Shown: positions 1 through 59,515 of the stretch, one piece after another | Layout of the letters: each line of letters begins with the position of its first letter | How positions within the stretch are numbered: the stretch's first letter is position 1 | Source of the DNA: an uncultured Gammaproteobacteria bacterium | GTDB lineage: Bacteria; Patescibacteriota; Microgenomatia; UBA8517 | Assembly: GCA_964500695.1 (NCBI GenBank) | Contig: CAZCNT010000001.1 | Coordinates: 1-59,515 of the forward strand | Direction: 5' to 3' | Length of the DNA stretch: 59,515 nucleotides | Notes under the pieces: model-generated | The model's database searches: none | The model's input: only the letters and a program-made list of their open reading frames with translations | What the model was told of the DNA's origin: nothing | Position numbers and translations under genes: made by a program

Positions 1-134
1 AGGTTCTTCCTGCCTTTGGTATCAAAAACCAAAACTGGGCAACTTTCAATAATTTTACCGGCCTCAAAATTTTTCAATGCAAAGACACCCCTGCCTTTTT
101 TACCTGTTCTTTTGATCTCAACATGGTATTGCAT
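1..134 (-). CDS. SET-domain protein, N-terminal part (CDS runs off the window start)
   Basis: Reverse-strand ATG at 134..132. Hand translation MQYHVEIKRTGKKGRGVFALKNFEAGKIIESCPVLVFD resembles the GRGVFA N-terminal region of bacterial SET-domain proteins. Absent from the ORF track because it is truncated. Confidence 0.5.
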   Translation of the reverse strand, partial: MQYHVEIKRTGKKGRGVFALKNFEAGKIIESCPVLVFDTKGRKN

Positions 135-207
135 AATGGGATTATATCAGGAAGAGGTGTTGCCGGGGAGTCTTGTTCAATTTCTTGAATTTTGACTCCC
201 CGTCAGT

Positions 208-651
208 TCAATCCCAATCAATATAGAATCTATTCTTGCCCCATTCTTTCAGACGATGTGGCCAGTTTGGAATGTAATCTTCGATTCCAAGAAATATAGT
301 TCCCAAGCCAATTATCCTTGTTATCCACCAGGCAGGGTCAATTGCCAGGAAGATCATTAACATCGCCCAGATCAGGAATACGCTGTAAAAGATTGAAAAA
401 TCGTGGAAATCCGCTTGATTTGTAAATACCAAATAGTGGAGCACACCAAACATTACTAAAATTACCAGGGTGTTTATGACCGTATAGTAACTCACATAAA
501 GTGGCAACCCATCTATCATTTGGTACATTTCTCTTTTTTGAAAGAGGATTCCAAAAAGCGACGTTCCCAGGAAAACGAAAAACCAAACTTTTAGCAATAT
601 ATTCCCTAACAGATATTTTGCACTCATGTCACTCTCCTTTTTAATGAACAC
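208..651 (-). CDS. hypothetical multi-pass membrane protein
   Basis: 147-aa ORF with four to five hydrophobic segments. The overlapping 338..586 ORF looks spurious. Confidence 0.6.
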   Translation of the reverse strand: MFIKKESDMSAKYLLGNILLKVWFFVFLGTSLFGILFQKREMYQMIDGLPLYVSYYTVINTLVILVMFGVLHYLVFTNQADFHDFSIFYSVFLIWAMLMIFLAIDPAWWITRIIGLGTIFLGIEDYIPNWPHRLKEWGKNRFYIDWD

Positions 652-749
652 TAATTTGGATTTGAACTTTGTGGGGATTATAACACACCGCTAGCAGCTT
701 TCATAAACTCCACCACAATTACATTGATAGCCTTTGAAGATAACTTTAT

Positions 750-960
750 TTATCGCTTTTCCGCATTTTCTGCAATTTCGTTAGCGATTTTAAGTGAGTA
801 GTCGTAGTCAATATCAAACAAAAGGGTGCCGTTAAGAAGTGCTTTTTGTCCATCAAGGCTACTCGATTCATAGATAACAACCTTGGTTTGAAGTTTTTTT
901 GGCGGGAGTTTTTACGGTTACGAAACTTTCCATAATGACTATATAACATTCTCCCGCCTA
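750..960 (-). pseudogene. degenerate partial paralog of the 2533..3309 gene
   Basis: Hand translation of the reverse strand gives PPKKLQTKVVIYESSSLDGQKALLNGTLLFDIDYDYSLKIANEIAENAEKR*. This aligns with PPHELRTGQTKLVVYEISELDGQKSLLNRTLLFDINYSDSLRIANEITRAFG of the 258-aa protein. The frame is broken by stops just upstream and there is no start codon. The track ORF 746..1021 is in another frame. Confidence 0.65.
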
Positions 961-989
961 AACGGCGAGCCACAGTTCCTAAAGAATAC

Positions 990-998
990 TGATATAAT
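990..998 (+). promoter_or_regulatory. extended -10 (TGaTATAAT) 8 nt upstream of the epmA ATG, with no SD; possible leaderless mRNA
   Basis: TGATATAAT at 990..998, ATG at 1007, and no purine-rich SD between them. Confidence 0.4.
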
Positions 999-1006
999 AG
1001 CCCCAA

Positions 1007-1957
1007 ATGAACATCTCGCAAAGTATTGAAATTCGGGAAAAAGTGATTGATGTAATCCGGTCTTTTTTCAAAAATAAGGGGTTTCGAGAAGTTTTTACTC
1101 CAATTTTGGTTCCGGTTCCTTCAATTGAACCCAATTTAGAGGTATTTGAAACCCTCCTTCGCTCTCCGAGCTACGGAAGGGCAAGCCCAGGAAAAAAGAG
1201 GAGAGCCTTTTTAATAATGAGCCCGGAGTTTTCTATAAAGAAACTTCTTGCTGTGGGAGTCGGGAACTGTTTTGAAATAACCAAATGTTTCAGGAACGAA
1301 GAGGAAGTTTCAAGGCTTCATTCTCCGGAATTTACAATGCTTGAGTGGTACAGGGTGGGGGCCAATTATTTAGACGTAATGAAAGACTTTGAGAATTTAT
1401 TTCTTAAAATAGTCGGTAGAAACAAAATGACGTATCAGGGCAAGGCTTATGACTTGAGTTTGCCATGGCCCAGAATAAGCGTGGCCGAGGCTTTTCAAAA
1501 GTTTGCACACAAAGATGTTCTAAAAGTGAAAGACGAAGATTTTTACAAGATATTTTTTAATGAAATCGAGCCCAAGTTGACAAGAAGCAATAAGCCCTTT
1601 TTTATTTATGATTATCCGGTTTCCCAGGCGTCTCTATCACGGCCCAAAAAGGAAGATCCGCGTTTTGCTGAAAGATTTGAAGTTTTTTTGGCGGGAATTG
1701 AGCTTGGGAATTGCTTTTCGGAGTTAATTGATTGGCGGGAACAAAAAAGAAGATTCGAAGCAGAAAGAGCAGAGCGTAAAAGATTCGGAAGGACAGTATA
1801 TTCAATTGACGAGGATTTAATTAAGGCTTTAAAATTCGGATTACCGGAGGTGTCGGGGATTGCTGTTGGGGTGGATAGATTGATAATGCTGGCCACCAAC
1901 GCCCCTGAGATTTCTGATACAATAGTCCTCCCGGCTCAAGAAATTTTTAAGATATGA
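1007..1957 (+). CDS. epmA: EF-P lysine beta-lysyltransferase (LysRS-paralog, class II aaRS core without anticodon domain)
   Basis: 316 aa containing FRNEE...SPEFTMLEWY and a class II core. Overlaps efp by 4 nt (ATGA). Confidence 0.85.
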   Translation: MNISQSIEIREKVIDVIRSFFKNKGFREVFTPILVPVPSIEPNLEVFETLLRSPSYGRASPGKKRRAFLIMSPEFSIKKLLAVGVGNCFEITKCFRNEEEVSRLHSPEFTMLEWYRVGANYLDVMKDFENLFLKIVGRNKMTYQGKAYDLSLPWPRISVAEAFQKFAHKDVLKVKDEDFYKIFFNEIEPKLTRSNKPFFIYDYPVSQASLSRPKKEDPRFAERFEVFLAGIELGNCFSELIDWREQKRRFEAERAERKRFGRTVYSIDEDLIKALKFGLPEVSGIAVGVDRLIMLATNAPEISDTIVLPAQEIFKI

Positions 1958-2520
1958 TTTCGGTTAACGCAGGCAATATTACAAAAGGAATGTACCTTAT
2001 TTTTAAGGGCAAGCCTCATTTTGTAACAAAGGCTGACTTCATGTCTCCGGGTAAGGGCGCAGCCGTAATGAGAGTTAAATATAAAAGTGTTGACACCGGC
2101 GCGGCAATTGAGTTTACCTATAAAACCAACGAACAGGTGGAAGTCGCCGATATTGAAAAGCGCGAAATGGAGTTTTCGTATCGGGACGGGGCTGAGATGG
2201 TTTTTATGAACCCCAAGAATTACGACCAAGTAAGCGTTCCGTTTACTTTGGTAGAGGACAAAATTGGATTTTTTTTGGGGAATATAAAGTGCTGGGTGAT
2301 GTTTTTCGATGGCCTGGCCATCGGGGTGGCTCTGCCATCAAGCGTAATTCTTAAAGTTGTTGAATCTCCAAACGAAGTTGCGGGCAATAGGATTAATGCT
2401 CCGAAAAAGACAGTAAAACTTGAGACCGGAATGGAAGTTCAGGTCCCGATTTTTATAAAAAAGGGAGAAAAAGTAATGATTGATACAGAAACCAAAGAAT
2501 ACTTAGGAAGAGTAAAGTAA
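1954..2520 (+). CDS. efp: elongation factor P
   Basis: 188 aa with GMYLIFKGKPHFV...SPGKGAAVMRVKYK, including the conserved KPGKG-type loop. Confidence 0.93.
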   Translation: MISVNAGNITKGMYLIFKGKPHFVTKADFMSPGKGAAVMRVKYKSVDTGAAIEFTYKTNEQVEVADIEKREMEFSYRDGAEMVFMNPKNYDQVSVPFTLVEDKIGFFLGNIKCWVMFFDGLAIGVALPSSVILKVVESPNEVAGNRINAPKKTVKLETGMEVQVPIFIKKGEKVMIDTETKEYLGRVK

Positions 2521-2532
2521 ACGGATGATGAT

Positions 2533-3309
2533 TTAGCAGCCTTCGTAAACTCCTCCGCATCCACACCGATAACCTTTAAAAATGGTTTTGTTTATTTCCT
2601 TTCCACATCTACCGCAGTTTTTGACAAACTTCCCCTCAAGTATTTGGGAATGGAGGCTCAAAACATCCGAAGCGAGCCCCGGAGGGCAACTGCCCGGATT
2701 ATTACCCATGTTCTGTTCGGATTTTCCCGCTAAAACCCACTCGATGGCTCTTTGGGTAATGGCAATATCTTCTCCGTTTTCTAATATTGACCATTGCCGC
2801 GGGTCATTAATAATATTGGTAATAATTCCTAGCCAAACATCTTGATTCATATTAAATGCGGCAAATATTGTATTTGATCTGACTTCCTCAGGATCGGTAA
2901 AACGTGACATGTTTCCGAAAGCCCTCGTAATTTCGTTGGCGATTCTAAGTGAATCGGAATAATTAATATCAAAAAGGAGCGTGCGATTAAGTAGTGACTT
3001 TTGTCCATCAAGTTCACTTATTTCATAAACGACAAGTTTAGTTTGTCCGGTCCGAAGCTCGTGGGGCGGACTTAGCCAGAAGGCTAAACCTTCAGGACTG
3101 TCCACTGCCCAGTTTTGTGCCTGGTCAAAAGCGGCAAACTCCCTTTGGCCAATTAAGGATACCTTTTCCATGGAGTTTTCTACTGGTTTTCCCGTAAAGG
3201 GTGAAACTAGTTTTCGGCCATAGAGAAGAAAAGAGTATCGGTCCGGTTCCTGACGGCTTTCAATGACCTCTGAAGCTCTCTCTGCAATTATTTGTTCTGC
3301 GTATGACAT
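2533..3309 (-). CDS. hypothetical protein with C-terminal Cys-rich zinc-ribbon-like tail
   Basis: 258-aa ORF with C-terminal CGRCGKEINKTIFKGYRCGCGGVYEGC. A decayed paralog lies at 750..960. Confidence 0.65.
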   Translation of the reverse strand: MSYAEQIIAERASEVIESRQEPDRYSFLLYGRKLVSPFTGKPVENSMEKVSLIGQREFAAFDQAQNWAVDSPEGLAFWLSPPHELRTGQTKLVVYEISELDGQKSLLNRTLLFDINYSDSLRIANEITRAFGNMSRFTDPEEVRSNTIFAAFNMNQDVWLGIITNIINDPRQWSILENGEDIAITQRAIEWVLAGKSEQNMGNNPGSCPPGLASDVLSLHSQILEGKFVKNCGRCGKEINKTIFKGYRCGCGGVYEGC

Positions 3310-3714
3310 ATTCCTGCTCGGGTTTCTTAGGCTCTGGATATAACAGTAGCGGCACTTCTACGGAATTCCACCGTATTTCACCAACGGATTAATTTACTTT
3401 GCGTCAAGGTTCCCGTCAAGTGGTAAAAGGGAAATTGGTTTGGTTGGCTTCTACCCAGTGGTTACTGGTCGCCTTAGTTTTAGCAGGTTTTGGGGTTTAT
3501 TTGAAAGTTGATTAAGACTGGTCCCAGTTAGATAATGCTGCGGCATATCTAACGGGAAGCCGTTGGATGCTATGCTATCCAAACGGTTCGGGAAAAGAGC
3601 GGTAAATATGCGGAAATTTACTCACACCAAATTTGACAAACAAAACCCAAAGTGGTATCTTACGCCCTAGATAAGCAGAGCTTGAAATATCTGTTTATAT
3701 TTTAAAGGTATATT

Positions 3715-4206
3715 ATGAAAACAAGAGACGTCGTAACCGGTTTTATTGTCCTTACGGTTCTTATCGCTGGGGTTTTGTGGTTTAGAAACTTGAAAAACAG
3801 AAAGACGGTATCCATTCCCACTCCTACCCCCATTTCTATAATTGAAAAGAAAGTTACCCAGAAATTCGGGGGTTTAAAAATTCCCGCCAATGCAGATAAG
3901 GCGGACTTGAAGGATGTTTCCGGAGGTGTTGGCCTTGGAGAGGCGGTCAGAACCTATCAAAACGGTAAATTTAGTTTGACCATCCTCGCCGGTCTTCCGG
4001 ATCCAAAGACGGGTTATTTTTATCAGGGCTGGATAGTCAATGGGACAACTTATCTTTCGCTTGGAAAATTAAGAGTTGCAAAGGGCGGATATTTGGTTGA
4101 TTTTAGATCTACCACGAATTACTCGAACATTAAAAACGTAGTTGTCACCTTGGAGAAAGTTTTTAACAACACTCCCGAAACCCGCATTCTTGAAGGGTCC
4201 TTCTAA
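3715..4206 (+). CDS. hypothetical membrane-anchored protein
   Basis: 163 aa with one N-terminal TM segment followed by a soluble beta-rich-looking domain. Confidence 0.6.
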   Translation: MKTRDVVTGFIVLTVLIAGVLWFRNLKNRKTVSIPTPTPISIIEKKVTQKFGGLKIPANADKADLKDVSGGVGLGEAVRTYQNGKFSLTILAGLPDPKTGYFYQGWIVNGTTYLSLGKLRVAKGGYLVDFRSTTNYSNIKNVVVTLEKVFNNTPETRILEGSF

Positions 4207-4321
4207 TTCTTCTCTAATCATCGTTGCGATGGTTATACAAGCTCGCAAAGCGCCCAAAAACGAACAGTTTGTGAGATTTTGGAATAGCTTCTATAATAGT
4301 CTTAGTGCAAAGTGTTCACGT

Positions 4322-4573
4322 ATGACGATTGTTATTTATTCCACAACGACCTGTCCTTATTGCAAGATGCTTAAGGATTATCTAAAGGAGAAGAATCTTA
4401 CCTATACGGAGAAATTGGTCGATACTGATGAGACTGCTAAGAACGAGATGGTGGCATCTTCCGGCGGTTTTTTGGGCGTTCCTTTTGTTGTAATTACCAA
4501 AGACGACGGTAATAAAGAAACGGTAATTGGGTTTGATAAGGGCAAAATTAATTTTGTTTTGGGAATTCAATAA
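4322..4573 (+). CDS. glutaredoxin/NrdH-like small redoxin
   Basis: Internal ATG of track ORF 4142..4573. MTIVIYSTTTCPYCKMLKDYL carries a CPYC active site. 83 aa. Confidence 0.8.
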   Translation: MTIVIYSTTTCPYCKMLKDYLKEKNLTYTEKLVDTDETAKNEMVASSGGFLGVPFVVITKDDGNKETVIGFDKGKINFVLGIQ

Positions 4574-5232
4574 TGATTTTCGTCAATTATAAGACATATG
4601 AAGAAGGGACCGGGCAAAAAGCGGTTGTTCTAACAAAAATTTTGGAAGAAGTTGCTCACGAGACTCAGGTTAAAATCATCCCCGTTGTTCAAATAATAGA
4701 TGCCGAAAGTATTTTGGCCGCAACTACTTTGGAGGTTTGGATTCAACATGTGGACCCGGTGAGTTATGGAGCGCACACCGGCTGGACGCTGCCTGAAGAG
4801 GCCGCAAGGGTCGGAATTTCCGGAGTATTTTTGAATCACTCGGAGCATAAGTTTGACAATTTTGAAAACCTTAGCGTCGCTAACGAAAAAGCGAAGTCTG
4901 CAAATCTAAAAACTTTGATTTTTGCCGGTGACCTGGAAGAACTTAAAAAGGTTTGTGACTTGAATCCAACTTATGTCTCATACGAACCACCTGAATTTAT
5001 CGGTTCGGTAACAACCTCGGTTGCGGAAGCCAAACCAGAAATTGTTTCCCAGGCTGCCGGAATCGCTAGGAGTTTTGGATTGCCTCTTATAGTTGGGGCC
5101 GGAATACATTCGATGGATGATGTCAGAAAAAGTCTGGAGCTCGGAGCGGTTGGAGTTGCCGTGGCAACCGATATCGTCAAGGCGGAAGATCCCAAAAAAG
5201 AACTCTTAGACTTAACGGAGGGGTTCAAATGA
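4573..5232 (+). CDS. tpiA: triosephosphate isomerase, short archaeal-type
   Basis: 219 aa with VNYKTY, NHSEHK, YEPPEFIG and VGAGI motifs. The start overlaps the previous stop (TAATG). Confidence 0.85.
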   Translation: MIFVNYKTYEEGTGQKAVVLTKILEEVAHETQVKIIPVVQIIDAESILAATTLEVWIQHVDPVSYGAHTGWTLPEEAARVGISGVFLNHSEHKFDNFENLSVANEKAKSANLKTLIFAGDLEELKKVCDLNPTYVSYEPPEFIGSVTTSVAEAKPEIVSQAAGIARSFGLPLIVGAGIHSMDDVRKSLELGAVGVAVATDIVKAEDPKKELLDLTEGFK

Positions 5233-5252
5233 TATTTATCGGAGCAGACCAT

Positions 5253-5276
5253 CCCACTTCGCCAAGGCTTCGCGGG
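5253..5276. repeat. intergenic copy of the 26-nt G+C-rich element (core CCCACTTCGCCAAGGCTTCGCGGG)
   Basis: Near-identical to 12331..12356 and 54213..54238. Confidence 0.85.
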
Positions 5277-5299
5277 ACAAGTCGTGGTAATATTGTTTT

Positions 5300-5749
5300 A
5301 TGAAGATCTTTTTGGGTTCGGATCATCGTGGATTTTTGCTTAAGGAAAAAATTGCCAAATGGCTTTATGAGATGAAGCGTGAGTTTCAGGATCTTGGAGC
5401 AGACAGTCTTAATTCTCATGATGATTATACAAAGTACGCCGAAGAGGTGGCCTCACTTGTTGCCAAAACCGAAGGATCCCGTGGGGTGCTTCTTTGCGGG
5501 AGCGGGGTAGGAGTGGAAGTTTTGGCCAACAAATATGATGGAATACGGGCTTCGATAGGGAAGAGTGTTTTGCAGGTTAAAGCGGGAAGGAATGATGACA
5601 ACATAAATATTTTGGTGATCGCCGCCGATTTTACGAGTGAAAAAGAAGCAAAAGCGATGTTGATAGCATTTTTGGAAACTAAATTTTCCGGCAAAGCCAG
5701 ATACGAAAAAAGATTGGAAGAAATAGAGAGAATAGAAGCAAATAATTAG
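5300..5749 (+). CDS. rpiB: ribose-5-phosphate isomerase B
   Basis: 149 aa with GSDHRGF and LLCGSGVGVEVLANK. Confidence 0.9.
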   Translation: MKIFLGSDHRGFLLKEKIAKWLYEMKREFQDLGADSLNSHDDYTKYAEEVASLVAKTEGSRGVLLCGSGVGVEVLANKYDGIRASIGKSVLQVKAGRNDDNINILVIAADFTSEKEAKAMLIAFLETKFSGKARYEKRLEEIERIEANN

Positions 5750-6013
5750 CTACTTAATTACAGGTACTTCAGGTTTGGCCTCGAATTCTCCAGTTACACA
5801 AGGAGAATCTGCCCAAGCTATATTGCGCGCAGAGCAAGTTCTTCTAACTGGTAACACTTCTTCACCCGTGGCAACATCTGTAGCCATTGGAATTGGAGCA
5901 TCAACTTCTTCAGTGAGCAGACAGTTTCCACAAACCCGAATAGCTTCTAACATGGGGCGAGTATAGCCAGTGTGTGTGGAAGTCAATACTGGGCTTGACA
6001 AAATACTTATCAT
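5750..6013 (-). CDS. hypothetical small Cys-containing protein (uncertain)
   Basis: 87-aa ORF that looks more G+C-rich than its surroundings by eye. No recognisable family. A competing + strand ORF lies at 5775..5966. Confidence 0.3.
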   Translation of the reverse strand: MISILSSPVLTSTHTGYTRPMLEAIRVCGNCLLTEEVDAPIPMATDVATGEEVLPVRRTCSARNIAWADSPCVTGEFEAKPEVPVIK

Positions 6014-6032
6014 ATAGTAATATGCTTGTTAT

Positions 6033-6317
6033 ATGATAACAATTCCCAATATGGTTAAGGTGGCCGATATTCAGAGGAGATATAGGTATCTTGTTGAAGA
6101 AATGAAAAAAGCCAAAAAACCTGTGGTTATTTTGAATAACGGCACTCCCGATGCGGTGGTGATGGATGTTGCGACATATAATACTTTTGTAGAAAGGCTG
6201 AATGAATTTGAGGAAAATTATCTTTTGGCAGTTGCCGATGAGGGTATAAAAGAGTTCGAAAAAGGAAAAACCATCCCACTTAAGAAGAATCAAAAGCTTC
6301 TGGATTTGATACAATAG
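6033..6317 (+). CDS. Phd/YefM-family antitoxin
   Basis: 94 aa with the typical N-terminus (...KKPVVILNNGTPDAVVMD). Directly followed by a RelE-like gene. Confidence 0.8.
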   Translation: MITIPNMVKVADIQRRYRYLVEEMKKAKKPVVILNNGTPDAVVMDVATYNTFVERLNEFEENYLLAVADEGIKEFEKGKTIPLKKNQKLLDLIQ

Positions 6318-6322
6318 TTTAA

Positions 6323-6583
6323 ATGGACATTGAGTTGTCTTCTAATTTTTTGAAAAAGGCGAAGAGACTTTCAAAAGAAGAAAAGGTTTTATTGTCTGAT
6401 AGAATTGAGATTTTCCGAGACAATGTAAACGATTCTAGGTTGAAAATACACCCTTTGACGGGAAAATTAAAAGGTCTTTTGTCTTTTTCTTTAAATTATT
6501 CAAAAAGAGTTACCTTTGTATACTTGGAAAAAGAAAAAGTTTTGTTTATTGACGTTGGGAGTCATGATCAAGTTTATAAGTAA
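6323..6583 (+). CDS. RelE/YafQ-family mRNA interferase toxin
   Basis: 86 aa with HPLTGKLKGLLSFSLNYSKRVTF...VGSHDQVY. Confidence 0.75.
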   Translation: MDIELSSNFLKKAKRLSKEEKVLLSDRIEIFRDNVNDSRLKIHPLTGKLKGLLSFSLNYSKRVTFVYLEKEKVLFIDVGSHDQVYK

Positions 6584-6585
6584 AT

Positions 6586-7554
6586 ATGATTCTGCCCAAA
6601 ATAACGGATTTAGACGTAATCGGTAAAAGGGTTTTGCTTCGACTTGACCTTGATTGCAATCCCGACCCAAACGATTTAAGAATTAAGGCTTCCGAGGAAA
6701 CTCTCAATTATTTAAAAGAAAGAGGTGCAAGAATAATAATTTTGGCGCATAGAGGCCGTCCCGCCTCCGCAGATGCTTCGGCGAGACAAGCCCTGAGTTT
6801 ACTTCCATTTCAACCAATTTTTGACAAATGGGGAGCAAAAGTAGAAGAAAACTTGAGATTTGACCAGGGTGAAGAATCTAACGATCCTGAATTTGCAAAA
6901 AAACTGGCATCAATGGGCGATTGCTACGTAAACGAAACCTTTGGTTCAAGCCATCGTGAACACGCTTCAATAGTAGGGTTACCAAAATTACTTCCACACG
7001 CAGCCGGCCTTCATTTTGTCAAAGAAATAGAAAATTTAAGCAAGGTGATCGAGAGCCCGGAACACCCCGTACTAATAATCATTAGTGGAATTAAAAAAGA
7101 TAAATTGGAAATGATTGAACCTCTGAGTAATGTTTTTGACAAGGTTCTGGTTGGAGGCCGTTTACCTGAATTTTTGGGGGATGCTTCTTTGGAAAGCGTT
7201 AGGCTTCAAGGGGAAAATAAGAAAGTAATTGTGGGGAATCTTAATATGGATAAAGAAGACATAACCCTGAACACCATCGAGAGATTTGAGAAAGAGATAG
7301 AGAAGGCAAGAACAATCGTCCTAGCAGGTGTTTTAGGAAAATATGAGGATAGTGGCCATAGGCAGGGGACTGAGAGAATATTCAAAGCTGTGGCAGAATC
7401 GCCCGCTTTTAAAATAGTTGGTGGTGGAGATAGTTTGCAAGTAGTAAGCAGTTTAAATCTAAGCCAAAGTTTTGATTGGATTAGCGTTGGTGGCGGTGCA
7501 ATGCTGGAGTTTTTAACAAAAAAAACTTTACCGGGGATCGAAGCCTTGTTGTAA
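6586..7554 (+). CDS. pgk: phosphoglycerate kinase (compact, 322 aa)
   Basis: Contains RLDLD, AHRGRP, NETFGSSHREHAS, VGGGDS and GGGAMLEFL. Shorter than the roughly 390-aa bacterial norm. Confidence 0.88.
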   Translation: MILPKITDLDVIGKRVLLRLDLDCNPDPNDLRIKASEETLNYLKERGARIIILAHRGRPASADASARQALSLLPFQPIFDKWGAKVEENLRFDQGEESNDPEFAKKLASMGDCYVNETFGSSHREHASIVGLPKLLPHAAGLHFVKEIENLSKVIESPEHPVLIIISGIKKDKLEMIEPLSNVFDKVLVGGRLPEFLGDASLESVRLQGENKKVIVGNLNMDKEDITLNTIERFEKEIEKARTIVLAGVLGKYEDSGHRQGTERIFKAVAESPAFKIVGGGDSLQVVSSLNLSQSFDWISVGGGAMLEFLTKKTLPGIEALL

Positions 7555-7675
7555 TGAAATAAAAAGTGGTAATGTTAAATATAGGGCCCGCCTGATTTTC
7601 GCATTTGGCTTTTTGGAACTATTCGTTCACGCCTCATGCCAAAATTTGTCGGCGGGTAAAGAGGAGGTGAGAAAG

Positions 7676-7870
7676 ATGAAGTTAAAGACAATTTCAAAAT
7701 GGTTAGTGATAATTGGAGCTTTGGAAGTGGGTTTCATGAGCGTTTTTAGTTTTGATTTGGTGGGGGCTCTGTTTGGCAGTTGGCCAATGCTTGTTGCCAT
7801 TATTTATGCATTGGTTGGTTTTGCCGGCCTTTGGGGAGCCTACGCCATGCTAATGAATAAGAAGAAGTAA
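7676..7870 (+). CDS. DUF378-like small membrane protein
   Basis: Internal ATG preceded by GAGGAGGTGA. 64 aa with two TM segments. Confidence 0.7.
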   Translation: MKLKTISKWLVIIGALEVGFMSVFSFDLVGALFGSWPMLVAIIYALVGFAGLWGAYAMLMNKKK

Positions 7871-7874
7871 TGGT

Positions 7875-9050
7875 TTAACCCCAGTGGGTTCTGGTTGTTT
7901 GTTTGTACAAATTTTCCAGCTTTTGTATTGACGAAAGCAGACTGTTTTCTTTTGCAGTTTTGCGGCTATTTTTACCCAACTTAAGTCTTAATTTGTTATC
8001 CGAAAGAATTTTAACTATTTTTGTGCTCATGGCGTTAGAATTTGATGGTGAAACAAGGTAGCCGTTAACATCATTAATAACCATTTCGGCAACTCCGGCT
8101 CTTTTTACACCGACGACAGGGAGGCCGCAAGACATCGCTTCTAAAAGTGTTAAGGGTTGGACCTCCATCGCCGATCCTGTAGCAAAAACATCACACCCTT
8201 TGTAATAATTAACAAGTTTCTCTCTGTCTATCGAGCCGTGGAATACAATTTGATTCGATAGCTTGAGTTTGTCCACTAAATTTTTTAGAGATTTTAGTAC
8301 TGGGCCGTCGCCGACAATCTCCATTTTGGCGTCTGAGATTCTTCTCACCACTTTAGCGAATGCCTTTATTACCATATCAACATTTTTTTCGTGGCTCAGT
8401 CTGCCCACATACAATATCTTGAGGTTCGTTTTGGCTCTGACTTTGGCCTTAAATTTATTTGTGTCAATTCCGTTGGACACGACAACAATCTTACCTTTGT
8501 GATTATGAATAAGTAACTGACGCATGATTGTCTTTGCTGGCGAGATAATCACGTCGCAGTCATCAAAAAATTCACCACTTATTTTCCAGATCGCATTTTT
8601 AAATAAATCTTTTTCGGTTTCATCTGTCTTAAAAAATTTATAGATAATATTAAAAGGAGGGAGCGGGGGGAGTACTTCGGACCATAATGTGTGATAAGTG
8701 GTAACAAGCGGCTTCTTTAAAAACCTTGCAAGGAGAATAGCCGAGATGCCAATTGGTCCGGGTGTATGAAAATGAATTATATCGGGATTAAATTTTTTAA
8801 TGGATTTATATATTGTATAAATATTAGGGAAAGAAATACGGGTACCTTTGTAAGTGGGAAGAGGAATAGAAGGATATCGTTCAATCATTACCCCATTTAG
8901 TTTTTCATTTTTATTTCTTTCGGGATAGGATGGGGCATAAATTCTAATTTTGTTACCGCGCGCCGAAAGAAGTTTGGAGTGTTCAGAGACTGTGTAGGTG
9001 ATTCCATCAATTCTGGGTAGAAATGTGTCCGTAAAATAAGCGATTCTCAT
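7875..9050 (-). CDS. GT4-family glycosyltransferase
   Basis: MRIAYFTDTFLPRIDG start at 9050 (the track ORF extends to 9137). C-terminal GT-B motifs (EVQPLTLLEAMSCGLPVV). Confidence 0.8.
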   Translation of the reverse strand: MRIAYFTDTFLPRIDGITYTVSEHSKLLSARGNKIRIYAPSYPERNKNEKLNGVMIERYPSIPLPTYKGTRISFPNIYTIYKSIKKFNPDIIHFHTPGPIGISAILLARFLKKPLVTTYHTLWSEVLPPLPPFNIIYKFFKTDETEKDLFKNAIWKISGEFFDDCDVIISPAKTIMRQLLIHNHKGKIVVVSNGIDTNKFKAKVRAKTNLKILYVGRLSHEKNVDMVIKAFAKVVRRISDAKMEIVGDGPVLKSLKNLVDKLKLSNQIVFHGSIDREKLVNYYKGCDVFATGSAMEVQPLTLLEAMSCGLPVVGVKRAGVAEMVINDVNGYLVSPSNSNAMSTKIVKILSDNKLRLKLGKNSRKTAKENSLLSSIQKLENLYKQTTRTHWG

Positions 9051-9137
9051 AGATATTAGTCGCATTGTAACATCCATCATGCACAAAATAAGCTTTACCT
9101 GATTGGCAAGCGCTGATAGAATAATATTAATGCTCAC

Positions 9138-10244
9138 ATGGTTAAAGTAGGAATTAATGGGTTTGGACGAATCGGCCGGATTGCTTTTAGAATAGGACTT
9201 CTAAAACATTCCGACGAACTTCAATTTGGCGCCATAAACACCTCCGGGAGCATGAATACAGCTGGTTGGGCACATCTGACGAATTATGACACGATGTATA
9301 GAAGATTTGAGTATCAAGTGATGAGTGATGAGTCAAAAAAACCGGAGGAAGCGACAGATGAGGATCCGCAGATAGGAAACTTGATGGTTCCAGAGAGAAA
9401 TATTAAAGTTCCGATTTTGGCACAAAGAGATCCGGCAAAGATCCCTTGGGGAAAATACGGAGTTGATGTGGTAATCGAATCGACAGGTGTTTTTACAGAT
9501 GAAGAAGGAGCCAAGAAACATGCAGTTGGGGGAGCGAAGCGCGTTGTAATTTCGGCACCTGCCAAGGGGGGCAATGTAGAAACGCATATTATTGGAGTAA
9601 ATGAGATTAAAGGAAGTCCTGAGGTGATTTCAAATTCCTCCTGTACGACAAATTCAGTTGCTCCGGTTGCCGCGATAATGTTGGCAAAATTTGGCATTGA
9701 AAAAGCCATGATGACAACTATTCATGGTTATACAGATGACCAAAATTTACAGGATGGAAGCCATAAAGATTTGCGACGTGCAAGAGCAGCCGCTATGAAT
9801 ATTGTTCCAACTTCAACAGGCGCCGCAATTTCGACAACGGAAACAATACCTGAACTTAAAGGAATCTTTGACGGCACGGCTTTAAGGGTTCCTGTTGCCA
9901 CAGGTTCTATAACTGATTTTACTTTTATTGTAAAGAAAGAAGTAACAAAAGAAGACGTAAATAACACCTTTAAAGAAGCAGTAAAAAACCCCATATACAA
10001 GGGAGTACTCGCTATTAATGAGCAAGATATTGTATCTAGTGATATCATAGGAAGAAGTGAGTCTGCAATTGTTGATCTACCTTTAACGCAAGTTGTTGCG
10101 GGAAATATGGTTAAAGTTTTTGCTTGGTATGATAACGAATGGGGGTATGCTAATCGTTTGGTCGAGCAAGTTATCCGAGTGGGCAGGACGTTGGAAAACA
10201 ATAGTGCACCTACTGATCCAATATCATTGTCATTCAAATCCTAA
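9138..10244 (+). CDS. gap: glyceraldehyde-3-phosphate dehydrogenase
   Basis: Contains INGFGRIGR, SCTTNS and WYDNEWGY. Carries an acidic insert near residues 58-80. Confidence 0.92.
   Translation: MVKVGINGFGRIGRIAFRIGLLKHSDELQFGAINTSGSMNTAGWAHLTNYDTMYRRFEYQVMSDESKKPEEATDEDPQIGNLMVPERNIKVPILAQRDPAKIPWGKYGVDVVIESTGVFTDEEGAKKHAVGGAKRVVISAPAKGGNVETHIIGVNEIKGSPEVISNSSCTTNSVAPVAAIMLAKFGIEKAMMTTIHGYTDDQNLQDGSHKDLRRARAAAMNIVPTSTGAAISTTETIPELKGIFDGTALRVPVATGSITDFTFIVKKEVTKEDVNNTFKEAVKNPIYKGVLAINEQDIVSSDIIGRSESAIVDLPLTQVVAGNMVKVFAWYDNEWGYANRLVEQVIRVGRTLENNSAPTDPISLSFKS
9311..9334. repeat. heptamer array GTATCAA GTGATGA GTGATGA GTC translated inside gap
   Basis: Tandem 7-nt period seen directly. It is the reverse complement of the TCAC word family. 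Followed by an A7 run. Confidence 0.6.
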
Positions 10245-10250
10245 ATTCAA

Positions 10251-10331
10251 AACACTAAATTCTAATTAAATTCGAATTTCAAAATTACAATTATAAATTT
10301 TTTTAGAGTTTAGAAATTAGAGTTTAGAGTT
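10251..10331. repeat. cargo-less inverted heptamer arrays (AACACTA AATTCTA ATTAAAT ... TAGAGTT TAGAAAT TAGAGTT TAGAGTT)
   Basis: Lies directly after the gap stop. Homologous in layout and words to 43993..44080. Confidence 0.75.
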
Positions 10332-10340
10332 TTAAATAAT

Positions 10341-10985
10341 ATGGACGAAAAAACAAAATACGCAGGGAAACATATTATAAAAAATATAGCTTTTTTTGGA
10401 GATGCTGATATTTCGGAAACAGATGAGACTTATAAAGCGGCATTTGATGTTGCTGAGGTGTTGGCGTTAGAAGGTTACGTAGTAGTTGACGGCGGGGGAC
10501 CGGGAGTAATGGAAGCAGCTACAAGCGGTGCTGAAAAAGGCGGAGGAAAAACAATAAGTGTGACTTTTGATCCGGTGAATGCTCCCGGATTTGAGGGGAA
10601 ATATGTAGGAAACGTAACAGATGAGGAAATAGTGACTACTAATTATCTCGAGCGAATGTTTAAGCTGATGGAGCATGGCGACATGTTTATTATTTTTAAA
10701 GGCGGAAGCGGCACGATTTCCGAATTTGGCGCAGCCTGGGTACTGGCCAAACTTTATTACGGACACCATAAGCCATTTATTTTATTTGGGGATTTTTGGG
10801 TGGAGATAATTGACGCATTCAGGAAAAATATGAATATAGATTCTAATGAATACAGTGTTTTTGAGATATGCAGAAGTAAAAATGACGTTTTGGCAACCAT
10901 TCATAAATTCGAGGGCAGAATAAATGCCCGAAATCACGAAGATGATAGTAAAAACGATGAGTATGACAAAGCATTTACTAAATAA
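10341..10985 (+). CDS. LOG/TIGR00730-family Rossmann-fold protein
   Basis: Contains GGGPGVMEA and KGGSGTISEF. Confidence 0.8.
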   Translation: MDEKTKYAGKHIIKNIAFFGDADISETDETYKAAFDVAEVLALEGYVVVDGGGPGVMEAATSGAEKGGGKTISVTFDPVNAPGFEGKYVGNVTDEEIVTTNYLERMFKLMEHGDMFIIFKGGSGTISEFGAAWVLAKLYYGHHKPFILFGDFWVEIIDAFRKNMNIDSNEYSVFEICRSKNDVLATIHKFEGRINARNHEDDSKNDEYDKAFTK

Positions 10986-11010
10986 GCAAATCTGCAAATA
11001 ATCAAATGGG
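10984..11010. repeat. octamer word array (AAGCAAAT CTGCAAAT AATCAAAT)
   Basis: 8-nt period seen directly. Same words as at 11788..11818 and 18999..19035. Confidence 0.6.
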
Positions 11011-11790
11011 ATGAAGAGAACAACAGAAGAACTAAAAAAAATTGCGCTTCAGGTTAGAAAAGATATTATTGAAATGATTTATAAGGCCGGAAGCGGGCAT
11101 CCCGGAGGTTCTCTTTCGTCGGTAGAGATTTTGGTTTCTTTCTACTTTGGAGCAGTGGAGACCGGGGATCACTTTTTTCTTTCCAACGGACATGTTTGTC
11201 CTGCGCTTTATGCAGTTATGGCTGAAAAAGGGATGATTTCCAAAGATTCTCTTGCCTCTTATGCAAGTCTTGGTTCTCCTTTACAGGGACATCCGGAACG
11301 TACAAAATTAAAAGGAATTGAGAACACTTCCGGGCCTTTGGGCTTAGGACTGGCGCAGGCTGCGGGATATGCAGCTATAGTAAAAGATTCATACGTTTAT
11401 TGCATGACGAGCGATGGAGAACATGATGAAGGCAATCATTGGGAAGCGGTTAACTTTGCAGCCAAGTATAAACTAAGCAATTTAATTCAGATTATCGACC
11501 GCAACAGAATCCAGATAGAAGGAACAACGGATGAAATTATGCCTTTAGGGAATTTGAAAGAAAAATACGAAGCCAGCGATTGGAACGTGTTGGAAATTGA
11601 CGGACACGATTTTGGTGAAATTGAAGCCGCAGTCGAAGAAGCAAGGGCAAATAAAGAAACTCCAACCGTGATTATTGCCAATACAACTTTTGGAAAAGGA
11701 GTAAGTTTCATGGAGAGTAATCCCGATTGGCACGCCCGGGCACCCAATTCTCAAGAATTTGATCAAGCCATGAAAGAATTGGTTGAATAA
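11011..11790 (+). CDS. tkt: transketolase, N-terminal subunit
   Basis: 259 aa with SGHPGGSLS and the TPP-binding region. Confidence 0.9.
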   Translation: MKRTTEELKKIALQVRKDIIEMIYKAGSGHPGGSLSSVEILVSFYFGAVETGDHFFLSNGHVCPALYAVMAEKGMISKDSLASYASLGSPLQGHPERTKLKGIENTSGPLGLGLAQAAGYAAIVKDSYVYCMTSDGEHDEGNHWEAVNFAAKYKLSNLIQIIDRNRIQIEGTTDEIMPLGNLKEKYEASDWNVLEIDGHDFGEIEAAVEEARANKETPTVIIANTTFGKGVSFMESNPDWHARAPNSQEFDQAMKELVE

Positions 11791-11818
11791 GCAAATAAGC
11801 AAATATGCAAATAAATAC
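11788..11818. repeat. octamer word array (AGCAAATA AGCAAATA TGCAAATA) spanning the tktN stop and the tktC start
   Basis: 8-nt period. The ATG of the next CDS lies inside the third word. Confidence 0.6.
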
Positions 11819-12788
11819 AAAATTAAAATCGATTAGAGATGGATTTGGTGAGGCACTAGTTGAATTGGGAAATAAAAATAAAAACATAGTTGTTTTAACA
11901 GCGGATTTGGCGGAATCAACTCGCGTTAAGGCATTTGCCGATAAATTTCCTGACAGATTTTTCCAGGTTGGAGTGGCCGAGCAAGGTTTGGTAACTATTG
12001 CAGCAGGAATGGCGGAAGCCGGGAAAATTCCTTTTACAACTTCATATGCGGTTTTTTCGCCGGGGCGAACCTGGGAACAGATAAAAGTTACTGCGGCGCT
12101 AAATAACGTTCCTGTGAAGATTGTAGGAGCCCACGCCGGGTTTGGCGCTTCTATGTACGGCGCAACTCATGAATCTTTGGAGGACATTGCACTCATGCGT
12201 GTAATTCCAAATATGATTGTAGTCTCACCATGTGATTATGAAGAGGCCAAAAAAGCCACTCTTGCCGTCGCAAACAATGGAAAACCAACTTATCTCAGAC
12301 TTGCAAGACAAGAGTCACCTGCAATTTCCACCCCACTTCGCCAAGGCTTCGCGGGGCAAGAATTTGAGATAGGAAAGGCAAATGTATTAATCGAAAATAA
12401 AAACCCGCGGGTACTAATTGTAGGATGTGGGTCGATTCTTTCTGAGGCAATTAACGCTTCCGGAGAACTTGAAAAAAGCGGCATCGGGTCGGTTGTTCTA
12501 AATCTACACACAGTCAAACCGATTGACGAGCAGGCTTTGACTCGTTTTGCAAAAATAACTGGTGCGGTTGTAACGGTTGAGGAACACCAGGTCATTGGGG
12601 GATTGGGCGGTGCCGTTGCTGAAGTTCTGGCTAAAAACTTTCCCGTTCCGATGGAGTTTGTAGGAGTTAAAGATTTGTTTGGTGAATCGGCAAGAGACCC
12701 CGATGAGCTTTGGAAGAAATTTGGATTAAAAAAAGAAAATATTATTGAAGCAGTTAAAAAAGTAATTGCCAGAAAAAACGACGTCTAG
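11805..12788 (+). CDS. tkt: transketolase, C-terminal subunit
   Basis: 327 aa with GVAEQ and pyrimidine-binding plus C-terminal domains. Confidence 0.9.
   Translation: MQINTKLKSIRDGFGEALVELGNKNKNIVVLTADLAESTRVKAFADKFPDRFFQVGVAEQGLVTIAAGMAEAGKIPFTTSYAVFSPGRTWEQIKVTAALNNVPVKIVGAHAGFGASMYGATHESLEDIALMRVIPNMIVVSPCDYEEAKKATLAVANNGKPTYLRLARQESPAISTPLRQGFAGQEFEIGKANVLIENKNPRVLIVGCGSILSEAINASGELEKSGIGSVVLNLHTVKPIDEQALTRFAKITGAVVTVEEHQVIGGLGGAVAEVLAKNFPVPMEFVGVKDLFGESARDPDELWKKFGLKKENIIEAVKKVIARKNDV
12331..12356. repeat. 26-nt element CCCCACTTCGCCAAGGCTTCGCGGGG inside tktC (read as PLRQGFAG)
   Basis: Identical to 54213..54238 except for one base. The core is also at 5253..5276. Confidence 0.9.
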
Positions 12789-12795
12789 TTTAGAT

Positions 12796-13386
12796 TTACT
12801 TTTCTTCACAGGGTGAGGCTTTCATCTCATACCACGCAACAGCTCGGTTTGAGCAGGCCTGGCAGGTAGAACAGTAACTTTTGCCGTCCGAGCCGCAGAG
12901 ATAAGGAGGGGGTTCGGCACATTCCATGGTACAGACTTCCGGTCTGGGATTTGTGCAATTAATTTTACCCAAATTTTCTTCTTCGAGAGGAGGGCAAGGT
13001 GCACAAACGCCAATGTTGGGCGCCTTACACATAGCCGGTAAAAGATCAGAATAATCTTTGCCTTTTTCATAGATTGTCCAACCGTCTGTGCCGATCAAAG
13101 AGCGTGAAATTTTGGCAGGACAGGAACAACAGGCAGTAATTTGAAGCGCCAAAATTTCATCTTCGGTTGTGGGGTTTTGAACGGGGATGGGCGAAGTTTG
13201 AGCTAAATATATAGAAAGTTCTTTAGAAAGTTTTTGGGTTTGGAGAAAGAGAAAGCCGGTAATAATTACGGTAATTACCAAAAGAACCGAAAGAATTATG
13301 ATTAAAATCTTATTTGATTTAACCGGTGTTTGGTTCACCGGCTGTACAGATTCGGGGATTAGGTTTGGAGTTATTTGATTTACCAT
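12796..13386 (-). CDS. membrane-anchored Cys-rich protein with Kazal-like domain
   Basis: N-terminal TM segment then QKLSKEL. C-terminal CGSDGKSYCSTCQAC is Kazal-type. Confidence 0.7.
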   Translation of the reverse strand: MVNQITPNLIPESVQPVNQTPVKSNKILIIILSVLLVITVIITGFLFLQTQKLSKELSIYLAQTSPIPVQNPTTEDEILALQITACCSCPAKISRSLIGTDGWTIYEKGKDYSDLLPAMCKAPNIGVCAPCPPLEEENLGKINCTNPRPEVCTMECAEPPPYLCGSDGKSYCSTCQACSNRAVAWYEMKASPCEEK

Positions 13387-13398
13387 AAACTAAAGTTA

Positions 13399-13986
13399 TT
13401 AATCAGGTAAAAATCTGCATTGAGTATTAATTTTGTGCCAGCAGGAACTTTTGCCGGCTTCTGTATAAACCCAAGTTGTTGGAGTGTTTTTTTTCTTCTG
13501 GTCTTTTGTGCCGTAATACCAACCCATTAAAAGCTCTGATTTAGAAATGGGGGGGATCTGTTCGATTAGTTTTGTGCATACGCCGCCTGCGTCAGGATAA
13601 TTCCCATCAAGTTTACATGAATATCCTTCAGGACAAACTCTTCCGGTAATTCCGCCACAAAACTGCTCTTCTTCCCAGCCGGGACAGTTTGTCACGGCCC
13701 AATCTTGATATTCGGTGGTGCATTCGTAAGACAGTTCGGGTTCATTGGCGCAATTTAACGATTCTTTTTCAACACATTCCAGTTCTGTGGCGGGTGTGGC
13801 CGATGGCATGACGGTGGGTTGGATTTGGTACTTAGCTAATTCTTTGGAAAGTTTTTGGACTTGAAAATAGAAGAAAGTTGCGATCATTCCGGCAATAATT
13901 AAAAGAGTTGAAAGAATTGTGACCAGATGATTATTCGGAAGAGGGGTAACGGTGGGTGAATTTTCTGTTGGTACTTGAGGATCCAT
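13399..13986 (-). CDS. membrane-anchored Cys-rich protein (paralogous N-terminus)
   Basis: Same MDPQ...TM...QKLSKEL leader. Contains CGGITGRVCPEGYSCKLDGNYPDAGGVC. Confidence 0.65.
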   Translation of the reverse strand: MDPQVPTENSPTVTPLPNNHLVTILSTLLIIAGMIATFFYFQVQKLSKELAKYQIQPTVMPSATPATELECVEKESLNCANEPELSYECTTEYQDWAVTNCPGWEEEQFCGGITGRVCPEGYSCKLDGNYPDAGGVCTKLIEQIPPISKSELLMGWYYGTKDQKKKNTPTTWVYTEAGKSSCWHKINTQCRFLPD

Positions 13987-14008
13987 GATTAAGGTCGTAA
14001 TTTTTGAT

Positions 14009-14821
14009 CTACGGGCAAGCCATAAATGTACAGGCTATTTGACCGTTGTCGCAAGAACAAGTGTTACATTTATCCCCGGAAGGAACGCTTTCTCCATTTT
14101 TATATATTCTCCCGTTGTATTGGCAACTTATACCGCTTTCCACCGGTTTTTCATTACCAATAAATTGGAAAGTGGAGAGAATTTGATCAACAATAGTTCC
14201 TTCAGAAACGGGGTAAATAATTGAATATAAAATAGAATTTTCTTCTAACTGCATTCCCAAACTACCGTTCGGCAACTCAAACACAGACCACAACTTACCA
14301 TTTATATTTTTTGTTCCTGTAGACTCCGTATCTAGTAAGAACTTCGGTTGATTGATTGGATATTTTGTAGACGCCTTTATTGTAAAAGAGTTGCTTAAAG
14401 ATTTATCAAAAATCACTTGGACATAATTTGCAGTATCAACTTGATTAGTTTCAATATTAAGTTCATTTGGGTATCTAAAAGAAAGTTTATAGGCACTATT
14501 TACATATGTTTTCCAATTTGCTGTCGGATCGGGAGTTACTTCTGAGGTTGGAGTAGGCAAACCCTCCTCCGCTAGAGGCTTCGGACGGGCAAGGTAATTT
14601 TTGTATGCCCAGAAGCCGAGGGAACCAAGGCTTACGACGACAAGGAGAACAGCCAGAGGTACAAGGAAATTATTTTTTGGTTTGGGGGTTTGATCCATCG
14701 AGGTAATAGGTTGCTGCTCAGTTGCAGCGGCTGTTGGTAGTATTTCAGGTGCCGGTTCAGGGGTCGGAAGTTGAACCGGTTGTGGTGTATTTGAAATCGA
14801 GCCTTGGTTTTCGGGATCCAT
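14009..14821 (-). CDS. membrane-anchored protein with C-terminal VWC-like Cys knot
   Basis: Contains PTANWKTY and C-terminal CQYNGRIYKNGESVPSGDKCNTCSCDNGQIACTFMAC. Confidence 0.65.
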   Translation of the reverse strand: MDPENQGSISNTPQPVQLPTPEPAPEILPTAAATEQQPITSMDQTPKPKNNFLVPLAVLLVVVSLGSLGFWAYKNYLARPKPLAEEGLPTPTSEVTPDPTANWKTYVNSAYKLSFRYPNELNIETNQVDTANYVQVIFDKSLSNSFTIKASTKYPINQPKFLLDTESTGTKNINGKLWSVFELPNGSLGMQLEENSILYSIIYPVSEGTIVDQILSTFQFIGNEKPVESGISCQYNGRIYKNGESVPSGDKCNTCSCDNGQIACTFMACP

Positions 14822-14822
14822 T

Positions 14823-15533
14823 TTAATAAAGCACCTTTGGCATAGCTGATGGTGAACTTATGGGAGTTTTTGATGGGGCCGGAGAGGGGGAAATAAATTT
14901 GAAAGTGGAGAGAATTTGATTGTAGACACTTTTGATTTCTTCAAAATTTGGATTTGGCTCTCTTGCGGTTAAAGAAACATCAAAAATAGTGTCTTCGTAT
15001 TTAAATATCGTGTGCATTCCGCCATAGTGGGCAAGAAAGGTGGTTTGGATAGAATTTTCAATCGGACCATCGGTATAGGTAGTACAACCATTCTGATCCT
15101 TAATGGTAGCAAATTTCGTGCAAATATTAACCTTTGCCCAATCTTGAACGTTTAAAGTTGTATTTTTGGCCTGCACGCCAAGTATAAATTTCATCGCGGG
15201 GTCGTTGAGAAATCCAATATCTTTTGAAGTGGTCCAGTTTGAAGGATGTTTAAAAGAATATCGACTTTTTGTATCGGTATAGACTTTCCAGTCTGCAGTT
15301 GGATCGGCAGTTGCTGTCGGAGTAGGAGCCGGAGTGTTTTGAACTTGCTGGTAACCTGCCAGTAAACTTTTAAGTTTTTGGTTTTGGTAATACAAAAAAA
15401 CAACCGTGGTGAGAGAAAGAAGAACAAAAATAGCCATACTGGCGACCGTTATTCCGTTATAACCTTTTGGTGGCCGGGAAGTTTCGGGATTTTGAGCTTT
15501 TGCAATCGGGACATTTGATGTTTGGGGATCCAT
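14823..15533 (-). CDS. membrane-anchored protein (paralog of 14009..14821 N-terminal half)
   Basis: Start taken at MDPQT (15533), as in its neighbours. Contains PTADWKVYT. Confidence 0.6.
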   Translation of the reverse strand: MDPQTSNVPIAKAQNPETSRPPKGYNGITVASMAIFVLLSLTTVVFLYYQNQKLKSLLAGYQQVQNTPAPTPTATADPTADWKVYTDTKSRYSFKHPSNWTTSKDIGFLNDPAMKFILGVQAKNTTLNVQDWAKVNICTKFATIKDQNGCTTYTDGPIENSIQTTFLAHYGGMHTIFKYEDTIFDVSLTAREPNPNFEEIKSVYNQILSTFKFISPSPAPSKTPISSPSAMPKVLY

Positions 15534-15555
15534 ATAAGAAAATTGTAACACAATT

Positions 15556-16006
15556 TTAGATAACTAGATGATTGGAGATTAGTTAATTGGGGTAAAATAA
15601 ATAAATGAAAGACTTTAGGGAATTAGAAGTATGGAAAACAGGATTATCTCTCCTAATTGAAATATATAAAATTACGGCGAAATTTCCAAGATCAGAAATT
15701 TACGGATTGGTTAATCAGATTAGAAGATCCGCGAATTCTATTATAGCTAATATTGCCGAAAGTCAGGGAAGATTTAGTTTTGCTGATCGTGTTAGAGTTT
15801 TATATCTAGCCAGGGGTGAAATATTCGAAGTTCGTTCCCACTTGAGCGTAGCACATGAATTAAAGTATATTGATAAGGTAACTTTTGAAAAACTTGATAG
15901 CAGTTATGAGGTATTGGCGAAGCAAACGAGCTCTCTTATTAATTATTTAGAGAAAAGAAAACATGTCTGATCCAATTTCTAATCAACCAGTAATCCAGTT
16001 ATCTAA
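15556..16006. mobile_element. putative IR-bounded cassette 1 carrying a four-helix-bundle gene
   Basis: The arms 15556..15590 and 15972..16006 are reverse complements. The outer 10 nt are perfect and 24/35 match ungapped by hand. Confidence 0.6.
15605..15970 (+). CDS. four-helix-bundle protein (23S rRNA intervening-sequence protein family)
   Basis: Contains LEVWK...FPRSEIYGLVNQIRRSANSIIANIAES, the family signature. Confidence 0.85.
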   Translation: MKDFRELEVWKTGLSLLIEIYKITAKFPRSEIYGLVNQIRRSANSIIANIAESQGRFSFADRVRVLYLARGEIFEVRSHLSVAHELKYIDKVTFEKLDSSYEVLAKQTSSLINYLEKRKHV

Positions 16007-16991
16007 TATTGCCATGCAAGAAACCATACAAAAACTTTTAGCTTCCGGAAAGGGAATTTTGGCTGCCGACGCAAGGATAAAAAGCATGGGTAAGCGTTTG
16101 GAGGCAATTGGGGTAGAACCCACACCAGAAAATGCCTTGAAATTCCGAGGAATTTTATTTGCCACTCCCGGTATTGGTGAGTTCATAAGCGGAGTAATAC
16201 TTAATGACGACACGGTTCGTAATTCATTGGAAAATAAGCCTGTACCTAAATTTCTTGAAGAAAAAGGAATCACTCCAATTATCAAAGTTGACGAAGGAAT
16301 AGAACCGTTTGGAGAAGGAGAGGAGGAGATAACAAAAGGTTTGGAAACCCTCCCCCAAAAGTTAAAAGAGTACTCAGGAATGGGGTTAAAAGCTACAAAA
16401 TGGAGAGGAGTGATTAAAATCTCCGATATTTACCCGACTGAACCTTTCTTGGAGGAAAATTTCGGCAGGATGATTAAATATGCCAAATTGTGCCAGGATA
16501 ACGCTTTTGTTCCGATTGTAGAGCCTGAAATATTACTTGACGGGAATCATACCACCACTCGTTGTGAAGAAGTTGAAACAAAAGTGCTTAAAATTTTGTT
16601 TGAGAAATTAAAGTCGGGAGGAGTGGATCTAACAAAGCTTATTCTTAAAACAAGCATGGTTCTGCCCGGAAAAGATAGCGGGGTTAAAGCTGCGCCATTG
16701 GAGGTAGCCAACGTTACACTTAGGACACTGAAAGCGGCTGTTCCCTCGGAAGTTCCCGGAATAATATTTCTTTCCGGAGGTCAGACCCCCGATCAGGCGA
16801 CAGACAATCTTAACGAAATAAGTAAACTCAAAGGAGATGTTCCGTGGCAAATATCCTTTTCTTATGAAAGGGCGCTGCAGGAGGAGGCAATGACGGAGTG
16901 GGCGGGAAAGGACGAAAATATTGTAAAGGCCCAAGAAGCATTTTACGAAAGAGTCAGGAATGTTTCGGCTGCAAGGGAGGGAAGGCTCTAG
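15963..16991 (+). CDS. fba: fructose-bisphosphate aldolase, class I
   Basis: Contains GKGILAADARIKSMGKR and is 342 aa. The N-terminal roughly 15 codons are the right arm of cassette 1. Confidence 0.85.
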   Translation: MSDPISNQPVIQLSNIAMQETIQKLLASGKGILAADARIKSMGKRLEAIGVEPTPENALKFRGILFATPGIGEFISGVILNDDTVRNSLENKPVPKFLEEKGITPIIKVDEGIEPFGEGEEEITKGLETLPQKLKEYSGMGLKATKWRGVIKISDIYPTEPFLEENFGRMIKYAKLCQDNAFVPIVEPEILLDGNHTTTRCEEVETKVLKILFEKLKSGGVDLTKLILKTSMVLPGKDSGVKAAPLEVANVTLRTLKAAVPSEVPGIIFLSGGQTPDQATDNLNEISKLKGDVPWQISFSYERALQEEAMTEWAGKDENIVKAQEAFYERVRNVSAAREGRL

Positions 16992-17990
16992 ATGAAAAAC
17001 TTTGATTTGTTAAGCATCGGCGACGCATCGATTGATACTTTTTTTACTCCACTTGAAAGTGAGACCCTTTGCACCATTGATAAAAAGGAGTGCCTTATCG
17101 CTTTTAAGTACGGAGATAAAATTCCTGTGAAAAATTTGGAGTTTTCAATTGGCGGAAACGCGGCCAACAATTCCGTGGGGACCAGGAGGTTAGGAATAAA
17201 TACTGCCATAGTTTTAACTCTAGGGCAGGATAGTGTCGGGGAAATGATTGTCTCACGATTTAAAGAAGAAGGAGTGGACCTGACTTATATTATTCAACAG
17301 CCGGGAACGACTTCTAACTACTCTACAATTATAAATTATTCCGGCGAACGGACGATTTTTGTTTATCACGCCCCCAGAAGCTATGAATTTCCAGTCCAGC
17401 TGCCTGTTGTTCCGTGGATCTATTTAACCAGCATGGGAGAAAGCTTTAGACCTTTTTACAATCACATGTCCGAGTGGCTCAAAAAAAATCCGGGGGTAAA
17501 GCTTGCATTTAATCCGGGAAGCTGGCAACTTAGGGCCGACTATAAAGATATTCAAGAAATAATGTCTACCTCTTATTTGGTTTCCGTTAATCGTGAAGAA
17601 ACTGAGAAATTAACAAATTTTGGTAAGTCGACAGGACGCGAGCGGGATTTACTTATTGCTCTTAATAAACTGGGGCCGAAAGTTTGTATTGTAACGGACG
17701 GCAATGCCGGGGCCTTTGCTTACGATTCAATCAACGGCAAGTTTTTTAAAGTCGGGGTTCTGCCGATTGATGCATACGAAAGAACAGGGGCGGGAGACGC
17801 ATTCGGATCGGGGTGCTTATCCGCTTTAATTCACGGAAAGCCGTTGGACGAAGCGCTTGTCTGGGGAACTTGTAATTCTGCTTCGGTGATAGGTTATACC
17901 GGTTCTCAGAAGGGGCTTTTGAAAGACTCCGAAATGCCGGTTTGGCTTGAGCGGGTAAAAAGCAGCGGGGTTAAAGTGGAAGCAATATAA
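16992..17990 (+). CDS. PfkB-family carbohydrate kinase
   Basis: Contains the GAGDAFGSG motif and a ribokinase-like fold pattern. Confidence 0.8.
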   Translation: MKNFDLLSIGDASIDTFFTPLESETLCTIDKKECLIAFKYGDKIPVKNLEFSIGGNAANNSVGTRRLGINTAIVLTLGQDSVGEMIVSRFKEEGVDLTYIIQQPGTTSNYSTIINYSGERTIFVYHAPRSYEFPVQLPVVPWIYLTSMGESFRPFYNHMSEWLKKNPGVKLAFNPGSWQLRADYKDIQEIMSTSYLVSVNREETEKLTNFGKSTGRERDLLIALNKLGPKVCIVTDGNAGAFAYDSINGKFFKVGVLPIDAYERTGAGDAFGSGCLSALIHGKPLDEALVWGTCNSASVIGYTGSQKGLLKDSEMPVWLERVKSSGVKVEAI

Positions 17991-17992
17991 CT

Positions 17993-19000
17993 ATGCGTAT
18001 TTTTGTAACCAGAAAAATTCCGGGGGACCATCTCGAAAAACTTAAAGTAGATGGCAATGAGGTTGCAATTTCTGAATTTGATCGGCCGTTAACTCAAGAA
18101 GAACTTTTGGATCGGGGCAAAGGAGCCGATATTCTTTTAACACTTCTTACGGATCGAATTGACGGGGATCTGATGGATGCTATCGGTCCTCAATTGAAGA
18201 TGATCAGTAATTATGCCGTGGGATTTGACAATGTTGATATTAAGGCAGCCACAGATAGGCAGATAGTTGTAACAAATACTCCAAGTACGGAGGTTAATGA
18301 GGCGGTTGCGGAACATACGTGGGTATTTATTATGGCTTTGGCGAGGCGTGTGGTTGAAGCAGACGAGTTTGTTAGACAAGAAGGGTACTTTACAGAAAAA
18401 GGTGGCTATAAAGGCTGGGAGCCGAATTTATTTTTAGGACAGTCGATATTGGGAAAGACGTTGGGAATAATCGGACTTGGACGGATTGGTTCAATGGTTG
18501 CAAAACGTGCTAAAGGCTACAACATGACGGTTCTTTACAATAAATCCAAACCGGATTCGGAGGCGGAAGCCGAACTTGGGGTAAAATTTGTAACATTGGA
18601 TGAACTATATAAACAGAGTGATTTTTTAACCTTGCATGTGCCCCTGACAGATCAAACACGCCATATGATTAATGAGAATGTTTTTAACAAAATGAAGAAA
18701 GGCGCGTTTTTGATTAATACTGCCAGAGGGGCGGTAGTTGACGAGAAAGACCTGATAGACTCATTGAAATCAGGCAAGCTAGGAGGAGTAGCGCTTGATG
18801 TGTTTGATAACGAACCCAACATTTCCGCGGAACTTATTGCCGCACCAAACGTGATATTAACTCCCCACATTGCCAGTGCCACTTGGGAGGCCCGAAATAA
18901 GATGGGAGAGCAGGCTGTAAAGGCGATTCTCGATGTAATTTCTGATAAAAAACCGGAGAATTTAGTTGATGAAGCTGTCTGGAATAAACGAAGGAAATAA
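17993..19000 (+). CDS. D-2-hydroxyacid dehydrogenase (glyoxylate/hydroxypyruvate reductase-like)
   Basis: Contains GIIGLGRIGS (NAD site) and TPHIAS. Confidence 0.85.
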   Translation: MRIFVTRKIPGDHLEKLKVDGNEVAISEFDRPLTQEELLDRGKGADILLTLLTDRIDGDLMDAIGPQLKMISNYAVGFDNVDIKAATDRQIVVTNTPSTEVNEAVAEHTWVFIMALARRVVEADEFVRQEGYFTEKGGYKGWEPNLFLGQSILGKTLGIIGLGRIGSMVAKRAKGYNMTVLYNKSKPDSEAEAELGVKFVTLDELYKQSDFLTLHVPLTDQTRHMINENVFNKMKKGAFLINTARGAVVDEKDLIDSLKSGKLGGVALDVFDNEPNISAELIAAPNVILTPHIASATWEARNKMGEQAVKAILDVISDKKPENLVDEAVWNKRRK

Positions 19001-19152
19001 GCAAATCTGCAAATCTACCAATTTGCAAATAAGCATAGCTTGGCCAAATTATGAATCTGGTAAATATTTGAATGATTCAATAATTAAATAATTTGAAATT
19101 TATTTGCTTTAGACGAAGTCTCCTAATTTTCCATTTGCTTATTTGTTTATTG
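18999..19152. repeat. octamer word arrays in inverted arrangement (GCAAAT words ... ATTTGC words)
   Basis: Left arm AAGCAAAT CTGCAAAT CTACCAAT TTGCAAAT AAGCA. The right side contains TATTTGCTT and CCATTTGCTTATTTG. CAAATAAGCA / TGCTTATTTG are an exact complement. Confidence 0.6.
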
Positions 19153-19163
19153 TAGAATAACGT

Positions 19164-19520
19164 ATGGCATTTTTTGGACGGAAAAAAGATAAAGATGATG
19201 AAGAGTACGACGATGAAGACCCATCCTTCGCTGAAGTTTCGGAGGGCGAAGTGAGTTTAGAAGAACGTCGTCTCACACGAAAACTTAAGGATCTTCATAA
19301 AGAGAATCGAAAAAAGAGGAAAGAGCCTCCCAAGCCCTGGGGAAAAAAGGAACGTCTGATTATCTTGGTTATTATTATTTCTACTATTTTGATTGCCGGA
19401 ATCCTGGCTGTTTCTAACCAGGCCCATATAACTTTCAATTTCAGTAGGCCCTCTTTCAGCTTTGATTTTTCAAAATTAAATCCTCTTAAGGAAGAAACTA
19501 TTACAATCCAAAAAAAGTAG
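19164..19520 (+). CDS. hypothetical Lys/Glu-rich membrane-anchored protein
   Basis: 118 aa with a charged N-terminus and one TM segment. Confidence 0.55.
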   Translation: MAFFGRKKDKDDEEYDDEDPSFAEVSEGEVSLEERRLTRKLKDLHKENRKKRKEPPKPWGKKERLIILVIIISTILIAGILAVSNQAHITFNFSRPSFSFDFSKLNPLKEETITIQKK

Positions 19521-19639
19521 TACTATGAATTTGATAACATCCTCCGCAAACTCGAATCTGCGGTTTCCTCTGAGGGAGGATGATATATCAGGTTCAATTC
19601 CTCCACGAATTAAAAATTCGTGGTATTCTTGAAACTGTT

Positions 19640-20347
19640 ATGAAATTATCCGGTCCGATCGAACTAATTAAAAAATCTTTTAAAATCTTTTTCAAAAAAG
19701 AGAATCTGACATATTTTTTGAAAATTTATGCACCATTACTTCCCTTTGCAATTATTGGCTTGCTTCAGGAAAACTATATTAATTTTGATAGTCAAAGTTT
19801 GCCTGGCCAGTTTCAGTTTATTGATAAATATACGTGGCTCGCCTTACTCATGTTGATTGTCGGGCTTCTCGGAATTGTCCTTTCTTTCTGGGTAAATGCG
19901 TCCGGAATTCTGGCGGCAGATGGCGTGCTACGGGGAAAGCGTTTGTCGGTAAAAGAAATATTTAGGATCACCTGGAAGATGCTTTTTAGATTCTCTGTTC
20001 TTAATATTGCCATTGGTCTAATTGTTGGAGTTGGATTAATTTTTCTGATTGTTCCAGGAGTCATATTTTTGGTTTTGTTTTATTTTGCAATGTTTGAGTT
20101 GGTTACTAAAGGTATCGGCATTAGAGAAGCGATGAATAACAGTAAGGTGCTCGTAAAGGGAAAATTTTGGAAAGTTTTTGGAAGAGTGCTTATCTTCGGA
20201 GGTTTCTCGATCCTTACTTCAATTATTTTTGATTTGACTCCGTTTGGTTTAGGATCAATTCTAACTACACTTTTAGGCGCACTGTTTATCATTCCCGCCC
20301 TTCTTCTTTACGAGGAACTCGACGGCAGTACAAGGAACTTGAGGTAA
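19640..20347 (+). CDS. hypothetical multi-pass membrane protein
   Basis: Start uncertain. The ATG at 19580 abuts GGAGG with no spacer and lies in a hairpin, so 19640 (MKLSGPIEL) is preferred. Confidence 0.6.
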   Translation: MKLSGPIELIKKSFKIFFKKENLTYFLKIYAPLLPFAIIGLLQENYINFDSQSLPGQFQFIDKYTWLALLMLIVGLLGIVLSFWVNASGILAADGVLRGKRLSVKEIFRITWKMLFRFSVLNIAIGLIVGVGLIFLIVPGVIFLVLFYFAMFELVTKGIGIREAMNNSKVLVKGKFWKVFGRVLIFGGFSILTSIIFDLTPFGLGSILTTLLGALFIIPALLLYEELDGSTRNLR

Positions 20348-20357
20348 CACAGCAAGT

Positions 20358-22775
20358 CTAGTTACTTGTCGAAGCCCCGTTATTAAGTATGTTGCCGGCC
20401 GGAATCGGGCTAGGATTAACTAATTTTTGTATCTGTTCGGGAGAACATGCTCTACCCGGCTTATATTCGTCCAAAAACCACTCTTGGCGTGTCGGGCAGC
20501 CGTTGCAGGGGAGTGTTCCTGTGATTGTGCAGATATTAACTTTGCTTATTCCGTCGGGGGCTTTCCAGTCGATTGAAGGAGAGTCGGCGAGGATTATCAA
20601 CATTATTTTATTCCAGATTGGTGCAGCGCCTGTAATTCCCGAAACAATACGGCTCATGGACGAGTTGTCGTTATTTCCCACCCATGTAAGAACCAAAAAG
20701 TTTTGGTTAAAACCTACCGTCCAGTTGTCTCTAAGGTCATTACTGGTTCCGGTTTTAACGGCGATTTCCGGGTGGTTTTTGACCACCAGACTTGAATTAA
20801 AGCCGAATTCCGGCGCGCGGGCGGCGTTGTCTTTCAGGATGTCAATAAGTGAATAGGCGACTCTGGGATCAAGAACACCGGTACTTTGGGGTGAATTTTG
20901 TTCCAGGACCTTGCTTTTATAGTTTTTGACCTGCAGTATTGGGATTAATTCCGGCCGGTTTCCGGAGTTGGCTACTACTGCGTAGACTTTGGCAAGATCG
21001 ATGCCTTTGACTGCCCCACCTCCAAGGGTTAAAGATAGGCCGTATAAAGACGGATCATTCCAGGTAGTAATGCCAAGGTTTTTACCTTCTTTAATCATTT
21101 TATCTACTCCGTAACTGGCCAAAACCCGAACTGCCGGAACGTTTCGGCTCTGGGCGAGTGCATTCCTTAAAGAAATATGTCCTCTAAATTGACCGTCATA
21201 ATTTACTGGGGAGTAAGGTGTGGTCCCGGGTGTATTGTAAGTAATCGGGGAGTCATTAAGGATTGTTGCGGGAGTGTATACTCCGCTCGCGAGAGCGAAA
21301 GCGTAATTTATTACTTTTATTGAACTTCCTGGTTGACGAAGCCTAGTCAGAACATTTACGTTTCCATCCGCTTTAGTGTCAAAATAATCTTTAGACCCAA
21401 CCATGGCGAGTATCTCTCCTGTTTTTGGATTAAGTACAAGTGCGGCCCCGTTTCCAACATGTAAGCCTTTAAGTTTTTCCACCTCTTCTTGAACTATTTT
21501 CTCGGCAGCCATCTGCGTTGAAAGGTCCAGGCTGGTAGTAACCTCAAGACCGCCCTTTTCAACCATATCTTCACCGTATTTATCTACCAGTAGCTGTCTA
21601 ACATACATTACAAAGTGAGGTGCTTTTATTTCTGTTTTATTGGTAACCAGTTTGAGGACCTCGGCTCCGGCATCTTCCTCTTGTTTGACTGTTATATATT
21701 TATTAATTGTCATTAAACGAAGAACTTCTTTTTGTCTTTGTAAGGCTAAATCCGAATTTTGGCCGAATGGAGAATAAAATGTTGGGCTTCTGGGAAGCCC
21801 TGCCAGGAAGGCGGCTTCGGCAAGATCAAGATCACGCGCAGATTTTCCGAAATACAACCTGCCGGCTTCCTCGATGCCGTAGGCAGTGCCACCGTAGCTT
21901 ACTTCATTTAAATACATCTCAAGTATCTGATCTTTTGTATAAGAGGCCTCGACTTGAATTGATAAAATTAGTTCCCTAATCTTACGGGTTAGAGTTTTTT
22001 CCGGTGTTAGAAGGGCATTTTTGACCAACTGCTGAGTTATGGTGGAACCCCCCTGAAGGGATCCTGTTTGGGCATCGGTAACGATGGCCCTTATGATTCC
22101 TCTGATCGAAAAACCGGGATGATTATAAAATTCTGCATCTTCGGCAGCCAGAGTAGACAACCGGACATGGGGAGGAATGTCGGACAAGGGGATGATGGTT
22201 CTGTTTTCATTTTTATATATTTTATAAAGCAAGTTTCCCTGTCTATCATAAATTTTGGTTGAAACTTCAGGCTCTCTTTGGGATAGTTGCCTTGGAGACG
22301 GCAGAGACCGAAATATTACAAAATAGATGTAAAAAGTTAAGAAAAAAACTGTCAATATCAAAGAGATTAGACCAACCCTTTTTTTCAGTTGAAGTTTTTG
22401 AAAGCGTGTAATTTTTTTAGCAAACAGTTTCCTGACTGACGACGCTATTTTTTGTTCCATGAGAGAAATTCTTAAGGTTTCAAGCCGGAAAAATACTCTA
22501 ATCTTGGGGACACGGGTCTTGGGAGTTTTGACGCGAAGAGTGAGTAAACTCTTCAGGTTTTTAATGATAAAAGTAAAGATTGTCTTTTCAATCCTTCCCA
22601 CTAAAAACAGAAGAAAAATTAAGCCGAGGATGGCATTTGAGATAATAAAATAAAAAGGCCTACCGATAAGGGATAACCCTTCGGCAATAATCTTTAGAGG
22701 ATTAATCGTCAGTTTTTTGGATGTGGGAATCAATTTCTCGTCCGACAATAACCTTATTTTTATTTTTCTTGACAC
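20358..22775 (-). CDS. class A penicillin-binding protein (transglycosylase/transpeptidase)
   Basis: Contains EDAEFYNHPG, GGSTITQQL, SSIK, SRN and KTGT. The start is uncertain because several in-frame Met residues are present. Confidence 0.9.
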   Translation of the reverse strand: MSRKIKIRLLSDEKLIPTSKKLTINPLKIIAEGLSLIGRPFYFIISNAILGLIFLLFLVGRIEKTIFTFIIKNLKSLLTLRVKTPKTRVPKIRVFFRLETLRISLMEQKIASSVRKLFAKKITRFQKLQLKKRVGLISLILTVFFLTFYIYFVIFRSLPSPRQLSQREPEVSTKIYDRQGNLLYKIYKNENRTIIPLSDIPPHVRLSTLAAEDAEFYNHPGFSIRGIIRAIVTDAQTGSLQGGSTITQQLVKNALLTPEKTLTRKIRELILSIQVEASYTKDQILEMYLNEVSYGGTAYGIEEAGRLYFGKSARDLDLAEAAFLAGLPRSPTFYSPFGQNSDLALQRQKEVLRLMTINKYITVKQEEDAGAEVLKLVTNKTEIKAPHFVMYVRQLLVDKYGEDMVEKGGLEVTTSLDLSTQMAAEKIVQEEVEKLKGLHVGNGAALVLNPKTGEILAMVGSKDYFDTKADGNVNVLTRLRQPGSSIKVINYAFALASGVYTPATILNDSPITYNTPGTTPYSPVNYDGQFRGHISLRNALAQSRNVPAVRVLASYGVDKMIKEGKNLGITTWNDPSLYGLSLTLGGGAVKGIDLAKVYAVVANSGNRPELIPILQVKNYKSKVLEQNSPQSTGVLDPRVAYSLIDILKDNAARAPEFGFNSSLVVKNHPEIAVKTGTSNDLRDNWTVGFNQNFLVLTWVGNNDNSSMSRIVSGITGAAPIWNKIMLIILADSPSIDWKAPDGISKVNICTITGTLPCNGCPTRQEWFLDEYKPGRACSPEQIQKLVNPSPIPAGNILNNGASTSN

Positions 22776-22831
22776 AGGCTGACAGGATACTACACTATGG
22801 GATTTGAGTCAAGATTTATTCCTCTTTGGCT

Positions 22832-25048
22832 TTATCGTTTTGACTGCAGAGGATATCTAATTATGGCTGAGGCGCTGGCAACGGGGCAGTCGAGACAGTA
22901 GAGAGTTCCGTCGGGATCTGTATAGGTTGGGTGATTTTCGGTGTTAACCAGGTCGGGGGGAGCATCTGAAGGAGCTTGCTGACGGGTATCTTTGAAAACT
23001 TGAATGTCCTGGTTTGTAATGAGAGAAGTTTTGGGCAAAGTTCCTGTAAGGAAATATTCAAACCTAGTGGGGCAGCTCGGATTACCCACATCACCTCCCG
23101 AAAGTCCTCCCGTGTTTGCACAAATCGAGGCTCCAATTACCCCCTCCGGCTGTTTTGGCCAGGAATGACCTTTCTCATTTGAGTCATATACTCCGGCCTC
23201 CGCCTTATCTAAAACCGCCTTCATTATTTTATTCCAAATAGGAGAAGCACCGGATACTCCTGAAACCGCCCCGCTCATGGGAGTATTGTTGTTATTTCCG
23301 ACCCAGGTCACAACAACGGTATTAGCAGTGTAGCCGATGGTCCAATTGTCGCGCCTATCGTTCGTTGTTCCTGTTTTAACGGAAACTTCAGGATGCCCGG
23401 AAACATTAAGGAAAGAACTGGTACCGAAAGCGTTAGTACGGGCATTGTTGTCATAAAGAATGTGGGAAATAAGAAATGTCACCGGGGGGTCTAAAACCCT
23501 GTTGCCCGTTAACTTGAGCTTTTTGGTGTCTATTTCCTGCAAGACCTGACCTTTCCAGTTGGTTACTTTGGTAATTGCCATAAGTGGTTGTTTTATTCCC
23601 TGGTTTGCAAAAACTCCAAATGCTACAGCCATATCATAAGGACGGACTTCTCCTCCTCCCAGGGTTAGCGAAAGACCATAATTACTGGGATCTGTTAGGG
23701 TTGTAATTCCCATTTCGCTCGCAAAGTTTGTAAAATTTTCGACTCCGTTTAGTGCCAAAACCCGCACGGCGGGGATGTTGTACGAATTTCCTAAAGCAAA
23801 GCGCGCTTGTACCAATCCATGAAAAGTTCCGTCATAATTGACCGGGCAGTAGTCCTGTTGCCCGACAACTTTAAAGCAAGTCGGAACGTCGGTAAATGCG
23901 GTTGCCGGGGTAATCTTTTGATCTTTTAGGGCCAGAGCATAGTTAAGAGGTTTGATTGAACTTCCGGGCTGACGCTGGGAGAGGATAACATTTACTTTAC
24001 CATCCTCGTCTTTTGCAAAGTAGTCCTTGGAGCCAATCATGGCCAAAATTTCTCCGGTTCCCGGGCGCGTAACAATAACTGCGCCGTTACCGACTTTTTG
24101 TTTTTCAAGTTTGGCAACCTCTGTGGCTACAGCTTGTTGGGCAAAGTCTTGGATATCAAGGTCCAAGGTTGTGTAAACTCGGAGCCCTCCTCTCTCAACC
24201 ATCCTGTCACCATATTTGTCTGCCATTTGCTCTTTTATCCAAAGGGCAAAATGGGGCGCCTGCGGAGGACTAACACTTGTATATTTAAGCTCTTCTTTGG
24301 CTGTAGCATTTGCTTGATCTTGAGTAATATATTTATTTGCGACCATTTGTTTTAAGACTTCTTTTTGTCTACTTTTAGCAAGTTCCGGGTGGGCTCCGAA
24401 AGGGGAGTAGGTGGAAGGTCTTTGCGGTAAGCCCGCAATCAGGGCCGCCTCTGCCAGATTAAGATCGTGTGCCTGTTTGTCAAAATAGGTTTCGCTGGCA
24501 GCTTCAATTCCGTAGGCTGTCCCTCCGTAGGGAATCTGATTTAGATACATTTCTAAAATTTGATCCTTTGTGTAAACTCCTTCAACAATGACTGTTAAAA
24601 CAATTTCTTGAGCTTTGCGCCTTAGTGTTCTTTCCGGAGAAAGAAGAGCATTTTTAACAAACTGTTGAGTTATTGTAGAACCGCCTTGCAGCTCATGTTT
24701 GAAAATTGAGTTAAATACAGCTCTGGTAATTCCGGTTAAAGAAAAACCCTGATGTCTATAAAAATCTTTGTCCTCAATCGATATTGTTGCGTTTTTAACG
24801 TTGTCGGGAATATCAGACAGCCTGACGGGAGTTCTTTTTCTATCGGTGTAGATTTCGTAAATGAGCTTGCCGTTTCTGTCAAATATTTTAGTTGAAACCT
24901 GTTGGTTTGATTCCGAGAGTCGGGTTAGGAGTGGAATCCCCCAAAATAGATATAAATTTATTCCAATGAGGAGGCCAAAAAAAACTATTTTTTTCCTGCC
25001 CCGCGTTGTAGAAAAAAGAGATTTAAGATTTGCAAAAATACTTCTCAC
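22832..25048 (-). CDS. class A penicillin-binding protein, second paralog
   Basis: Contains EDKDFYRHQG, GGSTITQQF, SSIK, SYN and KTGT. Confidence 0.9.
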   Translation of the reverse strand: MRSIFANLKSLFSTTRGRKKIVFFGLLIGINLYLFWGIPLLTRLSESNQQVSTKIFDRNGKLIYEIYTDRKRTPVRLSDIPDNVKNATISIEDKDFYRHQGFSLTGITRAVFNSIFKHELQGGSTITQQFVKNALLSPERTLRRKAQEIVLTVIVEGVYTKDQILEMYLNQIPYGGTAYGIEAASETYFDKQAHDLNLAEAALIAGLPQRPSTYSPFGAHPELAKSRQKEVLKQMVANKYITQDQANATAKEELKYTSVSPPQAPHFALWIKEQMADKYGDRMVERGGLRVYTTLDLDIQDFAQQAVATEVAKLEKQKVGNGAVIVTRPGTGEILAMIGSKDYFAKDEDGKVNVILSQRQPGSSIKPLNYALALKDQKITPATAFTDVPTCFKVVGQQDYCPVNYDGTFHGLVQARFALGNSYNIPAVRVLALNGVENFTNFASEMGITTLTDPSNYGLSLTLGGGEVRPYDMAVAFGVFANQGIKQPLMAITKVTNWKGQVLQEIDTKKLKLTGNRVLDPPVTFLISHILYDNNARTNAFGTSSFLNVSGHPEVSVKTGTTNDRRDNWTIGYTANTVVVTWVGNNNNTPMSGAVSGVSGASPIWNKIMKAVLDKAEAGVYDSNEKGHSWPKQPEGVIGASICANTGGLSGGDVGNPSCPTRFEYFLTGTLPKTSLITNQDIQVFKDTRQQAPSDAPPDLVNTENHPTYTDPDGTLYCLDCPVASASAIIRYPLQSKR

Positions 25049-25065
25049 ATATTAAATTATACTGT

Positions 25066-25584
25066 ATGCACTCTTTAGATCAACTCGAGGGAAAAATTTG
25101 GTGGTCGTATGTCGGGGAAGATCTTCAGAAACTTCTGAAGTCGTCAATATTTATACATACGACAGTAAAAGGTTTGGGGGTAGATCTCCCAGGCGGGAGG
25201 CGTGAGTTTGACGATTATTCATTTGTAGTCTTTCCGGCCGCAAAAGCCTATGAAGGCTTTTTGAAGAAACTTTTTCTTGATCTTAAGTTCATCACAGAGG
25301 AAGATTACTACGGTAAACATTTTAGGATAGGTAAGGCTCTTAATCCGTCACTGCCAAAAGAGTTAATGAAGGAGGGAATTTATAACAAAATAGTTAAATA
25401 TTGTCAGGGAAAGGACTTGGCCGAAAAACTTTGGGAGACCTGGAAACTTAGTCGAAACTTGATATTCCACTGGTTTCCAAATGAGAGAAACGCAATCACG
25501 CTTAATGAGGCAGGAGAGAGGGTAGAAATGATAATTTCTGTGATTGATCAGTCATTTCAGGAATGCAGAATTGACACTAAGTGA
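25066..25584 (+). CDS. putative HEPN-domain protein (RnlA/LsoA DBD-like?)
   Basis: SRNLIFH fits the HEPN Rx4H motif. FPAAKAYEGFLKKL is reminiscent of the RnlA-type domain (from memory). Start taken at the ATG at 25066. Confidence 0.45.
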   Translation: MHSLDQLEGKIWWSYVGEDLQKLLKSSIFIHTTVKGLGVDLPGGRREFDDYSFVVFPAAKAYEGFLKKLFLDLKFITEEDYYGKHFRIGKALNPSLPKELMKEGIYNKIVKYCQGKDLAEKLWETWKLSRNLIFHWFPNERNAITLNEAGERVEMIISVIDQSFQECRIDTK

Positions 25585-25645
25585 CCCGATACTGAGATAT
25601 TGGTTTGACAAATTTTATGTTCGGATATAGTATTACAATTACCCG

Positions 25646-26275
25646 ATGTTACGGAAATACTTGTACGGAGTTGCCGCTTTTGCCCTTGCTGTCGGCATTC
25701 TTTCGGTTTCTATTTTGAGATCTTCTTTGGTTAATTATGCCTTTGCTGCATCAAAATCCACCCCGACACCTAAACCTCAGCAAATGCCTGAAGTTGACTA
25801 TGTAATGACCCTTCCGGGAAAGGTTCTGCCGGGCAACCTTCTCTGGCCGGTAAAGGCAACACGTGACAGAATTTGGTATCTATTTACTTTTAACCATCTT
25901 AAAAAGGCAGAACTGGCACTTTTCTTTGCGGATAAGAGGCTTACTTCCGGACAATCTCTGTTTAAGGCAAACGATTCCAATTTAGGATTATCGACAATCA
26001 CAAAAGGTGAAAAATATTTAGAGATGGCGGCACGGGAGGAAGAGCTTTCCAGAGGTGGGGGGCAGGATACGTCCGTCTTTCTGGCAAAACTGGCTGCCGC
26101 TTCTCTAAAACATTGGGAAATAATCGAAAAAGATATCATTCCCGGAGCTCCCGAAGAAGTAAGACCCCATTTGACACAGCTTCTGGTTTATTCTAAAACT
26201 GCTTTTACAAAAGCAAGCGAGACGCTAATATCTAACGGAAAAGAATCTCCAAAAAACCCGTTTCAAGGGCAATAA
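25646..26275 (+). CDS. hypothetical signal-anchored protein
   Basis: 209 aa with an N-terminal TM/signal segment and a helical remainder. Confidence 0.55.
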   Translation: MLRKYLYGVAAFALAVGILSVSILRSSLVNYAFAASKSTPTPKPQQMPEVDYVMTLPGKVLPGNLLWPVKATRDRIWYLFTFNHLKKAELALFFADKRLTSGQSLFKANDSNLGLSTITKGEKYLEMAAREEELSRGGGQDTSVFLAKLAAASLKHWEIIEKDIIPGAPEEVRPHLTQLLVYSKTAFTKASETLISNGKESPKNPFQGQ

Positions 26276-26420
26276 ACGTTTTTATCGTTTCACTTTTTAA
26301 CTCTTCTAAATACCATATTTAAATGGCTCCAAATATTTACCGCAAAAAACTTCAGGAATTGCTAGAAAATCAGGCAAGTCTCACGCCCAAACTGATATGT
26401 TTTGACATAAATCTTGATAG

Positions 26421-26473
26421 TTGACAGTACACTGGTAGTGTTTAACAATCGTCATCATCACTAGTTATAGTGT
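26421..26473 (+). promoter_or_regulatory. candidate promoter (TTGACA 26421..26426) overlapped by two NrdR-box-like palindromes
   Basis: ACACTGGTAGTGT (26429..26441) and TCACTAGTTATAGTGT (26458..26473), with centres about 30 nt apart, compared with the NrdR-box consensus acaCwAtATaTwGtgt. Confidence 0.6.
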
Positions 26474-26499
26474 CTTTAGTTTTCATTTGTGAAATAAAT

Positions 26500-26934
26500 A
26501 TGCGGTGTCCATTTTGCGGAAAGATTGATTCACAGGTACTTGAGAGTAGAACCATTGCGGACGGCGAGGCAATAAGAAGAAGAAGAGAATGTACCAAGTG
26601 CGGGAAAAGATTTACTACGAATGAAAAGGTAAAGGACAGCGTTCTTTGGGTAATTAAGAAAGACGGAAGAAGGGAACCTTGGGACCGCGAAAAGATAAAA
26701 AGAGGAATACTACGGGCGGTTCAAAAAAGGCCGGTTTCAATGGATATGGTGGAAGATGTGGTAGAAGACGTTGAAAGAGAAATGCTTAGGCGTGAGGAAC
26801 AAGAAATAACAAGCAGGTCTGTAGGGAGTGCGGTATTAAAAAAATTGAAGAAAATAGACAAAGTAGCCTGGCTCAGATTTGCCAGTGTTTACCTTGAATT
26901 TGAGGATTTAAGTGATTTTGAAAAATTAATTTAA
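26500..26934 (+). CDS. nrdR: transcriptional repressor NrdR
   Basis: MRCPFCG...CTKCGKRFTT zinc ribbon plus ATP-cone. Uses the internal ATG of the track ORF. Confidence 0.92.
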   Translation: MRCPFCGKIDSQVLESRTIADGEAIRRRRECTKCGKRFTTNEKVKDSVLWVIKKDGRREPWDREKIKRGILRAVQKRPVSMDMVEDVVEDVEREMLRREEQEITSRSVGSAVLKKLKKIDKVAWLRFASVYLEFEDLSDFEKLI

Positions 26935-26944
26935 TTTAAAACAT

Positions 26945-29443
26945 ATGCAAGTTCAAACGGGAAAATCAAAAAACTCGTACGCTAAAAGCGGTAAGAGGAA
27001 AATATTTTATAAAAACGGCGAGACCAAAATTTCTGTCGACGAACTTTTTGCACCCAGCTACGAGGAGGTCATGGTTCAGATAAAGAAGAAGGTGGGAGAA
27101 AGGCCGGAATTGCCGCGAGATCTTCCCAGGGGTGAGTGGACAGAACAATCAATCAGAGTTTTAAAAGAAAGGTATTTAGTTAAAGATGAGAATTTGGAAC
27201 TCATTGAGAATCCTGAAGAGATGGTTTGGAGGGTAGCATGGGAGGCTGCTTCGGCTGAAAGTAGGTGGGGTAAAAACAAAAAAGAAGTGTTAAGCGAAGC
27301 CAGAAATTTTTACGAACTAATGGTTTCAAGGAAATTTTTACCGAATTCTCCAACGTTAATGAATGCGGGAACAGGTAACGGTCTTCAATATTCTGCCTGT
27401 TTTGTTTTGCCGGTAGAGGACTCCTTGATTGGAATCTTTGATGCCGTGAAGTACCAAGCATTAATTCACCAAACGGGAGGCGGTACAGGATTCTCTTTTT
27501 CAAGGCTTAGGCCCAGCGGATCCGTAGTAAAGTCTAGCCATGGAACCGCGTCCGGTCCTGTATCGTTTATGCGAATTTTTGACGCCGCCACAAACGAAAT
27601 AAAGCAGGGTGGAAAAAGGCGGGGTGCCAATATGGGAATTTTGCGGGTGGACCACCCCGATATTTTAGAATTTATTCATTGCAAAGAGACTGGCGGAATA
27701 ACCAATTTCAACATATCGGTTGCCATAACGGATGCTTTTATGGACGCTTATAAAAAAGATCAGGATTATAAACTGATTGATCCTAAAACAAAAAAAATTG
27801 CAGGGAAATTGTCTGCCAGACGCGTTTTTGACGAAATTAGTCTGGGGGCTTGGAAAACCGGTGACCCGGGCCTCATTTTTATAGATAGGAGAAATAGGGG
27901 TGCTTCTAACCCCGTCCCGTCTCTTGGCCCGATTGAGGCGACAAACCCCTGTGGTGAACAGGAACTTTATCCCTATGATGCTTGTAATTTGGGAAGCATT
28001 TTCCTGGGCTATTTTGTTAAAGATAATGAAATTATGTGGGAAGCGCTTGGCGATGCCGCCAAAACAGCAACGCGCTTTCTGGACAATATAATTGAGGTTA
28101 ACCCCTTTCCTTTGGACCAAATCAGAAAGACGGTATTCAATATTAGAAGAATCGGGTTAGGTGTCGGAGGTTGGGCGGATCTTCTAATCGAACTTGGAAT
28201 TCCTTATGACTCAGATGAAGCAATGGCGCTTGGAGCAAAAGTTATGAAGTTTATTTATGAAGAAGCGGTTAAAGAAGACAAAAAATTAGCAAGAGAGCGC
28301 GGAGCCTTTCCGCTCTGGCCCGTGAGTATTTATAGGGATCAGGACATGAGGAGAAATTCGACGATTACTACAATCGCTCCAACCGGGACAATTTCAATTA
28401 TCGCAGGAGCAAGTAGCGGAATAGAACCGCTCTTTGCAATTGCTTTCCAACATATCGTAAAAGATAAACATCTGGATAGAAAACTAACATTTATTGAACC
28501 AAAATTTGAAAGAGTGGCAAAGGCACGGGGTTTCTGGAGCGAAGAACTTATGGAGAAAGTGGCAGTAAAGGGAGTCGTGCGGGATATTGAGGAAATTCCG
28601 GAAGACGTCCGCGCCACTTTTGGTACGGCTCACGAGATTGATATTGATTGGCATATAAAAACACAGGCGGTATTTCAGAAATATACAGAGAATGCAGTAA
28701 GTAAGACTATCAATTTGAGACACGATGCAACCGTCGAGGATGTTAAAAAAGCTTATTTAATGGCTTGGCAAACAAACTGTAAAGGAATAACAATATTCAG
28801 AGACGGAAGTAAAAGTGCGCAGGTTTTAAATTTGGGGGTAAACAACAGTGAAGAGAGCGTGGAAGAAGCTGTTTTTCAAAAGCAGTTAGTTCTTGAACGT
28901 CCGGTTAAAGTTGAGGGGGCGACATATAAAATCGCCACTCCGTTCGGAAATGCTTTTATTACAATAAATCAGGATTCCGCAGGAAATCCGTTTGAAATTT
29001 TCATAATGATCGGTAAAGCCGGAAGCGAAATTTCGGCAATGGCAGAAGCGCTTGGGAGGGTTATTTCTACAACGTTTCGTTTTGGCAATCACTTGCCGGC
29101 ACGGGAGCGGGCGCGCGAGATAATGGAGCAGCTTAAAGGTATCGGGGGAGGCAGATCGGTTGGTTTCGGACCAAACAAAATTAAATCTCTTCCGGACGCT
29201 GTAGCACGGGTACTTTCGATGCATTTTGGTTTTTCTACGAGTCACATTAATGAACAAACCCCCACTGACATGGCAGCGCATAACGTTACAACGCAAAGTG
29301 AGACATTTCTGTCTAACCCCACACCTGCAGTGGTTGAATTTGAAGCCAAGCGTGCCGACATTTGCCCTTCATGCGGAGCCAATGCTCTGGTTTATGAAGA
29401 AGGCTGTGCCAAGTGCCATGCGTGCGGTCACTCCGAGTGTTAA
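26945..29443 (+). CDS. nrdJ: class II (adenosylcobalamin-dependent) ribonucleotide reductase
   Basis: 832 aa with TNPCGEQELYPYDACNLGS and a C-terminal CPSCG...CAKCHACG zinc ribbon. Confidence 0.9.
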   Translation: MQVQTGKSKNSYAKSGKRKIFYKNGETKISVDELFAPSYEEVMVQIKKKVGERPELPRDLPRGEWTEQSIRVLKERYLVKDENLELIENPEEMVWRVAWEAASAESRWGKNKKEVLSEARNFYELMVSRKFLPNSPTLMNAGTGNGLQYSACFVLPVEDSLIGIFDAVKYQALIHQTGGGTGFSFSRLRPSGSVVKSSHGTASGPVSFMRIFDAATNEIKQGGKRRGANMGILRVDHPDILEFIHCKETGGITNFNISVAITDAFMDAYKKDQDYKLIDPKTKKIAGKLSARRVFDEISLGAWKTGDPGLIFIDRRNRGASNPVPSLGPIEATNPCGEQELYPYDACNLGSIFLGYFVKDNEIMWEALGDAAKTATRFLDNIIEVNPFPLDQIRKTVFNIRRIGLGVGGWADLLIELGIPYDSDEAMALGAKVMKFIYEEAVKEDKKLARERGAFPLWPVSIYRDQDMRRNSTITTIAPTGTISIIAGASSGIEPLFAIAFQHIVKDKHLDRKLTFIEPKFERVAKARGFWSEELMEKVAVKGVVRDIEEIPEDVRATFGTAHEIDIDWHIKTQAVFQKYTENAVSKTINLRHDATVEDVKKAYLMAWQTNCKGITIFRDGSKSAQVLNLGVNNSEESVEEAVFQKQLVLERPVKVEGATYKIATPFGNAFITINQDSAGNPFEIFIMIGKAGSEISAMAEALGRVISTTFRFGNHLPARERAREIMEQLKGIGGGRSVGFGPNKIKSLPDAVARVLSMHFGFSTSHINEQTPTDMAAHNVTTQSETFLSNPTPAVVEFEAKRADICPSCGANALVYEEGCAKCHACGHSEC

Positions 29444-29455
29444 CCTCAAAATATT

Positions 29456-31618
29456 ATGAATGACATATCCCTTTTGGATAAAAAGATAATTAAAGCGGAT
29501 GGAAGTGAAGAGATATTCAATAGTGAAAAAATTTTCAGGGGAATTTTTAAAGCAGCAGAAAATGTCGGCGGAACCAATGAAAGTTTGGCGAAAGATTTAT
29601 CCCTGGAAGTTATCAGTTTTCTTAAAAGCAAACTTAATGGAGAGTTGACAATTCCCAGTATGTTGGTTGGGGAAGCGGTCGAGAAAATATTAATTGAAAA
29701 AGGTCACGCAAAAACCGCCAAGGCCTTTATAATTTACAGGGAAAACAAGAAGCATTTGCGGCAGGACAAGTCCTCACTCGGGGTGGTTGATGATATTGGG
29801 TTTTCTTATAACACTCTTTATATTCTTAAACAGCGTTATTTAAAAAGAAATGAAAAAGGAGAAATTATAGAAACACCAAAAGGTATGATAGAAAGGATTG
29901 CTAGGGCGTTAAGTAAGGTAGAAAAGACTTCGATTAAAAGAAAAAGATATTTCAAGGAATTTTTTGATTTGATGGTTAATTTTGAATTCTTACCCGGTTC
30001 AAGAACCATGGCCAATGCCGGAAAAGCTTCACCGCAGCTTGCAAATTGTTTTGTTTGGCCAATTGCCGATGACATCAATAACGTTTTTGATATTTTATAT
30101 AAATCTACGTTGATCAAAAAACACGGCGGGGGGTGTGGTTATAACTTTTCAAGTATCCGTCCGGAGGGTGACTCTGTTGCCGGAATTCCTGAAATTGCTG
30201 CGGGGCCGGTAAAGATGATTGAAATGTTTAACTTGATGACGTCGCTTTTTCGCCAGGAGGGAAAATATGAAAGCGGGAATATGGCAATACTCAACGTTGA
30301 CCATCCTGATATTTTTAATTTTATCTCCGCCAAACAAAACGACGGATATTTAAGTAAAACCAATATTTCGATTGGAATTACAGATAAGTTTATGGAGGCT
30401 GCGATCCACAATAAAGATTGGAAGCTTATTAATCCGAGGACTAAAAAGGTGGTTAATATCGTCTCGGCACGGTCAATTTTGGATCTAATGGCTACAATAG
30501 CCTGGCAGACGGGCGACCCGGGAATTGTCAATCTTTCGGCCATGAATAAAGGTACGGCTCGCTCAAACCCGCTTTTGAAGAAAAAAGGAATGATTATGGC
30601 CACAAACCCCTGCGGGGAAGTACCCCTTTATCCTTTTGAATCCTGCAACTTGGGGTATGTTAATTTTGTGAAATTTGTCAAAAACGGGAAGTTCAATTAC
30701 AAAAGATTGGCAGAGGTTATGAAGGTTGCGGTGCGCCTGATGGATAACGTAATCGAAGCCTCCTGGTTTCCGGTTCCCGAAGTTACCAAATCGGTTAAAG
30801 ATCATAGAAGAATCGGTATTGGGGCAGTTGGCTGGGCGGAAGTTTTGGCCGTTCTCGGAATATCTTATGATAGTAATGAAGCTTTCAAAATGGCTGAAAA
30901 AGTTACCAGGGTAATGTATGAAAATGCTTTTTCCTCCTCGATCGAAATCGCCAAGGAAAAAGGCCCCTTCCCTTTGGTAAAAGACTCAATTTGGGCAGAC
31001 AAAAAAGAAAAACCCAGAAATGTTGCCCTTCTGACGTTTCCTCCGAGTTCAAGTAATGCCGTAATATGCGAAACTACTTTTGGGGTAGAGCCATATTTTG
31101 CCTTAGCTTATGAGCAAAATGTGATGGAAGGAATGAGGCTAAAAACTGTAGTACCTCTTTTAGTCGAAAAGCTAAAAGAAAGAGGTATCTATTCGGAAGA
31201 TCTTATATCAAAAATAATTGCGAACCACGGCAGTATTCAGGGGATTTCCGAAGTTCCTGAGGATCTTAAAAAAGTTTTTAAAGTGGCCCACGACTTAAAT
31301 TGGCGCGACCACATTAAAATGCAAGCTGCTTTTCAAAAGTGGACGGATAACGCTATTACGAAGACAATTAACATGCCGATGGATACCACTCCCAATGACA
31401 TTAAAGAAGCTTACATTATGGCCTGGAAATTAGGATGCAAGGGCTTAACGGTTTACAGAGATCACACAAAAAAGGATCAGGTTTTTGAGTTTGGAAACGG
31501 AAGCGTTGCCAAAAGTGGAATTGCTGCAAAAATGTGTCCCAACTGTGACATCCCCCTTAAGCGCGATAAAAAATGTCTTAAGTGCGAACGCTGTGGTTTT
31601 TCGACCTGTGAACTATAA
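29456..31618 (+). CDS. nrdJ: class II ribonucleotide reductase paralog with N-terminal ATP-cone
   Basis: 720 aa with TNPCGEVPLYPFESCNLGY, an N-terminal ATP-cone-like segment and a C-terminal CPNC...CLKCERCG. Confidence 0.88.
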   Translation: MNDISLLDKKIIKADGSEEIFNSEKIFRGIFKAAENVGGTNESLAKDLSLEVISFLKSKLNGELTIPSMLVGEAVEKILIEKGHAKTAKAFIIYRENKKHLRQDKSSLGVVDDIGFSYNTLYILKQRYLKRNEKGEIIETPKGMIERIARALSKVEKTSIKRKRYFKEFFDLMVNFEFLPGSRTMANAGKASPQLANCFVWPIADDINNVFDILYKSTLIKKHGGGCGYNFSSIRPEGDSVAGIPEIAAGPVKMIEMFNLMTSLFRQEGKYESGNMAILNVDHPDIFNFISAKQNDGYLSKTNISIGITDKFMEAAIHNKDWKLINPRTKKVVNIVSARSILDLMATIAWQTGDPGIVNLSAMNKGTARSNPLLKKKGMIMATNPCGEVPLYPFESCNLGYVNFVKFVKNGKFNYKRLAEVMKVAVRLMDNVIEASWFPVPEVTKSVKDHRRIGIGAVGWAEVLAVLGISYDSNEAFKMAEKVTRVMYENAFSSSIEIAKEKGPFPLVKDSIWADKKEKPRNVALLTFPPSSSNAVICETTFGVEPYFALAYEQNVMEGMRLKTVVPLLVEKLKERGIYSEDLISKIIANHGSIQGISEVPEDLKKVFKVAHDLNWRDHIKMQAAFQKWTDNAITKTINMPMDTTPNDIKEAYIMAWKLGCKGLTVYRDHTKKDQVFEFGNGSVAKSGIAAKMCPNCDIPLKRDKKCLKCERCGFSTCEL

Positions 31619-31624
31619 TTAGAC

Positions 31625-31858
31625 ATGATTTATGAAATTATCGGTTGGTTAGGGGCAGTTTTAATACTTCTTGCATATCTACTTCTTACGTTAAAGAAAA
31701 TTCGTTCTAATTCGAGGTGTTTTCAAATTTTAAATCTTCTTGGGGCGATTTTCGTAATTATTAATTCGCTTGTGCACCACGCGTTGCCCTCGGTCGGCTT
31801 AAATATTATTTGGGTTTTAATTGCAATTGTCGGTCTGGCAAGGATTGATTCTAGATAA
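31625..31858 (+). CDS. small 3-TM membrane protein
   Basis: 77 aa with three hydrophobic helices. Wedged between nrdJ and pduO. Confidence 0.6.
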   Translation: MIYEIIGWLGAVLILLAYLLLTLKKIRSNSRCFQILNLLGAIFVIINSLVHHALPSVGLNIIWVLIAIVGLARIDSR

Positions 31859-31871
31859 TGTATAATGCCTC

Positions 31872-32372
31872 ATGGCTGTTTATACGAAGACAGGCGACAA
31901 AGGAAAAACGGGAACTTTTGGTGGGAAAAGGGTTTCAAAATCCTCAAAATTAATTAATACAATCGGATCGATCGACGAACTTAATTCGTTTTTAGGAATT
32001 ATCAGGGGACTTACCGAAATTCAACGAAACCTATTTGCCATAAATGCAATTTTGACGGGGGCTAAATTGAAACTTCCTTTAGATGCCACAAAAAAGTTAG
32101 AAATGGAAATCGATAAAATTGAGGGGAGTATTCCAACGCAGAAAAATTTTCTGATTTATGGCGGTACCAAAAAAGCGACCCAACTTTACTATGCCCGGGC
32201 CCTCTGCCGTCGTGCGGAACGCTCGCTTGTAGCTTTTTATCACCAATCACCAATCACTAACCACGAACCACTTGTCTATATAAATCGTCTATCCGATTAT
32301 CTTTTTATGCTGGCAAGAGCGGAAAATCACAAGGAAGGTTATAAGGAGAATTTCTGGAAAACCTCTAAATAA
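31872..32372 (+). CDS. pduO: PduO-type ATP:cob(I)alamin adenosyltransferase
   Basis: Contains YTKTGDKGKT and CRRAER...NRLSDYLF. Confidence 0.88.
   Translation: MAVYTKTGDKGKTGTFGGKRVSKSSKLINTIGSIDELNSFLGIIRGLTEIQRNLFAINAILTGAKLKLPLDATKKLEMEIDKIEGSIPTQKNFLIYGGTKKATQLYYARALCRRAERSLVAFYHQSPITNHEPLVYINRLSDYLFMLARAENHKEGYKENFWKTSK
32241..32271. repeat. heptamer array CACCAAT CACCAAT CACTAAC CACGAAC CAC translated inside pduO (HQSPITNHEPL)
   Basis: 7-nt period seen directly. Confidence 0.7.
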
Positions 32373-32388
32373 CAAAAGCACCCCAGGC

Positions 32389-32416
32389 TTGACTTTTATC
32401 TATCCCATAGTAGAAT
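32389..32416 (+). promoter_or_regulatory. near-consensus sigma70-type promoter TTGACT-16-TAGAAT
   Basis: TTGACT at 32389..32394 and TAGAAT at 32411..32416. The next annotated ATG is about 140 nt downstream. Confidence 0.45.
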
Positions 32417-32560
32417 ATTCAAATTTAAGTTCGATGCACATTTAAACAAAAACTGAGGCTGGTTATCCTCTTTGTGGTTTGGGGACAAAATGATTGAAAG
32501 CTCAATTTTTGCAGGAACTTTCTCTCAATTGTTTCCAAATCTATTTAATCGGAGGATAAA

Positions 32561-32812
32561 ATGTTCACGTCAAGAAGATTGATTTTTGAAAAAGGACAAT
32601 TTGGTAAGTTTGTCTTTTTGTTTCTGGTTGGGTCAATAGCAGGATATCGTGCATTTGGTAAGACGCATGGTACCATGTCAGATCAAACTAATTTGATCTA
32701 TTTACTTTTTTTGTTCATAGTTATGTCTATCTGTGTTGTCTGGTGCTGGGACATAATTAAGATGGCTGCAAAAACAGGTAATGAAGAATCAGAAGAACCA
32801 AAAGTGGAATAA
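32561..32812 (+). CDS. hypothetical small membrane protein
   Basis: 83 aa with two TM segments and GGAGGATAAAATG upstream. Confidence 0.6.
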   Translation: MFTSRRLIFEKGQFGKFVFLFLVGSIAGYRAFGKTHGTMSDQTNLIYLLFLFIVMSICVVWCWDIIKMAAKTGNEESEEPKVE

Positions 32813-32929
32813 ACCAAATAGTCTCGCCAGGACACCGATTAAAAATTAAAAAATAAAATCGGTGTTCTGAGAAAGTTTTATTTCAAATATTGACTTACAA
32901 AACTCTATAAACGATAATTAATTCATTAT

Positions 32930-33670
32930 ATGGCAGAATCTTCATCGGAAGTTGACAATAAGCCCGGATTTTTTAAATCAGCATTGTCACGGTTTAGTCT
33001 TAAAGGGGGAGAACGTGTGATTAAGAAAACCGAAAGAGAACTCCAATTAGAAGCTTTTGAGTCTTATCAAGAGAGTTTGTCAAAATCACAAGACAGTGGT
33101 GTAAAATCTATTGCAAGAGGATTGGAAGATAAAATTAATCGATTGGCAGGTAAATTTTCAGAGGCTAAAAAGGAAAATTCAGGTTTGTCTTCTGAACAGT
33201 TTCTAAATGAGGAGAACAAAGGACGTTCACATGTAACGATAGAAGGGGCCGGCTGGAATCCAAATGATTCTTTAATGAATAATTGGGCAAAAAAACCACA
33301 AAGTGAAGGGTGGGGTGTTCTCAGTGCTCGGGGAATTTCTGATCTTTTGGGTGAGAGAGATTACGTTGATGTTGATAAACGATTTAAAAGGAGCGATGCA
33401 AGCTCGACTCTTCCGGAAAGCGTAGTTCACACCGTTAGGAGCAGTTTTGGCGGAATTGTAAATGAAAATAGTCATTTTAGTCAATGCTGGACTCCAGTGA
33501 CCAATTCTGATTTTAGCAAAACAAACATCTTTGTTGGTTTGAAACGGGAAGATAGACAACCCAGTGCTTCATATTTTACCGCCAACGAGGGCGGTATAAG
33601 AGGATTGGCAATTCAAGTTAGCGTGCCCACTTTAGCTACTGCGGTTGAAAAACAGGCATCTTCACTTTAA
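32930..33670 (+). CDS. hypothetical protein
   Basis: 246-aa ORF with no recognisable motif. Confidence 0.55.
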   Translation: MAESSSEVDNKPGFFKSALSRFSLKGGERVIKKTERELQLEAFESYQESLSKSQDSGVKSIARGLEDKINRLAGKFSEAKKENSGLSSEQFLNEENKGRSHVTIEGAGWNPNDSLMNNWAKKPQSEGWGVLSARGISDLLGERDYVDVDKRFKRSDASSTLPESVVHTVRSSFGGIVNENSHFSQCWTPVTNSDFSKTNIFVGLKREDRQPSASYFTANEGGIRGLAIQVSVPTLATAVEKQASSL

Positions 33671-33795
33671 TTTATATTAAATTTGTTTAGAATCTTGGCA
33701 CCTGTAATGCTACAATGATTCCGTATAGTTGCCACTCCCGAAACTTTAAAACCTGAGGCTTCGGTGTATCGGTGTGACAGAAAGAGCTATAACCC

Positions 33796-33824
33796 TTGAC
33801 AAACATCAAGTAACATGTTACTTT
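33796..33824 (+). promoter_or_regulatory. TTGACA-17-TACTTT promoter 6 nt upstream of the vapB-like ATG (leaderless), with TAACATGTTA palindrome in the spacer
   Basis: TTGACA at 33796..33801, TACTTT at 33819..33824, ATG at 33831, and palindrome at 33811..33820. Confidence 0.5.
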
Positions 33825-33830
33825 ATATGC

Positions 33831-34091
33831 ATGTTAACCAAGCGTACAAACGTGCTACTCTCCGAAGAAGATCACTTAATGCTTACCAATTTAGCCAAGG
33901 AGTCTAATAAGACGATTGGAGAGCTTGTCCGTCATGCTGTTAAAAAGACGTACAAGATCAATAAAAGAAAGACTAAGTCTAAAATAAACAAAGAGCTTGA
34001 AGCGGCTATTAAAAGCGGTTGGAAATATTTAAAACATCCCGAAATTCCTTTGGATTATAAAGCATTAATAGAGTATGGACGCAAATATTAA
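33831..34091 (+). CDS. ribbon-helix-helix antitoxin (VapB/CopG-like)
   Basis: MLTKRTNVLLSEEDHLMLTNLAKE has the RHH pattern. Overlaps the PIN gene. Confidence 0.75.
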   Translation: MLTKRTNVLLSEEDHLMLTNLAKESNKTIGELVRHAVKKTYKINKRKTKSKINKELEAAIKSGWKYLKHPEIPLDYKALIEYGRKY

Positions 34092-34467
34092 AAACTTTAT
34101 TGTTGACGCTTCGTATTTACTTTCGGTTTTATTACCCGATGAGGCATCGAGTGAAGAGTCTAAAAAACATCTTACCATGATAATAAACAGGACTTATAAG
34201 TTTTTTGCCCCTAAAATTTTGGAATTCGAAGTTTGTAACAGCATAAAAACGACAGTAATACGTAATAGAATCGGAAAGACTTCGGCAGAAAAGATACTCA
34301 CAAGATTTAACAAAATACCAATAAATTATTTAGATATAAATAGAGAAAGAGTTTTAGATCTTTCAATAAATAAAAACTTAACATTTTATGATGCTTCATA
34401 TTTGTATTTAGCTAGGATTAATAAATATAAACTTTTAACTTTGGATAAAAAGTTAGAGAAGCTTTAA
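34075..34467 (+). CDS. vapC: PIN-domain toxin (VapC-like)
   Basis: 130 aa with FIVDASYLL at the N-terminus and D...YDASYL...LTLD acidic residues. Confidence 0.8.
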   Translation: MDANIKNFIVDASYLLSVLLPDEASSEESKKHLTMIINRTYKFFAPKILEFEVCNSIKTTVIRNRIGKTSAEKILTRFNKIPINYLDINRERVLDLSINKNLTFYDASYLYLARINKYKLLTLDKKLEKL

Positions 34468-34472
34468 AATAA

Positions 34473-34628
34473 ATGATCAACAATATTAAAATTATTAAAC
34501 TACTTGCGACAGAGGTTCAAAAACATTTTTTTGAGTTATTAGATAAACTTGTTTCCGGTGAATTGTTAAGGATAGAAATTAAGTTGGGGGGCAAAGTTAT
34601 AGCTATAATGACGCCGATTACTAAATGA
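34473..34628 (+). CDS. small Phd/YefM-like ORF (51 aa, solo)
   Basis: Hand translation MINNIKIIKLLATEVQKHFFELLDKLVSGELLRIEIKLGGKVIAIMTPITK. Below the ORF-track length cutoff. Confidence 0.45.
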   Translation: MINNIKIIKLLATEVQKHFFELLDKLVSGELLRIEIKLGGKVIAIMTPITK

Positions 34629-34691
34629 GAATCACTTTCAAATAATCTCAGGTCTTTCAATTTACTCCCTCTAGTCTTAAAATGATTTTAT

Positions 34692-35033
34692 ATGGCTGCC
34701 ACCCCTGAAACACTAAGACCGGAGGCTTTGGAAATTACTGAACATCAAGAAGAGTTTATCGTACCTGAAACTCTTCAACAAAGCGGGATGAAGGTGGTTC
34801 AAAAAAACTTTAAAGCCCAGATTAACGACGATAAGGGGGCACCCTTAATACAAACACCCCCAACGCAGGTTATTACAGTCAGCACACCTTCCGATCAGGC
34901 GACTCTCACTAAACAGGCCGGCGGGTCGGTAGCTTCATCTCTCACTTGGCTGGCTGCTTTTTGGCTCAGGGTTATTAAAAAAGCATTGCATTTTGGTTGG
35001 AAAATAGTCGGAAAGGAGCAAAATGTATCTTGA
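34692..35033 (+). CDS. hypothetical protein with C-terminal TM, partner of the T4CP-like ATPase
   Basis: 113 aa. Overlaps the next CDS by 11 nt. Confidence 0.6.
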   Translation: MAATPETLRPEALEITEHQEEFIVPETLQQSGMKVVQKNFKAQINDDKGAPLIQTPPTQVITVSTPSDQATLTKQAGGSVASSLTWLAAFWLRVIKKALHFGWKIVGKEQNVS

Positions 35034-37356
35034 TGGTGTAAATTTTGGTGTGATAATTTTTTCTGCGGTAGGAATTGCCTTATTTATATTTCTGATGGTG
35101 GCCATGGGCTATCTAATTTTTGCGATGTTTAGACACAGAAAACGGGAAGAAACTTCAATCGATTCGGTTCTTCTTTCCGTGGCACTTCCCCGGAATAACG
35201 AGATAAAAATTGATGCCATGGAGCAGCTTTTCTCTTCTCTCTATTCGATTAAAAAGGGTGGTTATTGGCAAAAATTTGATATTCAACCGGCAATTTCCTT
35301 CGAAATTGTGGCGAAGCAAGAAGATATTAGGTTTTATGTCTGGGCGCCGAAGAAGCTTAAGGATTTAGTCGAAAAGCAAATTAATGGGAGTTACCCGGAT
35401 GCAGAGATTCTTGAAACAGATGAATACAACATTTTTACGAGTGACGGTAAAGTTGCTTATAAGTCTTTTCAACTGTCAAAAAGTTCCTTTTTTCCAGTAA
35501 AAACATTTAAAGATTTGGCAACCGATCCGATGGGGGGAATTACCTCGGCTTTAGCTAAAATGGGACCCGGTGAGGCTGCTGCAATTCAGGTTATAATTTC
35601 TCCCGCAGAGAACGATTGGCAAAAAGAGGGGAGCCATTTTATAAGTGATACCAAAAAACAGGAAAGCGACCCGGAAAAAGCCAAGTTTTCCACCTCTGCA
35701 AAAACTCTTGAGGCAGTAGAAAATAAAGTGGGGAAACCGGGTTTTGAAACTTCTATAAGAATTATTGCAATTTCCGACGACGAAGCCTCTGCAAAAAGCC
35801 ATGTAGCAAACATTTCAAGCGCTTTTGCTCAGTTTAACGGGGATCTAAATAATCTAAAGAGTAGGAAAATCCGTCGGAAGGGCGCTTTTATGGAAGATTT
35901 TCTTTACCGATACCTACCCATGTTTAATGTTTTTGGCAATCATCCTTCGATTCTAAATTCCGAAGAGTTGGCTACAATATTTCACTTTCCCAACAGACAG
36001 ATTACTACCCCGCATGTTTTTTGGCTTAATGCAAAAACAGCGCCTGCCCCGGCCCAAATTCCCAACGAGGGGCTTCATTTGGGGGTAAGCAGCTATCGTG
36101 GTATTAAGCGGGAGGTTTATATAGGGAATGAAGACAGAATGCGCCATATTTACATTATTGGAAAAACCGGAACCGGAAAATCGGAAATTCTTAAAGACAT
36201 GATTTTACAGGATATAAAGGACGGAAAAGGACTTTGTTTTATGGATCCGCACGGAGATGCAATTGAAGATATTCTGAAGCTAATTCCACCCGAAAGAGTA
36301 GAAGATGTAATTTATTTTAACCCCAATGATACCCAGCGCCCTATTGGAATGAACTTACTTGAAGCCAGAACCGAAGACGAGAAACATTTTGCGGCAACTA
36401 GCATTATTAATCTTATGTACAAGCTTTTTGATCCTTACAAAACCGGGATTGTAGGACCAAGATTTGAACATGGAGTTAGAAATGCCATGCTTACCGTAAT
36501 GGCAGAACCGGGAAATACGTTTGTCGAACTGATGCGCGCCATGACGGACTCCAGATATGTTCAGGAACTTCTGCCCAAGGTTACCGACCCGATTATTCGG
36601 AGATATTGGACAGATCAGATTGCGCAAACTAGCGACTTTCACAAGTCGGAGGTGTTGGATTATACGGTTTCAAAGTTTGGCCGTTTTGTTACAAATAAAT
36701 TAATCAGAAATATCATAGGGCAGCCTCAAAGCTCGTTTGATTTCAGAAAAATTATGGATGAAGGAAAAATTCTTCTTGTTAACCTGGCAAAAGGAGAATT
36801 GGGGGAGGAGAACAGTAATTTTTTGGGACTTCTTTTAGTTCCCAGGATTCTTATGGCTGCAATGAGCCGCGCAGATGTTCCGATGGAGCAGCGCCGCGAT
36901 TTTTACTTTTATGTTGATGAGTTTCAAAATTTTGCTACCCCGGATTTTGCCGTGATTCTTTCCGAAGCCAGAAAATACCGTCTTGGTCTTTGCGTTGCCA
37001 ATCAGTTTATCGGTCAGGTGGAAGATGAGGTCAAAAACGCCGTATTTGGAAATGTGGGTACAAAAATAAGTTTTAGGGTGGGTGTATCAGACGCCAATTT
37101 TTTGGCGCATGAATATGCCCCGGTTTTTGGAGAGGACGATTTACTTAATGTTGAACGTTTTCATGCTTATGTAACCACCATCGTTGACAACGAGCCGGTT
37201 CCTCCATTTTCTATGGATACGACGAAAGATATAAGTAAGATTAAAGCTATGGAAAGCCCGAGAATTGCTGAAATAATTAAGGAGATGAGCAGACTCAAGT
37301 ATGGCAGGGACGAGAGACTGGTGGAAGCTGAAATGAACCGAAGGTCTAAACTGTAA
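35023..37356 (+). CDS. VirD4/TraD-like (type IV coupling protein-like) membrane ATPase
   Basis: N-terminal TM pair, Walker A GKTGTGKSE and Walker B-like FYFYVDEFQNF. 777 aa. Confidence 0.75.
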   Translation: MYLDGVNFGVIIFSAVGIALFIFLMVAMGYLIFAMFRHRKREETSIDSVLLSVALPRNNEIKIDAMEQLFSSLYSIKKGGYWQKFDIQPAISFEIVAKQEDIRFYVWAPKKLKDLVEKQINGSYPDAEILETDEYNIFTSDGKVAYKSFQLSKSSFFPVKTFKDLATDPMGGITSALAKMGPGEAAAIQVIISPAENDWQKEGSHFISDTKKQESDPEKAKFSTSAKTLEAVENKVGKPGFETSIRIIAISDDEASAKSHVANISSAFAQFNGDLNNLKSRKIRRKGAFMEDFLYRYLPMFNVFGNHPSILNSEELATIFHFPNRQITTPHVFWLNAKTAPAPAQIPNEGLHLGVSSYRGIKREVYIGNEDRMRHIYIIGKTGTGKSEILKDMILQDIKDGKGLCFMDPHGDAIEDILKLIPPERVEDVIYFNPNDTQRPIGMNLLEARTEDEKHFAATSIINLMYKLFDPYKTGIVGPRFEHGVRNAMLTVMAEPGNTFVELMRAMTDSRYVQELLPKVTDPIIRRYWTDQIAQTSDFHKSEVLDYTVSKFGRFVTNKLIRNIIGQPQSSFDFRKIMDEGKILLVNLAKGELGEENSNFLGLLLVPRILMAAMSRADVPMEQRRDFYFYVDEFQNFATPDFAVILSEARKYRLGLCVANQFIGQVEDEVKNAVFGNVGTKISFRVGVSDANFLAHEYAPVFGEDDLLNVERFHAYVTTIVDNEPVPPFSMDTTKDISKIKAMESPRIAEIIKEMSRLKYGRDERLVEAEMNRRSKL

Positions 37357-37805
37357 GGCAAGTAATAAAAGTAAATAAAGTAATGAAGGTAATACAAGTA
37401 TGGAAAGTGGATACAAGAAGCTGATAGTTTGGCAGGAAGCTTTAAAGTTGATAGTTTTGGTTTATAGGTTAACGAAGACCTTCCCAAAATCTGAAGACTA
37501 TGCGCTAAGAGACCAAATAAGGAGAGCGGTGGTCTCGGTGTTAAGCCAGATTGCTGAAGGGTGGCTGCGTAGCTCCAAAAAAGATAAACTTCACTATCTT
37601 GAAATTTCATTAGGTTCTTTAATGGAGGTTGAGTCTCAGGCCGAAGTAGCATTAGCAGTTGGGTACTGGAATTTTAACAATCTGCAAGATTTTGAGGCTC
37701 AACGGGCCAAAGTTTGCTATCTTCTGGTAAGGTATGTTTCTAAGATTAAGTCCGGTTAGCCTTCTTATTACCTGTATTACTTCTATTACGTTTATTACTT
37801 TTTCG
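37356..37805. mobile_element. putative IR-bounded cassette 2 carrying a four-helix-bundle gene
   Basis: The arms 37360..37399 and 37760..37800 are reverse complements (30/40 by hand). They are built of 9-nt GTAAT words. Confidence 0.65.
37400..37759 (+). CDS. four-helix-bundle protein (23S rRNA IVS protein family)
   Basis: Contains LIVWQEALKL...FPKSEDYALRDQIRRAVVSVLSQIAEG. Confidence 0.85.
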   Translation: MESGYKKLIVWQEALKLIVLVYRLTKTFPKSEDYALRDQIRRAVVSVLSQIAEGWLRSSKKDKLHYLEISLGSLMEVESQAEVALAVGYWNFNNLQDFEAQRAKVCYLLVRYVSKIKSG

Positions 37806-37878
37806 TAAGTTTGGTATAATTGCCTCAGTTGGGGACCCTTATAAGCGAAGCTTGAAGCTGGCGCTATAGCAAAATTTT

Positions 37879-37953
37879 GGGCCATTCGTTCATCGGCTAG
37901 GACGGGACTCTTATAAAGTCCAAAGGATAGTTCGACTCTATCATGGCCCACCA
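37879..37953 (+). tRNA. tRNA-Ile, anticodon UAU, CCA encoded
   Basis: Hand fold: GGGCCAT-TC-GTTC-ATCGGCTA-GGAC-G-GGACT-CTTATAA-AGTCC-AAAG-GATAG-TTCGACT-CTATC-ATGGCCC-A-CCA. U8, A14, GG, U33 and the TTCGA T-loop are all present. Confidence 0.85.
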
Positions 37954-37975
37954 AAATTTTGGTATAGCGGAGCGC

Positions 37976-38017
37976 CATAAAGTATCAAGGATGGTTCGAC
38001 TCCATCGTGATCCACCA
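37976..38017 (+). pseudogene. tRNA 3'-half relic (anticodon-loop remnant, T-arm, acceptor 3' strand, CCA)
   Basis: CATAAAGTATCAAG-GATGG-TTCGACT-CCATC-GTGATCC-A-CCA. No complementary 5' acceptor strand (GGATCAC) lies upstream. Confidence 0.6.
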
Positions 38018-38076
38018 AATTTTGACACACGTTCTAAAGAATGTGATAAACAGAGCTTGCTTCTCGAAGACTCGAA

Positions 38077-38143
38077 GTAAAGCCCAAAGGATGGCTATAG
38101 TCCTGAGCGGAGTCGAAGGATTCGACTCCATCCAGACCCACCA
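38077..38143 (+). pseudogene. tRNA 3'-half relic with a 26-nt insertion in the T-loop, CCA encoded
   Basis: GTAAAGCCCAAA-GGATGG-[CTATAGTCCTGAGCGGAGTCGAAGGA]-TTCGACT-CCATCC-AGACCC-A-CCA. The alternative 9-bp hairpin GGAGTCGAA/TTCGACTCC is possible. No 5' partner is present. Confidence 0.55.
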
Positions 38144-38147
38144 AGAG

Positions 38148-39017
38148 TTATATATTCTCCCCACAAATTACCGATAAAGAGGCTCTTAATTTTTGGAAGT
38201 TTTCGTTAATATCACTTGACGTATCAATTACGGCCAGGTTTGGTTGTTTTTTCCTTCTTAAATCTAAAATAGCCTTTAGATACTGTTCATATAATAATGT
38301 TAAAAATTCTTGATTCATATGGTTCCCTTGTCTGTTTTCCAGAGTAGTTCTTTTCATGGAGGTTTCAGGTGTTTGCATAAAAATAACTACAGCATCCATG
38401 TTTATACTGGCCCTAAATATCCACCCCTGTTCTGTATCAAAATAATCCTGAAGTGGAATTTCTCCATACATAAGCCGGGCTGCAGTAAAAATTGCATGAT
38501 CCACAAGACCTCTATTGTGGACGGTAATAGCAGTATCTTCTATACCCCTTTTCCTCTTTTCCATCTCGGACACTATAAATTCCCCAAAAGCCCCTGCAAG
38601 CCTCAGGTGTTGTTGTGTCATGGCATCTTGGGGCATGATTTTCTTCCAGTTTTTTATATGTGCGTAGGGTTCTGATGTCATTAATATATTTTTATGGCCC
38701 AGTGAAATTAGCTTCTCTATAAGAGTATCCTTGCCGGTTCTAGGCATACCGATTATGGCAATATTTCTGGAAGTTTGATTTAGTTTACGGCCTTTAAACG
38801 GTAGTAGATTGAACACGGAATCGACATTTGGTATTTCTTGAGGAGTCGAATCTCGGCTTAGCTCGTTTTTAAAAAGTAATCCCTCGATGGTGTATTTTTC
38901 GGCCAAAAGAACATCGCGCTCAATGCCAATTCTGGGTTCAATTTTGGCAACAGCTTTAATCACAGAGTTGTAACCTTCTGAGGACAGCCAAGGATGACCA
39001 CTTTCCACTTTCATCAA
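38148..39017 (-). CDS. P-loop NTPase, nucleoside/nucleotide-kinase-like
   Basis: 289 aa with Walker A GMPRTGKDT. No closer assignment is possible by eye. Confidence 0.6.
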   Translation of the reverse strand: MMKVESGHPWLSSEGYNSVIKAVAKIEPRIGIERDVLLAEKYTIEGLLFKNELSRDSTPQEIPNVDSVFNLLPFKGRKLNQTSRNIAIIGMPRTGKDTLIEKLISLGHKNILMTSEPYAHIKNWKKIMPQDAMTQQHLRLAGAFGEFIVSEMEKRKRGIEDTAITVHNRGLVDHAIFTAARLMYGEIPLQDYFDTEQGWIFRASINMDAVVIFMQTPETSMKRTTLENRQGNHMNQEFLTLLYEQYLKAILDLRRKKQPNLAVIDTSSDINENFQKLRASLSVICGENI

Positions 39018-39041
39018 AGGGATTTTAACAGATAAGACAAT

Positions 39042-39923
39042 TTATAGCTCAATGAGGGTTTGTTTCTTGCCTGTCTCTGTTATTTGAGCCAGCTCCAAGT
39101 AGCGCTCGGTTGTGGAAAGACGCTTGTGACCGGAGACCTGAGAAAGAAGTACCAAGTCAACTTCATTTTTGAGATTCTCAACAATAAAAGTAGTTCTTAA
39201 GTCATTAACCGAGTAGCTGGGAAGCTCTGCCCGCTGCATATACCTGGAGATTGAAGCCCTGATGTTTCTGACCGCCAAAGGCTTACCGTTTTTGCTGATA
39301 AAAACATAGGGAGAGTCAGACTTGGGTCTGATATTCATATAAGAAACAAGGGTTTCTTGGGATGGATTGTTCAATGGAATGTTTCTTTCCGGTTGGGTGG
39401 CATAGGACTCAACTTTGAGAGAACCGTCCTTGACACCCACAGTTTTAAGATTGGCCACCTCCGAAATTCGAAGCCCCGTTTGTAGTATCAATTCAATGAT
39501 CGCCGCGATCCGAATGTCGCTTCTGACAACGTCCCTCAGTGCCCTATATTCGAGCTGAGAGAGAAACCTGGGAAGTGAGTTTTCGATTTTGGGATGGGCA
39601 ACGGATGCTGACACATCCCCGGTTATGATATTTTCGGAAATCATCCATCTGAAGAAAGTTTTAACGGCATTAAGTTTTCTACTTACCGACTTGGCTGTGT
39701 ATTTATCGGCCAAAAGAGTGTCGCGGAAGGAATCAAGATCGTCGGGTCTAACCTGTGTGGGTGTAACCTTACTCTTTTTGATCAAAAATTCCACTAACTG
39801 TTCAAGATCGCTTTTGTAGGCCAAAATAGTCGCCGGAGAGCGACTTTTAGCTTTCAACGATTCGATAAACTTAGGAAGCAGGTTTTTTATCGTAAATACG
39901 TCTTTCATTGTATCTTCTGTCAT
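39042..39923 (-). CDS. tyrosine site-specific recombinase, XerC/XerD-like
   Basis: SAM-like N-domain (TILAYKSDLEQLVEFL), then GLRISEV ... GHKRLSTTERY. Confidence 0.85.
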   Translation of the reverse strand: MTEDTMKDVFTIKNLLPKFIESLKAKSRSPATILAYKSDLEQLVEFLIKKSKVTPTQVRPDDLDSFRDTLLADKYTAKSVSRKLNAVKTFFRWMISENIITGDVSASVAHPKIENSLPRFLSQLEYRALRDVVRSDIRIAAIIELILQTGLRISEVANLKTVGVKDGSLKVESYATQPERNIPLNNPSQETLVSYMNIRPKSDSPYVFISKNGKPLAVRNIRASISRYMQRAELPSYSVNDLRTTFIVENLKNEVDLVLLSQVSGHKRLSTTERYLELAQITETGKKQTLIEL

Positions 39924-39989
39924 AGCTGTATAATTGAATTATCGAGACACAATTATAGCCTATTTTTTGGAATAGTCAATTATTACAGG

Positions 39990-40397
39990 ATGAAAATCAA
40001 AACGAGAGGAAAAGTTGGTAAAGATATTAAGGAGTTTTTTGGGCGTGTCTGGGGATATGCGGTTTGGGTTTTGATCTTGATTTTAACAATTTCGGTAATA
40101 CGTAACGTTAGAAAGGCAATTTCGATTAGAAGTGAGATTGCGCGTGAGCAGACAAAAGTGGACAAAATTAAAGAGGAAAATGCCAGATTGGAGAGGGAGA
40201 TTCTCCAAACCCAAAGCGGGGCTTTTATCGAAAAGCAAGTTCGCGACAGACTGGGACTGGTTAAAGAAGGGGAGGCCACCGTGGTTTTGCCGGATGAAGA
40301 AACATTAAGAAAGTTAGCGCCTCAGATTCTGCAGGATTCAGATACCCTTCCTGACCCAAACTGGAAGAAATGGATACAATTATTTATTTCCAAATAA
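39990..40397 (+). CDS. FtsB/DivIC-family septum formation initiator-like protein
   Basis: TM segment plus coiled coil, KIKEENARLEREI...IEKQVRDRLGLVKEGE. Confidence 0.7.
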   Translation: MKIKTRGKVGKDIKEFFGRVWGYAVWVLILILTISVIRNVRKAISIRSEIAREQTKVDKIKEENARLEREILQTQSGAFIEKQVRDRLGLVKEGEATVVLPDEETLRKLAPQILQDSDTLPDPNWKKWIQLFISK

Positions 40398-40580
40398 TAT
40401 CCAACCCCGCAAGTTTGCAGCACGAACCGTATGTGAATAATATTGAAAAGGTGAGTGCTAAAAACCGTTTAGGGTGGTTGAAACTATTCCTTTAGTTTTT
40501 TTCCAAGAAAAACACCCCTCTTTAATAATCCTTGCGGATAACCTTGTTACAGGTTGGGGGTGTTGTTTTGCACTTTGCGG

Positions 40581-40600
40581 ATTTATTACTTGTATTACTT
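40581..40600. repeat. solo GTAAT-word patch (reverse complement AAGTAATACAAGTAATAAAT) abutting and covering the stop of the Nfu_N-like gene
   Basis: Exact 19-mer AAGTAATACAAGTAATAAA is shared with recF at 51277..51295. Confidence 0.7.
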
Positions 40601-41266
40601 GGTGACGAACGTGATGTTGCCGAATACGTTCTCGAAGGCGAGTTTTATCTTGTCTTCAAGTGTCTTTCCGTTATCGTCACGTTCCGTCCAGCTGAATGCT
40701 TGTCCGATCGAGACTGAAACCTCATAGGGATGCATCCAGATCTCGGTGGTGCCTGGTAAAGCCATGAGCTTTCGAACCAAGGACGCACCTTCGGAACCAA
40801 TCTTGGTAAGGTAGCTTCCGCTTGAATCACGCAGAGGACGTTTAAAGTCCTCGATAACTGAGCGTGAAACCTCAAAGTTGGTGTGATACTCCAGCCTACC
40901 ACTTTGGGACTTTCCGATAACCACTTTCTTACCAGATGGAATTCCCTGTATCCTGCCCAGTTCTTTGAATGTGTTCTCGACAATTTCGTCGATTCTTTCA
41001 TCCCATCGCCGCCAGGGTCGTTTTGAGTCATCAATGTATACACTGACTTCGTATGGCTTTACGAAGATATCGTGGACGCCGAGGCGGAACAGATCACGGA
41101 CCATGTTGGCAACAATTTGCCCTTGATCGTGAAGAGCGTTCTCGTACGAACCCGACAACCAGAATGCGTAGTGATCGATCGATGACTTTCCGACCACCAC
41201 ATTGGTGTGAAAAGCACGACTTTTATCACTGTGTATCTCGACTTGAAATTTAAGTTCCATGACCAA
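40595..41266 (-). CDS. tandem Nfu_N-like (scaffold N-terminal) domain protein
   Basis: Two internal repeats, each ending ...LGVHDIFVKPYEVSVYI...W / ...TTEIWMHPYEVSVSI...W. Looks more G+C-rich than its neighbours by eye. Confidence 0.6.
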   Translation of the reverse strand: MVMELKFQVEIHSDKSRAFHTNVVVGKSSIDHYAFWLSGSYENALHDQGQIVANMVRDLFRLGVHDIFVKPYEVSVYIDDSKRPWRRWDERIDEIVENTFKELGRIQGIPSGKKVVIGKSQSGRLEYHTNFEVSRSVIEDFKRPLRDSSGSYLTKIGSEGASLVRKLMALPGTTEIWMHPYEVSVSIGQAFSWTERDDNGKTLEDKIKLAFENVFGNITFVTK

Positions 41267-41450
41267 TCTCCTTTTTCATCATCATCTTCATTTGGATACG
41301 ATTTTTCGAAAAGCAACTTCTTTTCCAATCCGCAAATTTAAGGTGCAAAACTGAAGCAGAATGGTACCACCACCACACATAAAAGTCAAGCTTATAGGAT
41401 GAACCCGCAAAATTTTGGGGCCAAAAATTGGGGTTTTGAGAGTGATAAAT

Positions 41451-41711
41451 CTACGGTAGTGTTTCTAAATAATTTTTCAATTGCTTTCGAATTACTCTTC
41501 TGCCCATACTCGTTTTGAGATATCTCTCTCGAGCTTCAGCGTCTGTTTTTAGTAGATAGGCTTCGTAGTAAATTAGATCAAAAGGTTTGCGGGGAGCAGT
41601 TGAAAAATTCTTACCTGAGTTATGTTCTTTAAATCTTCGTCTAAGATTAGAAGTCGTACCCGTGTAGAAATCGTTATCTTTTGCAGAACGGAGAATGTAT
41701 AGGTAGTGCAT
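41451..41711 (-). CDS. GIY-YIG nuclease-family small protein
   Basis: Contains YLYILRS...FYTGTTSNLRRRFKEHN. Confidence 0.85.
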   Translation of the reverse strand: MHYLYILRSAKDNDFYTGTTSNLRRRFKEHNSGKNFSTAPRKPFDLIYYEAYLLKTDAEARERYLKTSMGRRVIRKQLKNYLETLP

Positions 41712-41787
41712 GAAATTATTATATTACGTTGGGGTCATCAAACTCGCTTTGCTCGTTCCGACCCCACGAGGTTGGAAGAAAAAGAGC

Positions 41788-41825
41788 AAAAAAAAGGCTC
41801 CCTTTCGGGAGCTCTCTTTTTCTTT
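41788..41825. terminator. bidirectional intrinsic terminator
   Basis: A8, then GCTCCC-TTTC-GGGAGC, then a T-rich run. Nested inside the larger IR 41731..41742 / 41823..41834. Confidence 0.6.
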
Positions 41826-41836
41826 GATGACCTCGG

Positions 41837-41905
41837 TTGCGGGGCCAGAGGTCGCATCTGGCCTGAAAGATTATGAGCCTTTCGTGCACTGTACACTACC
41901 CCGCA
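41837..41905 (-). tRNA. atypical tRNA, anticodon CAU (short D-loop without GG, T-loop UGCGACC)
   Basis: Hand fold: TGCGGGG-TA-GTGT-ACAGT-GCAC-G-AAAGG-CTCATAA-TCTTT-CAGG-CCAGA-TGCGACC-TCTGG-CCCCGCA-A. Total 69 nt. Confidence 0.5.
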
Positions 41906-41964
41906 TGTAGCTAACTTTGGTATTATAACATAGGTGTGGATAAATCTGGTAAAATATGCGTTAA

Positions 41965-42036
41965 GCCAATGTAGCTCAGCGGTAGAGCGTTCGTTTCATA
42001 AGCGAAAAGTCGAAGGTCCGACTCCTTCCATTGGCA
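41965..42036 (+). tRNA. tRNA with anticodon CAU (elongator Met, or Ile2 if lysidinylated)
   Basis: Hand fold: GCCAATG-TA-GCTC-AGCGGTA-GAGC-G-TTCGT-TTCATAA-GCGAA-AAGTC-GAAGG-TCCGACT-CCTTC-CATTGGC-A. No CCA is encoded. Confidence 0.8.
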
Positions 42037-42049
42037 CAAGTAAACTCTC

Positions 42050-42078
42050 TTGACAAGTTGTACATACTCTTGTACACT
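42050..42078 (+). promoter_or_regulatory. TTGACA-17-TACACT promoter 6 nt upstream of the antitoxin ATG (leaderless), with two TGTACA palindromes
   Basis: TTGACA at 42050..42055, TGTACA at 42059..42064 and 42071..42076, TACACT at 42073..42078, and ATG at 42085. Confidence 0.5.
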
Positions 42079-42084
42079 TTTACC

Positions 42085-42357
42085 ATGACTGGAATAATTA
42101 ACATATCCGATGCGAGATCAAAGCTTCCTGCGTTGGTGGACGAAGTTGGTGAGGGTCTGTCCCGTTTTTTGATTACAGTAAACAGCAAACCGAAGGCGGT
42201 CCTTATTGGTGTTGAAGAATTGGAATCCCTGGAAGAAACTGCTGAAATTATGGCTATTCCTGGAGCTTATAAGGCTATCAAAAAAGGTTACAAACAAGCT
42301 AAAATTGGCGATGGCGTCGCCTGGTCTGAATTTAAGAAAAAGTATAATATTGAGTGA
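42085..42357 (+). CDS. Phd/YefM-family antitoxin
   Basis: Contains MTGIINISDARSKLPALVDEV...ITVNSKPKAVLIG. Uses the internal ATG of the track ORF. Confidence 0.8.
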   Translation: MTGIINISDARSKLPALVDEVGEGLSRFLITVNSKPKAVLIGVEELESLEETAEIMAIPGAYKAIKKGYKQAKIGDGVAWSEFKKKYNIE

Positions 42358-42605
42358 TGAGGCTTTTTCTTACCAAGCAGGCAAAAAGAGAATTCTTCAA
42401 GCTTCCCGCTCCAGAACAAAAAAAAGCGGCTAGAAAAATAAACCTATTAGAGGAAAGACCACTTATCGGTAAAAAACTTGGTGGGGAATTAGGCAATTTA
42501 CGTTGCCTCCGTTTCTGGCCTTACAGAATTATCTATCACGTCGAGCAGAAAAAGAAGGAAATTTGGGTTGATCATATAATTCACAGGCAGGGAGCGTATA
42601 AATGA
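42354..42605 (+). CDS. RelE/ParE-family toxin
   Basis: 83 aa with a 4-nt overlap with the antitoxin. Contains RCLRFWPYRIIYHV...IHRQGAY. Confidence 0.78.
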   Translation: MMRLFLTKQAKREFFKLPAPEQKKAARKINLLEERPLIGKKLGGELGNLRCLRFWPYRIIYHVEQKKKEIWVDHIIHRQGAYK

Positions 42606-42625
42606 GTTTTGGGTTATAATTGTGA

Positions 42626-43627
42626 TTGAATATGGACAAGAAACGAATTTTAACCGGCGATCGGCCCACAGGCAAAATGCACCTGGGGCACTTTGTAGGG
42701 AGCTTGAAAAATAGAGTAAAGCTTCAGGATTCCTATGACCAATTTGTAATGATTGCCGATGTGCAGGCGTTGACCGATAATTTTGAGAATCCTGGAAAAG
42801 TCAGAGCCAGTATAAAAGAGGTACTTTTGGATTACCTTGCAGTCGGAATTGATCCTAAAAAGACCACGATTTTGATCCAATCCATGATTCCCGAAATTGC
42901 CGAATTAACTGTGTTTTACTTGAATTTAGTCACTCTTGAGAGGGTTCTTCGAAATCCGACAGTAAAAGACGAAATTAAACAAAAAGGATTTGGGCAAAAT
43001 ATTCCTTCAGGGTTTGCAATGTATCCGGTCTCACAAGCTGCCGATATAACTGTTTTTAACGCTGACTTGGTTCCTGTCGGTGAAGATCAGCTTCCCATGA
43101 TTGAGCAAACCCGCGAGATCGTCAGAAAGTTTAACTCTTTGTACAGTAAGGTTTTTGTCGAACCTGAAGCTTTGGTAGGGGAAGTTAAAAGACTTCCAGG
43201 AACGGATGGGACTAAGATGGGCAAAAGTGTGAATAATGCGATATATTTGTCAGATGGCGAAGAGGAGCTTAAAAAGAAAGTGATGAACATGTACACCGAT
43301 CCAGATCGGATTCATTCCACGGATCCTGGGAAGGTTGAGGGAAATCCTGTTTTTATCTATCATGACGTTTTTAACCCGAATAAATCCGAGGTTGAAGAGC
43401 TAAAAAAGATGTATAAAGAGGGAAAGGTTGGAGACGTTGAAGTTAAAGAGAAACTTTTTGTTGCCCTAAACACTTTTCTGAAACCAATTAGAGAGAGAAG
43501 ATCTGAGTTTGAAGGAAAAGATGCTGAGTTGGAGAAGATTCTGAAAGAAGGAACAGAAAAAGCCCGTGAAGTGGCTAAAGAGACAATGCAAAAAGTTAGA
43601 CACGCGATGAAGATTGATTACTTCTGA
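42626..43627 (+). CDS. trpS: tryptophan--tRNA ligase
   Basis: Contains [10 protein letters not shown] (HIGH) and GTKMGKS (KMSKS). 333 aa. Confidence 0.9.
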
Positions 43628-43628
43628 A

Positions 43629-43979
43629 ATGGATCCAATAAATTTTGAACAATTCGAAGCTGTTGATATTCGTATCGGCACGGTTAAGAAAGCCGACGTG
43701 CCGGAGTGGAGCCATTGGGTTATCCGAATGGAGGTTGATTTTGGACCGGAAATCGGAACTAAAAAAGCATTTTCCGGAATAATGAAGTTTTTTACTCCCG
43801 AGGATCTTATCGGAAAACAATTTCCATTTGTTGTTAATCTTGAACCCAAGAAAATTGGGCCGGACAAGGAGATGAGCGAGGCAATGATGATTATGTGTGT
43901 GCCAAAAGAAGATGAAGAAACTCCAACCGTTCTTTTCAAGCTCCAAAAGAAAGTTCCAGATGGAACTAAGGTGCGCTAA
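43629..43979 (+). CDS. tRNA-binding OB-fold protein (CsaA/Trbp111-like)
   Basis: Contains FEAVDIRIGTVKKA...FPFVVNLEPKKI. Confidence 0.75.
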   Translation: MDPINFEQFEAVDIRIGTVKKADVPEWSHWVIRMEVDFGPEIGTKKAFSGIMKFFTPEDLIGKQFPFVVNLEPKKIGPDKEMSEAMMIMCVPKEDEETPTVLFKLQKKVPDGTKVR

Positions 43980-43992
43980 CGCACAAATACAA

Positions 43993-44080
43993 AACTCTAA
44001 TTTCTAAATCCTAATTAAATCCAAAATTGGAATTTGTAAATTAAAATTTATTTAGAGTTTAGAATTTAGGATTTAGGGTT
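43993..44080. repeat. cargo-less inverted heptamer arrays (AACTCTA ATTTCTA AATCCTA ATTAAAT ... TAGAGTT TAGAATT TAGGATT TAGGGTT)
   Basis: 7-nt period on both arms. The arms are roughly complementary when G-U pairs are allowed. Same layout as 10251..10331. Confidence 0.75.
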
Positions 44081-44115
44081 TCAGCTTTAACAAAGCTGAT
44101 GTATAATCCCTCTGT

Positions 44116-45996
44116 ATGGACCCAACCAAATTAATTCAAAAAAAACGCCCTCAGGGTAAAAAACAGGTTCAGTTCAAACTAAAAATCAATCTTTGGACTA
44201 TTGCTTTGGGGCTTCTGGTGGTTTTCTTCGTTGTTCCTCTTATCATTACCGGAGTACAGATGGCGGGGAGTAGTAATAATGTTGAAATTTCCCAGCTACT
44301 GAGTGATGTTAAAACCGGCAAGACTGACAAAATATTAATCGAGAGCAATAAATTGATTGTTACGTATAAGGATGGAACAGTTAAGCTTTCCACCAAAGAG
44401 GATGTTGAAGGTTTTAGCCAGCTTTTAAAAGATTCCGGAATAGACCCCTCAACTGTTAAGTTTTCGGTTGTTGACCAATCTTTGACAAAAACTCTGGGGG
44501 AAGTTGCAGGGATTGTCTTACCACTTCTTCTAATGGCAGGATTTTTTTACTATATTTTGCGCGCTCAAACTAAAGGGGCACAGGACATTTTTTCTTTCGG
44601 AAGAAGTAAGGCCAGGCTATTTGCTAAGGGAAAACAGGATACGACTTTTAAAGACGTAGCCGGAGTTGACGAGGCTAAAAAAGAACTTGAAGAACTGGTA
44701 GATTTTCTTAAATACCCCGCAAAATACAGAAAAATGGGAGCACGTACCCCGAAAGGCGCCCTTTTGGTCGGCCCAGCAGGAGTAGGAAAAACTTTATTGG
44801 CGAAAGCGGTAGCAGGGGAAGCCGGAGTTCCGTTTTTTTCAATGGCAGGGAGCGAATTTATGGAAATGCTTGTTGGAGTTGGTGCAAGTAGAGTTCGGGA
44901 TCTTTTTGGCCAGGCAAAAACAGCTGCCCCCTCAATAATTTTTATTGACGAAATTGACGCTATCGGGCGCCAAAGAGGACGCGGAATGATGGGCGGGCAT
45001 GATGAGAGAGAGCAAACCTTGAACCAGATCTTAGTAGAAATGGACGGTTTTACTCCGAATGATAACGTCGTAGTCCTTGCTGCAACAAATAGAGGAGATT
45101 TGCTTGATCCCGCACTTCTCAGACCGGGACGTTTTGACAGACGTGTAATGCTTGATATGCCGGACAAAGAGGGAAGACTTGCGATTCTTCTAATCCATGC
45201 TCGTGGTAAAAGTTTTGGCAAAAAGATCGATTGGGGCAGGGTAGCAGACCGCACAGTTGGATTTTCGGGAGCAGATCTTGAGAATATGCTTAATGAAGCT
45301 GCAATAGGGGCAGCCAGAAATGGTAAAAATGAGATTGGGATGGTTGATATTGAAGAATCAGCCACAAAAGTTAAACTTGGACCGGCAAAAAAGAGACTTC
45401 AAAGCGAGGAAGATAAAAAGATCACAGCCTACCACGAGGCCGGGCATGGAATTGTTACCCATTTTTTAACAAAAACCGATCCGGTTCACCGAATCTCGAT
45501 TGTGGCCCGCGGAATGAGCCTGGGACACACATTGATTCCTCCTGCGGCTGACAGGACCCATGAGACCAAGTCCAGGCTCTTGGAACAGATCACAGCGATG
45601 CTGGGAGGCCGTGCCGCGGAGGAGGTTGTATTTAACGAAATGACGAGTGGAGCCAGTAACGATATTGCTCAGGCGACAAAAATTGCCCGCGCGATGGTAA
45701 TTGAATTTGGAATGAGTGACTTGGGGCCAATTAATCTGGGGGATGATATGGGAATGGGAGACTTTGGGCAGATGGAATGGTTTGAGGGAGCCAAGAATTC
45801 CCCGGCATTTTTGGAAAAAATTGATATTGAAGTCAAAAAGATTTTGGATTCCTGCTACAAGGTAGCTGTTAAACTGGTTAAAGAAAAGAGAAAGCTTTTG
45901 GACAAAGTAAGCGATGCTTTAATAAAAAAAGAAACCTTGGACAGGGACGACTTCGAGGGAATTGTTGGCCACAAGTCGGGCGACGGGAAACTGTAG
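44116..45996 (+). CDS. ftsH: ATP-dependent zinc metalloprotease FtsH
   Basis: Contains GPAGVGKT, the AAA SRH region and HEAGH. Confidence 0.95.
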
Positions 45997-46034
45997 ATTT
46001 GTTTATTTTTGATTGACTTCAACGAAAGTTTCAG

Positions 46035-47000
46035 ATGGGATACAATACACTCATGTCTAAGCTGGTTATTATAGATGGTAATGCAATTCTGCACCGGGCG
46101 TTTCATGCGCTGCCTCCATTAACCACAAAGCGCGGGGAGCCGATAAATGCTGTCTATGGGCTCGTTAGTATGATCCTAAGGGTTATCACGGACCTAAAAC
46201 CAACTCATATAGCCGTAACTTTCGATGAAAGGGCTCCGACTTTTCGTCAAAAAGAACTTCCAACCTATCAAGCCCAACGTCCGCCGATGGCGGAAGATTT
46301 AGGATCGCAGTTTTCAAAAGCCCGTGAATTTTTAGCTGCGGCAAACATTTCCGTTTATTCAAAACCGGGATTTGAGGCGGATGATGTAATTGGCACCATA
46401 GCAACTAGAGCTCAGAGCCTAGAGCCTAGTAAAAAAACTAAGCTCCAAGCTCTAACCCCTAATCTCTCCGAGGTAATTATCGTCACAGGGGACAGGGATC
46501 AGCTTCAACTGGTTGATGATAAAAAGAGAATCAAACTTTACATGCCTGTTGCGGGACTAATCAATGCCAAGCTCTATGATGAAGCGGAAACGATCGAGCG
46601 AATGGGAGTTCCTCCGGTACAGATTACAGATCTGAAGGCTCTAACGGGGGATGCTTCCGATAACTACTTTGGAGTTCCCGGGATTGGGCCAAAAACGGCG
46701 ATAATCCTGCTTTCTAAATATAAATCAGTAAAAGAAATTTATGAACATCTAAACGAGATTCCGAGTAATGTTCGCGAAAAGCTTGGAAAAGGAAAAAAAT
46801 CAGCCGACCAATCATATTTTCTGGCAACAATTGTGCGTGATGTTCCGCTCGATTTAGACTTTGGGGCTATGGGAAAGTGGAATATATCAGGGCCAGAAGT
46901 GATAAAGTTGTTTGAGGAGTTTGGATTTAAGACTTTAACAAAAAGGATTCAGGAGGTAAGTAAAAAAATTGAAGAAGATAAACAAGTCAAAATGTTCTGA
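46035..47000 (+). CDS. 5'-3' exonuclease (Pol I N-terminal/FEN-like)
   Basis: Contains IIDGNAILHRAF, FEADDVIGT, TGDRDQLQL and GVPGIGPKTA. The start is either 46035 or 46053. Confidence 0.88.
   Translation: MGYNTLMSKLVIIDGNAILHRAFHALPPLTTKRGEPINAVYGLVSMILRVITDLKPTHIAVTFDERAPTFRQKELPTYQAQRPPMAEDLGSQFSKAREFLAAANISVYSKPGFEADDVIGTIATRAQSLEPSKKTKLQALTPNLSEVIIVTGDRDQLQLVDDKKRIKLYMPVAGLINAKLYDEAETIERMGVPPVQITDLKALTGDASDNYFGVPGIGPKTAIILLSKYKSVKEIYEHLNEIPSNVREKLGKGKKSADQSYFLATIVRDVPLDLDFGAMGKWNISGPEVIKLFEEFGFKTLTKRIQEVSKKIEEDKQVKMF
46405..46466. repeat. cargo-less inverted heptamer arms with A7 loop, translated in frame inside the exonuclease gene
   Basis: CTAGAGCTCAGAGCCTAGAGCCTAGT-AAAAAAA-CTAAGCTCCAAGCTCTAACCCCTAATCTC. 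Encodes RAQSLEPSKKTKLQALTPNL. Confidence 0.7.
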
Positions 47001-47017
47001 CTTATATAATATATATT

Positions 47018-48133
47018 ATGAAAGTAGCGATAGTACACGATTATTTACTAGATTATGGCGGTGCTGAAGAAGTTTTAGCCGTGTTGCACGAAACCTTTCC
47101 CGAAGCGCCGATCTACTTATCTTTATTAGATAAAAAGGGCTTAGGGAAGTTTGGACAGAAATTTGAAGGTGCAAAAATTATAACTTCATGGTTTAACAGA
47201 CTGCCATTTGCCTCAAAATTAATTTCTCCCCTAAGGTTTCTGATTCCATTGATATGGTCGAGCTTTGATTTTTCTGAATATGATGTTGTTATAACTTCCG
47301 CCAGTTGGGCAGTAACTAAAGGAATTAAAAAGGGGGAAGGAATGATTGAGATCTGTTATCTTCACACACCGCCGAGATATTTGTATGGTTACGAGACTTC
47401 GCGGAAATGGAAAGGGAAGTGGTATGGACTTTTGATTGATATTTACGCAAAAGTTGTTAATAAATTTATGCGGGCATATGATTTTCGTCAGGCGCAAAAA
47501 GTTGATTATTTTATAGCCAATTCCAAAAACGTAGGTAGGCGAATTGAAAAGTTTTATAAGCGAACCGATTATAAAGTTATCTATCCGCCGATAAACATTC
47601 CGCGTATTAAGCCAACTAATGATAAAGATAACTATTTTATAACCGGGGGAAGAATGACTGCTGCCAAAAATTTTGACTTAATTATCAAAACTTGCCAGAA
47701 GGCAAATGTTAAATTAAAGGTGTTTGGAGGAGGAGTAAGCAAGGAGTATTTAAAATCGATTGCACGGGGCGAAACGATATTTATGGGTAAAATAAATGAC
47801 CAGGAAAAAACCAGGTTAATGTTAAAAGCAAAGGCATTTATTTTAGCTCAAATTGATGAAGATTTTGGTATGACGGCACTTGAAGCGGCGGCTTGTGGTT
47901 GTCCGGCAATTGCATTTCGCGGTGGTGGGTATATTGAGTCGGTGGTAGAGGGAAAAACAGGGCTGTTTTTCGACGAACCAACAGTTGAAAGCCTGTCAGA
48001 AGCAGTTAGGAAATTCGAAAGGATGAAATTTGATCCAAAAGATTGCATTGCTCAGGCCAAAAAGTTTTCAAAGGAAAGATTCCAAACAGAAATACGCAGA
48101 TTTGTTGAGGAACGGATTCACACGGATAAATGA
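47018..48133 (+). CDS. GT4-family glycosyltransferase
   Basis: 371 aa with EDFGMTALEAAACGCPAIA. Confidence 0.8.
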   Translation: MKVAIVHDYLLDYGGAEEVLAVLHETFPEAPIYLSLLDKKGLGKFGQKFEGAKIITSWFNRLPFASKLISPLRFLIPLIWSSFDFSEYDVVITSASWAVTKGIKKGEGMIEICYLHTPPRYLYGYETSRKWKGKWYGLLIDIYAKVVNKFMRAYDFRQAQKVDYFIANSKNVGRRIEKFYKRTDYKVIYPPINIPRIKPTNDKDNYFITGGRMTAAKNFDLIIKTCQKANVKLKVFGGGVSKEYLKSIARGETIFMGKINDQEKTRLMLKAKAFILAQIDEDFGMTALEAAACGCPAIAFRGGGYIESVVEGKTGLFFDEPTVESLSEAVRKFERMKFDPKDCIAQAKKFSKERFQTEIRRFVEERIHTDK

Positions 48134-48544
48134 CGGATAAACTTCTCTATGCAGACCTGACTTATAAGGTTCGCGGAGCATTTTTTACAATTTACAACAT
48201 TCTTGGGTTTGGTCATAAAGAGATTATCTATCAAAAAGCGCTGGCTAAGGAATTAGACAAGATTGGAATAAAATATAAACGTGAACCAAGATTGAAAATT
48301 ATTTATGATGGCGATGTACTAGGAACGTACGTGCCCGACTTTTTGATTGAGGATAAAATTATTGTTGAGTTGAAATCGACCCAGTATTTCCCTCCCGACT
48401 TAGGTAAACAAATATTAAATTATCTCAAAGTAACTGGCTATAAACTTGCCTTGGCTGTGAATTTTGGACAATCCAAATTAGATATTAGACGGAGAATTCT
48501 GACCTAATAATCTGTGTGATCTGTTTTACAATCTGTGTTAATCT
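48111..48544. mobile_element. putative IR-bounded cassette carrying a GxxExxY gene
   Basis: Left arm AACGGATTCACACGGATAAATGACGGATAAAC. Right arm TAATAATCTGTGTGATCTGTTTTACAATCTGTGTTAATC. CACGGAT and ATCTGTG words are roughly complementary, about 17/25 by hand. Confidence 0.4.
48130..48507 (+). CDS. GxxExxY protein (PD-(D/E)xK nuclease-fold family)
   Basis: Contains GHKEIIY (GxxExxY) and ...PDFLIEDKIIVELK (D...E.K). 125 aa. Confidence 0.8.
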   Translation: MTDKLLYADLTYKVRGAFFTIYNILGFGHKEIIYQKALAKELDKIGIKYKREPRLKIIYDGDVLGTYVPDFLIEDKIIVELKSTQYFPPDLGKQILNYLKVTGYKLALAVNFGQSKLDIRRRILT

Positions 48545-48550
48545 TTAGTA

Positions 48551-49363
48551 ATGCCTGAATTACCGGAAGTTGAAACGATTAAACTTCAGTTAGAAAAGCT
48601 GATTGTCGGTAAAGAAATCTTGGCGATTGAAACCGATACTCCCAAAATGGTCCAGCCCTCAGTCTCAATTGTTCAAAAGGTTATCGTGGGGGCCAAAATT
48701 GTCAAGATTGAAAGAAGGGCAAAGTTGATTCAGTTTTATTTTGATAACGGCCGGGTTTTAATTAGTCATCTAAAATTAACGGGGAGGTTATTGGTTCGGA
48801 GAAAGTCGGATCCCAAAGATGATTGGCAGAGAATTATCGTCTCTTTGTCCGGTGGTTTGGAATTAAGATTTGCAGACCTTCGGAAATTCGGCTGGCTGAA
48901 ATTGATCACGGATAACACCGAGCTTAAGAAAATATTGGGTGGGTACGGACCGGAAGCAGACAAAGTTACTTTAAAAGAATTTGGGGAGATTCTGGCAAAA
49001 ACTTCCCGACCCATTAAAGTGGTTCTTATGGATCAGGCCACAATTTCCGGAATCGGCAATATCTACGCGGCCGACGCCCTTAACTTGGCCAAAATTGATC
49101 CACGGCGTCCCGCTAAGAGTTTAAATTCCGGTGAAGAAAAAGCGCTTCAGGAAGCCATCCTGAAGGTTTTAAAGTTGGGGATTAAGTTCGGTGGCGCCTC
49201 TGATCAATTTTATTTGGATGCATTGGGCGCAAAAGGTCATTATCAGGATCACTTTTTGGTTTATAATCGTCAGGGTGAAAAGTGCTTCAATTGTGGCAGC
49301 CCGATTAAAAAAATCCGTCTGGCCGGCCGTGGTACCTACTTTTGCCCGGAATGCCAAAAATAA
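48551..49363 (+). CDS. mutM: formamidopyrimidine-DNA glycosylase
   Basis: MPELPEVE N-terminus and a C-terminal CFNCG...FCPECQ zinc finger. Confidence 0.92.
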   Translation: MPELPEVETIKLQLEKLIVGKEILAIETDTPKMVQPSVSIVQKVIVGAKIVKIERRAKLIQFYFDNGRVLISHLKLTGRLLVRRKSDPKDDWQRIIVSLSGGLELRFADLRKFGWLKLITDNTELKKILGGYGPEADKVTLKEFGEILAKTSRPIKVVLMDQATISGIGNIYAADALNLAKIDPRRPAKSLNSGEEKALQEAILKVLKLGIKFGGASDQFYLDALGAKGHYQDHFLVYNRQGEKCFNCGSPIKKIRLAGRGTYFCPECQK

Positions 49364-49364
49364 C

Positions 49365-50471
49365 CTACTTTTTAAATGTTGTATACAAATCGAAAAGTTT
49401 TTGAGCGGTATTTTTTGCTGAAAAACTCAAAGCGTATTCGTAGGTTTTTTGCGAAAGACTATAATAGTTTTCTTTGTTTTTTGCGATTTCACTTATCTTT
49501 TCTGCGATTTTTTTAGGATTTCTTTCGCAAATATATCCGGATTGGTTGTCAATTATCAGTTCTTCAAGACCAGAACCTTTTAAAGATATGGTAGGAATTC
49601 CTGAAGCCATAGCTTCAAGGATTGAAATCGGCATAACCTCGCTTAATGATGGTGTAATAAAAAGATGAACAGACTTGTATATTTCCGGAATAAGTTTTCT
49701 GTCAACCACTCCCGTAAAGGTTATATTATTTTCAAGTCCCAATTTAAATGTTTGATCCTGCATTTTTTGAAAAAGAAGACCCGAACCTAAAATCCAAAAT
49801 TTAAAATTGGGGATTAACTTTTTGAGCTCTCTGGCTATCTTAATCAATTCCAGAGGGTTTTTTTCTCTATCCAACCTGCCGGTATAAGCCAGTGTCAGGG
49901 GATGAAAGGGTTTTTCTTGAGGTTTATTAAAAAAGAAATCCTCGACGCCATTATTGACAATAATGGTGTTTTTAATGCCGTGTTTAATCAGTCTTTTTTC
50001 AGTGTTTGACGATGGACAAATAACCTTCTTTGATTTTTTGGAAATTTTGACTAAGTCTCTAATCAATATTTTTGAGGTCGCGTCATAACCTTTGGGAAAG
50101 TAATAATTTAAATACTGCTCATATTGTGTATGGGCAGTAAAGAAAAGAGGTTTGCCCAGCCTATCCGCTATTTGCGAAGCCGCCTGCCCGATTATTAAGG
50201 GATGGTGTGTATGGACAATATCTATTTTTAATTTTTTGATTTTTTTTGTGGGTAAGAAGGGAATTCCCATAGGATAATTTTTAATAAACGGGTTAGGCAG
50301 AGACGGATATCGGATAACATCTTTATATTGGTCTTTATATCCCGGGAACGATGGGGCAAGAATATATACTTTATGGCCAAGTTTCCTCAGAGCATCGGCT
50401 GTTGAGCTAATGTGATAAGTGACCCCGTTTGCTGTGGGAAGATAACTGGCTGTTGTGAATAGGATGTGCAT
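49365..50471 (-). CDS. GT4-family glycosyltransferase
   Basis: 368 aa with SEVMPISILEAMASGIPTI. Confidence 0.8.
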   Translation of the reverse strand: MHILFTTASYLPTANGVTYHISSTADALRKLGHKVYILAPSFPGYKDQYKDVIRYPSLPNPFIKNYPMGIPFLPTKKIKKLKIDIVHTHHPLIIGQAASQIADRLGKPLFFTAHTQYEQYLNYYFPKGYDATSKILIRDLVKISKKSKKVICPSSNTEKRLIKHGIKNTIIVNNGVEDFFFNKPQEKPFHPLTLAYTGRLDREKNPLELIKIARELKKLIPNFKFWILGSGLLFQKMQDQTFKLGLENNITFTGVVDRKLIPEIYKSVHLFITPSLSEVMPISILEAMASGIPTISLKGSGLEELIIDNQSGYICERNPKKIAEKISEIAKNKENYYSLSQKTYEYALSFSAKNTAQKLFDLYTTFKK

Positions 50472-50494
50472 TGGGGTGTATTATACTTCATGAG

Positions 50495-51634
50495 ATGATA
50501 AAAAAACTGAAACTTGTCAATTTTAGAAATTTCAAGGCCAAAACGTTGGATTTTTCCGACAAAGTTACGGTGATTGTCGGACCGAATGCCAGCGGGAAAA
50601 CTAATATTCTCGAATCTCTTTTTTTACTTTCTACCGGGAAAAGTTTTAAGGCCAGGATTGAATCGGAAACGATTCAATATTCGAGCGATATCGCTCGAAT
50701 AATAGGTAATACAAGTAATGAAAGTAGTATAAGTAATACACAATTAGAGGTGGTGCAGACGCGCGGGGAGAATGGTTGGCCGAGAAAAAAGCTTCTGGTT
50801 AACGGAGTTCCAAAGCGCTTAATTGATTTTGCAGGAAACTTTAGAACAGTTCTTTTTGGCCCTTGGGATATGGATATTGTTACAGAGAGCCCGAGCCTAA
50901 GAAGAAGGTTTTTGGATACAGTGCTATCCCAAGTTGATAGGGAATACCGACGTTCCATCCTTTCCTATGAAAAAGGATTAAGGCAAAGAAATCGGGTGCT
51001 TTGGACAATGCGGGAGTATCCGACAGGCTCTTCGGGACGCGACAAACTCCTTTTTTGGAACCAACTTCTCATTAAAAATGGGAATTATATTACAGAAGCC
51101 AGGGAAAATTTTATCGATTTTTGTAATTCTCACCAGTCACAAGTCACTAGTCACTATTCACTGGAGTACGACAGGTCCCTAATATCTGAGGGAAGACTTG
51201 AACAGTACAAAGAAGAGGAAATTGCGGCGGCCACAACACTTGTCGGTCCTCATCGTGATGATTTCATTTTTCTGAAAAGTAATACAAGTAATAAAAGTAA
51301 CACAGGTAATATAGGTAGGGAACTGGCCTCATTCGGCTCACGGGGTGAACAGAGGATGGGGATTTTGTGGCTAAAAATGGCGGAATTGGATTATATTGAG
51401 AAATGCTCTACTCTGGATTCGACTCCCTCGGCAGACCTCAGTTCGCTCACCATTCGTCGGAGCGCGGACTCACGTCCGACGCTTCTTCTCGACGATATAT
51501 TTTCGGAACTGGATCATGAACACAGGGAAGTGGTTATGCAAATCTCAAAAAAACAACAGACGATAATTACCACGGCAGACCCGCATTTTGTCAGCAATTT
51601 GAAAAAAGTGGAGAGAATTGAACTGTTGAGATAG
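50495..51634 (+). CDS. recF: DNA replication and repair protein RecF
   Basis: Contains LKLVNFRNF, GPNASGKTN and LLLDDIFSELD. Start taken at MIKKL. Confidence 0.9.
   Translation: MIKKLKLVNFRNFKAKTLDFSDKVTVIVGPNASGKTNILESLFLLSTGKSFKARIESETIQYSSDIARIIGNTSNESSISNTQLEVVQTRGENGWPRKKLLVNGVPKRLIDFAGNFRTVLFGPWDMDIVTESPSLRRRFLDTVLSQVDREYRRSILSYEKGLRQRNRVLWTMREYPTGSSGRDKLLFWNQLLIKNGNYITEARENFIDFCNSHQSQVTSHYSLEYDRSLISEGRLEQYKEEEIAAATTLVGPHRDDFIFLKSNTSNKSNTGNIGRELASFGSRGEQRMGILWLKMAELDYIEKCSTLDSTPSADLSSLTIRRSADSRPTLLLDDIFSELDHEHREVVMQISKKQQTIITTADPHFVSNLKKVERIELLR
50705..50740. repeat. 9-nt GTAAT word array in recF (GNTSNESSISNT)
   Basis: GTAATACAA GTAATGAAA GTAGTATAA GTAATACAC. Confidence 0.7.
51131..51164. 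repeat. heptamer array CACCAGT CACAAGT CACTAGT CACTATT CACTGG in recF (HQSQVTSHYSL)
   Basis: 7-nt period seen directly. Confidence 0.7.
51277..51316. repeat. 9-nt GTAAT word array in recF (SNTSNKSNTGNIG)
   Basis: Shares the exact 16-mer CAAGTAATAAAAGTAA with the cassette-2 arm (37359..37374). Shares a 19-mer with 40581..40600. Confidence 0.75.
51404..51480. repeat. G+C-rich in-frame insert in recF containing a T-arm-like GGATTCGACTCC and hairpin CGTCGGA...TCCGACG
   Basis: Encodes CSTLDSTPSADLSSLTIRRSADSRP immediately before the conserved LLLDD. GGATTCGACTCC also occurs at 38118..38129. Confidence 0.55.
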
Positions 51635-51637
51635 AAT

Positions 51638-51958
51638 ATGGATATGGTGGCGACGGAACATGATATAACTCTGACGGAAGCAGAGAAAAGTTTTGAAATG
51701 GATTTAAGGGAATTGTCGCCTGACGTGCGTAGTAGGTATGATTGCCTTTATCTGGATGTAAGATTGAAACAGGCCAAAAAGAATTATGGAAAACCGGCAG
51801 GACATATGTCTCTTGAAAAAAGACAGGAGCTTATACTGATAGCAAAGACTACCGAGAGTGACGAAGAGGCAAAGAGAGCTCTTGATATGCAAGAATCTTG
51901 GGACAGAGCAACTTCGAGGGAGGGGCGACCACCCATAGCCGGAGCACGAGAAGATTAA
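51638..51958 (+). CDS. hypothetical protein
   Basis: 106-aa charged helical ORF between recF and fic. Confidence 0.5.
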   Translation: MDMVATEHDITLTEAEKSFEMDLRELSPDVRSRYDCLYLDVRLKQAKKNYGKPAGHMSLEKRQELILIAKTTESDEEAKRALDMQESWDRATSREGRPPIAGARED

Positions 51959-52001
51959 TCTACTACTTCATTCTCCGCAAATAGTGCGTTAAAATAGAAG
52001 C

Positions 52002-53066
52002 ATGTTTGTTCCAAAATATGTTATTTCCAATAAGGTCCTCAAAAATATCGGTTCTATTGAAGCTTCTAAAGAAGTAATTGAGAATGCCCCTCTCGTCCCT
52101 TCTTTTGAAAAACAGTTCCAATCTGATGCCATGGTACGCACTATCCATCACGGTACCCACATTGAGGGGAACGACTTGACTCTTTATCAAACTAAAAAAA
52201 TTCTTGAGGGGGCGGAAGTCTATGCCCGGGCGCGGGATATTCAGGAGGTTATAAACTACCGAAATGTCGCCGGACTTCTGGATGAACTTGCAGTTAAAAG
52301 AGGAGTGTATGAGGCGGACATGATGCGCGATATTCATAAAGCGACGGTTAATAGAATCGTGGCACCGGAGAGAGCCGGAGTTTTTAGAACTACGGAAGTT
52401 GTTATAAAAGAGGAGGAAACCGGAAAAATCATTTTCTCTCCTCCTGCCCATGTAGAGGTACCTTTTCTGGTTGAAGATTTTTTTGCATGGCTGAATGATC
52501 CTGAAGCGCTCGAGACTCACCCAATACTCCGGGCGGGAATTGCTCACTACATTTTGGTTGCGATACACCCTTTTGTGGAAGGCAACGGCAGAACCGTAAG
52601 AGCGTTTTCAACGCTAATTCTTATGAGGGAGAATTACAATGTCAAGAAGTTTTTCTCCTTGGAAGAACATTTTGATACCGAGCCTGCAGACTATTATGAG
52701 GCAATCGCTTCGGTTGACAGGCAATCGCCTAACCTTGCCAGCCGCGAAATTACTCCTTGGCTTGAGTATTTTACGGGGGTGGTTGCAATAGAGCTTACAA
52801 AAGTAAAAGACAAAGTCAGGAAGCTTTCGGTTGACTCGAGACTCAAGGTTAAGTTTGGCGAGCAGGTGGCACTCTCCGAGCGTCAGATGAGACTGATAGA
52901 ATACATTTCCGATCAAGGGAGTGGCGGAATGAATGAGCTTAAACGCGTATTACCCATGGTTTCGGAAGATACGGTGCTTAGAGAAATCAGGGATTTGATG
53001 GAAAAAGGAATAATAAAAAAGTCGGGAAGCACTAAGGCGAGTAAATATATATTAGCCGGCAAGTGA
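52002..53066 (+). CDS. fic: Fic-family protein with C-terminal winged-helix-like domain
   Basis: HPFVEGNGRTVRA (HxFx[DE]GNGRxxR). N-terminal THIEGN is inhibitory-helix-like. Confidence 0.88.
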   Translation: MFVPKYVISNKVLKNIGSIEASKEVIENAPLVPSFEKQFQSDAMVRTIHHGTHIEGNDLTLYQTKKILEGAEVYARARDIQEVINYRNVAGLLDELAVKRGVYEADMMRDIHKATVNRIVAPERAGVFRTTEVVIKEEETGKIIFSPPAHVEVPFLVEDFFAWLNDPEALETHPILRAGIAHYILVAIHPFVEGNGRTVRAFSTLILMRENYNVKKFFSLEEHFDTEPADYYEAIASVDRQSPNLASREITPWLEYFTGVVAIELTKVKDKVRKLSVDSRLKVKFGEQVALSERQMRLIEYISDQGSGGMNELKRVLPMVSEDTVLREIRDLMEKGIIKKSGSTKASKYILAGK

Positions 53067-53200
53067 GTACGGCTTAACTTTACTTTCTTGCTTTTCCCCA
53101 AACTCTCTTTCCATTCTTTGCTCACCCAAAGAATGGAGATGAAAGGGTGCCCATGATACTTTTTAGGCAGTCGTTCGACTCGTTCATACAGTACAAAAGA

Positions 53201-53224
53201 ACTTCTTCGCCGTGAAGGCTCGTC
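53201..53224. repeat. diverged copy of the 26-nt element (ACTTCTTCGCCGTGAAGGCTCGTC)
   Basis: Similar by eye to CACTTCGCCAAGGCTTCG. Intergenic. Confidence 0.35.
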
Positions 53225-53332
53225 AAACAGCTTTTGTTTCTTAAATGAATTCTCTCGTTTCTCTCGGATCTAAAAAGTAAATGGGTCTTGTTGAAACAAG
53301 GTTAAAAAATAGAGTGGGTCATCTTCGTGAGG

Positions 53333-53338
53333 TATAAT
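53333..53338 (+). promoter_or_regulatory. TATAAT box 5 nt upstream of the ligase ATG (possible leaderless mRNA)
   Basis: TATAAT at 53333..53338, ATG at 53344, and no SD. Confidence 0.35.
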
Positions 53339-53343
53339 AGGGT

Positions 53344-55032
53344 ATGCAATTTAGCGAGCTCGCTTTATATCTTGAAAAGCTTGAAAAAACCTCCTCCAGG
53401 CTTGAAATTACAAGGATTTTATCGGAACTTTTTGAGGCGACAACTTCTGCTGAAGTTGATAAGATAGTTTATTTATCTCTTGGTATTTTGGCGCCGAATT
53501 ATGAGGGGGTTTTATTAAATTTGGCCGAGAAAATGATGATCAGAACTCTCGCTCTGGCGTTTAATAAAAGCGCAGACGAGGTAAAAAGCCTTTACAAAAA
53601 ATCAGGTGACTTGGGAGATACCGCAGAGGAGCTTTCACAATCCACAGTTCACCCTTCACAGTTCACAGTTACTGATGTCTATGAAAAACTTTTGGATATT
53701 GCCAAGGACAACGGAGAGGGATCGCAGGAGCGGAAAATTGAAATGACGAGTAGTCTTCTTAAAAATCTGGATTCTCTCTCAGTGCGGTTCGTTGCCAGAA
53801 TTCCGGTTGGGAAACTTAGGTTAGGTTTCTCAGAAAAAACAATAATAGAAGCACTAGGAATTTCTGATACGGAATATAATATTTATCCTGATATTGGTCA
53901 TATTGCATATCTTACAAAAACTAATAATTTAAAAAATATAAAACCAAAAATTGGTGTACCTGTTGTCCCAATGCTTGCAGCCAGACTTAATTCAACGACT
54001 GAGATGGTTGCCAAAATGGGACAAGTATCAGTAGAACCTAAATTTGATGGATTAAGAATCTTTATACATTTTAAACGCAAAGATAATATCGTAAAAATCT
54101 TTACGAGAAACATGAACTCAATTCCTCTGGAAACTTTTCCGGAACTTCTCGGTGTCGGTAAATTTATAAAAGCAGAGGAGGTTATTCTTGATAGTGAAGC
54201 AATAGGGATTGACCCCACTTCGCCAAGGCTTCGTGGGGCTGGTGTGTTTTTGGATTTCCAAAAAACAATTCAAAGAAGAAGAAAGCACAATATAAAAAAA
54301 ACCGCCGGCGAAATTCCGCTGCAATTTCAGATTTTTGACGTACTTCTTCTCAACGGCAAAAGTTTGATTAACGAACCGTATATTAATAGGCGCATGGAGC
54401 TTGAAAAGATTATTATTGGTGGAAGTTTACTTCGGGTTGATGAGAACACCGTTACAAAAGACCCTGAAATTATTAAGGAAATGCACAAAAAATACTTAAA
54501 GATGGGACTTGAGGGGGTTGTTGTTAAAAAAGCTAATGGAAAATATGTATCAGGCAGAACCGGCTGGAATTGGGTCAAGATGAAAGAGGAGGAAGGTCAG
54601 AGCGGTAGACTCTCTGACACTCTAGATTGCATTGTAATGGGCTATTTTACAGGGAAGGGTAAAAGGGCACAGTTTGGACTGGGTAAAATTTTAGTAGGCA
54701 TCAAAGATGGAGATGTTATACGCACATTAACCAAAGTGGGCACTGGTTTAACAGAGGCTATGCTTGTTGAGATTAAAAACAGACTTAATAAATTACAATC
54801 AAAGGAAAAACCAAAAGAATATGAAGCCCAAAAAGACTTAATTCCTGATGTTTGGGCAATACCTAGCTTAGTGATTGAAGTAACGGCTGACAGTATATCA
54901 AAAAGTACAAAACATTCACTAGGGCTTTCCCTTCGTTTTCCAAGGTTTTTAAAAATAAGGGAAGATAAAGGAGTAAACGAAGCAACAACACTAAAGGAGT
55001 TAAAAGCGATAGCTAAGACGCAAAAAAAATGA
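53344..55032 (+). CDS. lig: ATP-dependent DNA ligase
   Basis: EPKFDGLR (KxDG adenylation motif). 562 aa with DNA-binding, adenylation and OB-domain layout. Confidence 0.88.
   Translation: MQFSELALYLEKLEKTSSRLEITRILSELFEATTSAEVDKIVYLSLGILAPNYEGVLLNLAEKMMIRTLALAFNKSADEVKSLYKKSGDLGDTAEELSQSTVHPSQFTVTDVYEKLLDIAKDNGEGSQERKIEMTSSLLKNLDSLSVRFVARIPVGKLRLGFSEKTIIEALGISDTEYNIYPDIGHIAYLTKTNNLKNIKPKIGVPVVPMLAARLNSTTEMVAKMGQVSVEPKFDGLRIFIHFKRKDNIVKIFTRNMNSIPLETFPELLGVGKFIKAEEVILDSEAIGIDPTSPRLRGAGVFLDFQKTIQRRRKHNIKKTAGEIPLQFQIFDVLLLNGKSLINEPYINRRMELEKIIIGGSLLRVDENTVTKDPEIIKEMHKKYLKMGLEGVVVKKANGKYVSGRTGWNWVKMKEEEGQSGRLSDTLDCIVMGYFTGKGKRAQFGLGKILVGIKDGDVIRTLTKVGTGLTEAMLVEIKNRLNKLQSKEKPKEYEAQKDLIPDVWAIPSLVIEVTADSISKSTKHSLGLSLRFPRFLKIREDKGVNEATTLKELKAIAKTQKK
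53636..53672. repeat. heptamer array CACAATC CACAGTT CACCCTT CACAGTT CACAGTT AC in the ligase gene (QSTVHPSQFTVT)
   Basis: 7-nt period seen directly. Confidence 0.7.
54213..54238. repeat. 26-nt element CCCCACTTCGCCAAGGCTTCGTGGGG inside the ligase gene (read as PTSPRLRG)
   Basis: One mismatch relative to 12331..12356. Read in a different frame. Confidence 0.9.
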
Positions 55033-56423
55033 TAAAGAAGTTACCGAAAATGCCCGGACTTTGGATGATGCTTGGACCTGCTTTTGTTTGGGCAGCAATT
55101 GCACAGGGATCAGGGGAACTCATTTGGTGGCCATATTTTTCTGCTAAATACGGACTAGCTTTTGTTGGACTACTTCTTCCTGCGTCATTAATTCAATTCT
55201 TTGTCAATCGTGAAGTTAGCCGTTATACAGCAATTACAGGAAAGGGAATTTGGAGCGGTTTTTTATCTCTCGGAAAATATTTTACATATCCATTATTTTT
55301 GTTATGTTTTGTTAATTTTCTTTGGCTTGGTGGTTATGCTTCTGCTGGGGGAACAGCGCTATTTGAATTAACACGTTTTCCATTAAGTTTTTCAGACAGA
55401 GGAGGAACATTATTTTGGTCATATATTTTAATAATTGGTTTTTCCGGTATTTTTTTATTTTCAAAAATAATCTACAAATCCTTAGAAAATTTCATGAAAG
55501 TCGTTTCTGCAATTACCGTTCTTGGTCTAATCTTTTCTGCGTTTCAGCCTGAAGTACGTGTGTTTGCAGGAGAATTTTTTAAATATTTCTTTAATCCTTT
55601 GTCAATTAGATGGCCAACAACTTGGGAGGCATCTGATTCCTCACACTTGGTAACTGCCATCGCCTTTGCCGGAATGGGAGGTTTTTTGAATTTACTTTAT
55701 TCATATTGGATGAAAGATAAAGGTGTCGGAATGGCAAAATATACGTCAAAAGTTAAAGGACTCTTGATAAAAGAAGAAGAAGAAGTGGAAGAAGAAAAAG
55801 ATTTGGTTTTTGCAGATACGGAGGAAAATAAAATTATGTGGAAAGGTTGGATAAAATTTTTAAATTTTGATTCACTTTTAGCCGTAACAATTAACGCTAT
55901 AACTGCAGGATTAACTACACTTCTAGCTTTTGCGATCCTTTTCCCTAAAGGAATTTTTCCTACAGGTTGGAAAATAACAGTTGTTCAGGCTCAGTTTTTT
56001 GAGAGTAGTTTAGGTTATTGGGGAAGAATTTTATTTTTACTTGTTGCCTCTGCCTTTATGATTGATACTTGGGTGGGGCTTACCGATGGGGTAGCCAGAC
56101 AGTTTGCGGATTTTACCTATAAGGTCAGGAAATTGGGTAAAAGTTTTAGATTTTGGTATTATTTCTGGCTTGGGTTTTTAATATTAACCTCTCTAATCAC
56201 GATCACTCTTGCTCAGCCCGGAGTTCTGATTACAATTATTGGGGTTATTTCTATTTTTGCTTTCGTTCTTTATATTCCGGCTCTTTGGTACTTAAATTAC
56301 ATAAAACTTCCTCAAGAATACCCCGTTTTTATTAAACCGAAGAAATGGGAGAGCGTGACTTTGCTATTGACTTGGATTTTTTATCTGGCGATTGCTGCAG
56401 GCTATCTTTGGACCGTTTTTTAA
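55029..56423 (+). CDS. NRAMP-like multi-pass membrane transporter
   Basis: 464 aa with about 11 TM segments. The N-terminal region resembles the NRAMP family. 4-nt overlap with lig. Confidence 0.55.
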   Translation: MIKKLPKMPGLWMMLGPAFVWAAIAQGSGELIWWPYFSAKYGLAFVGLLLPASLIQFFVNREVSRYTAITGKGIWSGFLSLGKYFTYPLFLLCFVNFLWLGGYASAGGTALFELTRFPLSFSDRGGTLFWSYILIIGFSGIFLFSKIIYKSLENFMKVVSAITVLGLIFSAFQPEVRVFAGEFFKYFFNPLSIRWPTTWEASDSSHLVTAIAFAGMGGFLNLLYSYWMKDKGVGMAKYTSKVKGLLIKEEEEVEEEKDLVFADTEENKIMWKGWIKFLNFDSLLAVTINAITAGLTTLLAFAILFPKGIFPTGWKITVVQAQFFESSLGYWGRILFLLVASAFMIDTWVGLTDGVARQFADFTYKVRKLGKSFRFWYYFWLGFLILTSLITITLAQPGVLITIIGVISIFAFVLYIPALWYLNYIKLPQEYPVFIKPKKWESVTLLLTWIFYLAIAAGYLWTVF

Positions 56424-56509
56424 AAGCGGTTCCGTGTTTATCATAATTGTGTATTGACCTTATGTAAGCTTTTGTGAAAAGATAAGAGTGTGAAAGAAGG
56501 TGATAAACA

Positions 56510-56836
56510 ATGGCAGGAACAGGACTTAAAAAAGAAACAGCAGCAGCTTTAGCTACGCTTTTGGGACCCACTTTGGTAGTACCGGTACTCTTCATCCTTC
56601 TTGAAAAGGATGAGTTCGTGCGTTTTTGGGCTTTCCAATCGATAGTAGTTTACTTGGTACTTTTTGCTTTGAACTGGGTTTTGATATTTACCATCTTTTT
56701 AGCGATACTCACTCCTTTGGTTTTTGTGTTCGGAGTGGTTCTTTGGTTGGTAATGACATACAAAGCATGGCAGGGAGACAAATGGGTGGTACCGGTACTG
56801 GGGAAGTTGGCAGTTAAGTTAATGAATAAAGCCTAA
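56510..56836 (+). CDS. DUF4870-like small membrane protein
   Basis: 108 aa with three TM segments and ...YKAWQGDKWVVPVLG. Confidence 0.6.
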   Translation: MAGTGLKKETAAALATLLGPTLVVPVLFILLEKDEFVRFWAFQSIVVYLVLFALNWVLIFTIFLAILTPLVFVFGVVLWLVMTYKAWQGDKWVVPVLGKLAVKLMNKA

Positions 56837-57286
56837 GTTAGCTATTAGCTACTAGCTACTAGAGCTTAGAGCCTAGTTATATTAGAATTTGTTTGTGGCG
56901 ACGATTAAGTGCTTTGAGGATCTTTTGGTTTGGCAAAAAGCTAGAGTGCTAGTTAAGAGAATTTACAGCATAACTTCTTCTTTTCCTTGTGAGGAAAAAT
57001 TTGGCCTAATTGATCAGATTCGTCGTGCAGTCGTATCTATTATGGCAAATGTTGCCGAGGGATTTTCGCGCTATCGGATAGCTGAGACGGTTATGTTTTA
57101 TCGAACAGCAAGAGGGTCCCTATCTGAGGTTAAAAATCATTTGTATATTGCATTAGATTTAGGCTATATTAATAGCACTGAATTTAAAAAACTTGTGGAA
57201 ACAATAGATGAAATTGGGAAAATGCTAAATGGTTTGATAAATTCAACTGAGAATTATAGAAAAACTAAGCTCTAGGCTCTAATGAC
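56837..57286. mobile_element. putative IR-bounded cassette 3 carrying a four-helix-bundle gene
   Basis: Left arm heptamers GTTAGCT ATTAGCT ACTAGCT ACTAGAG CTTAGAG CCTAGTT. Right arm AACTAAGCTCTAGGCTCTAATGAC. The core is 18/21 complementary by hand. Confidence 0.6.
56889..57275 (+). CDS. four-helix-bundle protein (23S rRNA IVS protein family)
   Basis: Contains LLVWQKARVL...FPCEEKFGLIDQIRRAVVSIMANVAEG. The start is non-ATG (TTG 56889 or GTG 56895). Confidence 0.8.
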   Translation: MFVATIKCFEDLLVWQKARVLVKRIYSITSSFPCEEKFGLIDQIRRAVVSIMANVAEGFSRYRIAETVMFYRTARGSLSEVKNHLYIALDLGYINSTEFKKLVETIDEIGKMLNGLINSTENYRKTKL

Positions 57287-57758
57287 TATGAAACTTATAA
57301 TTGGGTTGGGAAATCCCGGAAAGGATTACGAGAACACCCGTCACAATGTCGGTTATATGATAGTGGACAGATTTAGGAAGATTGGTCTTTCGAAAGGTGT
57401 AATGGTGAAAAAATCGGATGTTTTTATGAACAGCTCGGGAGAATTTGTTAAGAAAATTACTGAGCTCTATCCTCTAAGCTCTAATAGCTTATATATTGTT
57501 CACGATGATCTTGATATCCCTCTTGGATCATACAAAATCCAGTTTGGGCGGGGGCCGAAAGACCATAACGGTTTAAAATCGGTTGATGAAGCCTTGGGAA
57601 CGGATCAATATTGGCATGTGAGGGTGGGGATAGAGAATAGAGCTCAGAGCTCAGAGGTTAGTGGATACGACTATGTTCTCCAAAATTTTAGCGATGAAGA
57701 AAGAATAATTTTGAAAATGGTTGTACAAGAGGTATGCCACAAACTTGACAACATATAA
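57282..57758 (+). CDS. pth: peptidyl-tRNA hydrolase
   Basis: Contains GLGNPGKDYENTRHNVG and VHDDLD...HNGLKS. Confidence 0.9.
   Translation: MTMKLIIGLGNPGKDYENTRHNVGYMIVDRFRKIGLSKGVMVKKSDVFMNSSGEFVKKITELYPLSSNSLYIVHDDLDIPLGSYKIQFGRGPKDHNGLKSVDEALGTDQYWHVRVGIENRAQSSEVSGYDYVLQNFSDEERIILKMVVQEVCHKLDNI
57461..57490. repeat. AGCTC-word patch inside pth (TELYPLSSNS)
   Basis: TGAGCTCTATCCTCTAAGCTCTAATAGCTT. Same word family as the cassette-3 arms. Confidence 0.45.
57636..57664. repeat. heptamer patch TAGAGCT CAGAGCT CAGAGGT TAGTGG inside pth (RAQSSEVS)
   Basis: Shares TAGAGCTCAGAGC with 46406..46418. Confidence 0.5.
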
Positions 57759-57779
57759 CATACAACATATACTCTAAGC

Positions 57780-58031
57780 ATGGTACGAACACAAGTATAT
57801 CTAAGCGAAGATCAAGATAGGGAATTAAGGTTAAGAGTTGCCCTTGGAGAGGGTACTTTTTCTGGGTTGATTAGAAAAAGCATAGATGAGTTAATCAAGA
57901 AAAATACTAAATCTAAAAAAAATAATGATTGGAATAAATGGAAAAGTTTTATTGGAGCTTGCAAAACTGATTTTGGGGGCAAAAGTGGTCAGGAATTAAT
58001 AGATGATTATTATCAAAACGACGTCGTATGA
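57780..58031 (+). CDS. ribbon-helix-helix antitoxin (VapB-like)
   Basis: MVRTQVYLSEDQDRELRLRV has the RHH pattern. 4-nt overlap with the PIN gene. Confidence 0.75.
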   Translation: MVRTQVYLSEDQDRELRLRVALGEGTFSGLIRKSIDELIKKNTKSKKNNDWNKWKSFIGACKTDFGGKSGQELIDDYYQNDVV

Positions 58032-58420
58032 AATATATACTCGACTCCGATTTCCTTTTTGGTTTATATGTCATTCATGATCCACACCATAAAGAAACGA
58101 CTTCTTCACTTAGAAAAATCCAAAAAAATAAAGATAAACTCATTATTCTCAATTTGGTAATTCAAGAAACAGCTACAGTATTAAGTAGAAAAGATAGCCA
58201 AAAGACAGGCTTAATCTTTCTAGAAGAAATACTGAAAATGCCAGTAGAAATTATGAGCTTGGATGAAGAGGATAAAAAACTAGCTTGGGAGATATTTAAG
58301 AAACAGACCAAAAAAGGAACTTCATTTATTGATTGTGCGAATCTGGCAATTGCAAAGAAGTATAAATTTGACGGAATTTTATCCTTTGATGAGTTTTATG
58401 CTGGGATCAAAGTTAAATGA
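58028..58420 (+). CDS. vapC: PIN-domain toxin (VapC-like)
   Basis: Contains YILDSDFLF...QETATVL...FIDCANLA...SFD acidic residues. Confidence 0.8.
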   Translation: MKYILDSDFLFGLYVIHDPHHKETTSSLRKIQKNKDKLIILNLVIQETATVLSRKDSQKTGLIFLEEILKMPVEIMSLDEEDKKLAWEIFKKQTKKGTSFIDCANLAIAKKYKFDGILSFDEFYAGIKVK

Positions 58421-58663
58421 TTCGCCAGCAACCAGTCTACTAATTAATTCTTGTGGTTTTAATGAATTTTGTTCTGCTGCTTGTCTCACTGTTGTATTAA
58501 AACGAACCTCATAAATATTAGCATCTTCAGGCCAAATAAATCCGCGTGAGCCTTTTGGCTCATCGTCCCGCTTAATTATTATGTGAGGTTTAGGCTCGGG
58601 ATAGTATTTTAATTCTGGTGTCATGGCTGTGAGTGTACTACTACTACTACTGTTTATAATCAA
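58379..58663 (-). CDS. hypothetical protein (uncertain)
   Basis: 94-aa ORF whose 3' end overlaps vapC by 42 nt. The likely start is the internal MTPELKYY. Confidence 0.35.
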   Translation of the reverse strand: MIINSSSSSTLTAMTPELKYYPEPKPHIIIKRDDEPKGSRGFIWPEDANIYEVRFNTTVRQAAEQNSLKPQELISRLVAGESFNFDPSIKLIKG

Positions 58664-58685
58664 ATTAGAATAAAATCTGGCTGAC

Positions 58686-58985
58686 GTGGTTATGCAAAAA
58701 GTTGGTGATATTATTCAAAAGTACAAATTAGACGATACTGACAAATATGTCTCCCGTGAATTTCAAAAATATGCCTATGACCTCTCGGTTGAACTAAATG
58801 ATTTGAAGCACAAATCTTTATACATGAAGCTTGCCAAAGAGACTCCGAGAATTTTACTTGAGAAAGCGAGGAGCTTTGTTAAAGACGCCCAAAATGCCAG
58901 AAGCAAGGGGAGGCTGTTCATGTGGAAGTTGAAGCAGTTGAAAACTGCTGCAACTGACACACAAGAGGAGCGCAAGCGAAGCTGA
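58686..58985 (+). CDS. hypothetical basic helical protein
   Basis: 99-aa ORF. Likely ATG at 58692. Confidence 0.5.
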   Translation: MVMQKVGDIIQKYKLDDTDKYVSREFQKYAYDLSVELNDLKHKSLYMKLAKETPRILLEKARSFVKDAQNARSKGRLFMWKLKQLKTAATDTQEERKRS

Positions 58986-59059
58986 GAACTCTTATGTGGA
59001 AGCTTTTCGAGCTTAAGAAGTCGAAAAATGAATCTTGACAGCAGGTATATAATGGCGTC

Positions 59060-59278
59060 ATGGCAATAACGGATATACCACTTTGGGTAAAAAAAGTTGA
59101 GAAAGTGGCAGAAATAAGAAGGCAGGAAAAAGAACTTAGCCATCATGATTTTGGGTGGTTACACATAGAAGGAACCTGTGAAACGGGTAAGACCGATACA
59201 ACCGATGACGGCAAATTCAGACTGATATGCTACACACACAAAGTTACTAGCTCTCTCGAGAAGATTCCTTCACGGTAA
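59060..59278 (+). CDS. hypothetical protein
   Basis: 72-aa ORF with no recognisable family. Confidence 0.4.
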   Translation: MAITDIPLWVKKVEKVAEIRRQEKELSHHDFGWLHIEGTCETGKTDTTDDGKFRLICYTHKVTSSLEKIPSR

Positions 59279-59298
59279 TATATAATAAGTTACTGCTT

Positions 59299-59515
59299 AT
59301 GAAACGCGAGATATTCTTACATTTTTCTTTCTGGTTTTCCTTCTTTGTCTTTGTCGCCTTCGCCAAACATTATTTAAGTTTGCCATATTGGGGGTTTTGG
59401 CTTGGAGGGATTGTCGGCACCCTTTTACCTGATCTTGACCATATAATTTATTTCTATCTGGTAAAGCCGGCAGAACTGACTTCTCAAAGATTTAACTTTC
59501 TTCTTGAGAAGCGAC
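59299..59515 (+). CDS. hypothetical membrane protein, N-terminal part (runs off the window end)
   Basis: ATG at 59299. Hand translation MKREIFLHFSFWFSFFVFVAFAKHYLSLPYWGFWLGGIVGTLLPDLDH... Confidence 0.5.
   Translation, partial: MKREIFLHFSFWFSFFVFVAFAKHYLSLPYWGFWLGGIVGTLLPDLDHIIYFYLVKPAELTSQRFNFLLEKR

Follow-up and report, generated by a model that had tools for sequence, protein, structure and literature searches.

A G+C-rich hairpin sequence of 30 nt recurs within the 59,515-nt stretch of DNA analysed here (the window), where it lies in frame inside genes for essential enzymes. We read it, with a probability of roughly 0.55, as a non-autonomous repeat akin to repetitive extragenic palindromes (REPs) that is tolerated in frame and spread in patches by recombination. 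The general kind of element, a REP-like hairpin, is already known; what is unusual is its in-frame place inside essential genes of a tiny genome. Patescibacteria have tiny, gene-dense genomes in which mobile DNA is usually said to be scarce, yet the repeat is found inside genes for transketolase, phosphoglycerate kinase, a replicative-type ATP-dependent ligase, tRNA synthetases and ribosomal protein L3.

The window holds five copies, three near-identical (A1, A2 and A3) and two diverged (B and C). A 24-nt core, CCCACTTCGCCAAGGCTTCGCGGG, is present exactly at 5253-5276 and 12332-12355 and with one C>T change at 54214-54237, always on the plus strand. An earlier sequence-only reading had judged these three copies to be beyond chance, and our counts agree: none is expected, and none appeared in 100 dinucleotide shuffles. 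That reading had also given the element a length of 26 nt. The repeat itself stands, but the conserved unit extends to about 30 nt with its 3' RCARG tail included. Copy A1 (5253-5282, plus strand; unit CCCACTTCGCCAAGGCTTCGCGGGACAAGT), in which T5252 pairs with A5277, has an identical counterpart in the relative L207. Copy A2 (12331-12360, plus) lies in the gene for the transketolase C-subunit (TktC) and is read PLRQGFAGQ, while copy A3 (54213-54242, plus) lies in the ATP-dependent DNA ligase gene, carries the T variant, whose 6-bp stem is perfect, and is read PTSPRLRGAG. The two diverged members had been missed in the earlier count. Copy B (6758-6792, plus), inside pgk, has arms GTCCCGCC and GGCGAGAC, core TCCGCAGATGCTTC and tail AAGCC, and is read ASADASARQA. 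Copy C (14562-14594, plus) shares the chromosomal orientation of the other copies and falls in a gene on the minus strand, which reads it as LARPKPLAEEG. A relaxed core pattern matched six times in the window, on one strand only, against 0.71 expected. All five copies sit in coding or formerly coding sequence. The unit spans 10 codons, and all six of its frames are free of stop codons; the element has neither coding capacity, terminal inverted repeats nor target duplication.

The element has a defined fold. The earlier suggestion that its ends can pair is borne out by covariation of the outermost pair within the window, which is T...A in copy A1 and C...G in copies A2 and A3. On the minus strand the design reads 5'-CTTG, a 6-bp stem, GAA, GC, a loop of 4-5 nt, GC, GAA and the second stem arm, so that an inner GC/GC helix is present besides the 6-bp stem. 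The stem arms are variable and covary, and the GAAGC...GCGAA core is conserved. Among 101 distinct copies, pair 8-33 is CG in 63 and UA in 29, and pair 9-32 is CG in 86, UA in 5 and AU in 4; the covariation score was matched by 0 of 500 shuffles, and it collapsed in slid controls. Folding energies of the window copies on the minus strand range from -15.7 to -25.3 kcal/mol. Both energy and G.U pairs at pair 12-29 favour the minus strand as the hairpin strand, though not decisively, with about one third of copies mispaired at that position on either strand. The hairpin strand carries the tag CTTG, or in some copies CCTG, CTCG or TTTA, and the flanks beyond it have no consensus. The same strand contains GCGAAGC, an unusually stable DNA mini-hairpin. 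A search of the window against Rfam 15 left the element unmatched, the sole match being a tRNA at 41965-42036, and the T run of an intrinsic terminator follows the hairpin at none of the window copies.

The same nucleotides are translated in different frames in two conserved enzymes, as T-PLRQGFAG-Q in TktC and D-PTSPRLRG-A in the ligase, just as had been read from the DNA. In the transketolase C-terminal subunit gene (11805-12788, plus), the insert lies in the linker between Transket_pyr (residues 9-171) and Transketolase_C (194-313). In the ligase gene (53344-55032, plus), it falls within the adenylation domain, beyond the LDSEAIG motif, in the stretch following motif III. Judged from these domain limits and alignments, the inserts appear to occupy linkers or loops of both proteins. 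At these points TktC and the ligase are each six residues longer than almost all close relatives, and sequence alignment places a six-residue gap at the insert sites of the solved homologues 6yaj (TktC) and 2hiv (ligase). The expectation that both proteins exceed the family length thus holds, and the proposed mapping onto structures succeeded at the level of alignment; AlphaFold models (pLDDT 63 for TktC and 56 for the ligase) are too poor in the relevant domains to confirm the loops in three dimensions. In the phosphoglycerate kinase gene (6586-7554, plus), copy B gives GRP-ASADASARQA-LSL compared with GRP-EGKVDER-LSL in the relative L209. Copy C, in a gene for a hypothetical membrane or secreted protein (14009-14821, minus), is absent from the L207 homologue.

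Comparison of orthologues demonstrates that the element is a derived insertion with presence/absence polymorphism, as the sequence-only reading had proposed. Most TktC and ATP-dependent ligase orthologues lack the insert peptide. Loop length is constant in all element-free Patescibacteria TktC orthologues, and likewise in the ligase. Carriers are scattered among non-carriers in both gene families, and the nearest neighbours of carriers are without the element. Within protein clusters of 90% identity we saw no indel polymorphism; the insert is present in every member. Junction types vary, with a net length gain of +6, +9, +15, +18, +21 or +30 nt, and usually 9-18 nt of host loop have been replaced by the unit of about 30 nt. 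Host nucleotides are replaced in this way at the junctions compared, none of which has a target duplication. The earlier picture of a small selfish insertion sequence tolerated in loops, akin to Rickettsia palindromic elements, therefore needs amending: the derived, polymorphic, in-frame insertion and the likeness to the Rickettsia elements stand, but the element, having no coding capacity, terminal inverted repeats or target duplication, is not a strict insertion sequence; its arrival did more than lengthen the host by 26 nt, and it belongs to a much wider REP-like family. The same codon has been struck in separate lineages.

These comparisons also bear on the existence of the element. A repeat could in principle be mimicked by an ancestral peptide, by convergent coding, or by an artefact of assembly or contamination, and the prior that short G+C-rich matches can mislead is the one point in favour of such an account. 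Against it, the peptide is missing from most orthologues and from the solved homologues, and identical nucleotides are read in all three frames as well as on the reverse strand. The identical TktC protein was found on 13 contigs and the identical ligase on 7, drawn independently from four repositories (NCBI, JGI, ENA and Logan), which argues against an assembly artefact; the element also occurs in cultured isolates. We consider this account practically discounted. Other classes of element were considered and rejected: an intron or intein, since the frame is kept and splice features are absent; a CRISPR repeat, since there is no regular array; and the target of a diversity-generating retroelement, since the variation is not adenine-specific.

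The third near-identical copy, A1, had been described as intergenic. tpiA and rpiB do flank it, but it is enclosed in a relic ORF of 24 codons (5229-5303, plus) that encodes MIFIGADH-PTSPRLRGTS-RGNIVL followed by a stop and that shares ATGA overlaps with the tpiA stop and the present rpiB start. In L209, rpiB starts with MKIYIGADHRGY, 11 nt past tpiA. The mini-ORF is the former 5' end of rpiB, interrupted by A1, and the scar forced the rebuilding of the rpiB 5' end. A 183-nt exact run common to the window and L207 is centred on the mini-ORF.

The repeat extends well beyond this genome. An exact 19-mer of the core occurs in more than 100 species genomes and in more than 120 genome stretches, which belong to many Patescibacteria lineages, Alphaproteobacteria, Verrucomicrobiota/Planctomycetota and Geomonas; cultured carriers include Geomonas paludis and Asticcacaulis taihuensis. 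At loci labelled Patescibacteria, 23 copies are sense to a gene, 6 antisense and 14 intergenic. Every one of the three sense frames is in use, by 22, 12 and 9 copies. Genes that host the element include those for class I tRNA synthetases, ribosomal protein L3, RecF, Fic and the ligase. At alphaproteobacterial loci, 26 of 32 copies are intergenic and adjoin terminators and other repeats, with a separate terminator after the element. The Geomonas isolate carries a cluster of direct and inverted copies, its inverted copies being the only ones that begin with GTAG, and RGIG6385, a rumen alphaproteobacterial genome bin, accounts for at least six loci among the matches. Copies directly adjoin the 5' or 3' ends of tRNA genes at four loci. 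Positions are scattered and non-syntenic between lineages, and density is low: related Patescibacteria DNA yielded 3 strict matches in 387 kb, against 5 copies in the 59.5 kb of the window. Only 2 matches were found in 2.9 million viral contigs, and plasmids gave no real matches, so spread on mobile replicons is unsupported. In the literature searched, no paper contained the 16-mer of the element and none linked REPs to Patescibacteria.

Local identity around the copies points to recent short-patch transfer. Compared with a close relative, every copy lies in the longest or a near-longest identical stretch of its gene. The surroundings of A1 are 77% identical to L207, and their second-longest exact run measures 49 nt, against the 183 nt of the run at A1; A2 lies in the longest exact run of tktC (131 nt). 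The identity patches at A1 and A2 reach 36-91 nt into flanking coding sequence, and for copy B the identity with L207 ends little beyond the copy itself. At third codon positions, divergence is 0.15 within the element versus 0.56 outside it, with similar values for the ligase. Orientation is biased as well: the G-rich strand carries all 5 window copies, and GC skew is positive in element orientation at 64 of 100 loci. Searches for a mobilising gene were negative. Clustering of the ORFs that flank 120 copies showed no enriched transposase-like gene, with only housekeeping families recurring; tblastn with approximate RAYT and IS200 TnpA queries gave no match over about 1.4 Mb of loci; and Pfam scans of 37 window ORFs detected no Y1 transposase domain.

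Taken as a REP-like repeat, the element would form new copies rarely, with strand bias and no target duplication, and these two features suggest that a hairpin of single-stranded DNA forms as an intermediate at the replication fork. The agent could be a RAYT-like HUH/Y1 transposase working in trans, or single-stranded DNA might simply anneal; the replacement of host nucleotides is atypical of transposase-mediated events. In gene-dense Patescibacteria, where intergenic DNA is nearly nil, the surviving copies would be those that keep the frame in tolerant linkers or loops of genes. There the unit would be translated as filler, presumably near-neutral to its host, and the host loop would often be trimmed, so that the net gain falls below 30 nt. 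An element-bearing patch may then pass between related lineages by short-tract homologous recombination. Such exchange would produce the scattered distribution on gene trees, an element almost unchanged amid saturated synonymous sites, and the perfectly identical runs around each copy. A repeat with this life history might be termed selfish.

Several features sit uneasily with this reading. The transposase searches were negative, copy density is low in most of the Patescibacteria DNA sampled, the element lacks the GTAG or CGTC tag of known REP superfamilies, and the near-identity of a 19-24-nt core across phyla, which current models of REP biology do not predict, is hard to fit to a purely neutral selfish element and may reflect functional constraint. 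The DNA or RNA hairpin could instead be bound or processed by a widely conserved host factor that acts, say, in replication priming, topology, RNA processing or mRNA stability. Purifying selection would then preserve the hairpin at the nucleotide level, with the peptide as a by-product. The core is indeed invariant in paralogues, orthologues and phyla despite saturated synonymous sites, the stem covaries around a conserved internal loop as is typical of a recognised structure, and both the copies abutting tRNA gene ends and the narrow identity of copy B with L207 would be expected of such a site. But the element is absent from most orthologues and from most of the Patescibacteria DNA sampled, its scattered positions are not syntenic across lineages, the position opposite A5 is mispaired in at least one third of copies whichever strand is considered, Rfam holds no match, and a 30-nt site cannot account for flanking identity of 36-91 nt at A1 and A2. 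We regard a functional motif of this kind as unlikely, while giving it more weight than any other alternative.

Somewhat less probable is an origin of the type called SPDIR, in which stable single-stranded hairpin fragments, from the cell's own genome or taken up, anneal at the fork through microhomologies in their arms and are incorporated like Okazaki fragments, replacing a short target stretch. This mechanism is documented in Acinetobacter baylyi (bioRxiv 10.1101/2023.11.22.568220). Variable-size replacements rather than clean insertions are what it would leave, the strand bias is consistent with it, and GCGAAGC would lend the fragment stability. Some empty sites even resemble loop-less arms (AAACCC next to GGGGACAAG in L150, and GACCAC next to AGGGGC in L209 rpiB). 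Across empty sites, however, similarity to the arms was not significant, with ranks between the top 3% and the random level; the scores of the empty alleles nearest to carriers were low (0.58, 0.15 and 0.38); and the mechanism gives no account of why one sequence, and not other single-stranded DNA, has been copied so often. An equally doubtful reading is that a structure-constrained 30-nt cassette crosses phyla with no dedicated transposase, as a nuclease-resistant single-stranded hairpin written in at forks that then either travels between related genomes on short recombination tracts or is itself a local recombination hot spot, repeatedly remodelling the same loops of essential enzymes in Patescibacteria. 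If true, this would mean a new form of mobility, with the cassette as a general origin of the 'extra loops' in Patescibacteria proteins; to our knowledge, no smaller mobile element has been described. Far less probable is a DNA uptake signal for natural transformation, as in Neisseria or Pasteurellaceae, where signals likewise occupy tolerant coding positions. Copies are frequent in genes in several frames, the carrier lineages are thought to be naturally competent, and association with recombination tracts would fit. We reject an uptake sequence on density, which falls short by orders of magnitude, with 5 copies per 60 kb in the window and roughly 1 per 100 kb elsewhere; a single identical signal across unrelated phyla is also unexpected, and the strand bias and structured 30-nt design are unlike known uptake sequences.

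Among known systems, REPs with their doublet (REPIN) and mosaic (BIME) forms are the closest, being imperfect G+C-rich palindromes of 20-40 nt with a short unpaired tag beside the stem that are dispersed, oriented and free of target duplication. Classical REPs bear an unpaired GT[AG]G or CGTC tag at one end, number tens to hundreds per genome, lie mainly outside genes and often downstream of them, and accompany a cognate Y1 (RAYT) transposase gene that REPs typically flank. In Proteobacteria the present element is likewise intergenic and near terminators, and the Geomonas cluster resembles enterobacterial BIMEs. Intragenic REPs, including occasional in-frame ones in ligase and tRNA synthetase genes, have been catalogued (Di Nocera et al., 2013; PMC3733652). 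Unlike classical REPs, the element has the tag CTTG, has no RAYT gene among the ORFs flanking 120 of its copies, is mostly intragenic and single rather than in doublets in Patescibacteria, and shares its core among several phyla, whereas classical families are largely species- or genus-specific. Rickettsia palindromic elements offer the nearest parallel for the coding copies: they too are palindromic repeats in frame in essential genes, translated, placed in tolerant regions and variably present among orthologues. They measure about 100-150 bp and are not known outside Rickettsia and its relatives, whereas the present unit is 30 nt, unrelated in sequence and carried by members of several phyla. 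G+C clusters, double-hairpin elements and 'byp' elements of fungal mitochondria are also short, mobile, G+C-rich hairpins of A+T-rich compact genomes that can enter coding sequence; they belong to another domain of life and have other sequences, and byp elements are skipped by the ribosome, while the present element keeps the frame and is presumably translated. SPDIR shares the replacement of a short stretch by ectopic single-stranded DNA with variable net length change, but its events are unique and involve arbitrary sequences, whereas this hairpin recurs hundreds of times and its junction microhomology is not significant. MITEs have the terminal inverted repeats of insertion sequences, target-site duplications and lengths of 70-300 bp, unlike a 30-nt element with no duplication. 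Palindromes derived from IS200/IS605 have two different subterminal hairpins and insert 3' of a fixed tetra- or pentanucleotide, in contrast to the single hairpin here. DNA uptake sequences occur about once per kb in one taxon, in contrast to a sparse element found in several phyla.

A REP-like repeat of this kind provides a countable marker of recent recombination between uncultivated lineages and of insertion-tolerant loops in essential enzymes. It is also a marker for how REP-like repeats move. In TktC, one tryptic peptide spanning the insert would be QGFAGQEFEIGK. In metagenome-assembled genomes, such inserts make proteins look more novel than they are and can lead alignments and gene calls astray.

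The three near-identical copies of the element all lie on the plus strand. Their 24-nt core, CCCACTTCGCCAAGGCTTCGCGGG, is exact at 5253-5276, between tpiA and rpiB (A1), and at 12332-12355 in tktC, which encodes the transketolase C-terminal subunit (A2); at 54214-54237, in the ATP-dependent DNA ligase gene (A3), it carries a single C>T change. The core never occurred in 100 dinucleotide shuffles, and the sequence-only reading was right to place three copies with at most one mismatch beyond chance. It had sized the element at 24-26 nt; the repeat is real, but when A1-A3 and their flanks are aligned, conservation covers a unit of about 30 nt, (Y)CCCAC-TTCGCCAAGGCTTC-GHGGG(R)-CARG. The ends pair as proposed, the outermost pair being T...A in A1 and C...G in A2 and A3, and inspection of the unit finds no stop codon in any of the six frames. 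Translation confirms the use of two reading frames in two enzymes: T-PLRQGFAG-Q in the 327-aa TktC (Transket_pyr, residues 9-171; Transketolase_C, 194-313) and D-PTSPRLRG-A in the 562-aa ligase. An assembly artefact, raised earlier as an alternative, is excluded because the identical TktC and ligase proteins occur on 13 and 7 contigs, respectively, from four repositories; KKR70852.1, from a Candidatus Woesebacteria genome bin, is identical to the TktC of the window.

A relaxed family pattern, GAAGC-N3-6-GCGRA, has six matches in the window where 0.71 are expected, and every one is on the minus strand. Besides A1-A3, these include two diverged members with the same architecture and different complementary arms: copy B, at 6758-6792 in pgk, read ASADASARQA, and copy C, at 14562-14594 in a hypothetical gene of the minus strand, where the reverse-strand reading is LARPKPLAEEG. 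The sixth match, at 24491, lacks a stem and probably arose by chance. At copy B, phosphoglycerate kinase reads GRP-ASADASARQA-LSL in the window versus GRP-EGKVDER-LSL in a more distant relative, L209. Within the window the family is read in all three sense frames and one antisense frame, and the five copies share a single chromosomal orientation, all on the G-rich strand.

The minus strand folds as GCCCCGC-GAA-GC-CUUG-GC-GAA-GUGGGGU (z about -2.1), and the plus-strand fold is weaker; for copy B the minus-strand fold reaches -25.3 kcal/mol. Compensatory pairs are evident in an alignment of 101 distinct copies from other genomes, with CG 63, UA 29 and UG 4 at pair 8-33, and CG 86, UA 5 and AU 4 at pair 9-32. 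The covariation score of 0.195, versus 0.126 in shuffles, was reached by 0 of 500 shuffles, and slid controls lowered pairing to 37-52%. At the pair opposite A5, G.U (38 copies), A-U (31) and U.U (32) coexist, so a mismatch is tolerated there. The 5' CTTG tail of the hairpin strand is unpaired and moderately conserved. No Rfam family matches the element.

Comparison with orthologs bears out the expected presence/absence polymorphism. The TktC peptide is carried by 11 of 120 relatives (74-94% identity), the others reading SPxxT-KPEDK-FEIGK, and loop length is unchanged in more distant Patescibacteria orthologues (53-82% identity, 80 DNA loci). The ligase peptide occurs in 4 of 120 relatives, one of them identical to the window protein, and locus L051 is also a carrier; ligases lacking it read DP-KRQ-MF. 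Because most relatives of both proteins lack the peptide, the alternative that it is ancestral fails. The sequence-only reading took both proteins to be several residues longer than usual at these points, and alignment with 6yaj (a split transketolase) and 2hiv (an archaeal ligase) leaves a 6-residue gap exactly at the inserts. In TktC the gap falls in the linker from the Pyr to the C-terminal domain, and in the ligase after the LDxE motif of the adenylation domain; AlphaFold models of the two proteins were too poor to provide 3-D evidence on insert location. Net gain is +18 nt in the main tkt type and the ligase, +15 in P0074 (locus L203), +21 in P0174, +6 in P0107, +9 in pgk, +30 in the rpiB relic and about +30 at a second ligase site, in the N-terminal domain (L001, L041). 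Since most of these values differ from 30 nt, host nucleotides must have been replaced or later trimmed. We found no target duplication at any junction compared.

Copy A1 had been placed in intergenic sequence between tpiA and rpiB. The position holds, but the copy lies within a 24-codon mini-ORF (5229-5303) whose ATG overlaps the tpiA stop (ATGA) and which reads MIFIGADH-PTSPRLRGTS-RGNIVL*. A second ATGA overlap joins the mini-ORF stop to the start codon of the current rpiB, which opens with MKIFLGSDHRGF. In L209, rpiB starts MKIYIGADHRGY only 11 nt after tpiA, which identifies the mini-ORF as the 5' end of the ancestral rpiB, into which the full 30-nt unit came to lie. The split falls precisely at the junction of the catalytic DH and RG, and the replacement 5' end follows. 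A close relative, L207, has the same relic and rebuilt rpiB. L207 shares the 183-nt block 5185-5367 without a single difference, whereas the two tpiA genes are only ~70% identical.

Carriers are scattered among relatives. For TktC carriers P0004, P0005, P0041 and P0074, the nearest neighbours (distance 0.05-0.13, loop masked) are without the element, and so are those of the ligase carriers. Precise loss restoring the ancestral loop is implausible, and the scatter therefore means either that the element was gained more than once at the same site or that a short patch moved laterally. In six tktC genes that carry the element, divergence at third-codon positions is 0.56 outside it and 0.15 inside; approximately four-fold sites outside differ at 0.62, and all positions inside at 0.09. 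For the ligase, third-codon divergence is 0.46-0.59 outside versus 0.1-0.3 inside. Between the window and L207, identity over 3000-24000 is a mosaic of 76-98% in adjacent segments, which indicates frequent recombination between Woesebacteria lineages. A1 sits within a 183-nt exact run in a region (tpiA-rpiB) that is 77% identical and whose next longest run is 49 nt; A2 sits within a 131-nt exact run, the longest of tktC, and copy B within a 98-nt stretch with one mismatch. That identity continues for tens of bases into flanking synonymous sites speaks for recent short-tract recombination, either carrying the element or stimulated by it, and against hairpin constraint alone.

At least 120 stretches of species-representative genomes contain the 19-mer CCACTTCGCCAAGGCTTCG without mismatch, and about 106 of the 123 matches listed also have a matching right arm. 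Hosts include many Patescibacteria lineages, rumen and gut Alphaproteobacteria, Rickettsiales, Asticcacaulis (one isolate of it included), Verrucomicrobiota, Planctomycetota and the isolate Geomonas paludis. The 22 loci labelled uncultured Gammaproteobacteria or Pseudomonadales (L027, L034, L045, L048, L056 and 17 more) have 42% G+C, ligase and Fic neighbours of Patescibacteria type and the element inside genes; they behave like Patescibacteria, and their labels look unreliable. Patescibacteria-labelled copies lie in sense within a long ORF at 23 loci, antisense at 6 and in intergenic or short-ORF sequence at 14, the alphaproteobacterial counts being 3, 3 and 26. Alphaproteobacterial copies sit after a stop codon and ahead of an intrinsic terminator, or among mosaics of other hairpins. 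The three sense frames are used by 22, 12 and 9 copies. Among the genes that contain the element are those for class I tRNA synthetases, ribosomal protein L3, RecF, a Fic protein and ligase (two different sites). Four copies meet tRNA genes with nucleotide precision (L085 7561-7653, L096 7899-7992, L114 1864-1959, L099 542-633); at three, the hairpin strand lies directly 5' of the tRNA and its last G is tRNA position +1, and at one the element begins at the tRNA 3' end. GC skew is positive in the element's orientation at 64 of 100 loci. At several Patescibacteria-like loci (L025, L056, L061, L105) the element lies inside simple tandem repeats of AAACTC or AATTTTC units, themselves within ORFs.

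We put slightly better than even odds (about 0.55) on the element being a non-autonomous hairpin resembling repetitive extragenic palindromes (REPs), with rare new insertions. It may move by a single-stranded DNA hairpin route of the kind proposed for REPs/RAYT transposases and IS200/IS605, which would fit its one structured arm pair, unpaired foot tag, lack of target duplication and strand bias. In this reading, short-patch homologous recombination spreads the element among related genomes, and survival inside genes comes from its length of 10 codons, its lack of stops and its location in linkers. Density elsewhere is low (3 strict matches in 387 kb of Patescibacteria DNA picked only for carrying tktC). 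No transposase-like gene was seen in the flanks of 120 copies or in the window ORFs scanned, and no RAYT gene in the loci searched or in those ORFs. The element was absent from plasmids and rare in viral contigs. Enzyme-free annealing (SPDIR) would explain the replacement junctions, but the microhomology it predicts at empty sites is not significant. A serious rival, since the core is conserved across phyla, is that a conserved host factor recognises the element as a functional motif; against this, the patches of identity reach well beyond the element into synonymous sites.

Returning to the REP-like reading, the element lacks the defining tag, GTAG or CGTC, and we reject membership in the tagged REP superfamilies; the element is best filed within the REP kind, as a variant. 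In one spacer of the Geomonas paludis isolate (L013 2140-2370), about five degenerate copies in direct orientation precede two inverted, GTAG-initiated ones, a possible link to GTAG-tagged REPs. The earlier analogy with Rickettsia palindromic elements is apt for behaviour, but the element falls outside that family. What makes it notable is its intragenic location in Patescibacteria, the repeated striking of the same codons and a core common to several phyla.

The window holds other repeats and accessory genes. Two '23S rRNA intervening sequence'/bAvd-like four-helix protein genes (PF05635) lie at 15605-15967 and 37400-37756, the latter preceded by an A+T-rich tandem 9-mer repeat (37345-37409) that recurs at 50706-50738 and 51262-51317. 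A 97-nt A+T-rich sequence is present twice in intergenic spacers 33.7 kb apart (10236-10332 and 43985-44081), scored both as a direct (76%) and as an inverted (77%) repeat. Small accessory genes, namely a PIN toxin, a tyrosine recombinase near a tRNA gene and a Phd antitoxin, an RnlA-like HEPN protein and a PD-(D/E)XK (PDDEXK_3) nuclease, are scattered at 34075-34464, 39045-39923, 41965-42354, 25030-25581 and 48130-48504. Adjacent paralogous minus-strand ORFs of 738-805 aa (20361-22775 and 22835-25048) share several repeat blocks at 72-74% identity, and their equivalents in relatives match transglycosylase/transpeptidase families.

Follow-up and report, generated by a model that had tools for sequence, protein, structure and literature searches.

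Why does a gene for a small four-helix-bundle (4HB) protein of the family PF05635 stand, enclosed by inverted repeats, directly ahead of an aldolase gene in a 59,515-nt stretch of bacterial DNA (the window)? PF05635 is among the commonest bacterial families of no known function and has been a puzzle since 1993, when it turned up inside rRNA intervening sequences (IVSs), and the tandem heptamer repeats of cyanobacterial and other genomes have gone unexplained for about as long. A sequence-only reading of the window had proposed IVS-like, stem-bounded cassettes living outside rRNA. Our results support that proposal: a true 23S rRNA IVS (locus L087) and the IVS of Coxiella share the repeat-built arms described here. 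That reading knew of no earlier account outside rRNA, and we likewise found no description of such cassettes in the full-text literature, older subscription literature lying outside the reach of the search.

The arms of the first cassette (c1), TTAGATAACTAGATGATTGGAGATTAGTTAATTGG (15556-15590) and CCAATTTCTAATCAACCAGTAATCCAGTTATCTAA (15972-16006), match as reverse complements at 24 of 35 ungapped positions, the outermost 10 perfectly, and enclose a 121-aa ORF, just as first reported; with two single-base gaps the pairing reaches 15551-15590 and 15972-16011. Smith-Waterman comparison of the flanks (75 nt each) gave a score of 38 against 15.4 ± 2.4 in 300 dinucleotide shuffles (z 9.4). The left arm (15551..15590, +) is C-poor and consists of about five tandem units of 7-9 nt, TTAGATAAC TAGATGAT TGGAGAT TAGTTAAT TGG. 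The right arm (15972..16011, +) reads CCAATTT CTAATCAA CCAGTAAT CCAGTTAT CTAA TATTG, lies within the long fba ORF, and by its sequence has one stop-free reading frame. Between them, the 4HB gene (15605..15970, +) encodes a protein matching PF05635 in Pfam (E 6e-32) and the XCC0516 structure, Protein Data Bank 2GSC (E 8e-15). A TAAAAT/TACAAT box, spotted by eye, lies 6-10 nt ahead of the c1-type start codon. Immediately 5′ of the left arm is a conserved motif, AAATTGTAACACAATT (15540..15555, +), which is host sequence rather than cassette and is found both at filled sites (the window, L001, L002, and L008) and at empty ones (ATATTGTACACTAAT in L065); AAATTGTAACACAATT is probably the fba promoter region. 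Downstream lies the class I fructose-bisphosphate aldolase gene, fba (15963..16991, +; PF00274, Pfam E 6e-98), whose ATG (15963) shares bases with the stop codon of the 4HB gene (ATGTCTGA). An in-frame alternative ATG, the ancestral one, is present at 16012, and homologs at empty sites begin at the equivalent position.

Recurrence of the architecture near 37356-37805 and 56837-57286 had also been noted, and both copies hold. The left arm of c2 (37353..37400, +), approximately five 9-nt units of the AAGTAATAA type, begins at the stop codon of an upstream TrwB/TraG-like ATPase gene; the 4HB gene (37400..37759, +) encodes 119 aa (PF05635 E 2e-32), and the right arm (37765..37802, +), approximately four 9-nt units of the TATTACCTN type, is followed 77 nt downstream by tRNA-Ile(TAT). 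Its paired segments (37360-37394 and 37766-37800) are 35 nt long and 83% complementary (z 7.5). In c3, the left arm (56837..56876, +) has 7-nt units, TAGCTAC and TAGAGCT, and begins directly 3′ of the preceding stop codon. The c3 4HB gene (56889..57275, +; PF05635 E 2e-39; bAvd 43.9 bits) likely starts at the GTG at 56898, and the right arm (57265..57288, +), CTAAGCT CTAGGCT CTAATGA, overlaps both the 4HB stop codon and the start of pth; the paired segments (56846-56869 and 57265-57288) span 24 nt with 75% complementarity (z 4.5). The PF05635-like ORFs of the window are these three only, and they match the profile with 110-134 bits against a Pfam gathering threshold of 33.8, over profile positions 1-104/106. 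Folding of the cassette RNAs, a check that the sequence-only reading had proposed, places the arms as the closing helix in the minimum free energy and centroid folds of c1, c2, and c3. Its description of the arm sequences as entirely different does not stand, since all are tandem 7-9-nt arrays with a shared polarity and related stop-rich motifs.

The three cassettes are sited between protein-coding genes or beside a tRNA, not within a 23S rRNA gene (helix 25 or 45). They are flanked by fba, a gene for a membrane protein, the TrwB-like ATPase gene, tRNA-Ile, a 108-aa ORF, and pth; two neighbors are without a Pfam match, and those that can be named are housekeeping genes or the TrwB/TraG-type ATPase. 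The 4HB protein is the sole ORF of each cassette, and no transposase, integrase, or nuclease domain was detected in them. Among the immediate neighbors of c1-c3 there is no reverse transcriptase, and no repeat of the size of a diversity-generating retroelement (DGR) TR/VR pair lies nearby. Consensus scans, including for sigma-70, identified neither promoter nor terminator inside the cassettes, which may nonetheless have non-canonical promoters. An Rfam scan of the window gave a single above-threshold match, a tRNA, and the arms matched none of its RNA families.

The design extends far beyond the window. Among 58 homologous genes spanning Patescibacteria, Planctomycetota, Proteobacteria, and Bacteroidota, flank complementarity has a median z of −3.7, with 57% below −3, compared with −0.04 and 2.3% in 220 control genes (p 2e-23); the excess over shuffles that the sequence-only reading had asked for at other copies of the family is therefore large and holds against control genes as well. 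Inverted heptamer arms are present in 10 of 14 plasmid-borne 4HB copies from cultured strains, and culturable carriers include Nostoc punctiforme PCC 73102 (pNPUN01 1617-1982), Trichormus variabilis ATCC 29413 (plasmid C 60378-60743), Picosynechococcus PCC 7003 (CP016476 126543-126899; cmr2-cmr3 spacer), and Riemerella (CP081938 100318-100734). In 50 of 56 cases the 4HB gene points the same way as its downstream neighbor (background 73.5%), with spacers of about 50 nt. Arms are weak in L008, in L078, and in several copies in tRNA clusters, and the arrays of the Pseudanabaena locus L083 are direct, not inverted. The Azospirillum locus L087 is a true 23S rRNA IVS with a PF05635 ORF, and its arms are built of repeats in the same way (GGACAGA/GGACGGA). 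The 4HB gene is regularly bracketed by inverted arrays in mRNA, tRNA-cluster, and rRNA settings.

Each arm repeats a 7-9-nt unit three to six times in tandem, for a total of about 35 nt, and the C-poor arm is the upstream one; 41 of 45 left arms have more G than C on the coding strand, and the motifs are related and rich in stop codons. Tandem arrays with periods of 7, 8, and 9 number 101, 107, and 61, against 4, 4, and 3 in shuffled sequences (more than 20-fold enrichment), and period 7-9 arrays are seven times denser beside 4HB genes than elsewhere. Arrays fill the spacers adjoining 4HB genes; their median copy number there is 4.4 (interquartile range 3.7-5.0) and their median length 35 nt, with period 8 commoner than 7 and 7 commoner than 9. 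Permuting the order of the units lowers the pairing score from 38.6 to 29.5 (p 4e-12), so the order of variant units is mirrored between the arms. In a test for RNA-level selection, arm mismatches did not favor G·U (50) over A·C (42), and 142 of 234 are transversions; since G·U bias is lacking, the mismatches give no specific pointer to pairing of the sense-strand RNA. Duplex energies favor neither the sense nor the antisense strand.

Arrays also occur away from intact 4HB genes. Two hairpins without an ORF were found in the window, one (10232..10332) between gap and a LOG-family gene, with inverted heptamer arrays ATTCTAA ×5 and TTTAGAG ×4.4 (fold z −3.9), and one (43976..44076) 5′ of ftsH, with arrays of ATTTAGA ×3.9 and its complement (fold z −3.3). 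A pseudogenized 4HB copy, L060, has retained its arms, and the coding regions of recF and pth contain arrays with c2 and c3 units. Dispersal of arm units in the manner of REPINs was rejected: single units are not over-represented within the window, and the few recF and pth arrays are those that share c2 and c3 units. A rule that arrays 5′ of any gene are C-poor finds no support away from 4HB genes (22 vs. 13; 19 vs. 22), and arrays there do not orient consistently with respect to gene starts (22 vs. 13).

The fba locus offers a direct comparison of filled and empty sites. It is filled in the window, L001, L002, L008, L075, L076, L078, and L079, and empty in L065 and L066, which came from a metagenome scan with fba that returned five loci; the empty orthologous sites in relatives that had been proposed as a check therefore exist, and they are syntenic. 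They do not form an outgroup, for the PfkB identity of L065 to the window is 82%, compared with 84% and 79% for the filled L008 and L001. Comparison of filled and empty junctions, at which the arm ends are fuzzy, revealed no evident target-site duplication. The eight filled orthologs keep arm complementarity (z 2-10.7) despite differing arm sequences, and compensatory changes occur, for example from TTAGATAAC/GTTATCTAA to TTAGTTAAT/ATTAACTAA. Across the four orthologs compared (window, L001, L002, and L008), dS runs from 0.86 to saturation. The c1 protein orthologs are 72-79% identical with dN/dS of 0.09-0.16, and the 4HB protein is under strong purifying selection (dN/dS about 0.1). In a strain pair, the cassette has diverged by 0.85% and its flanks by 3-9%; the arms of the pair have no differences in 70 nt, which is not significant on its own. 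The start of the 16012 type has been lost in six of the eight orthologs, so there the aldolase must start at the cassette ATG and the right arm is translated. The claim that the right arm is translated as the aldolase N-terminus is thus forced in six orthologs; in the window the arm does lie inside the fba ORF, and translation is uncertain because the in-frame ATG at 16012 is kept.

With a probability of roughly one half, we interpret these loci as IVS-type gene cassettes in mRNA and tRNA operons whose arms pair in the read-through transcript. A PF05635 gene lacking a recognizable promoter or terminator of its own would reside in a transcribed spacer, in the direction of its neighbors, and the purine-rich, C-poor upstream array would pair with the pyrimidine-rich downstream array once both were transcribed. 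The resulting imperfect helix of about 30-40 bp would shut the ORF into a loop of about 400 nt, a geometry that by analogy matches the ORF-bearing 23S rRNA IVSs whose helix is cut by RNase III. Most likely, the helix would either mark the insert for double-strand-specific processing or control ribosome access, and for that reason the insert would do little harm to the host operon; we infer pairing at the level of RNA rather than DNA, cleavage by RNase III, and any action of the protein on the arms. Tandem units would permit pairing in several registers, and the abundant stop codons of the arms could halt incoming ribosomes. At fba, the last codons of the cassette would have come to provide the aldolase start (the ATG over the 4HB stop), and the right arm would have become an N-terminal tail. 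In its favor stand the complementarity and closing helices of c1-c3, the recurrence of such arms across phyla and on plasmids, the density of tandem arrays beside 4HB genes, the mirrored order of units, the complementarity kept at fba with compensatory changes, the co-orientation with downstream neighbors, the failure of scans to find a consensus promoter or terminator, the arms of L087, the heptamer-bearing Coxiella IVS stem cut by RNase III, and stem-loop binding by Avd. Several observations fit this reading poorly. Similar arrays lie inside the coding regions of recF and pth, a setting that makes a part in RNA processing difficult to envisage; some copies (L008, L078, and several in tRNA clusters) have weak arms, and the L083 arrays are direct. 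In six of eight orthologs the aldolase start is upstream of the right arm, so cleavage of the helix would strip the fba mRNA of its start codon; this fused start argues against obligatory cleavage there and, together with the missing G·U preference (50 vs. 42), against simple IVS-like excision at fba.

A mobile element acting as DNA is possible although the odds are against it. The arrays would then be the ends of transposable or hairpin DNA, to which a recombinase, or the 4HB protein itself, would bind at multiple sites; complementarity would be a by-product of inverted symmetry, and the hairpins without an ORF would be non-autonomous copies. Presence and absence at the syntenic fba site, with clean empty sites in a locus (L065) as near to the window as the filled L008 and L001, is what such an element would leave, as are ORF-less inverted arrays in the same genomes, the arms kept by the pseudogenized L060, the recurrence of c2 and c3 unit arrays in recF and pth, and mismatches without G·U bias; the low divergence of the strain-pair cassette relative to its flanks (0.85% vs. 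3-9%) could reflect recent transfer. However, the cassette holds no transposase, integrase, or nuclease domain, its nameable neighbors are housekeeping genes or a TrwB/TraG-type ATPase, and the arms differ among copies in one genome, unlike the classical terminal repeats of a single enzyme. No target-site duplication is evident at fba, the window shows no excess of single units, and orthologs that descended vertically have retained both arms and protein despite a dS of about 1 or more.

A different proposal is broader and rather unlikely: stand-alone 4HB proteins would be the trans-acting partners of tandem 7-9-nt repeats in Cyanobacteria (short tandemly repeated repetitive, or STRR, type), Beggiatoaceae, Bacteroidota, and the candidate phyla radiation (CPR), each pentamer reading about five of its own units, in RNA or DNA form, and paralogs co-evolving with their units, so that cassettes, hairpins, and solo arrays would form one selfish or regulatory family. 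Improbable, in our estimate, is the narrower view that the arrays are simply protein-binding sites, a pentameric 4HB ring contacting 7-9-nt units at approximately one per subunit, much as TRAP binds triplet repeats. Arrays at the protein's own gene would then serve autoregulation, those elsewhere would constitute a regulon, and pairing between arms would be a secondary or competing structure. A median of 4.4 units (3.7-5.0) near 4HB genes with periods of 8, then 7, then 9, the pentameric state of the XCC0516 and Avd homologs, RNA binding by Avd, different units beside paralogs in one genome, strong purifying selection on the protein, and published heptamers with suspected binding factors in Nostoc and Beggiatoaceae are all consistent with binding. 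Against it, simple binding sites do not need a mirrored order of unit variants, arrays away from 4HB genes have no consistent polarity to gene starts (22 vs. 13), and the match of units to subunits is purely numerical. The notion that low-complexity AT-rich spacers or assembly error produce the complementarity is already refuted: such repetitive spacers do inflate local scores, and c3 alone reaches just z 4.5, but the shuffle and control-gene tests reject it, periods 7-9 are enriched more than 20-fold, and dozens of assemblies made independently, completed plasmids from cultured strains among them, carry the design.

Regular bracketing of the 4HB gene by such arrays links the PF05635 puzzle to the heptamer-repeat puzzle and makes both testable, and because the carriers include culturable strains, both become concrete experiments. 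By giving an essential enzyme its start codon and N-terminal tail, the fba cassette would exemplify how an insert becomes hard to lose. Genes annotated as 23S_rRNA_IVP have been reported in cas loci (PMC3936711); they resemble cassettes inserted between cmr2 and cmr3 rather than cas components.

Several known systems resemble the cassettes in part. Integron attC cassettes differ in that pairing here spans both sides of the ORF, not one side, and in that no integrase is adjacent. Correia/nemis elements of Neisseria and MITE-like repeats are co-transcribed spacer inserts bounded by inverted repeats and are RNase III substrates. Correia elements, about 100-150 bp long, end in conserved repeats and bear a TA duplication; they have neither an ORF nor a tandem 7-9-mer build. 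The cassettes are likewise inverted-repeat-bounded spacer inserts; they differ in carrying an ORF and tandem 7-9-mers, and their terminal arms vary in sequence among c1, c2, and c3, unlike the conserved inverted repeats of IS or MITE type. In the REP/REPIN-RAYT system, RAYT is a Y1 transposase and REP sequences are over-represented genome-wide; a protein gene between inverted repeats and many ORF-less spacer hairpins of the same repeats are common to both, whereas the cassette protein has no nuclease fold and single cassette units are no more frequent in the window than expected.

At the protein level, PF05635 is the closest relative of Avd, a factor of DGRs, which the sequence-only reading had placed in the same Pfam family. 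Avd now constitutes a separate family, bAvd (PF22296), related to the window proteins through a homologous four-helix-bundle fold; c1, c2, and c3 match it with 22.5, 26.9, and 43.9 bits against a cutoff of 40, c3 alone lying above. Avd is a positively charged pentameric barrel that binds a structured RNA (stem-loop) of its own element (bioRxiv 10.1101/2023.10.23.563531), and the homolog XCC0516 is described in the literature as a homopentameric toroid. At the repeat level, a binding factor has been suspected for the intergenic tandem heptamers of Cyanobacteria (STRR) and for TAACTGA in Beggiatoaceae, Cyanobacteria, and Bacteroidetes (MacGregor 2015, PMC4679880), as it has for those of Nostoc (bioRxiv 10.1101/2022.06.06.494920). 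Like the cassette arrays, STRR/TAACTGA-type repeats have 7-nt tandem units in two to eight copies, lie in spacers near start codons, contain stops in three frames, and occasionally form arrays within ORFs. Unlike them, they are direct repeats rather than inverted pairs around a gene, and a link to S23 or four-helix-bundle proteins has zero occurrences there. The cassette units, of 7-9 nt, vary from copy to copy and differ in sequence from the published ones.

The nearest counterpart is the ORF-bearing 23S rRNA IVS. Ralph and McClelland reportedly described ORFs in rRNA IVSs in 1993, with Leptospira, Coxiella burnetii, and Brucella listed as carriers. As in c1-c3, a PF05635/S23p protein is encoded in the sense direction in the loop of a long helix, within a host transcript and with a patchy distribution. 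The stem of the C. burnetii 23S rRNA IVS contains tandem heptamers, GACAGAT ×3, and is cut by RNase III (Warrier et al. 2016, PMC4990558), so that excision is demonstrated for the rRNA IVS, whereas the cassettes are known from sequence. The Coxiella ORF is reportedly in decay, unlike the 4HB protein here with its purifying selection, and the fba cassette differs further in that one of its arms has turned into coding sequence. A study of rRNA insertions in the CPR, the same phylum-level group, describes 23S_rRNA_IVP ORFs in 16S and 23S rRNA inserts (PMC11270868); it is concerned with rRNA genes only, and the term "inverted repeat" has zero occurrences in it. An rRNA IVS sits in helix 25 or 45 of 23S rRNA, the window copies between protein genes or by a tRNA; if the broader proposal of 4HB proteins as partners of the tandem repeats is true, the classical rRNA IVS would be just the best-known landing site of one widespread element family.

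The window holds exactly three PF05635-type four-helix-bundle (4HB) genes, all bracketed alike. In the first cassette (c1), the 35-nt inverted repeats that the sequence-only reading had placed at 15556-15590 and 15972-16006 were confirmed (ungapped reverse-complement match 24/35, outer 10 bases perfect), and pairing reaches 15551-15590 / 15972-16011 once two single-base gaps are allowed. The flank complementarity score by local alignment is 38, compared with 15.4 ± 2.4 in 300 dinucleotide shuffles (z 9.4). The c1 ORF (15605-15970), located between a probable promoter region and the class I fructose-bisphosphate aldolase gene fba (long ORF 15963-16991), encodes a full-length PF05635 protein (E 6e-32) whose nearest relative of solved structure is XCC0516 (2GSC; E 8e-15). 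The proposed recurrence of this architecture was borne out by c2 (ORF 37400-37759; arms 37360-37394 / 37766-37800, 35 nt, 83% complementary, z 7.5), found between a TrwB/TraG-like ATPase gene and tRNA-Ile, and by c3 (ORF 56889/56898-57275; arms 56846-56869 / 57265-57288, 24 nt, 75% complementary, z 4.5), found between a 108-aa ORF and pth. When the cassette RNAs were folded, the arms formed the closing helix of c1, c2, and c3 in both the MFE and centroid structures. Directly downstream of c2, tRNA-Ile(TAT) (37879-37953) is itself enclosed by a 19-nt inverted repeat (37862-37880 / 37951-37969, 95% complementary) that lengthens the acceptor stem and looks like a tRNA processing stem; the region 37858-37973 folds with z -5.75.

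Every arm in the window is a series of tandem units: TTAGATAAC-TAGATGAT-TGGAGAT-TAGTTAAT in c1, five 9-mers of the AAGTAATAA type in c2, and the 7-mers TAGCTAC / TAGAGCT in c3. The units differ, but the earlier description of the arm sequences as entirely different was overstated, because tandem units make up each arm and the copies agree in period, polarity, richness in stop codons, and length (~35 nt). With a c1-type alignment as query, a homologue scan covering a single genome from each species identified 56 loci spanning Patescibacteria, Pirellulales, Phycisphaerae, Gamma- and Deltaproteobacteria, Bacteroidota, and others. Aligned arm pairs across homologous loci are nearly all tandem arrays (e.g., GAATTAGT, AAGATTA, AGTTAATT, and ATGATCA), and Tandem Repeats Finder detected 101, 107, and 61 arrays of period 7, 8, and 9 in real sequence vs. 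4, 4, and 3 in shuffled sequence. Array density at ≤120 nt from a 4HB gene is 7 times that elsewhere, and the adjacent arrays favor period 8 over 7 over 9, with medians of 4.4 copies and 35 nt. In 41/45 cases, the coding strand of the upstream arm is poor in C. Arms are enriched for stop codons on both strands, and 40-60% of them have stops in all three frames, vs. 8-33% of shuffled arms. The left arm matched the right arm less well once the order of its units had been permuted (38.6 vs. 29.5, p 4e-12); the two arms therefore mirror each other in the order of their unit variants as well as in the consensus unit. The excess of flank complementarity anticipated at other copies of the family is present: the duplex-energy z between up- and downstream flanks has a median of -3.7 for 58 distinct 4HB genes (57% below z -3), compared with -0.04 for 220 control genes from the same loci (2.3% below z -3; Mann-Whitney p 2e-23).

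Empty sites at orthologous fba loci, which the sequence-only reading had suggested looking for, were found in L065 and L066. Both have the divergent membrane-protein gene, fba, and pfkB as in the window, with a spacer of ~50-70 nt instead of the cassette, and their fba starts with (M/V)EETIKKLL or MKDSIQKLL at the position of the window internal ATG 16012. PfkB identity to the window is 82% for empty L065 and 84% and 79% for filled L008 and L001, respectively; the empty locus is as close as the filled ones, and presence is therefore patchy, which implies either clean loss or repeated gain. In eight filled fba orthologs, arm sequences differ and complementarity is kept (z 10.7, 6.3, 8.8, 2.0, 5.0, 4.3, 2.1, and 4.6), and the 4HB gene shows a synonymous divergence of 0.86 to saturation with a dN/dS of 0.09-0.16 (window, L001, L002, and L008). 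The claim that the right arm is translated as the aldolase N terminus is forced in six orthologs: their ancestral fba start has been lost (now CTT or CTA), so translation has to begin at the cassette ATG overlapping the 4HB stop, and the right arm, its sole would-be in-frame stop mutated, therefore encodes an N/Q-rich tail (MPDPNQ...NQL). The claim is less secure for the window, which retains both the ancestral ATG 16012 and the first ATG, the latter preceded by a conserved purine-rich tract; L078 retains a separate fba start. When the window is compared with L064, a strain pair whose fba products are 95% identical in amino acids, the cassette (window 15534-16006) differs at 4/473 nt (0.85%), compared with 3.1% for fba and 9.0% for the upstream gene, indicating strong constraint or recent cassette exchange. 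In L008 (5846-5886) and L001 (2261-2285), arrays of the fba-cassette right-arm unit (TGGTTGAT type) occur within the divergent upstream membrane-protein gene, in the part coding for its N terminus. These arrays are complementary to the right arm of the cassette, and those in L008 are a better match to it than the local left arm is.

When finished plasmids were searched at the protein level, 30 records were found, mostly from Nostocales; 14 of these were inspected, and 10 had inverted heptamer arms: Nostoc punctiforme pNPUN01 ((TCAGGAG)n / (CTCCTGA)n), Trichormus variabilis plasmid C (TCAGAAT/TCAGGAG type), Aulosira NIES-50 (TCAGGAG), Nostoc ATCC 53789 (GGGAAAA), Calothrix NIES-22 (GGGTGTA), Geminocystis NIES-3709 (AAGGGAA), Picosynechococcus PCC 7003 (GGAGATA; L073, CP016476 126543-126899), Riemerella anatipestifer (AAGGTTC), Azospirillum lipoferum (GGACAGA / GGACGGA, within a 23S rRNA gene), and Anabaena 90, counted without a clear unit. 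Among the exceptions, Pseudanabaena galeata pPg_01 (L083, 46268-46627) has (AAAAGCT) x12 upstream and (AAAAGCC) x9 downstream, both in the same orientation and without inverted pairing; two PCC 7120 copies, both adjacent to IS transposase genes, have no left arm; and no pairing was found in the Calothrix PCC 7716 flanks. Cassettes also occur in CRISPR-Cas operons, between cmr2 and cmr3 in L073 and upstream of cas4 in L083 and L085. 4HB genes in cas loci have been reported before (PMC3936711) and were formerly catalogued as cas-associated; having repeat arms of their own, they resemble insertions.

Related repeats occur elsewhere in the window. Hairpins of cassette-like build and lacking an ORF are found at 10232-10332 (fold z -3.9) and 43976-44076 (z -3.3), and recF and pth contain in-frame arrays with units of c2 and c3. 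In recF (50471-51634), arrays at 50706-50738, 51130-51162, and 51275-51311 invade the coding sequence as low-complexity inserts; two are 9-mer arrays of the c2 arm unit (AAGTAATAN) coding S-N-T/S-N-K repeats, and the other is the 7-mer TCACTAG x4.7. In pth (57282-57758), two AGCTCTA-type heptamer arrays (57460-57489 and 57631-57654) form an inverted pair. Over 23 nt the first is 87% complementary to the c3 left arm, exceeding c3's own right arm, which points to alternative pairings or to the unit having spread locally. Direct AAATAAGC arrays of ~3.5 copies each lie at both ends (10980-11007 and 11786-11814) of a transketolase N-terminal-half gene (11011-11790). The spacer at 19001-19151, preceding ORF 19164-19520, contains GCAAATCT x3.8 and its complement ATTTGCTT ~100 nt apart with TAAATAAT x4 between them; because its fold is not significant (z -1.0), it may be a decayed hairpin. 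The ORF-less hairpins and the recF/pth arrays are compatible with a family of elements that has non-autonomous derivatives, although single arm units are not over-represented within the window.

The cassette is co-oriented with the downstream gene in 50/56 cases vs. a 73.5% background, cassettes fill spacers (~50 nt each side), and no consensus promoter or terminator was found in them, so both arms are expected on one read-through transcript. There the arms would pair as RNA and close off the 4HB ORF, which we consider likely because the design is identical to that of rRNA intervening sequences (IVSs); the helix could be a double-strand-specific processing target, a ribosome gate, or both. Two observations weigh against a simple form of this reading: G·U is not favored among the arm mismatches (50 vs. 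42; 142 transversions), and a cut in the helix at fused fba loci would take off the aldolase start codon. We give lower weight to the arms being binding arrays for the presumably pentameric 4HB protein, related to Avd, which binds an RNA stem-loop, and likewise to a DNA-level role in which they could be mobile-element ends.

The cassettes offer good experimental handles. IVS elements in rRNA and the distribution of "four helix bundle protein" genes are known already, and intergenic heptamer repeats have been reported (PMC4679880; bioRxiv 10.1101/2022.06.06.494920); a 2021 RNase III review gives IVSs for 23S rRNA alone, and the link between a 4HB gene and flanking inverted arrays outside rRNA was not found in the searchable literature, older subscription papers excluded. 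In Patescibacteria, a recurrent insertion site places the 4HB gene between tRNA-Thr(TGT) and tRNA-Trp in ~9 fetched loci (L013, L015, L020, L036, L038, L039, L044, L046, and L060; ~5800-7200 in each), within a tRNA-Thr / tRNA-Tyr / tRNA-Thr cluster and several with weaker arms, a stable-RNA operon context shared with rRNA. The L060 copy (6001-6366) is a pseudogene with several in-frame stops and a still perfect 17-nt arm match (TAGTTGATTGGTTAATT), and may represent an intermediate on the way to ORF-less hairpins. Within rRNA itself, the Azospirillum copy (Rfam LSU positions 1069-1349) has inverted heptamer arms (z 14), the stem preceding the S23p ORF of the Coxiella IVS contains three tandem GACAGAT units, at the first of which RNase III cuts (PMC4990558), and CPR rRNA inserts contain a 4HB ORF (PMC11270868). 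Because these IVS arms are likewise tandem heptamers and the CPR inserts carry the ORF, the proposal of IVS-like stem-bounded cassettes outside rRNA is upheld: c1, c2, and c3 are alike in anatomy to ORF-bearing rRNA IVSs and unlike them in host context.

Follow-up and report, generated by a model that had tools for sequence, protein, structure and literature searches.

Inverted arrays of short tandem words typically flank PF05635 four-helix-bundle genes, and the same words are scattered through the same genome

Introduction

An open reading frame (ORF) in the intervening sequences (IVSs) of 23S rRNA has been known since 1993 and structures have been solved, but we know of no role assigned to it. 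Cyanobacterial STRR and other heptamer repeats have been known since 1990. The IVSs that carry an S23p/PF05635 ORF occur in the 23S rRNA of Leptospira, Coxiella burnetii, Brucella and Xanthomonas. In the Coxiella element, the 5' arm is a tandem array of GACAGAT heptamers that differs in copy number among strains, RNase III cuts the stem, and the ORF is seemingly untranslated and decaying (PMC4990558). A conserved R..S...N..E motif has been described for this protein family (Zhang & Ye 2013, PMC3936711). The heptamer repeats include cyanobacterial STRR, Xanthomonas GGGAATC (186 sites in the Xcc genome; PMC4692102), Nostoc GGGGA(C/T)T and Beggiatoaceae TAACTGA. They occur in 2-14 copies, mainly in intergenic DNA and often at start or stop codons, include some convergent pairs capable of forming hairpins, and amount to one word family per genome with tens to hundreds of sites; none of the four reports links them to PF05635 genes (PMC2670836, PMC4692102, PMC4679880, bioRxiv 2022.06.06.494920). 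In the freely accessible literature, we found no link between PF05635/S23p and heptamer or STRR repeats, and no reports of such repeats in CPR bacteria, the group of the Saccharibacteria-like organism studied here.

Other systems share some of these features. RAYT genes, reportedly described by Nunvar in 2010 and by Bertels and Rainey in 2011, are said to be flanked by their own REP sequences, which are dispersed as inverted pairs and solo copies. RAYTs are HUH transposases, REPs are single palindromic units, and RAYT paralogues go with different REP families. Rickettsia palindromic elements (RPEs) are palindromes of 100-150 bp without an associated gene; Ogata et al. reportedly found them in 2000 in frame at tolerant surface positions of proteins, and also in non-coding DNA. 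TRAP is a ring-shaped homo-oligomer that binds triplet repeats; each subunit takes up one short repeat, and the spacers between the repeats vary. The Avd protein of diversity-generating retroelements (DGRs) is a nucleic-acid-binding, pentameric four-helix-bundle barrel (PMC10053308).

Here we analyse a cassette of this kind in a window of 59.5 kb, by which we mean the whole stretch of DNA studied (59,515 nt). Like the 23S rRNA IVSs, the cassette has an ORF of the S23p/PF05635 family in the loop and inverted arms as the stem. Unlike them, the cassettes of the window lie outside rRNA; the words of the cassette studied here (cassette 2) are 9 nt long rather than 7 nt as in Coxiella, and its ORF is under strong purifying selection whereas that of Coxiella seems to be decaying. 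The word families of the window resemble the heptamer repeats in being dispersed, in abutting start and stop codons and in occurring as solo arrays or convergent pairs. They differ in the period of 9 that cassette 2 and its relatives in recF show; the period is 7 in cassette 3 and at 42 of 51 related loci. As in REP/RAYT systems, a gene is bracketed by a repeat dispersed in the genome and different paralogues go with different repeats, but the protein is a four-helix bundle without a recognised catalytic domain and the repeats are tandem words.

Results

The cassette gene (37400..37759, + strand) encodes a protein of 119 aa. To its left, the array of five tandem 9-nt words GTAAGGCAA, GTAATAAAA, GTAAATAAA, GTAATGAAG and GTAATACAA occupies 37353..37399 (+) and extends to the ATG at 37400; its first word includes the TAA stop (37354-37356) of the upstream gene, which by its Pfam match encodes a TrwB/VirD4-like coupling-protein (T4CP-like) ATPase (35023..37356, +). 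The right arm (37763..37800) lies on the - strand, where its four 9-nt words are GTAATAAAC, GTAATAGAA, GTAATACAG and GTAATAAGA, and is followed by a T-run at 37799-37803. An extended -10-like box, TTTGGTATAAT (37810..37820, +), precedes the downstream neighbour tRNA-Ile(UAU) (anticodon tat; 37879..37953, +), whose synteny with the T4CP-like gene is conserved. The original prediction of a cassette between the T4CP-like ATPase gene and tRNA-Ile, with inverted arms of 9-nt GTAAT words, is borne out: the word recurs five times at 9-nt spacing from 37353 in the left arm, and the right arm holds four ATTAC words at the same spacing.

The paired segments 37360-37394 and 37766-37800 are 83% complementary over 35 nt. 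Shifting them by 9, -9 or 18 nt still gives 79%, 70% and 88% complementarity, respectively; the arms pair nearly as well in shifted registers, which is what tandem words would lead one to expect. An ungapped scan of the 59.5-kb window (minimum length 30 nt, minimum complementarity 80%, spacing 100-1500 nt) returned only two inverted pairs, each bracketing a PF05635 gene, and none in five Markov shuffles. Minimum free energy folds close a terminal stem in all three cassettes of the window, in cassette 2 with the right arm closed onto the left; the whole-cassette z-scores are modest (-1.4 to -2.4). The arms are true mirror images, with a stem that is closed in the predicted fold.

Scanning the surroundings of cassette 2 for a promoter or terminator of its own gave nothing above chance, no Rfam family covers the arms or the cassette at the gathering and E-value thresholds, and PADLOC reported no defence system. 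There is no rRNA in the window, so that cassette 2 does not lie in a 23S or 16S rRNA helix as IVS elements do. The pentamer GTAAG is present on both outer flanks (37353-37357 and 37805-37809), which would suggest a target-site duplication, but it is a fragment of the word and is absent from the orthologous cassette of relative L101.

The 119-aa protein matches PF05635 (Pfam E 2e-32, 111.8 bits, cut-off 33.8) and TIGR02436 (106.8 bits, cut-off 24) and, judged by its sequence, is a homologue of the solved pentameric four-helix bundle 2gsc (Xanthomonas XCC0516; E 4e-19, residues 5-99). With a dN/dS of 0.034 against its counterpart on contig L001, the intact gene is evolving under purifying selection. 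Seven residues (Q39, I40, R41, R42, S46, A52 and E53) are invariant across the three paralogues of the window; our test for the R..S...N..E motif detects it in the cassette 2 protein, but with Q at the N position. Neither Pfam and profile HMM searches nor PADLOC found a transposase, recombinase or nuclease domain. The protein is homologous to DGR Avd, and the Avd-type family PF22296 is matched at E 7e-6. We considered whether it might be a DGR Avd equivalog and rejected this, as NF033474 scores 32.4 bits (cut-off 80) and there is no adjacent reverse transcriptase (RT) or template/variable repeat pair. The neighbours of cassette 2 are the T4CP-like ATPase gene, tRNA-Ile, an unassigned gene for a 289-aa protein and a tyrosine recombinase gene, with no RT family listed among them.

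At the site between the T4CP-like gene and tRNA-Ile, a cassette is carried by the window species, by L001 and by L101. Among 80 fetched T4CP orthologous loci, about 70 of which have enough downstream sequence for its presence to be judged, it was found only in L101. The cassette-free orthologous sites of L108 and L148 retain the TTTGGTATAAT box, which marks the right-hand boundary of the insertion. Cassette 2 is therefore an insertion into a spacer of about 75 nt between the T4CP-like stop codon and the tRNA-Ile promoter box. It is identical over 491 nt in six assemblies, with an invariant copy number of arm words, and the orthologous position of a cassette is maintained across Flavobacterium species; arrays change fast in copy number and at their variable positions.

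The window holds two further cassettes, both located between protein genes. Cassette 1 (15551..16011, +) has arms at 15551-15590 and 15972-16011 with a period of about 8 around a PF05635 ORF at 15605-15970. Cassette 3 (56836..57288, +) has arms of 7-nt TAGCTAC/TAGAGCT words at 56836-56889 and 57252-57288 around a PF05635 ORF at 56889-57275, and its right arm reaches as far as the start codon of pth. Three hairpins lack an ORF. Those at 10232..10332 (inverted 7-nt TCTAAAT/TTTAGAG arrays between co-directional genes; fold z = -3.5) and 43985..44082 (z = -2.8) belong to the TTTAGAG word family. The third, at 18996..19151, is made of 8-nt AAATAAGC words (z = -1.95), the first of which includes the stop codon of gene 17993-19000. 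Solo AAATAAGC arrays fill the spacer from the stop of 10341-10985 to the start of 11011-11790 (10980..11007, +) and take in both the stop codon of 11011-11790 and the start codon (ATG) of 11805-12788 (11786..11814, +). Neither the AAATAAGC nor the TTTAGAG family has a cognate cassette within the 59.5-kb window.

Counted with TRF, the window, which is 60% A+T, contains 20 arrays of period 7-9, where dinucleotide shuffles predict about 0.4, and none of periods 4-6 or 10-12; a strict autocorrelation detector, which is less sensitive, finds seven arrays. PF05635 genes are about 10 times and arrays about 5 times as numerous per kb here as in the T4CP regions of relatives. With respect to the direction of transcription, dispersed arrays favour one strand only weakly (40:24 and 38:22).

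As the original prediction states, GTAAT words also occur within recF (50471-51634); they form two period-9 arrays there, both in frame on the + strand. One, reading GNTSNESSISNT, lies at 50703..50745 in hypervariable site A, and the other, reading KSNTSNKSNTGNIG, at 51275..51317 in hypervariable site C. The second contains, at 51285, the 16-mer CAAGTAATAAAAGTAA found at 37359 in the cassette 2 arm (expected 0.00). The 19-mer AAGTAATACAAGTAATAAA is likewise exact at 51277-51295 (+) and 40582-40600 (-) (expected 0.01), the latter within a solo array of two GTAAT words (40582..40601, -) that overlaps the TAA stop of gene 40595-41266 (-). The label 'Nfu_N-like' previously given to this gene is not supported, as it has no Pfam match at E<=0.01.

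An exact 32-mer, GTAATACAAGTAATAAAAGTAACACAGGTAAT, is shared between the left arm of the orthologous L101 cassette and the window recF (51279-51310). The identity includes the variant words and independent slippage is therefore impossible as its source. These long exact matches prove recent copying between the sites, and all three of them support the earlier proposal that arm material is common to cassettes and coding genes. Throughout this RecF clade, the loops in which the recF arrays lie are hot spots of insertion, so that recF is a permissive host and not a special partner. One relative, with a RecF 82% identical, has site A unchanged and the arrays at sites B and C replaced. The recF arrays resemble RPEs in lying in frame at tolerant positions, but unlike RPEs they are tandem words of 36-45 nt in total. 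Cassettes and dispersed arrays share arm words generally: among 70 dispersed arrays close to a cassette, 18 bear the arm word of that cassette (3.1 expected).

The architecture extends across phyla. The suggestion that such arrays might cluster at four-helix-bundle genes is supported by a survey in which inverted repeats flank 51 of 82 PF05635 genes from many phyla and 5 of 280 other genes on the same DNA (Fisher p ~1e-34), and 53 of 79 loci exceed their shuffles. Arrays flank both sides in 57 of 81 loci, with equal periods in 51 of the 57 ((7,7) in 42, (9,9) in five and (8,8) in four); the flanking arrays are inverted in 40 loci and direct in three. Arm identity is 0.89 in register and 0.75 one period off, and the order of variant words in one arm is mirrored in the other. 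Arrays most often have 4-5 words, with a range of 2.4 to 14. The words comprise a conserved 5-nt core and about two variable positions (contrast 0.271, null 0.156), a per-position profile that applies to period 7 only and leaves out cassette 2. The design recurs in GC-rich genomes with G-rich words. PF05635 genes are thus as a rule bracketed by inverted word arrays, the same words are scattered in the same genome, and the words of the cassettes belong to genome-wide STRR-like repeat families. Among the five control genes with inverted repeats, one is a second PF05635 gene.

None of the 20 strongest loci lies in rRNA. In the family as a whole, most neighbours run in the direction of the PF05635 gene (70 of 78 upstream, 68 of 80 downstream), at median distances of 63 and 43 nt; most cassettes are tightly packed within operons, outside rRNA and without room for signals of their own. 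Left arms are rich in G over C (547 vs 172). Arm mismatches comprise 37 sense G:U-compatible and 48 antisense transitions, plus 106 transversions; there is no G:U wobble bias on the sense strand, and the substitution pattern gives no RNA-specific support. In Xanthomonas, the gene for the structure protein XCC0516 (2gsc) lies between accB and accC with GGGAATC words on both sides, and the left arm of its cassette appears in the table of Rehm et al. as repeat no. 15.

Discussion

We consider it somewhat better than an even chance that cassette 2 is a free-standing IVS-type cassette: a long hairpin that carries a functional TIGR02436/PF05635 gene in its loop, with arms that pair in the transcript and that RNase III probably cuts. 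The cassette would be transcribed by read-through from the upstream operon, and its arms would pair over about 35-40 bp into an imperfect duplex and so mask the ribosome-binding region of the ORF. The analogy with rRNA IVSs carrying the same ORF suggests that this duplex may be an RNase III processing site, where cleavage would excise the cassette from the flanking RNAs or separate it from them. Because it is built of tandem words, the stem would be tolerant of register, and slippage and short-homology recombination may allow the arms to grow, to shrink and to exchange with other arrays. Several observations count against this reading: the arm mismatches lack an RNA-type substitution pattern, a loop of about 370 nt must close co-transcriptionally during translation, and the fold z-scores of whole cassettes are modest. 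Nor does an RNase III stem by itself account for the tandem words, the dominance of period 7 across phyla, the core with variable positions, or the solo or direct arrays of the same words, which cannot pair.

Alternatively, the four-helix-bundle pentamer would be the specific binding partner of the word arrays; we hold this reading, which is compatible with arm pairing, to be rather doubtful. The arms would then be putative arrays of binding sites, each a 5-nt core plus spacer, with roughly five words for five subunits, in the manner of TRAP on its triplet repeats or of a RAYT gene between its REP sequences. Dispersed arrays with that word would serve as targets in trans: at stop/start junctions they would form a post-transcriptional regulon, or else the protein would maintain them as a repeat family. 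Consistent with this, arrays are tied specifically to PF05635 genes, each paralogue of the window has its own word, nearby dispersed arrays carry the local cassette's word in excess, the words have the core-and-spacer build, the modal length is near five, and the window is enriched in both genes and arrays. Protein and word similarity are correlated (r = -0.23, permutation p < 0.0005), but common descent explains most of this; word number varies widely, two families of the window have no cassette in it, and the Coxiella ORF appears to be untranslated and to decay. The bracketing of XCC0516 by GGGAATC, a heptamer dispersed throughout the Xcc genome (PMC4692102), suggests that these proteins are cognate partners of such repeats, and Nostoc workers postulated a heptamer-binding protein, yet heptamer excess has also been ascribed to polymerase slippage. 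In its broad form, that PF05635 pentamers would be specific partners of 7-9-nt tandem repeats (STRR, GGGAATC, TAACTGA, GTAAT) and recognise both their own and dispersed arrays of the same word at gene junctions, in hairpins and in tolerant protein loops, the proposal is to us likewise tentative, and less probable than not. TRAP offers a mechanistic analogy only, and its fold is unrelated to that of PF05635 proteins.

We regard as unlikely a mobile element acting at the DNA level, with the arms as terminal inverted repeats containing reiterated subterminal sites, the cassette and ORF-less, MITE-like derivatives moving as DNA, and the arrays in recF and at gene junctions being insertions or footprints. 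The presence/absence polymorphism at the tRNA-Ile site, the ORF-less hairpins of one word family at two loci, the long exact matches between distant sites, the replaced recF arrays at sites B and C, the arms without RNA-type bias and the flanking GTAAG would all fit such an element. However, its only ORF encodes a 119-aa protein lacking any transposase, recombinase or nuclease domain, and the possible 5-nt duplication is a word fragment missing from L101. Moreover, the cassettes are stable in the six assemblies and in Flavobacterium, their strong co-orientation with neighbours is not required of a DNA transposon, and their arms differ among paralogues whereas terminal inverted repeats of one transposase family are conserved. 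It is very improbable that the arrays are functionless, AT-rich slippage repeats of low complexity in spacers where a small gene happens to lie. The A+T content of the window, the fast turnover of arrays and the weak strand polarity of dispersed ones are in keeping with that idea, but shuffles and control genes contradict it: periods 7-9 are in large excess and neighbouring periods absent, inverted pairing is specific to PF05635 genes, the design recurs in GC-rich genomes, and variant words are mirrored in order between arms.

The role of the IVS ORF, the meaning of STRR and heptamer repeats, and the excess of 7-nt simple repeats in bacteria may be one puzzle instead of three. If the proteins do bind their words, the rRNA IVSs would merely be the first-noticed special case, and the candidate words would be (GGGAATC)n for XCC0516 and (GTAATNNNN)n for the window protein. 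Culturable carriers exist in Xanthomonas (XCC0516 between accB and accC), Flavobacterium and Nostoc. Small PF05635 genes wedged in cas, acc and other operons should not be taken as functional partners of their neighbours. The arms can also disrupt metagenome assemblies, as in contig L001, which terminates within the left arm.

Results

The gene at 37400-37759 (forward strand) encodes a 119-aa protein that scores above the respective cut-offs of PF05635 (23S_rRNA_IVP; E 2e-32) and TIGR02436 'four helix bundle protein' in profile searches and is similar to XCC0516, a Xanthomonas pentamer of solved structure (PDB 2gsc; E 4e-19). We also considered the DGR protein Avd, for which the score fell under the cut-off, and PADLOC returned no match for this product. 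As originally predicted, the gene has inverted arms and is placed between a TrwB/VirD4-like (T4CP-like) ATPase gene directly 5' (35023-37356) and a tRNA-Ile(UAU) gene on the 3' side (37879-37953). Rfam at the gathering threshold on the whole window listed one of the three tRNAs found by ARAGORN (window positions 37879-37953 and 41835-41905); its fast filters had lost tRNA-Ile, which a local E-value scan recovered at 51 bits.

Within the arms of this cassette (cassette 2), the segments 37360-37394 and 37766-37800 are 35 nt each and 83% complementary, and they pair nearly as well when the register is moved by one or two words. The left arm consists of five 9-nt words (GTAAGGCAA, GTAATAAAA, GTAAATAAA, GTAATGAAG and GTAATACAA). 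The ATPase gene has its TAA stop inside the first word, and the array extends to the ATG of the PF05635 gene. The right arm, four 9-nt words on the opposite strand, starts 4 nt past the stop codon. Purifying selection on the protein is strong (dN/dS 0.034 relative to the orthologue in L001, a Saccharibacteria MAG whose contig end falls inside the left arm), and the entire cassette is identical across six assemblies of one population, including GCA_000993945.1. Divergence between L001:33-389 and window positions 37400-37756 is mosaic: synonymous differences are saturated in the first ~150 nt, dS is ~0.2 in the remaining ORF, and the tRNA flank is almost identical. This pattern suggests that alleles or paralogues have recombined within the cassette.

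A whole-window scan for ungapped inverted pairs (length 30 nt or more, complementarity 80% or more, separation 100-1500 nt) returned two pairs, each bracketing a PF05635 gene, and the same scan found none in five Markov shuffles. Two further PF05635 genes were identified by tblastn (15605-15970 and 56889-57275), and their cassettes (cassettes 1 and 3) each have inverted arms of their own distinct sequence, those of cassette 3 being built from the 7-nt words TAGCTAC/TAGAGCT. Minimum-free-energy folds of all three cassettes close a terminal stem around the ORF.

Tandem word arrays occur throughout the window. TRF detected 20 arrays of at least 2.9 copies with periods of 7 (n=11), 8 (n=4) and 9 (n=5), against 0.25, 0.1 and 0.05 expected from dinucleotide shuffles, and none with periods of 4-6 or 10-12. 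The GTAAT-9 family comprises the arms of cassette 2, two in-frame arrays in recF and an unpaired (solo) array on the stop codon of gene 40595-41266. The AAATAAGC-8 family comprises one hairpin lacking an ORF and two solo arrays in which adjoining genes have their stop and/or start codons; the TTTAGAG-7 family forms two ORF-less hairpins, and the TAGAGCT-7 family the arms of cassette 3 and arrays within pth and one other gene. The AAATAAGC arrays at 10980-11007 and 11786-11814 flank gene 11011-11790 in direct, not inverted, orientation; they hold neighbouring stop codons as well as the next gene's start codon (11805), and no Shine-Dalgarno-like sequence is visible there.

The original prediction that arm material is common to cassettes and coding genes describes a real observation, and its interpretation is supported. 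Both proposed exact matches are present, a 16-mer common to the cassette 2 arm and recF (50471-51634; chance expectation 0.00) and a 19-mer linking recF to 40582-40600 (chance expectation 0.01). Only the 'Nfu_N-like' label given to gene 40595-41266 lacks support, as we find no Pfam match. The left arm of the orthologous cassette in a relative (L101) holds an exact 32-mer of the window recF (51279-51310), variant words included, so that arm and recF arrays are related by copying and not by convergence. Such word sharing is a general feature: among 70 dispersed arrays near a cassette, 18 bear that cassette's word, compared with 3.1 expected.

Alignment of RecF proteins from this clade revealed four hypervariable insertion sites, with inserts of 0 to >40 aa that are often tandem tripeptides. 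The GTAAT arrays of the window sit at sites A and C, and other lineages have tandem-tripeptide words (SITSITSITGITS, or SITGITGITSNT with SITGNIGITSNT) or nothing at these sites. A relative with 82%-identical RecF has the same site A at the DNA level and different arrays at sites B and C; the recF loops are thus permissive landing or expansion sites with fast turnover. In the window, site B holds a 7-nt TCACTAG array (51130-51162) and site D a 24-aa insert.

Comparison with related loci identifies cassette 2 as an insertion. Orthologues of the ATPase were found in 80 metagenomic loci (71-85% identity; ~70 with enough downstream sequence to judge), in which the downstream tRNA-Ile(UAU) is conserved in synteny. 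The cassette is present in only one of them, L101, as well as in the window species and L001. At empty sites (L108 and L148), the stop codon is followed by 50-60 nt with a TTTGGTATAAT box and then the tRNA; other relatives have unrelated small ORFs or a ~900-nt gene at this junction, and two have a solo AGTAGTT heptamer array. Across the loci L081-L160 the spacer is a variable slot that may be empty, or hold small ORFs or the ~900-nt gene, one filler being a conserved ~70-aa ORF (MVKKDTPELKFEYTNWEGKK...). In another relative (L103), a AAATAAGC array, whose word family also occurs in the window, immediately precedes the tRNA.

Downstream, the part of tRNA-Ile from the anticodon loop to CCA, its 3' half, is present three times in direct orientation (37913-37959, the true gene; 37977-38023; 38078-38149), near a tyrosine recombinase gene (39042-39923, reverse strand). 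These repeats look like remnants left by successive integrations at the 3' end of the tRNA. Elsewhere in the window (26945-31618) there are two adjoining ribonucleotide-reductase large-subunit-like genes (832 and 720 aa). The second is called as two pieces in an assembly of the same population (L164:1-4219), possibly through strain-level disruption or an assembly difference.

The architecture extends across the PF05635 family. A search of one genome per species, with the three aligned window proteins as query, retrieved 80 loci from Bacteroidota, Chloroflexota, Planctomycetota, Acidobacteriota, Desulfobacterota, Firmicutes, Cyanobacteria, Proteobacteria and several CPR groups. When the 120 nt upstream were locally aligned to the reverse-complemented 120-nt downstream flank, 53 of 79 loci beat every shuffle by a margin. 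At a fixed score, a flanking inverted repeat was found at 51/82 PF05635 genes versus 5/280 other genes in the same DNA (Fisher p ~1e-34); those five include a second PF05635 gene and two ordinary genes that lie between arrays of this kind. Inverted word arrays bracket a gene for a 305-aa protein of unknown function (L010:955-1872), where the words are those of the adjoining PF05635 cassette, and a galE-like epimerase gene (L034:4969-6003), as judged from its sequence.

In 57 of 81 loci, TRF detected arrays on both sides of the gene, with equal periods in 51 of these 57: (7,7) in 42, (9,9) in five and (8,8) in four. Given that the period is mostly 7, the 9-nt words make cassette 2 a minority form of a general design. 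The arms have a modal length of 4-5 words and are inverted in 40 cases and direct in three. In one Flavobacterium orthologue (L017:2895-2985), the left and right arrays have the same orientation, with ACTAAG words on both sides; in its sister species they are inverted. The order of variant words is mirrored between arms (identity 0.89 in register, 0.75 when shifted by one period and 0.30 off-period), and the heptamers have approximately five conserved and two variable positions (contrast 0.271 versus 0.156 under uniform drift). The coding strand of the left arms is rich in G (G 547, C 172). All 20 of the strongest loci lie outside rRNA. Neighbours are predominantly co-directional (70/78 upstream, 68/80 downstream), and at median gaps of 63 nt upstream and 43 nt downstream the spacers are essentially filled by the arms.

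Discussion

Cassette 2 is best read as a free-standing, 9-nt-word variant of the intervening sequence (IVS)-type hairpin element. The known elements closest to it are intervening sequences of rRNA that contain the same PF05635 ORF. In the Coxiella IVS, RNase III cuts the stem, and the 5' arm is built from tandem GACAGAT heptamers, the number of which differs from strain to strain (PMC4990558). Cassette 2 has no predicted promoter or terminator of its own and is probably transcribed by read-through from the upstream operon. The arms could then pair into an imperfect duplex of ~35-40 bp covering the ribosome-binding region of the ORF, which RNase III may cleave by analogy with rRNA IVSs.

Arm pairing and RNase III cleavage as the whole story are weakened by three features: arm mismatches show no G:U-type bias, periodicity and a conserved word core are universal, and solo and direct arrays of the same words exist that are unable to pair. 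Together with the specificity of the association, these features favour an additional, word-level interaction. The encoded pentamer is the natural candidate partner, a tentative and rather doubtful suggestion that is compatible with arm pairing. A DNA transposon is a weaker explanation for the cassette, as it contains no enzyme, cassettes are stable, their orientation is biased and paralogues differ in arm sequence. A chance or low-complexity origin of the arms is excluded by the controls.

More widely, PF05635 genes are bracketed by inverted arrays that resemble short tandemly repeated repetitive (STRR) sequences, and the words of these arrays are scattered through the same genome. To the extent that we have checked, this rule has not been described, and it is directly testable. 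The word arrays fit published descriptions of cyanobacterial STRR (PMC2670836), of the Beggiatoaceae TAACTGA repeats, which end mostly beside start codons (PMC4679880), of the GGGAATC repeats of Xanthomonas (70 convergent pairs in X. campestris) and the GGGGA(C/T)T repeats of Nostoc (PMC4692102), and of the recF/recO heptamers of Nostoc, whose describers postulated an as yet unidentified protein that binds them (bioRxiv 2022.06.06.494920). These four papers make no mention of the four-helix-bundle family, and in the literature accessible outside subscription we found no link between PF05635 and such repeats. Four-helix-bundle genes wedged in cas operons, noted by Zhang & Ye (PMC3936711), fit the operon-embedded habit of PF05635 genes.

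In X. citri and X. campestris, accB and accC are separated by an XCC0516-type gene (loci L168-L172, about 1925-2375), which has GGGAATC GGGAGTG GAGAATC GGGAATC on one side and the inverted array on the other. X. campestris has 186 GGGAATC sites, and Rehm et al. list the left arm as repeat no. 15 in their supplementary table, beside 'conserved' XCC0516 (PMC4692102). The accC ATG marks the exact end of the right arm, and the leader that remains is pyrimidine-rich and lacks a Shine-Dalgarno sequence. The right arm of window cassette 3 likewise ends at the start of pth, with a pyrimidine-rich leader lacking a Shine-Dalgarno sequence.
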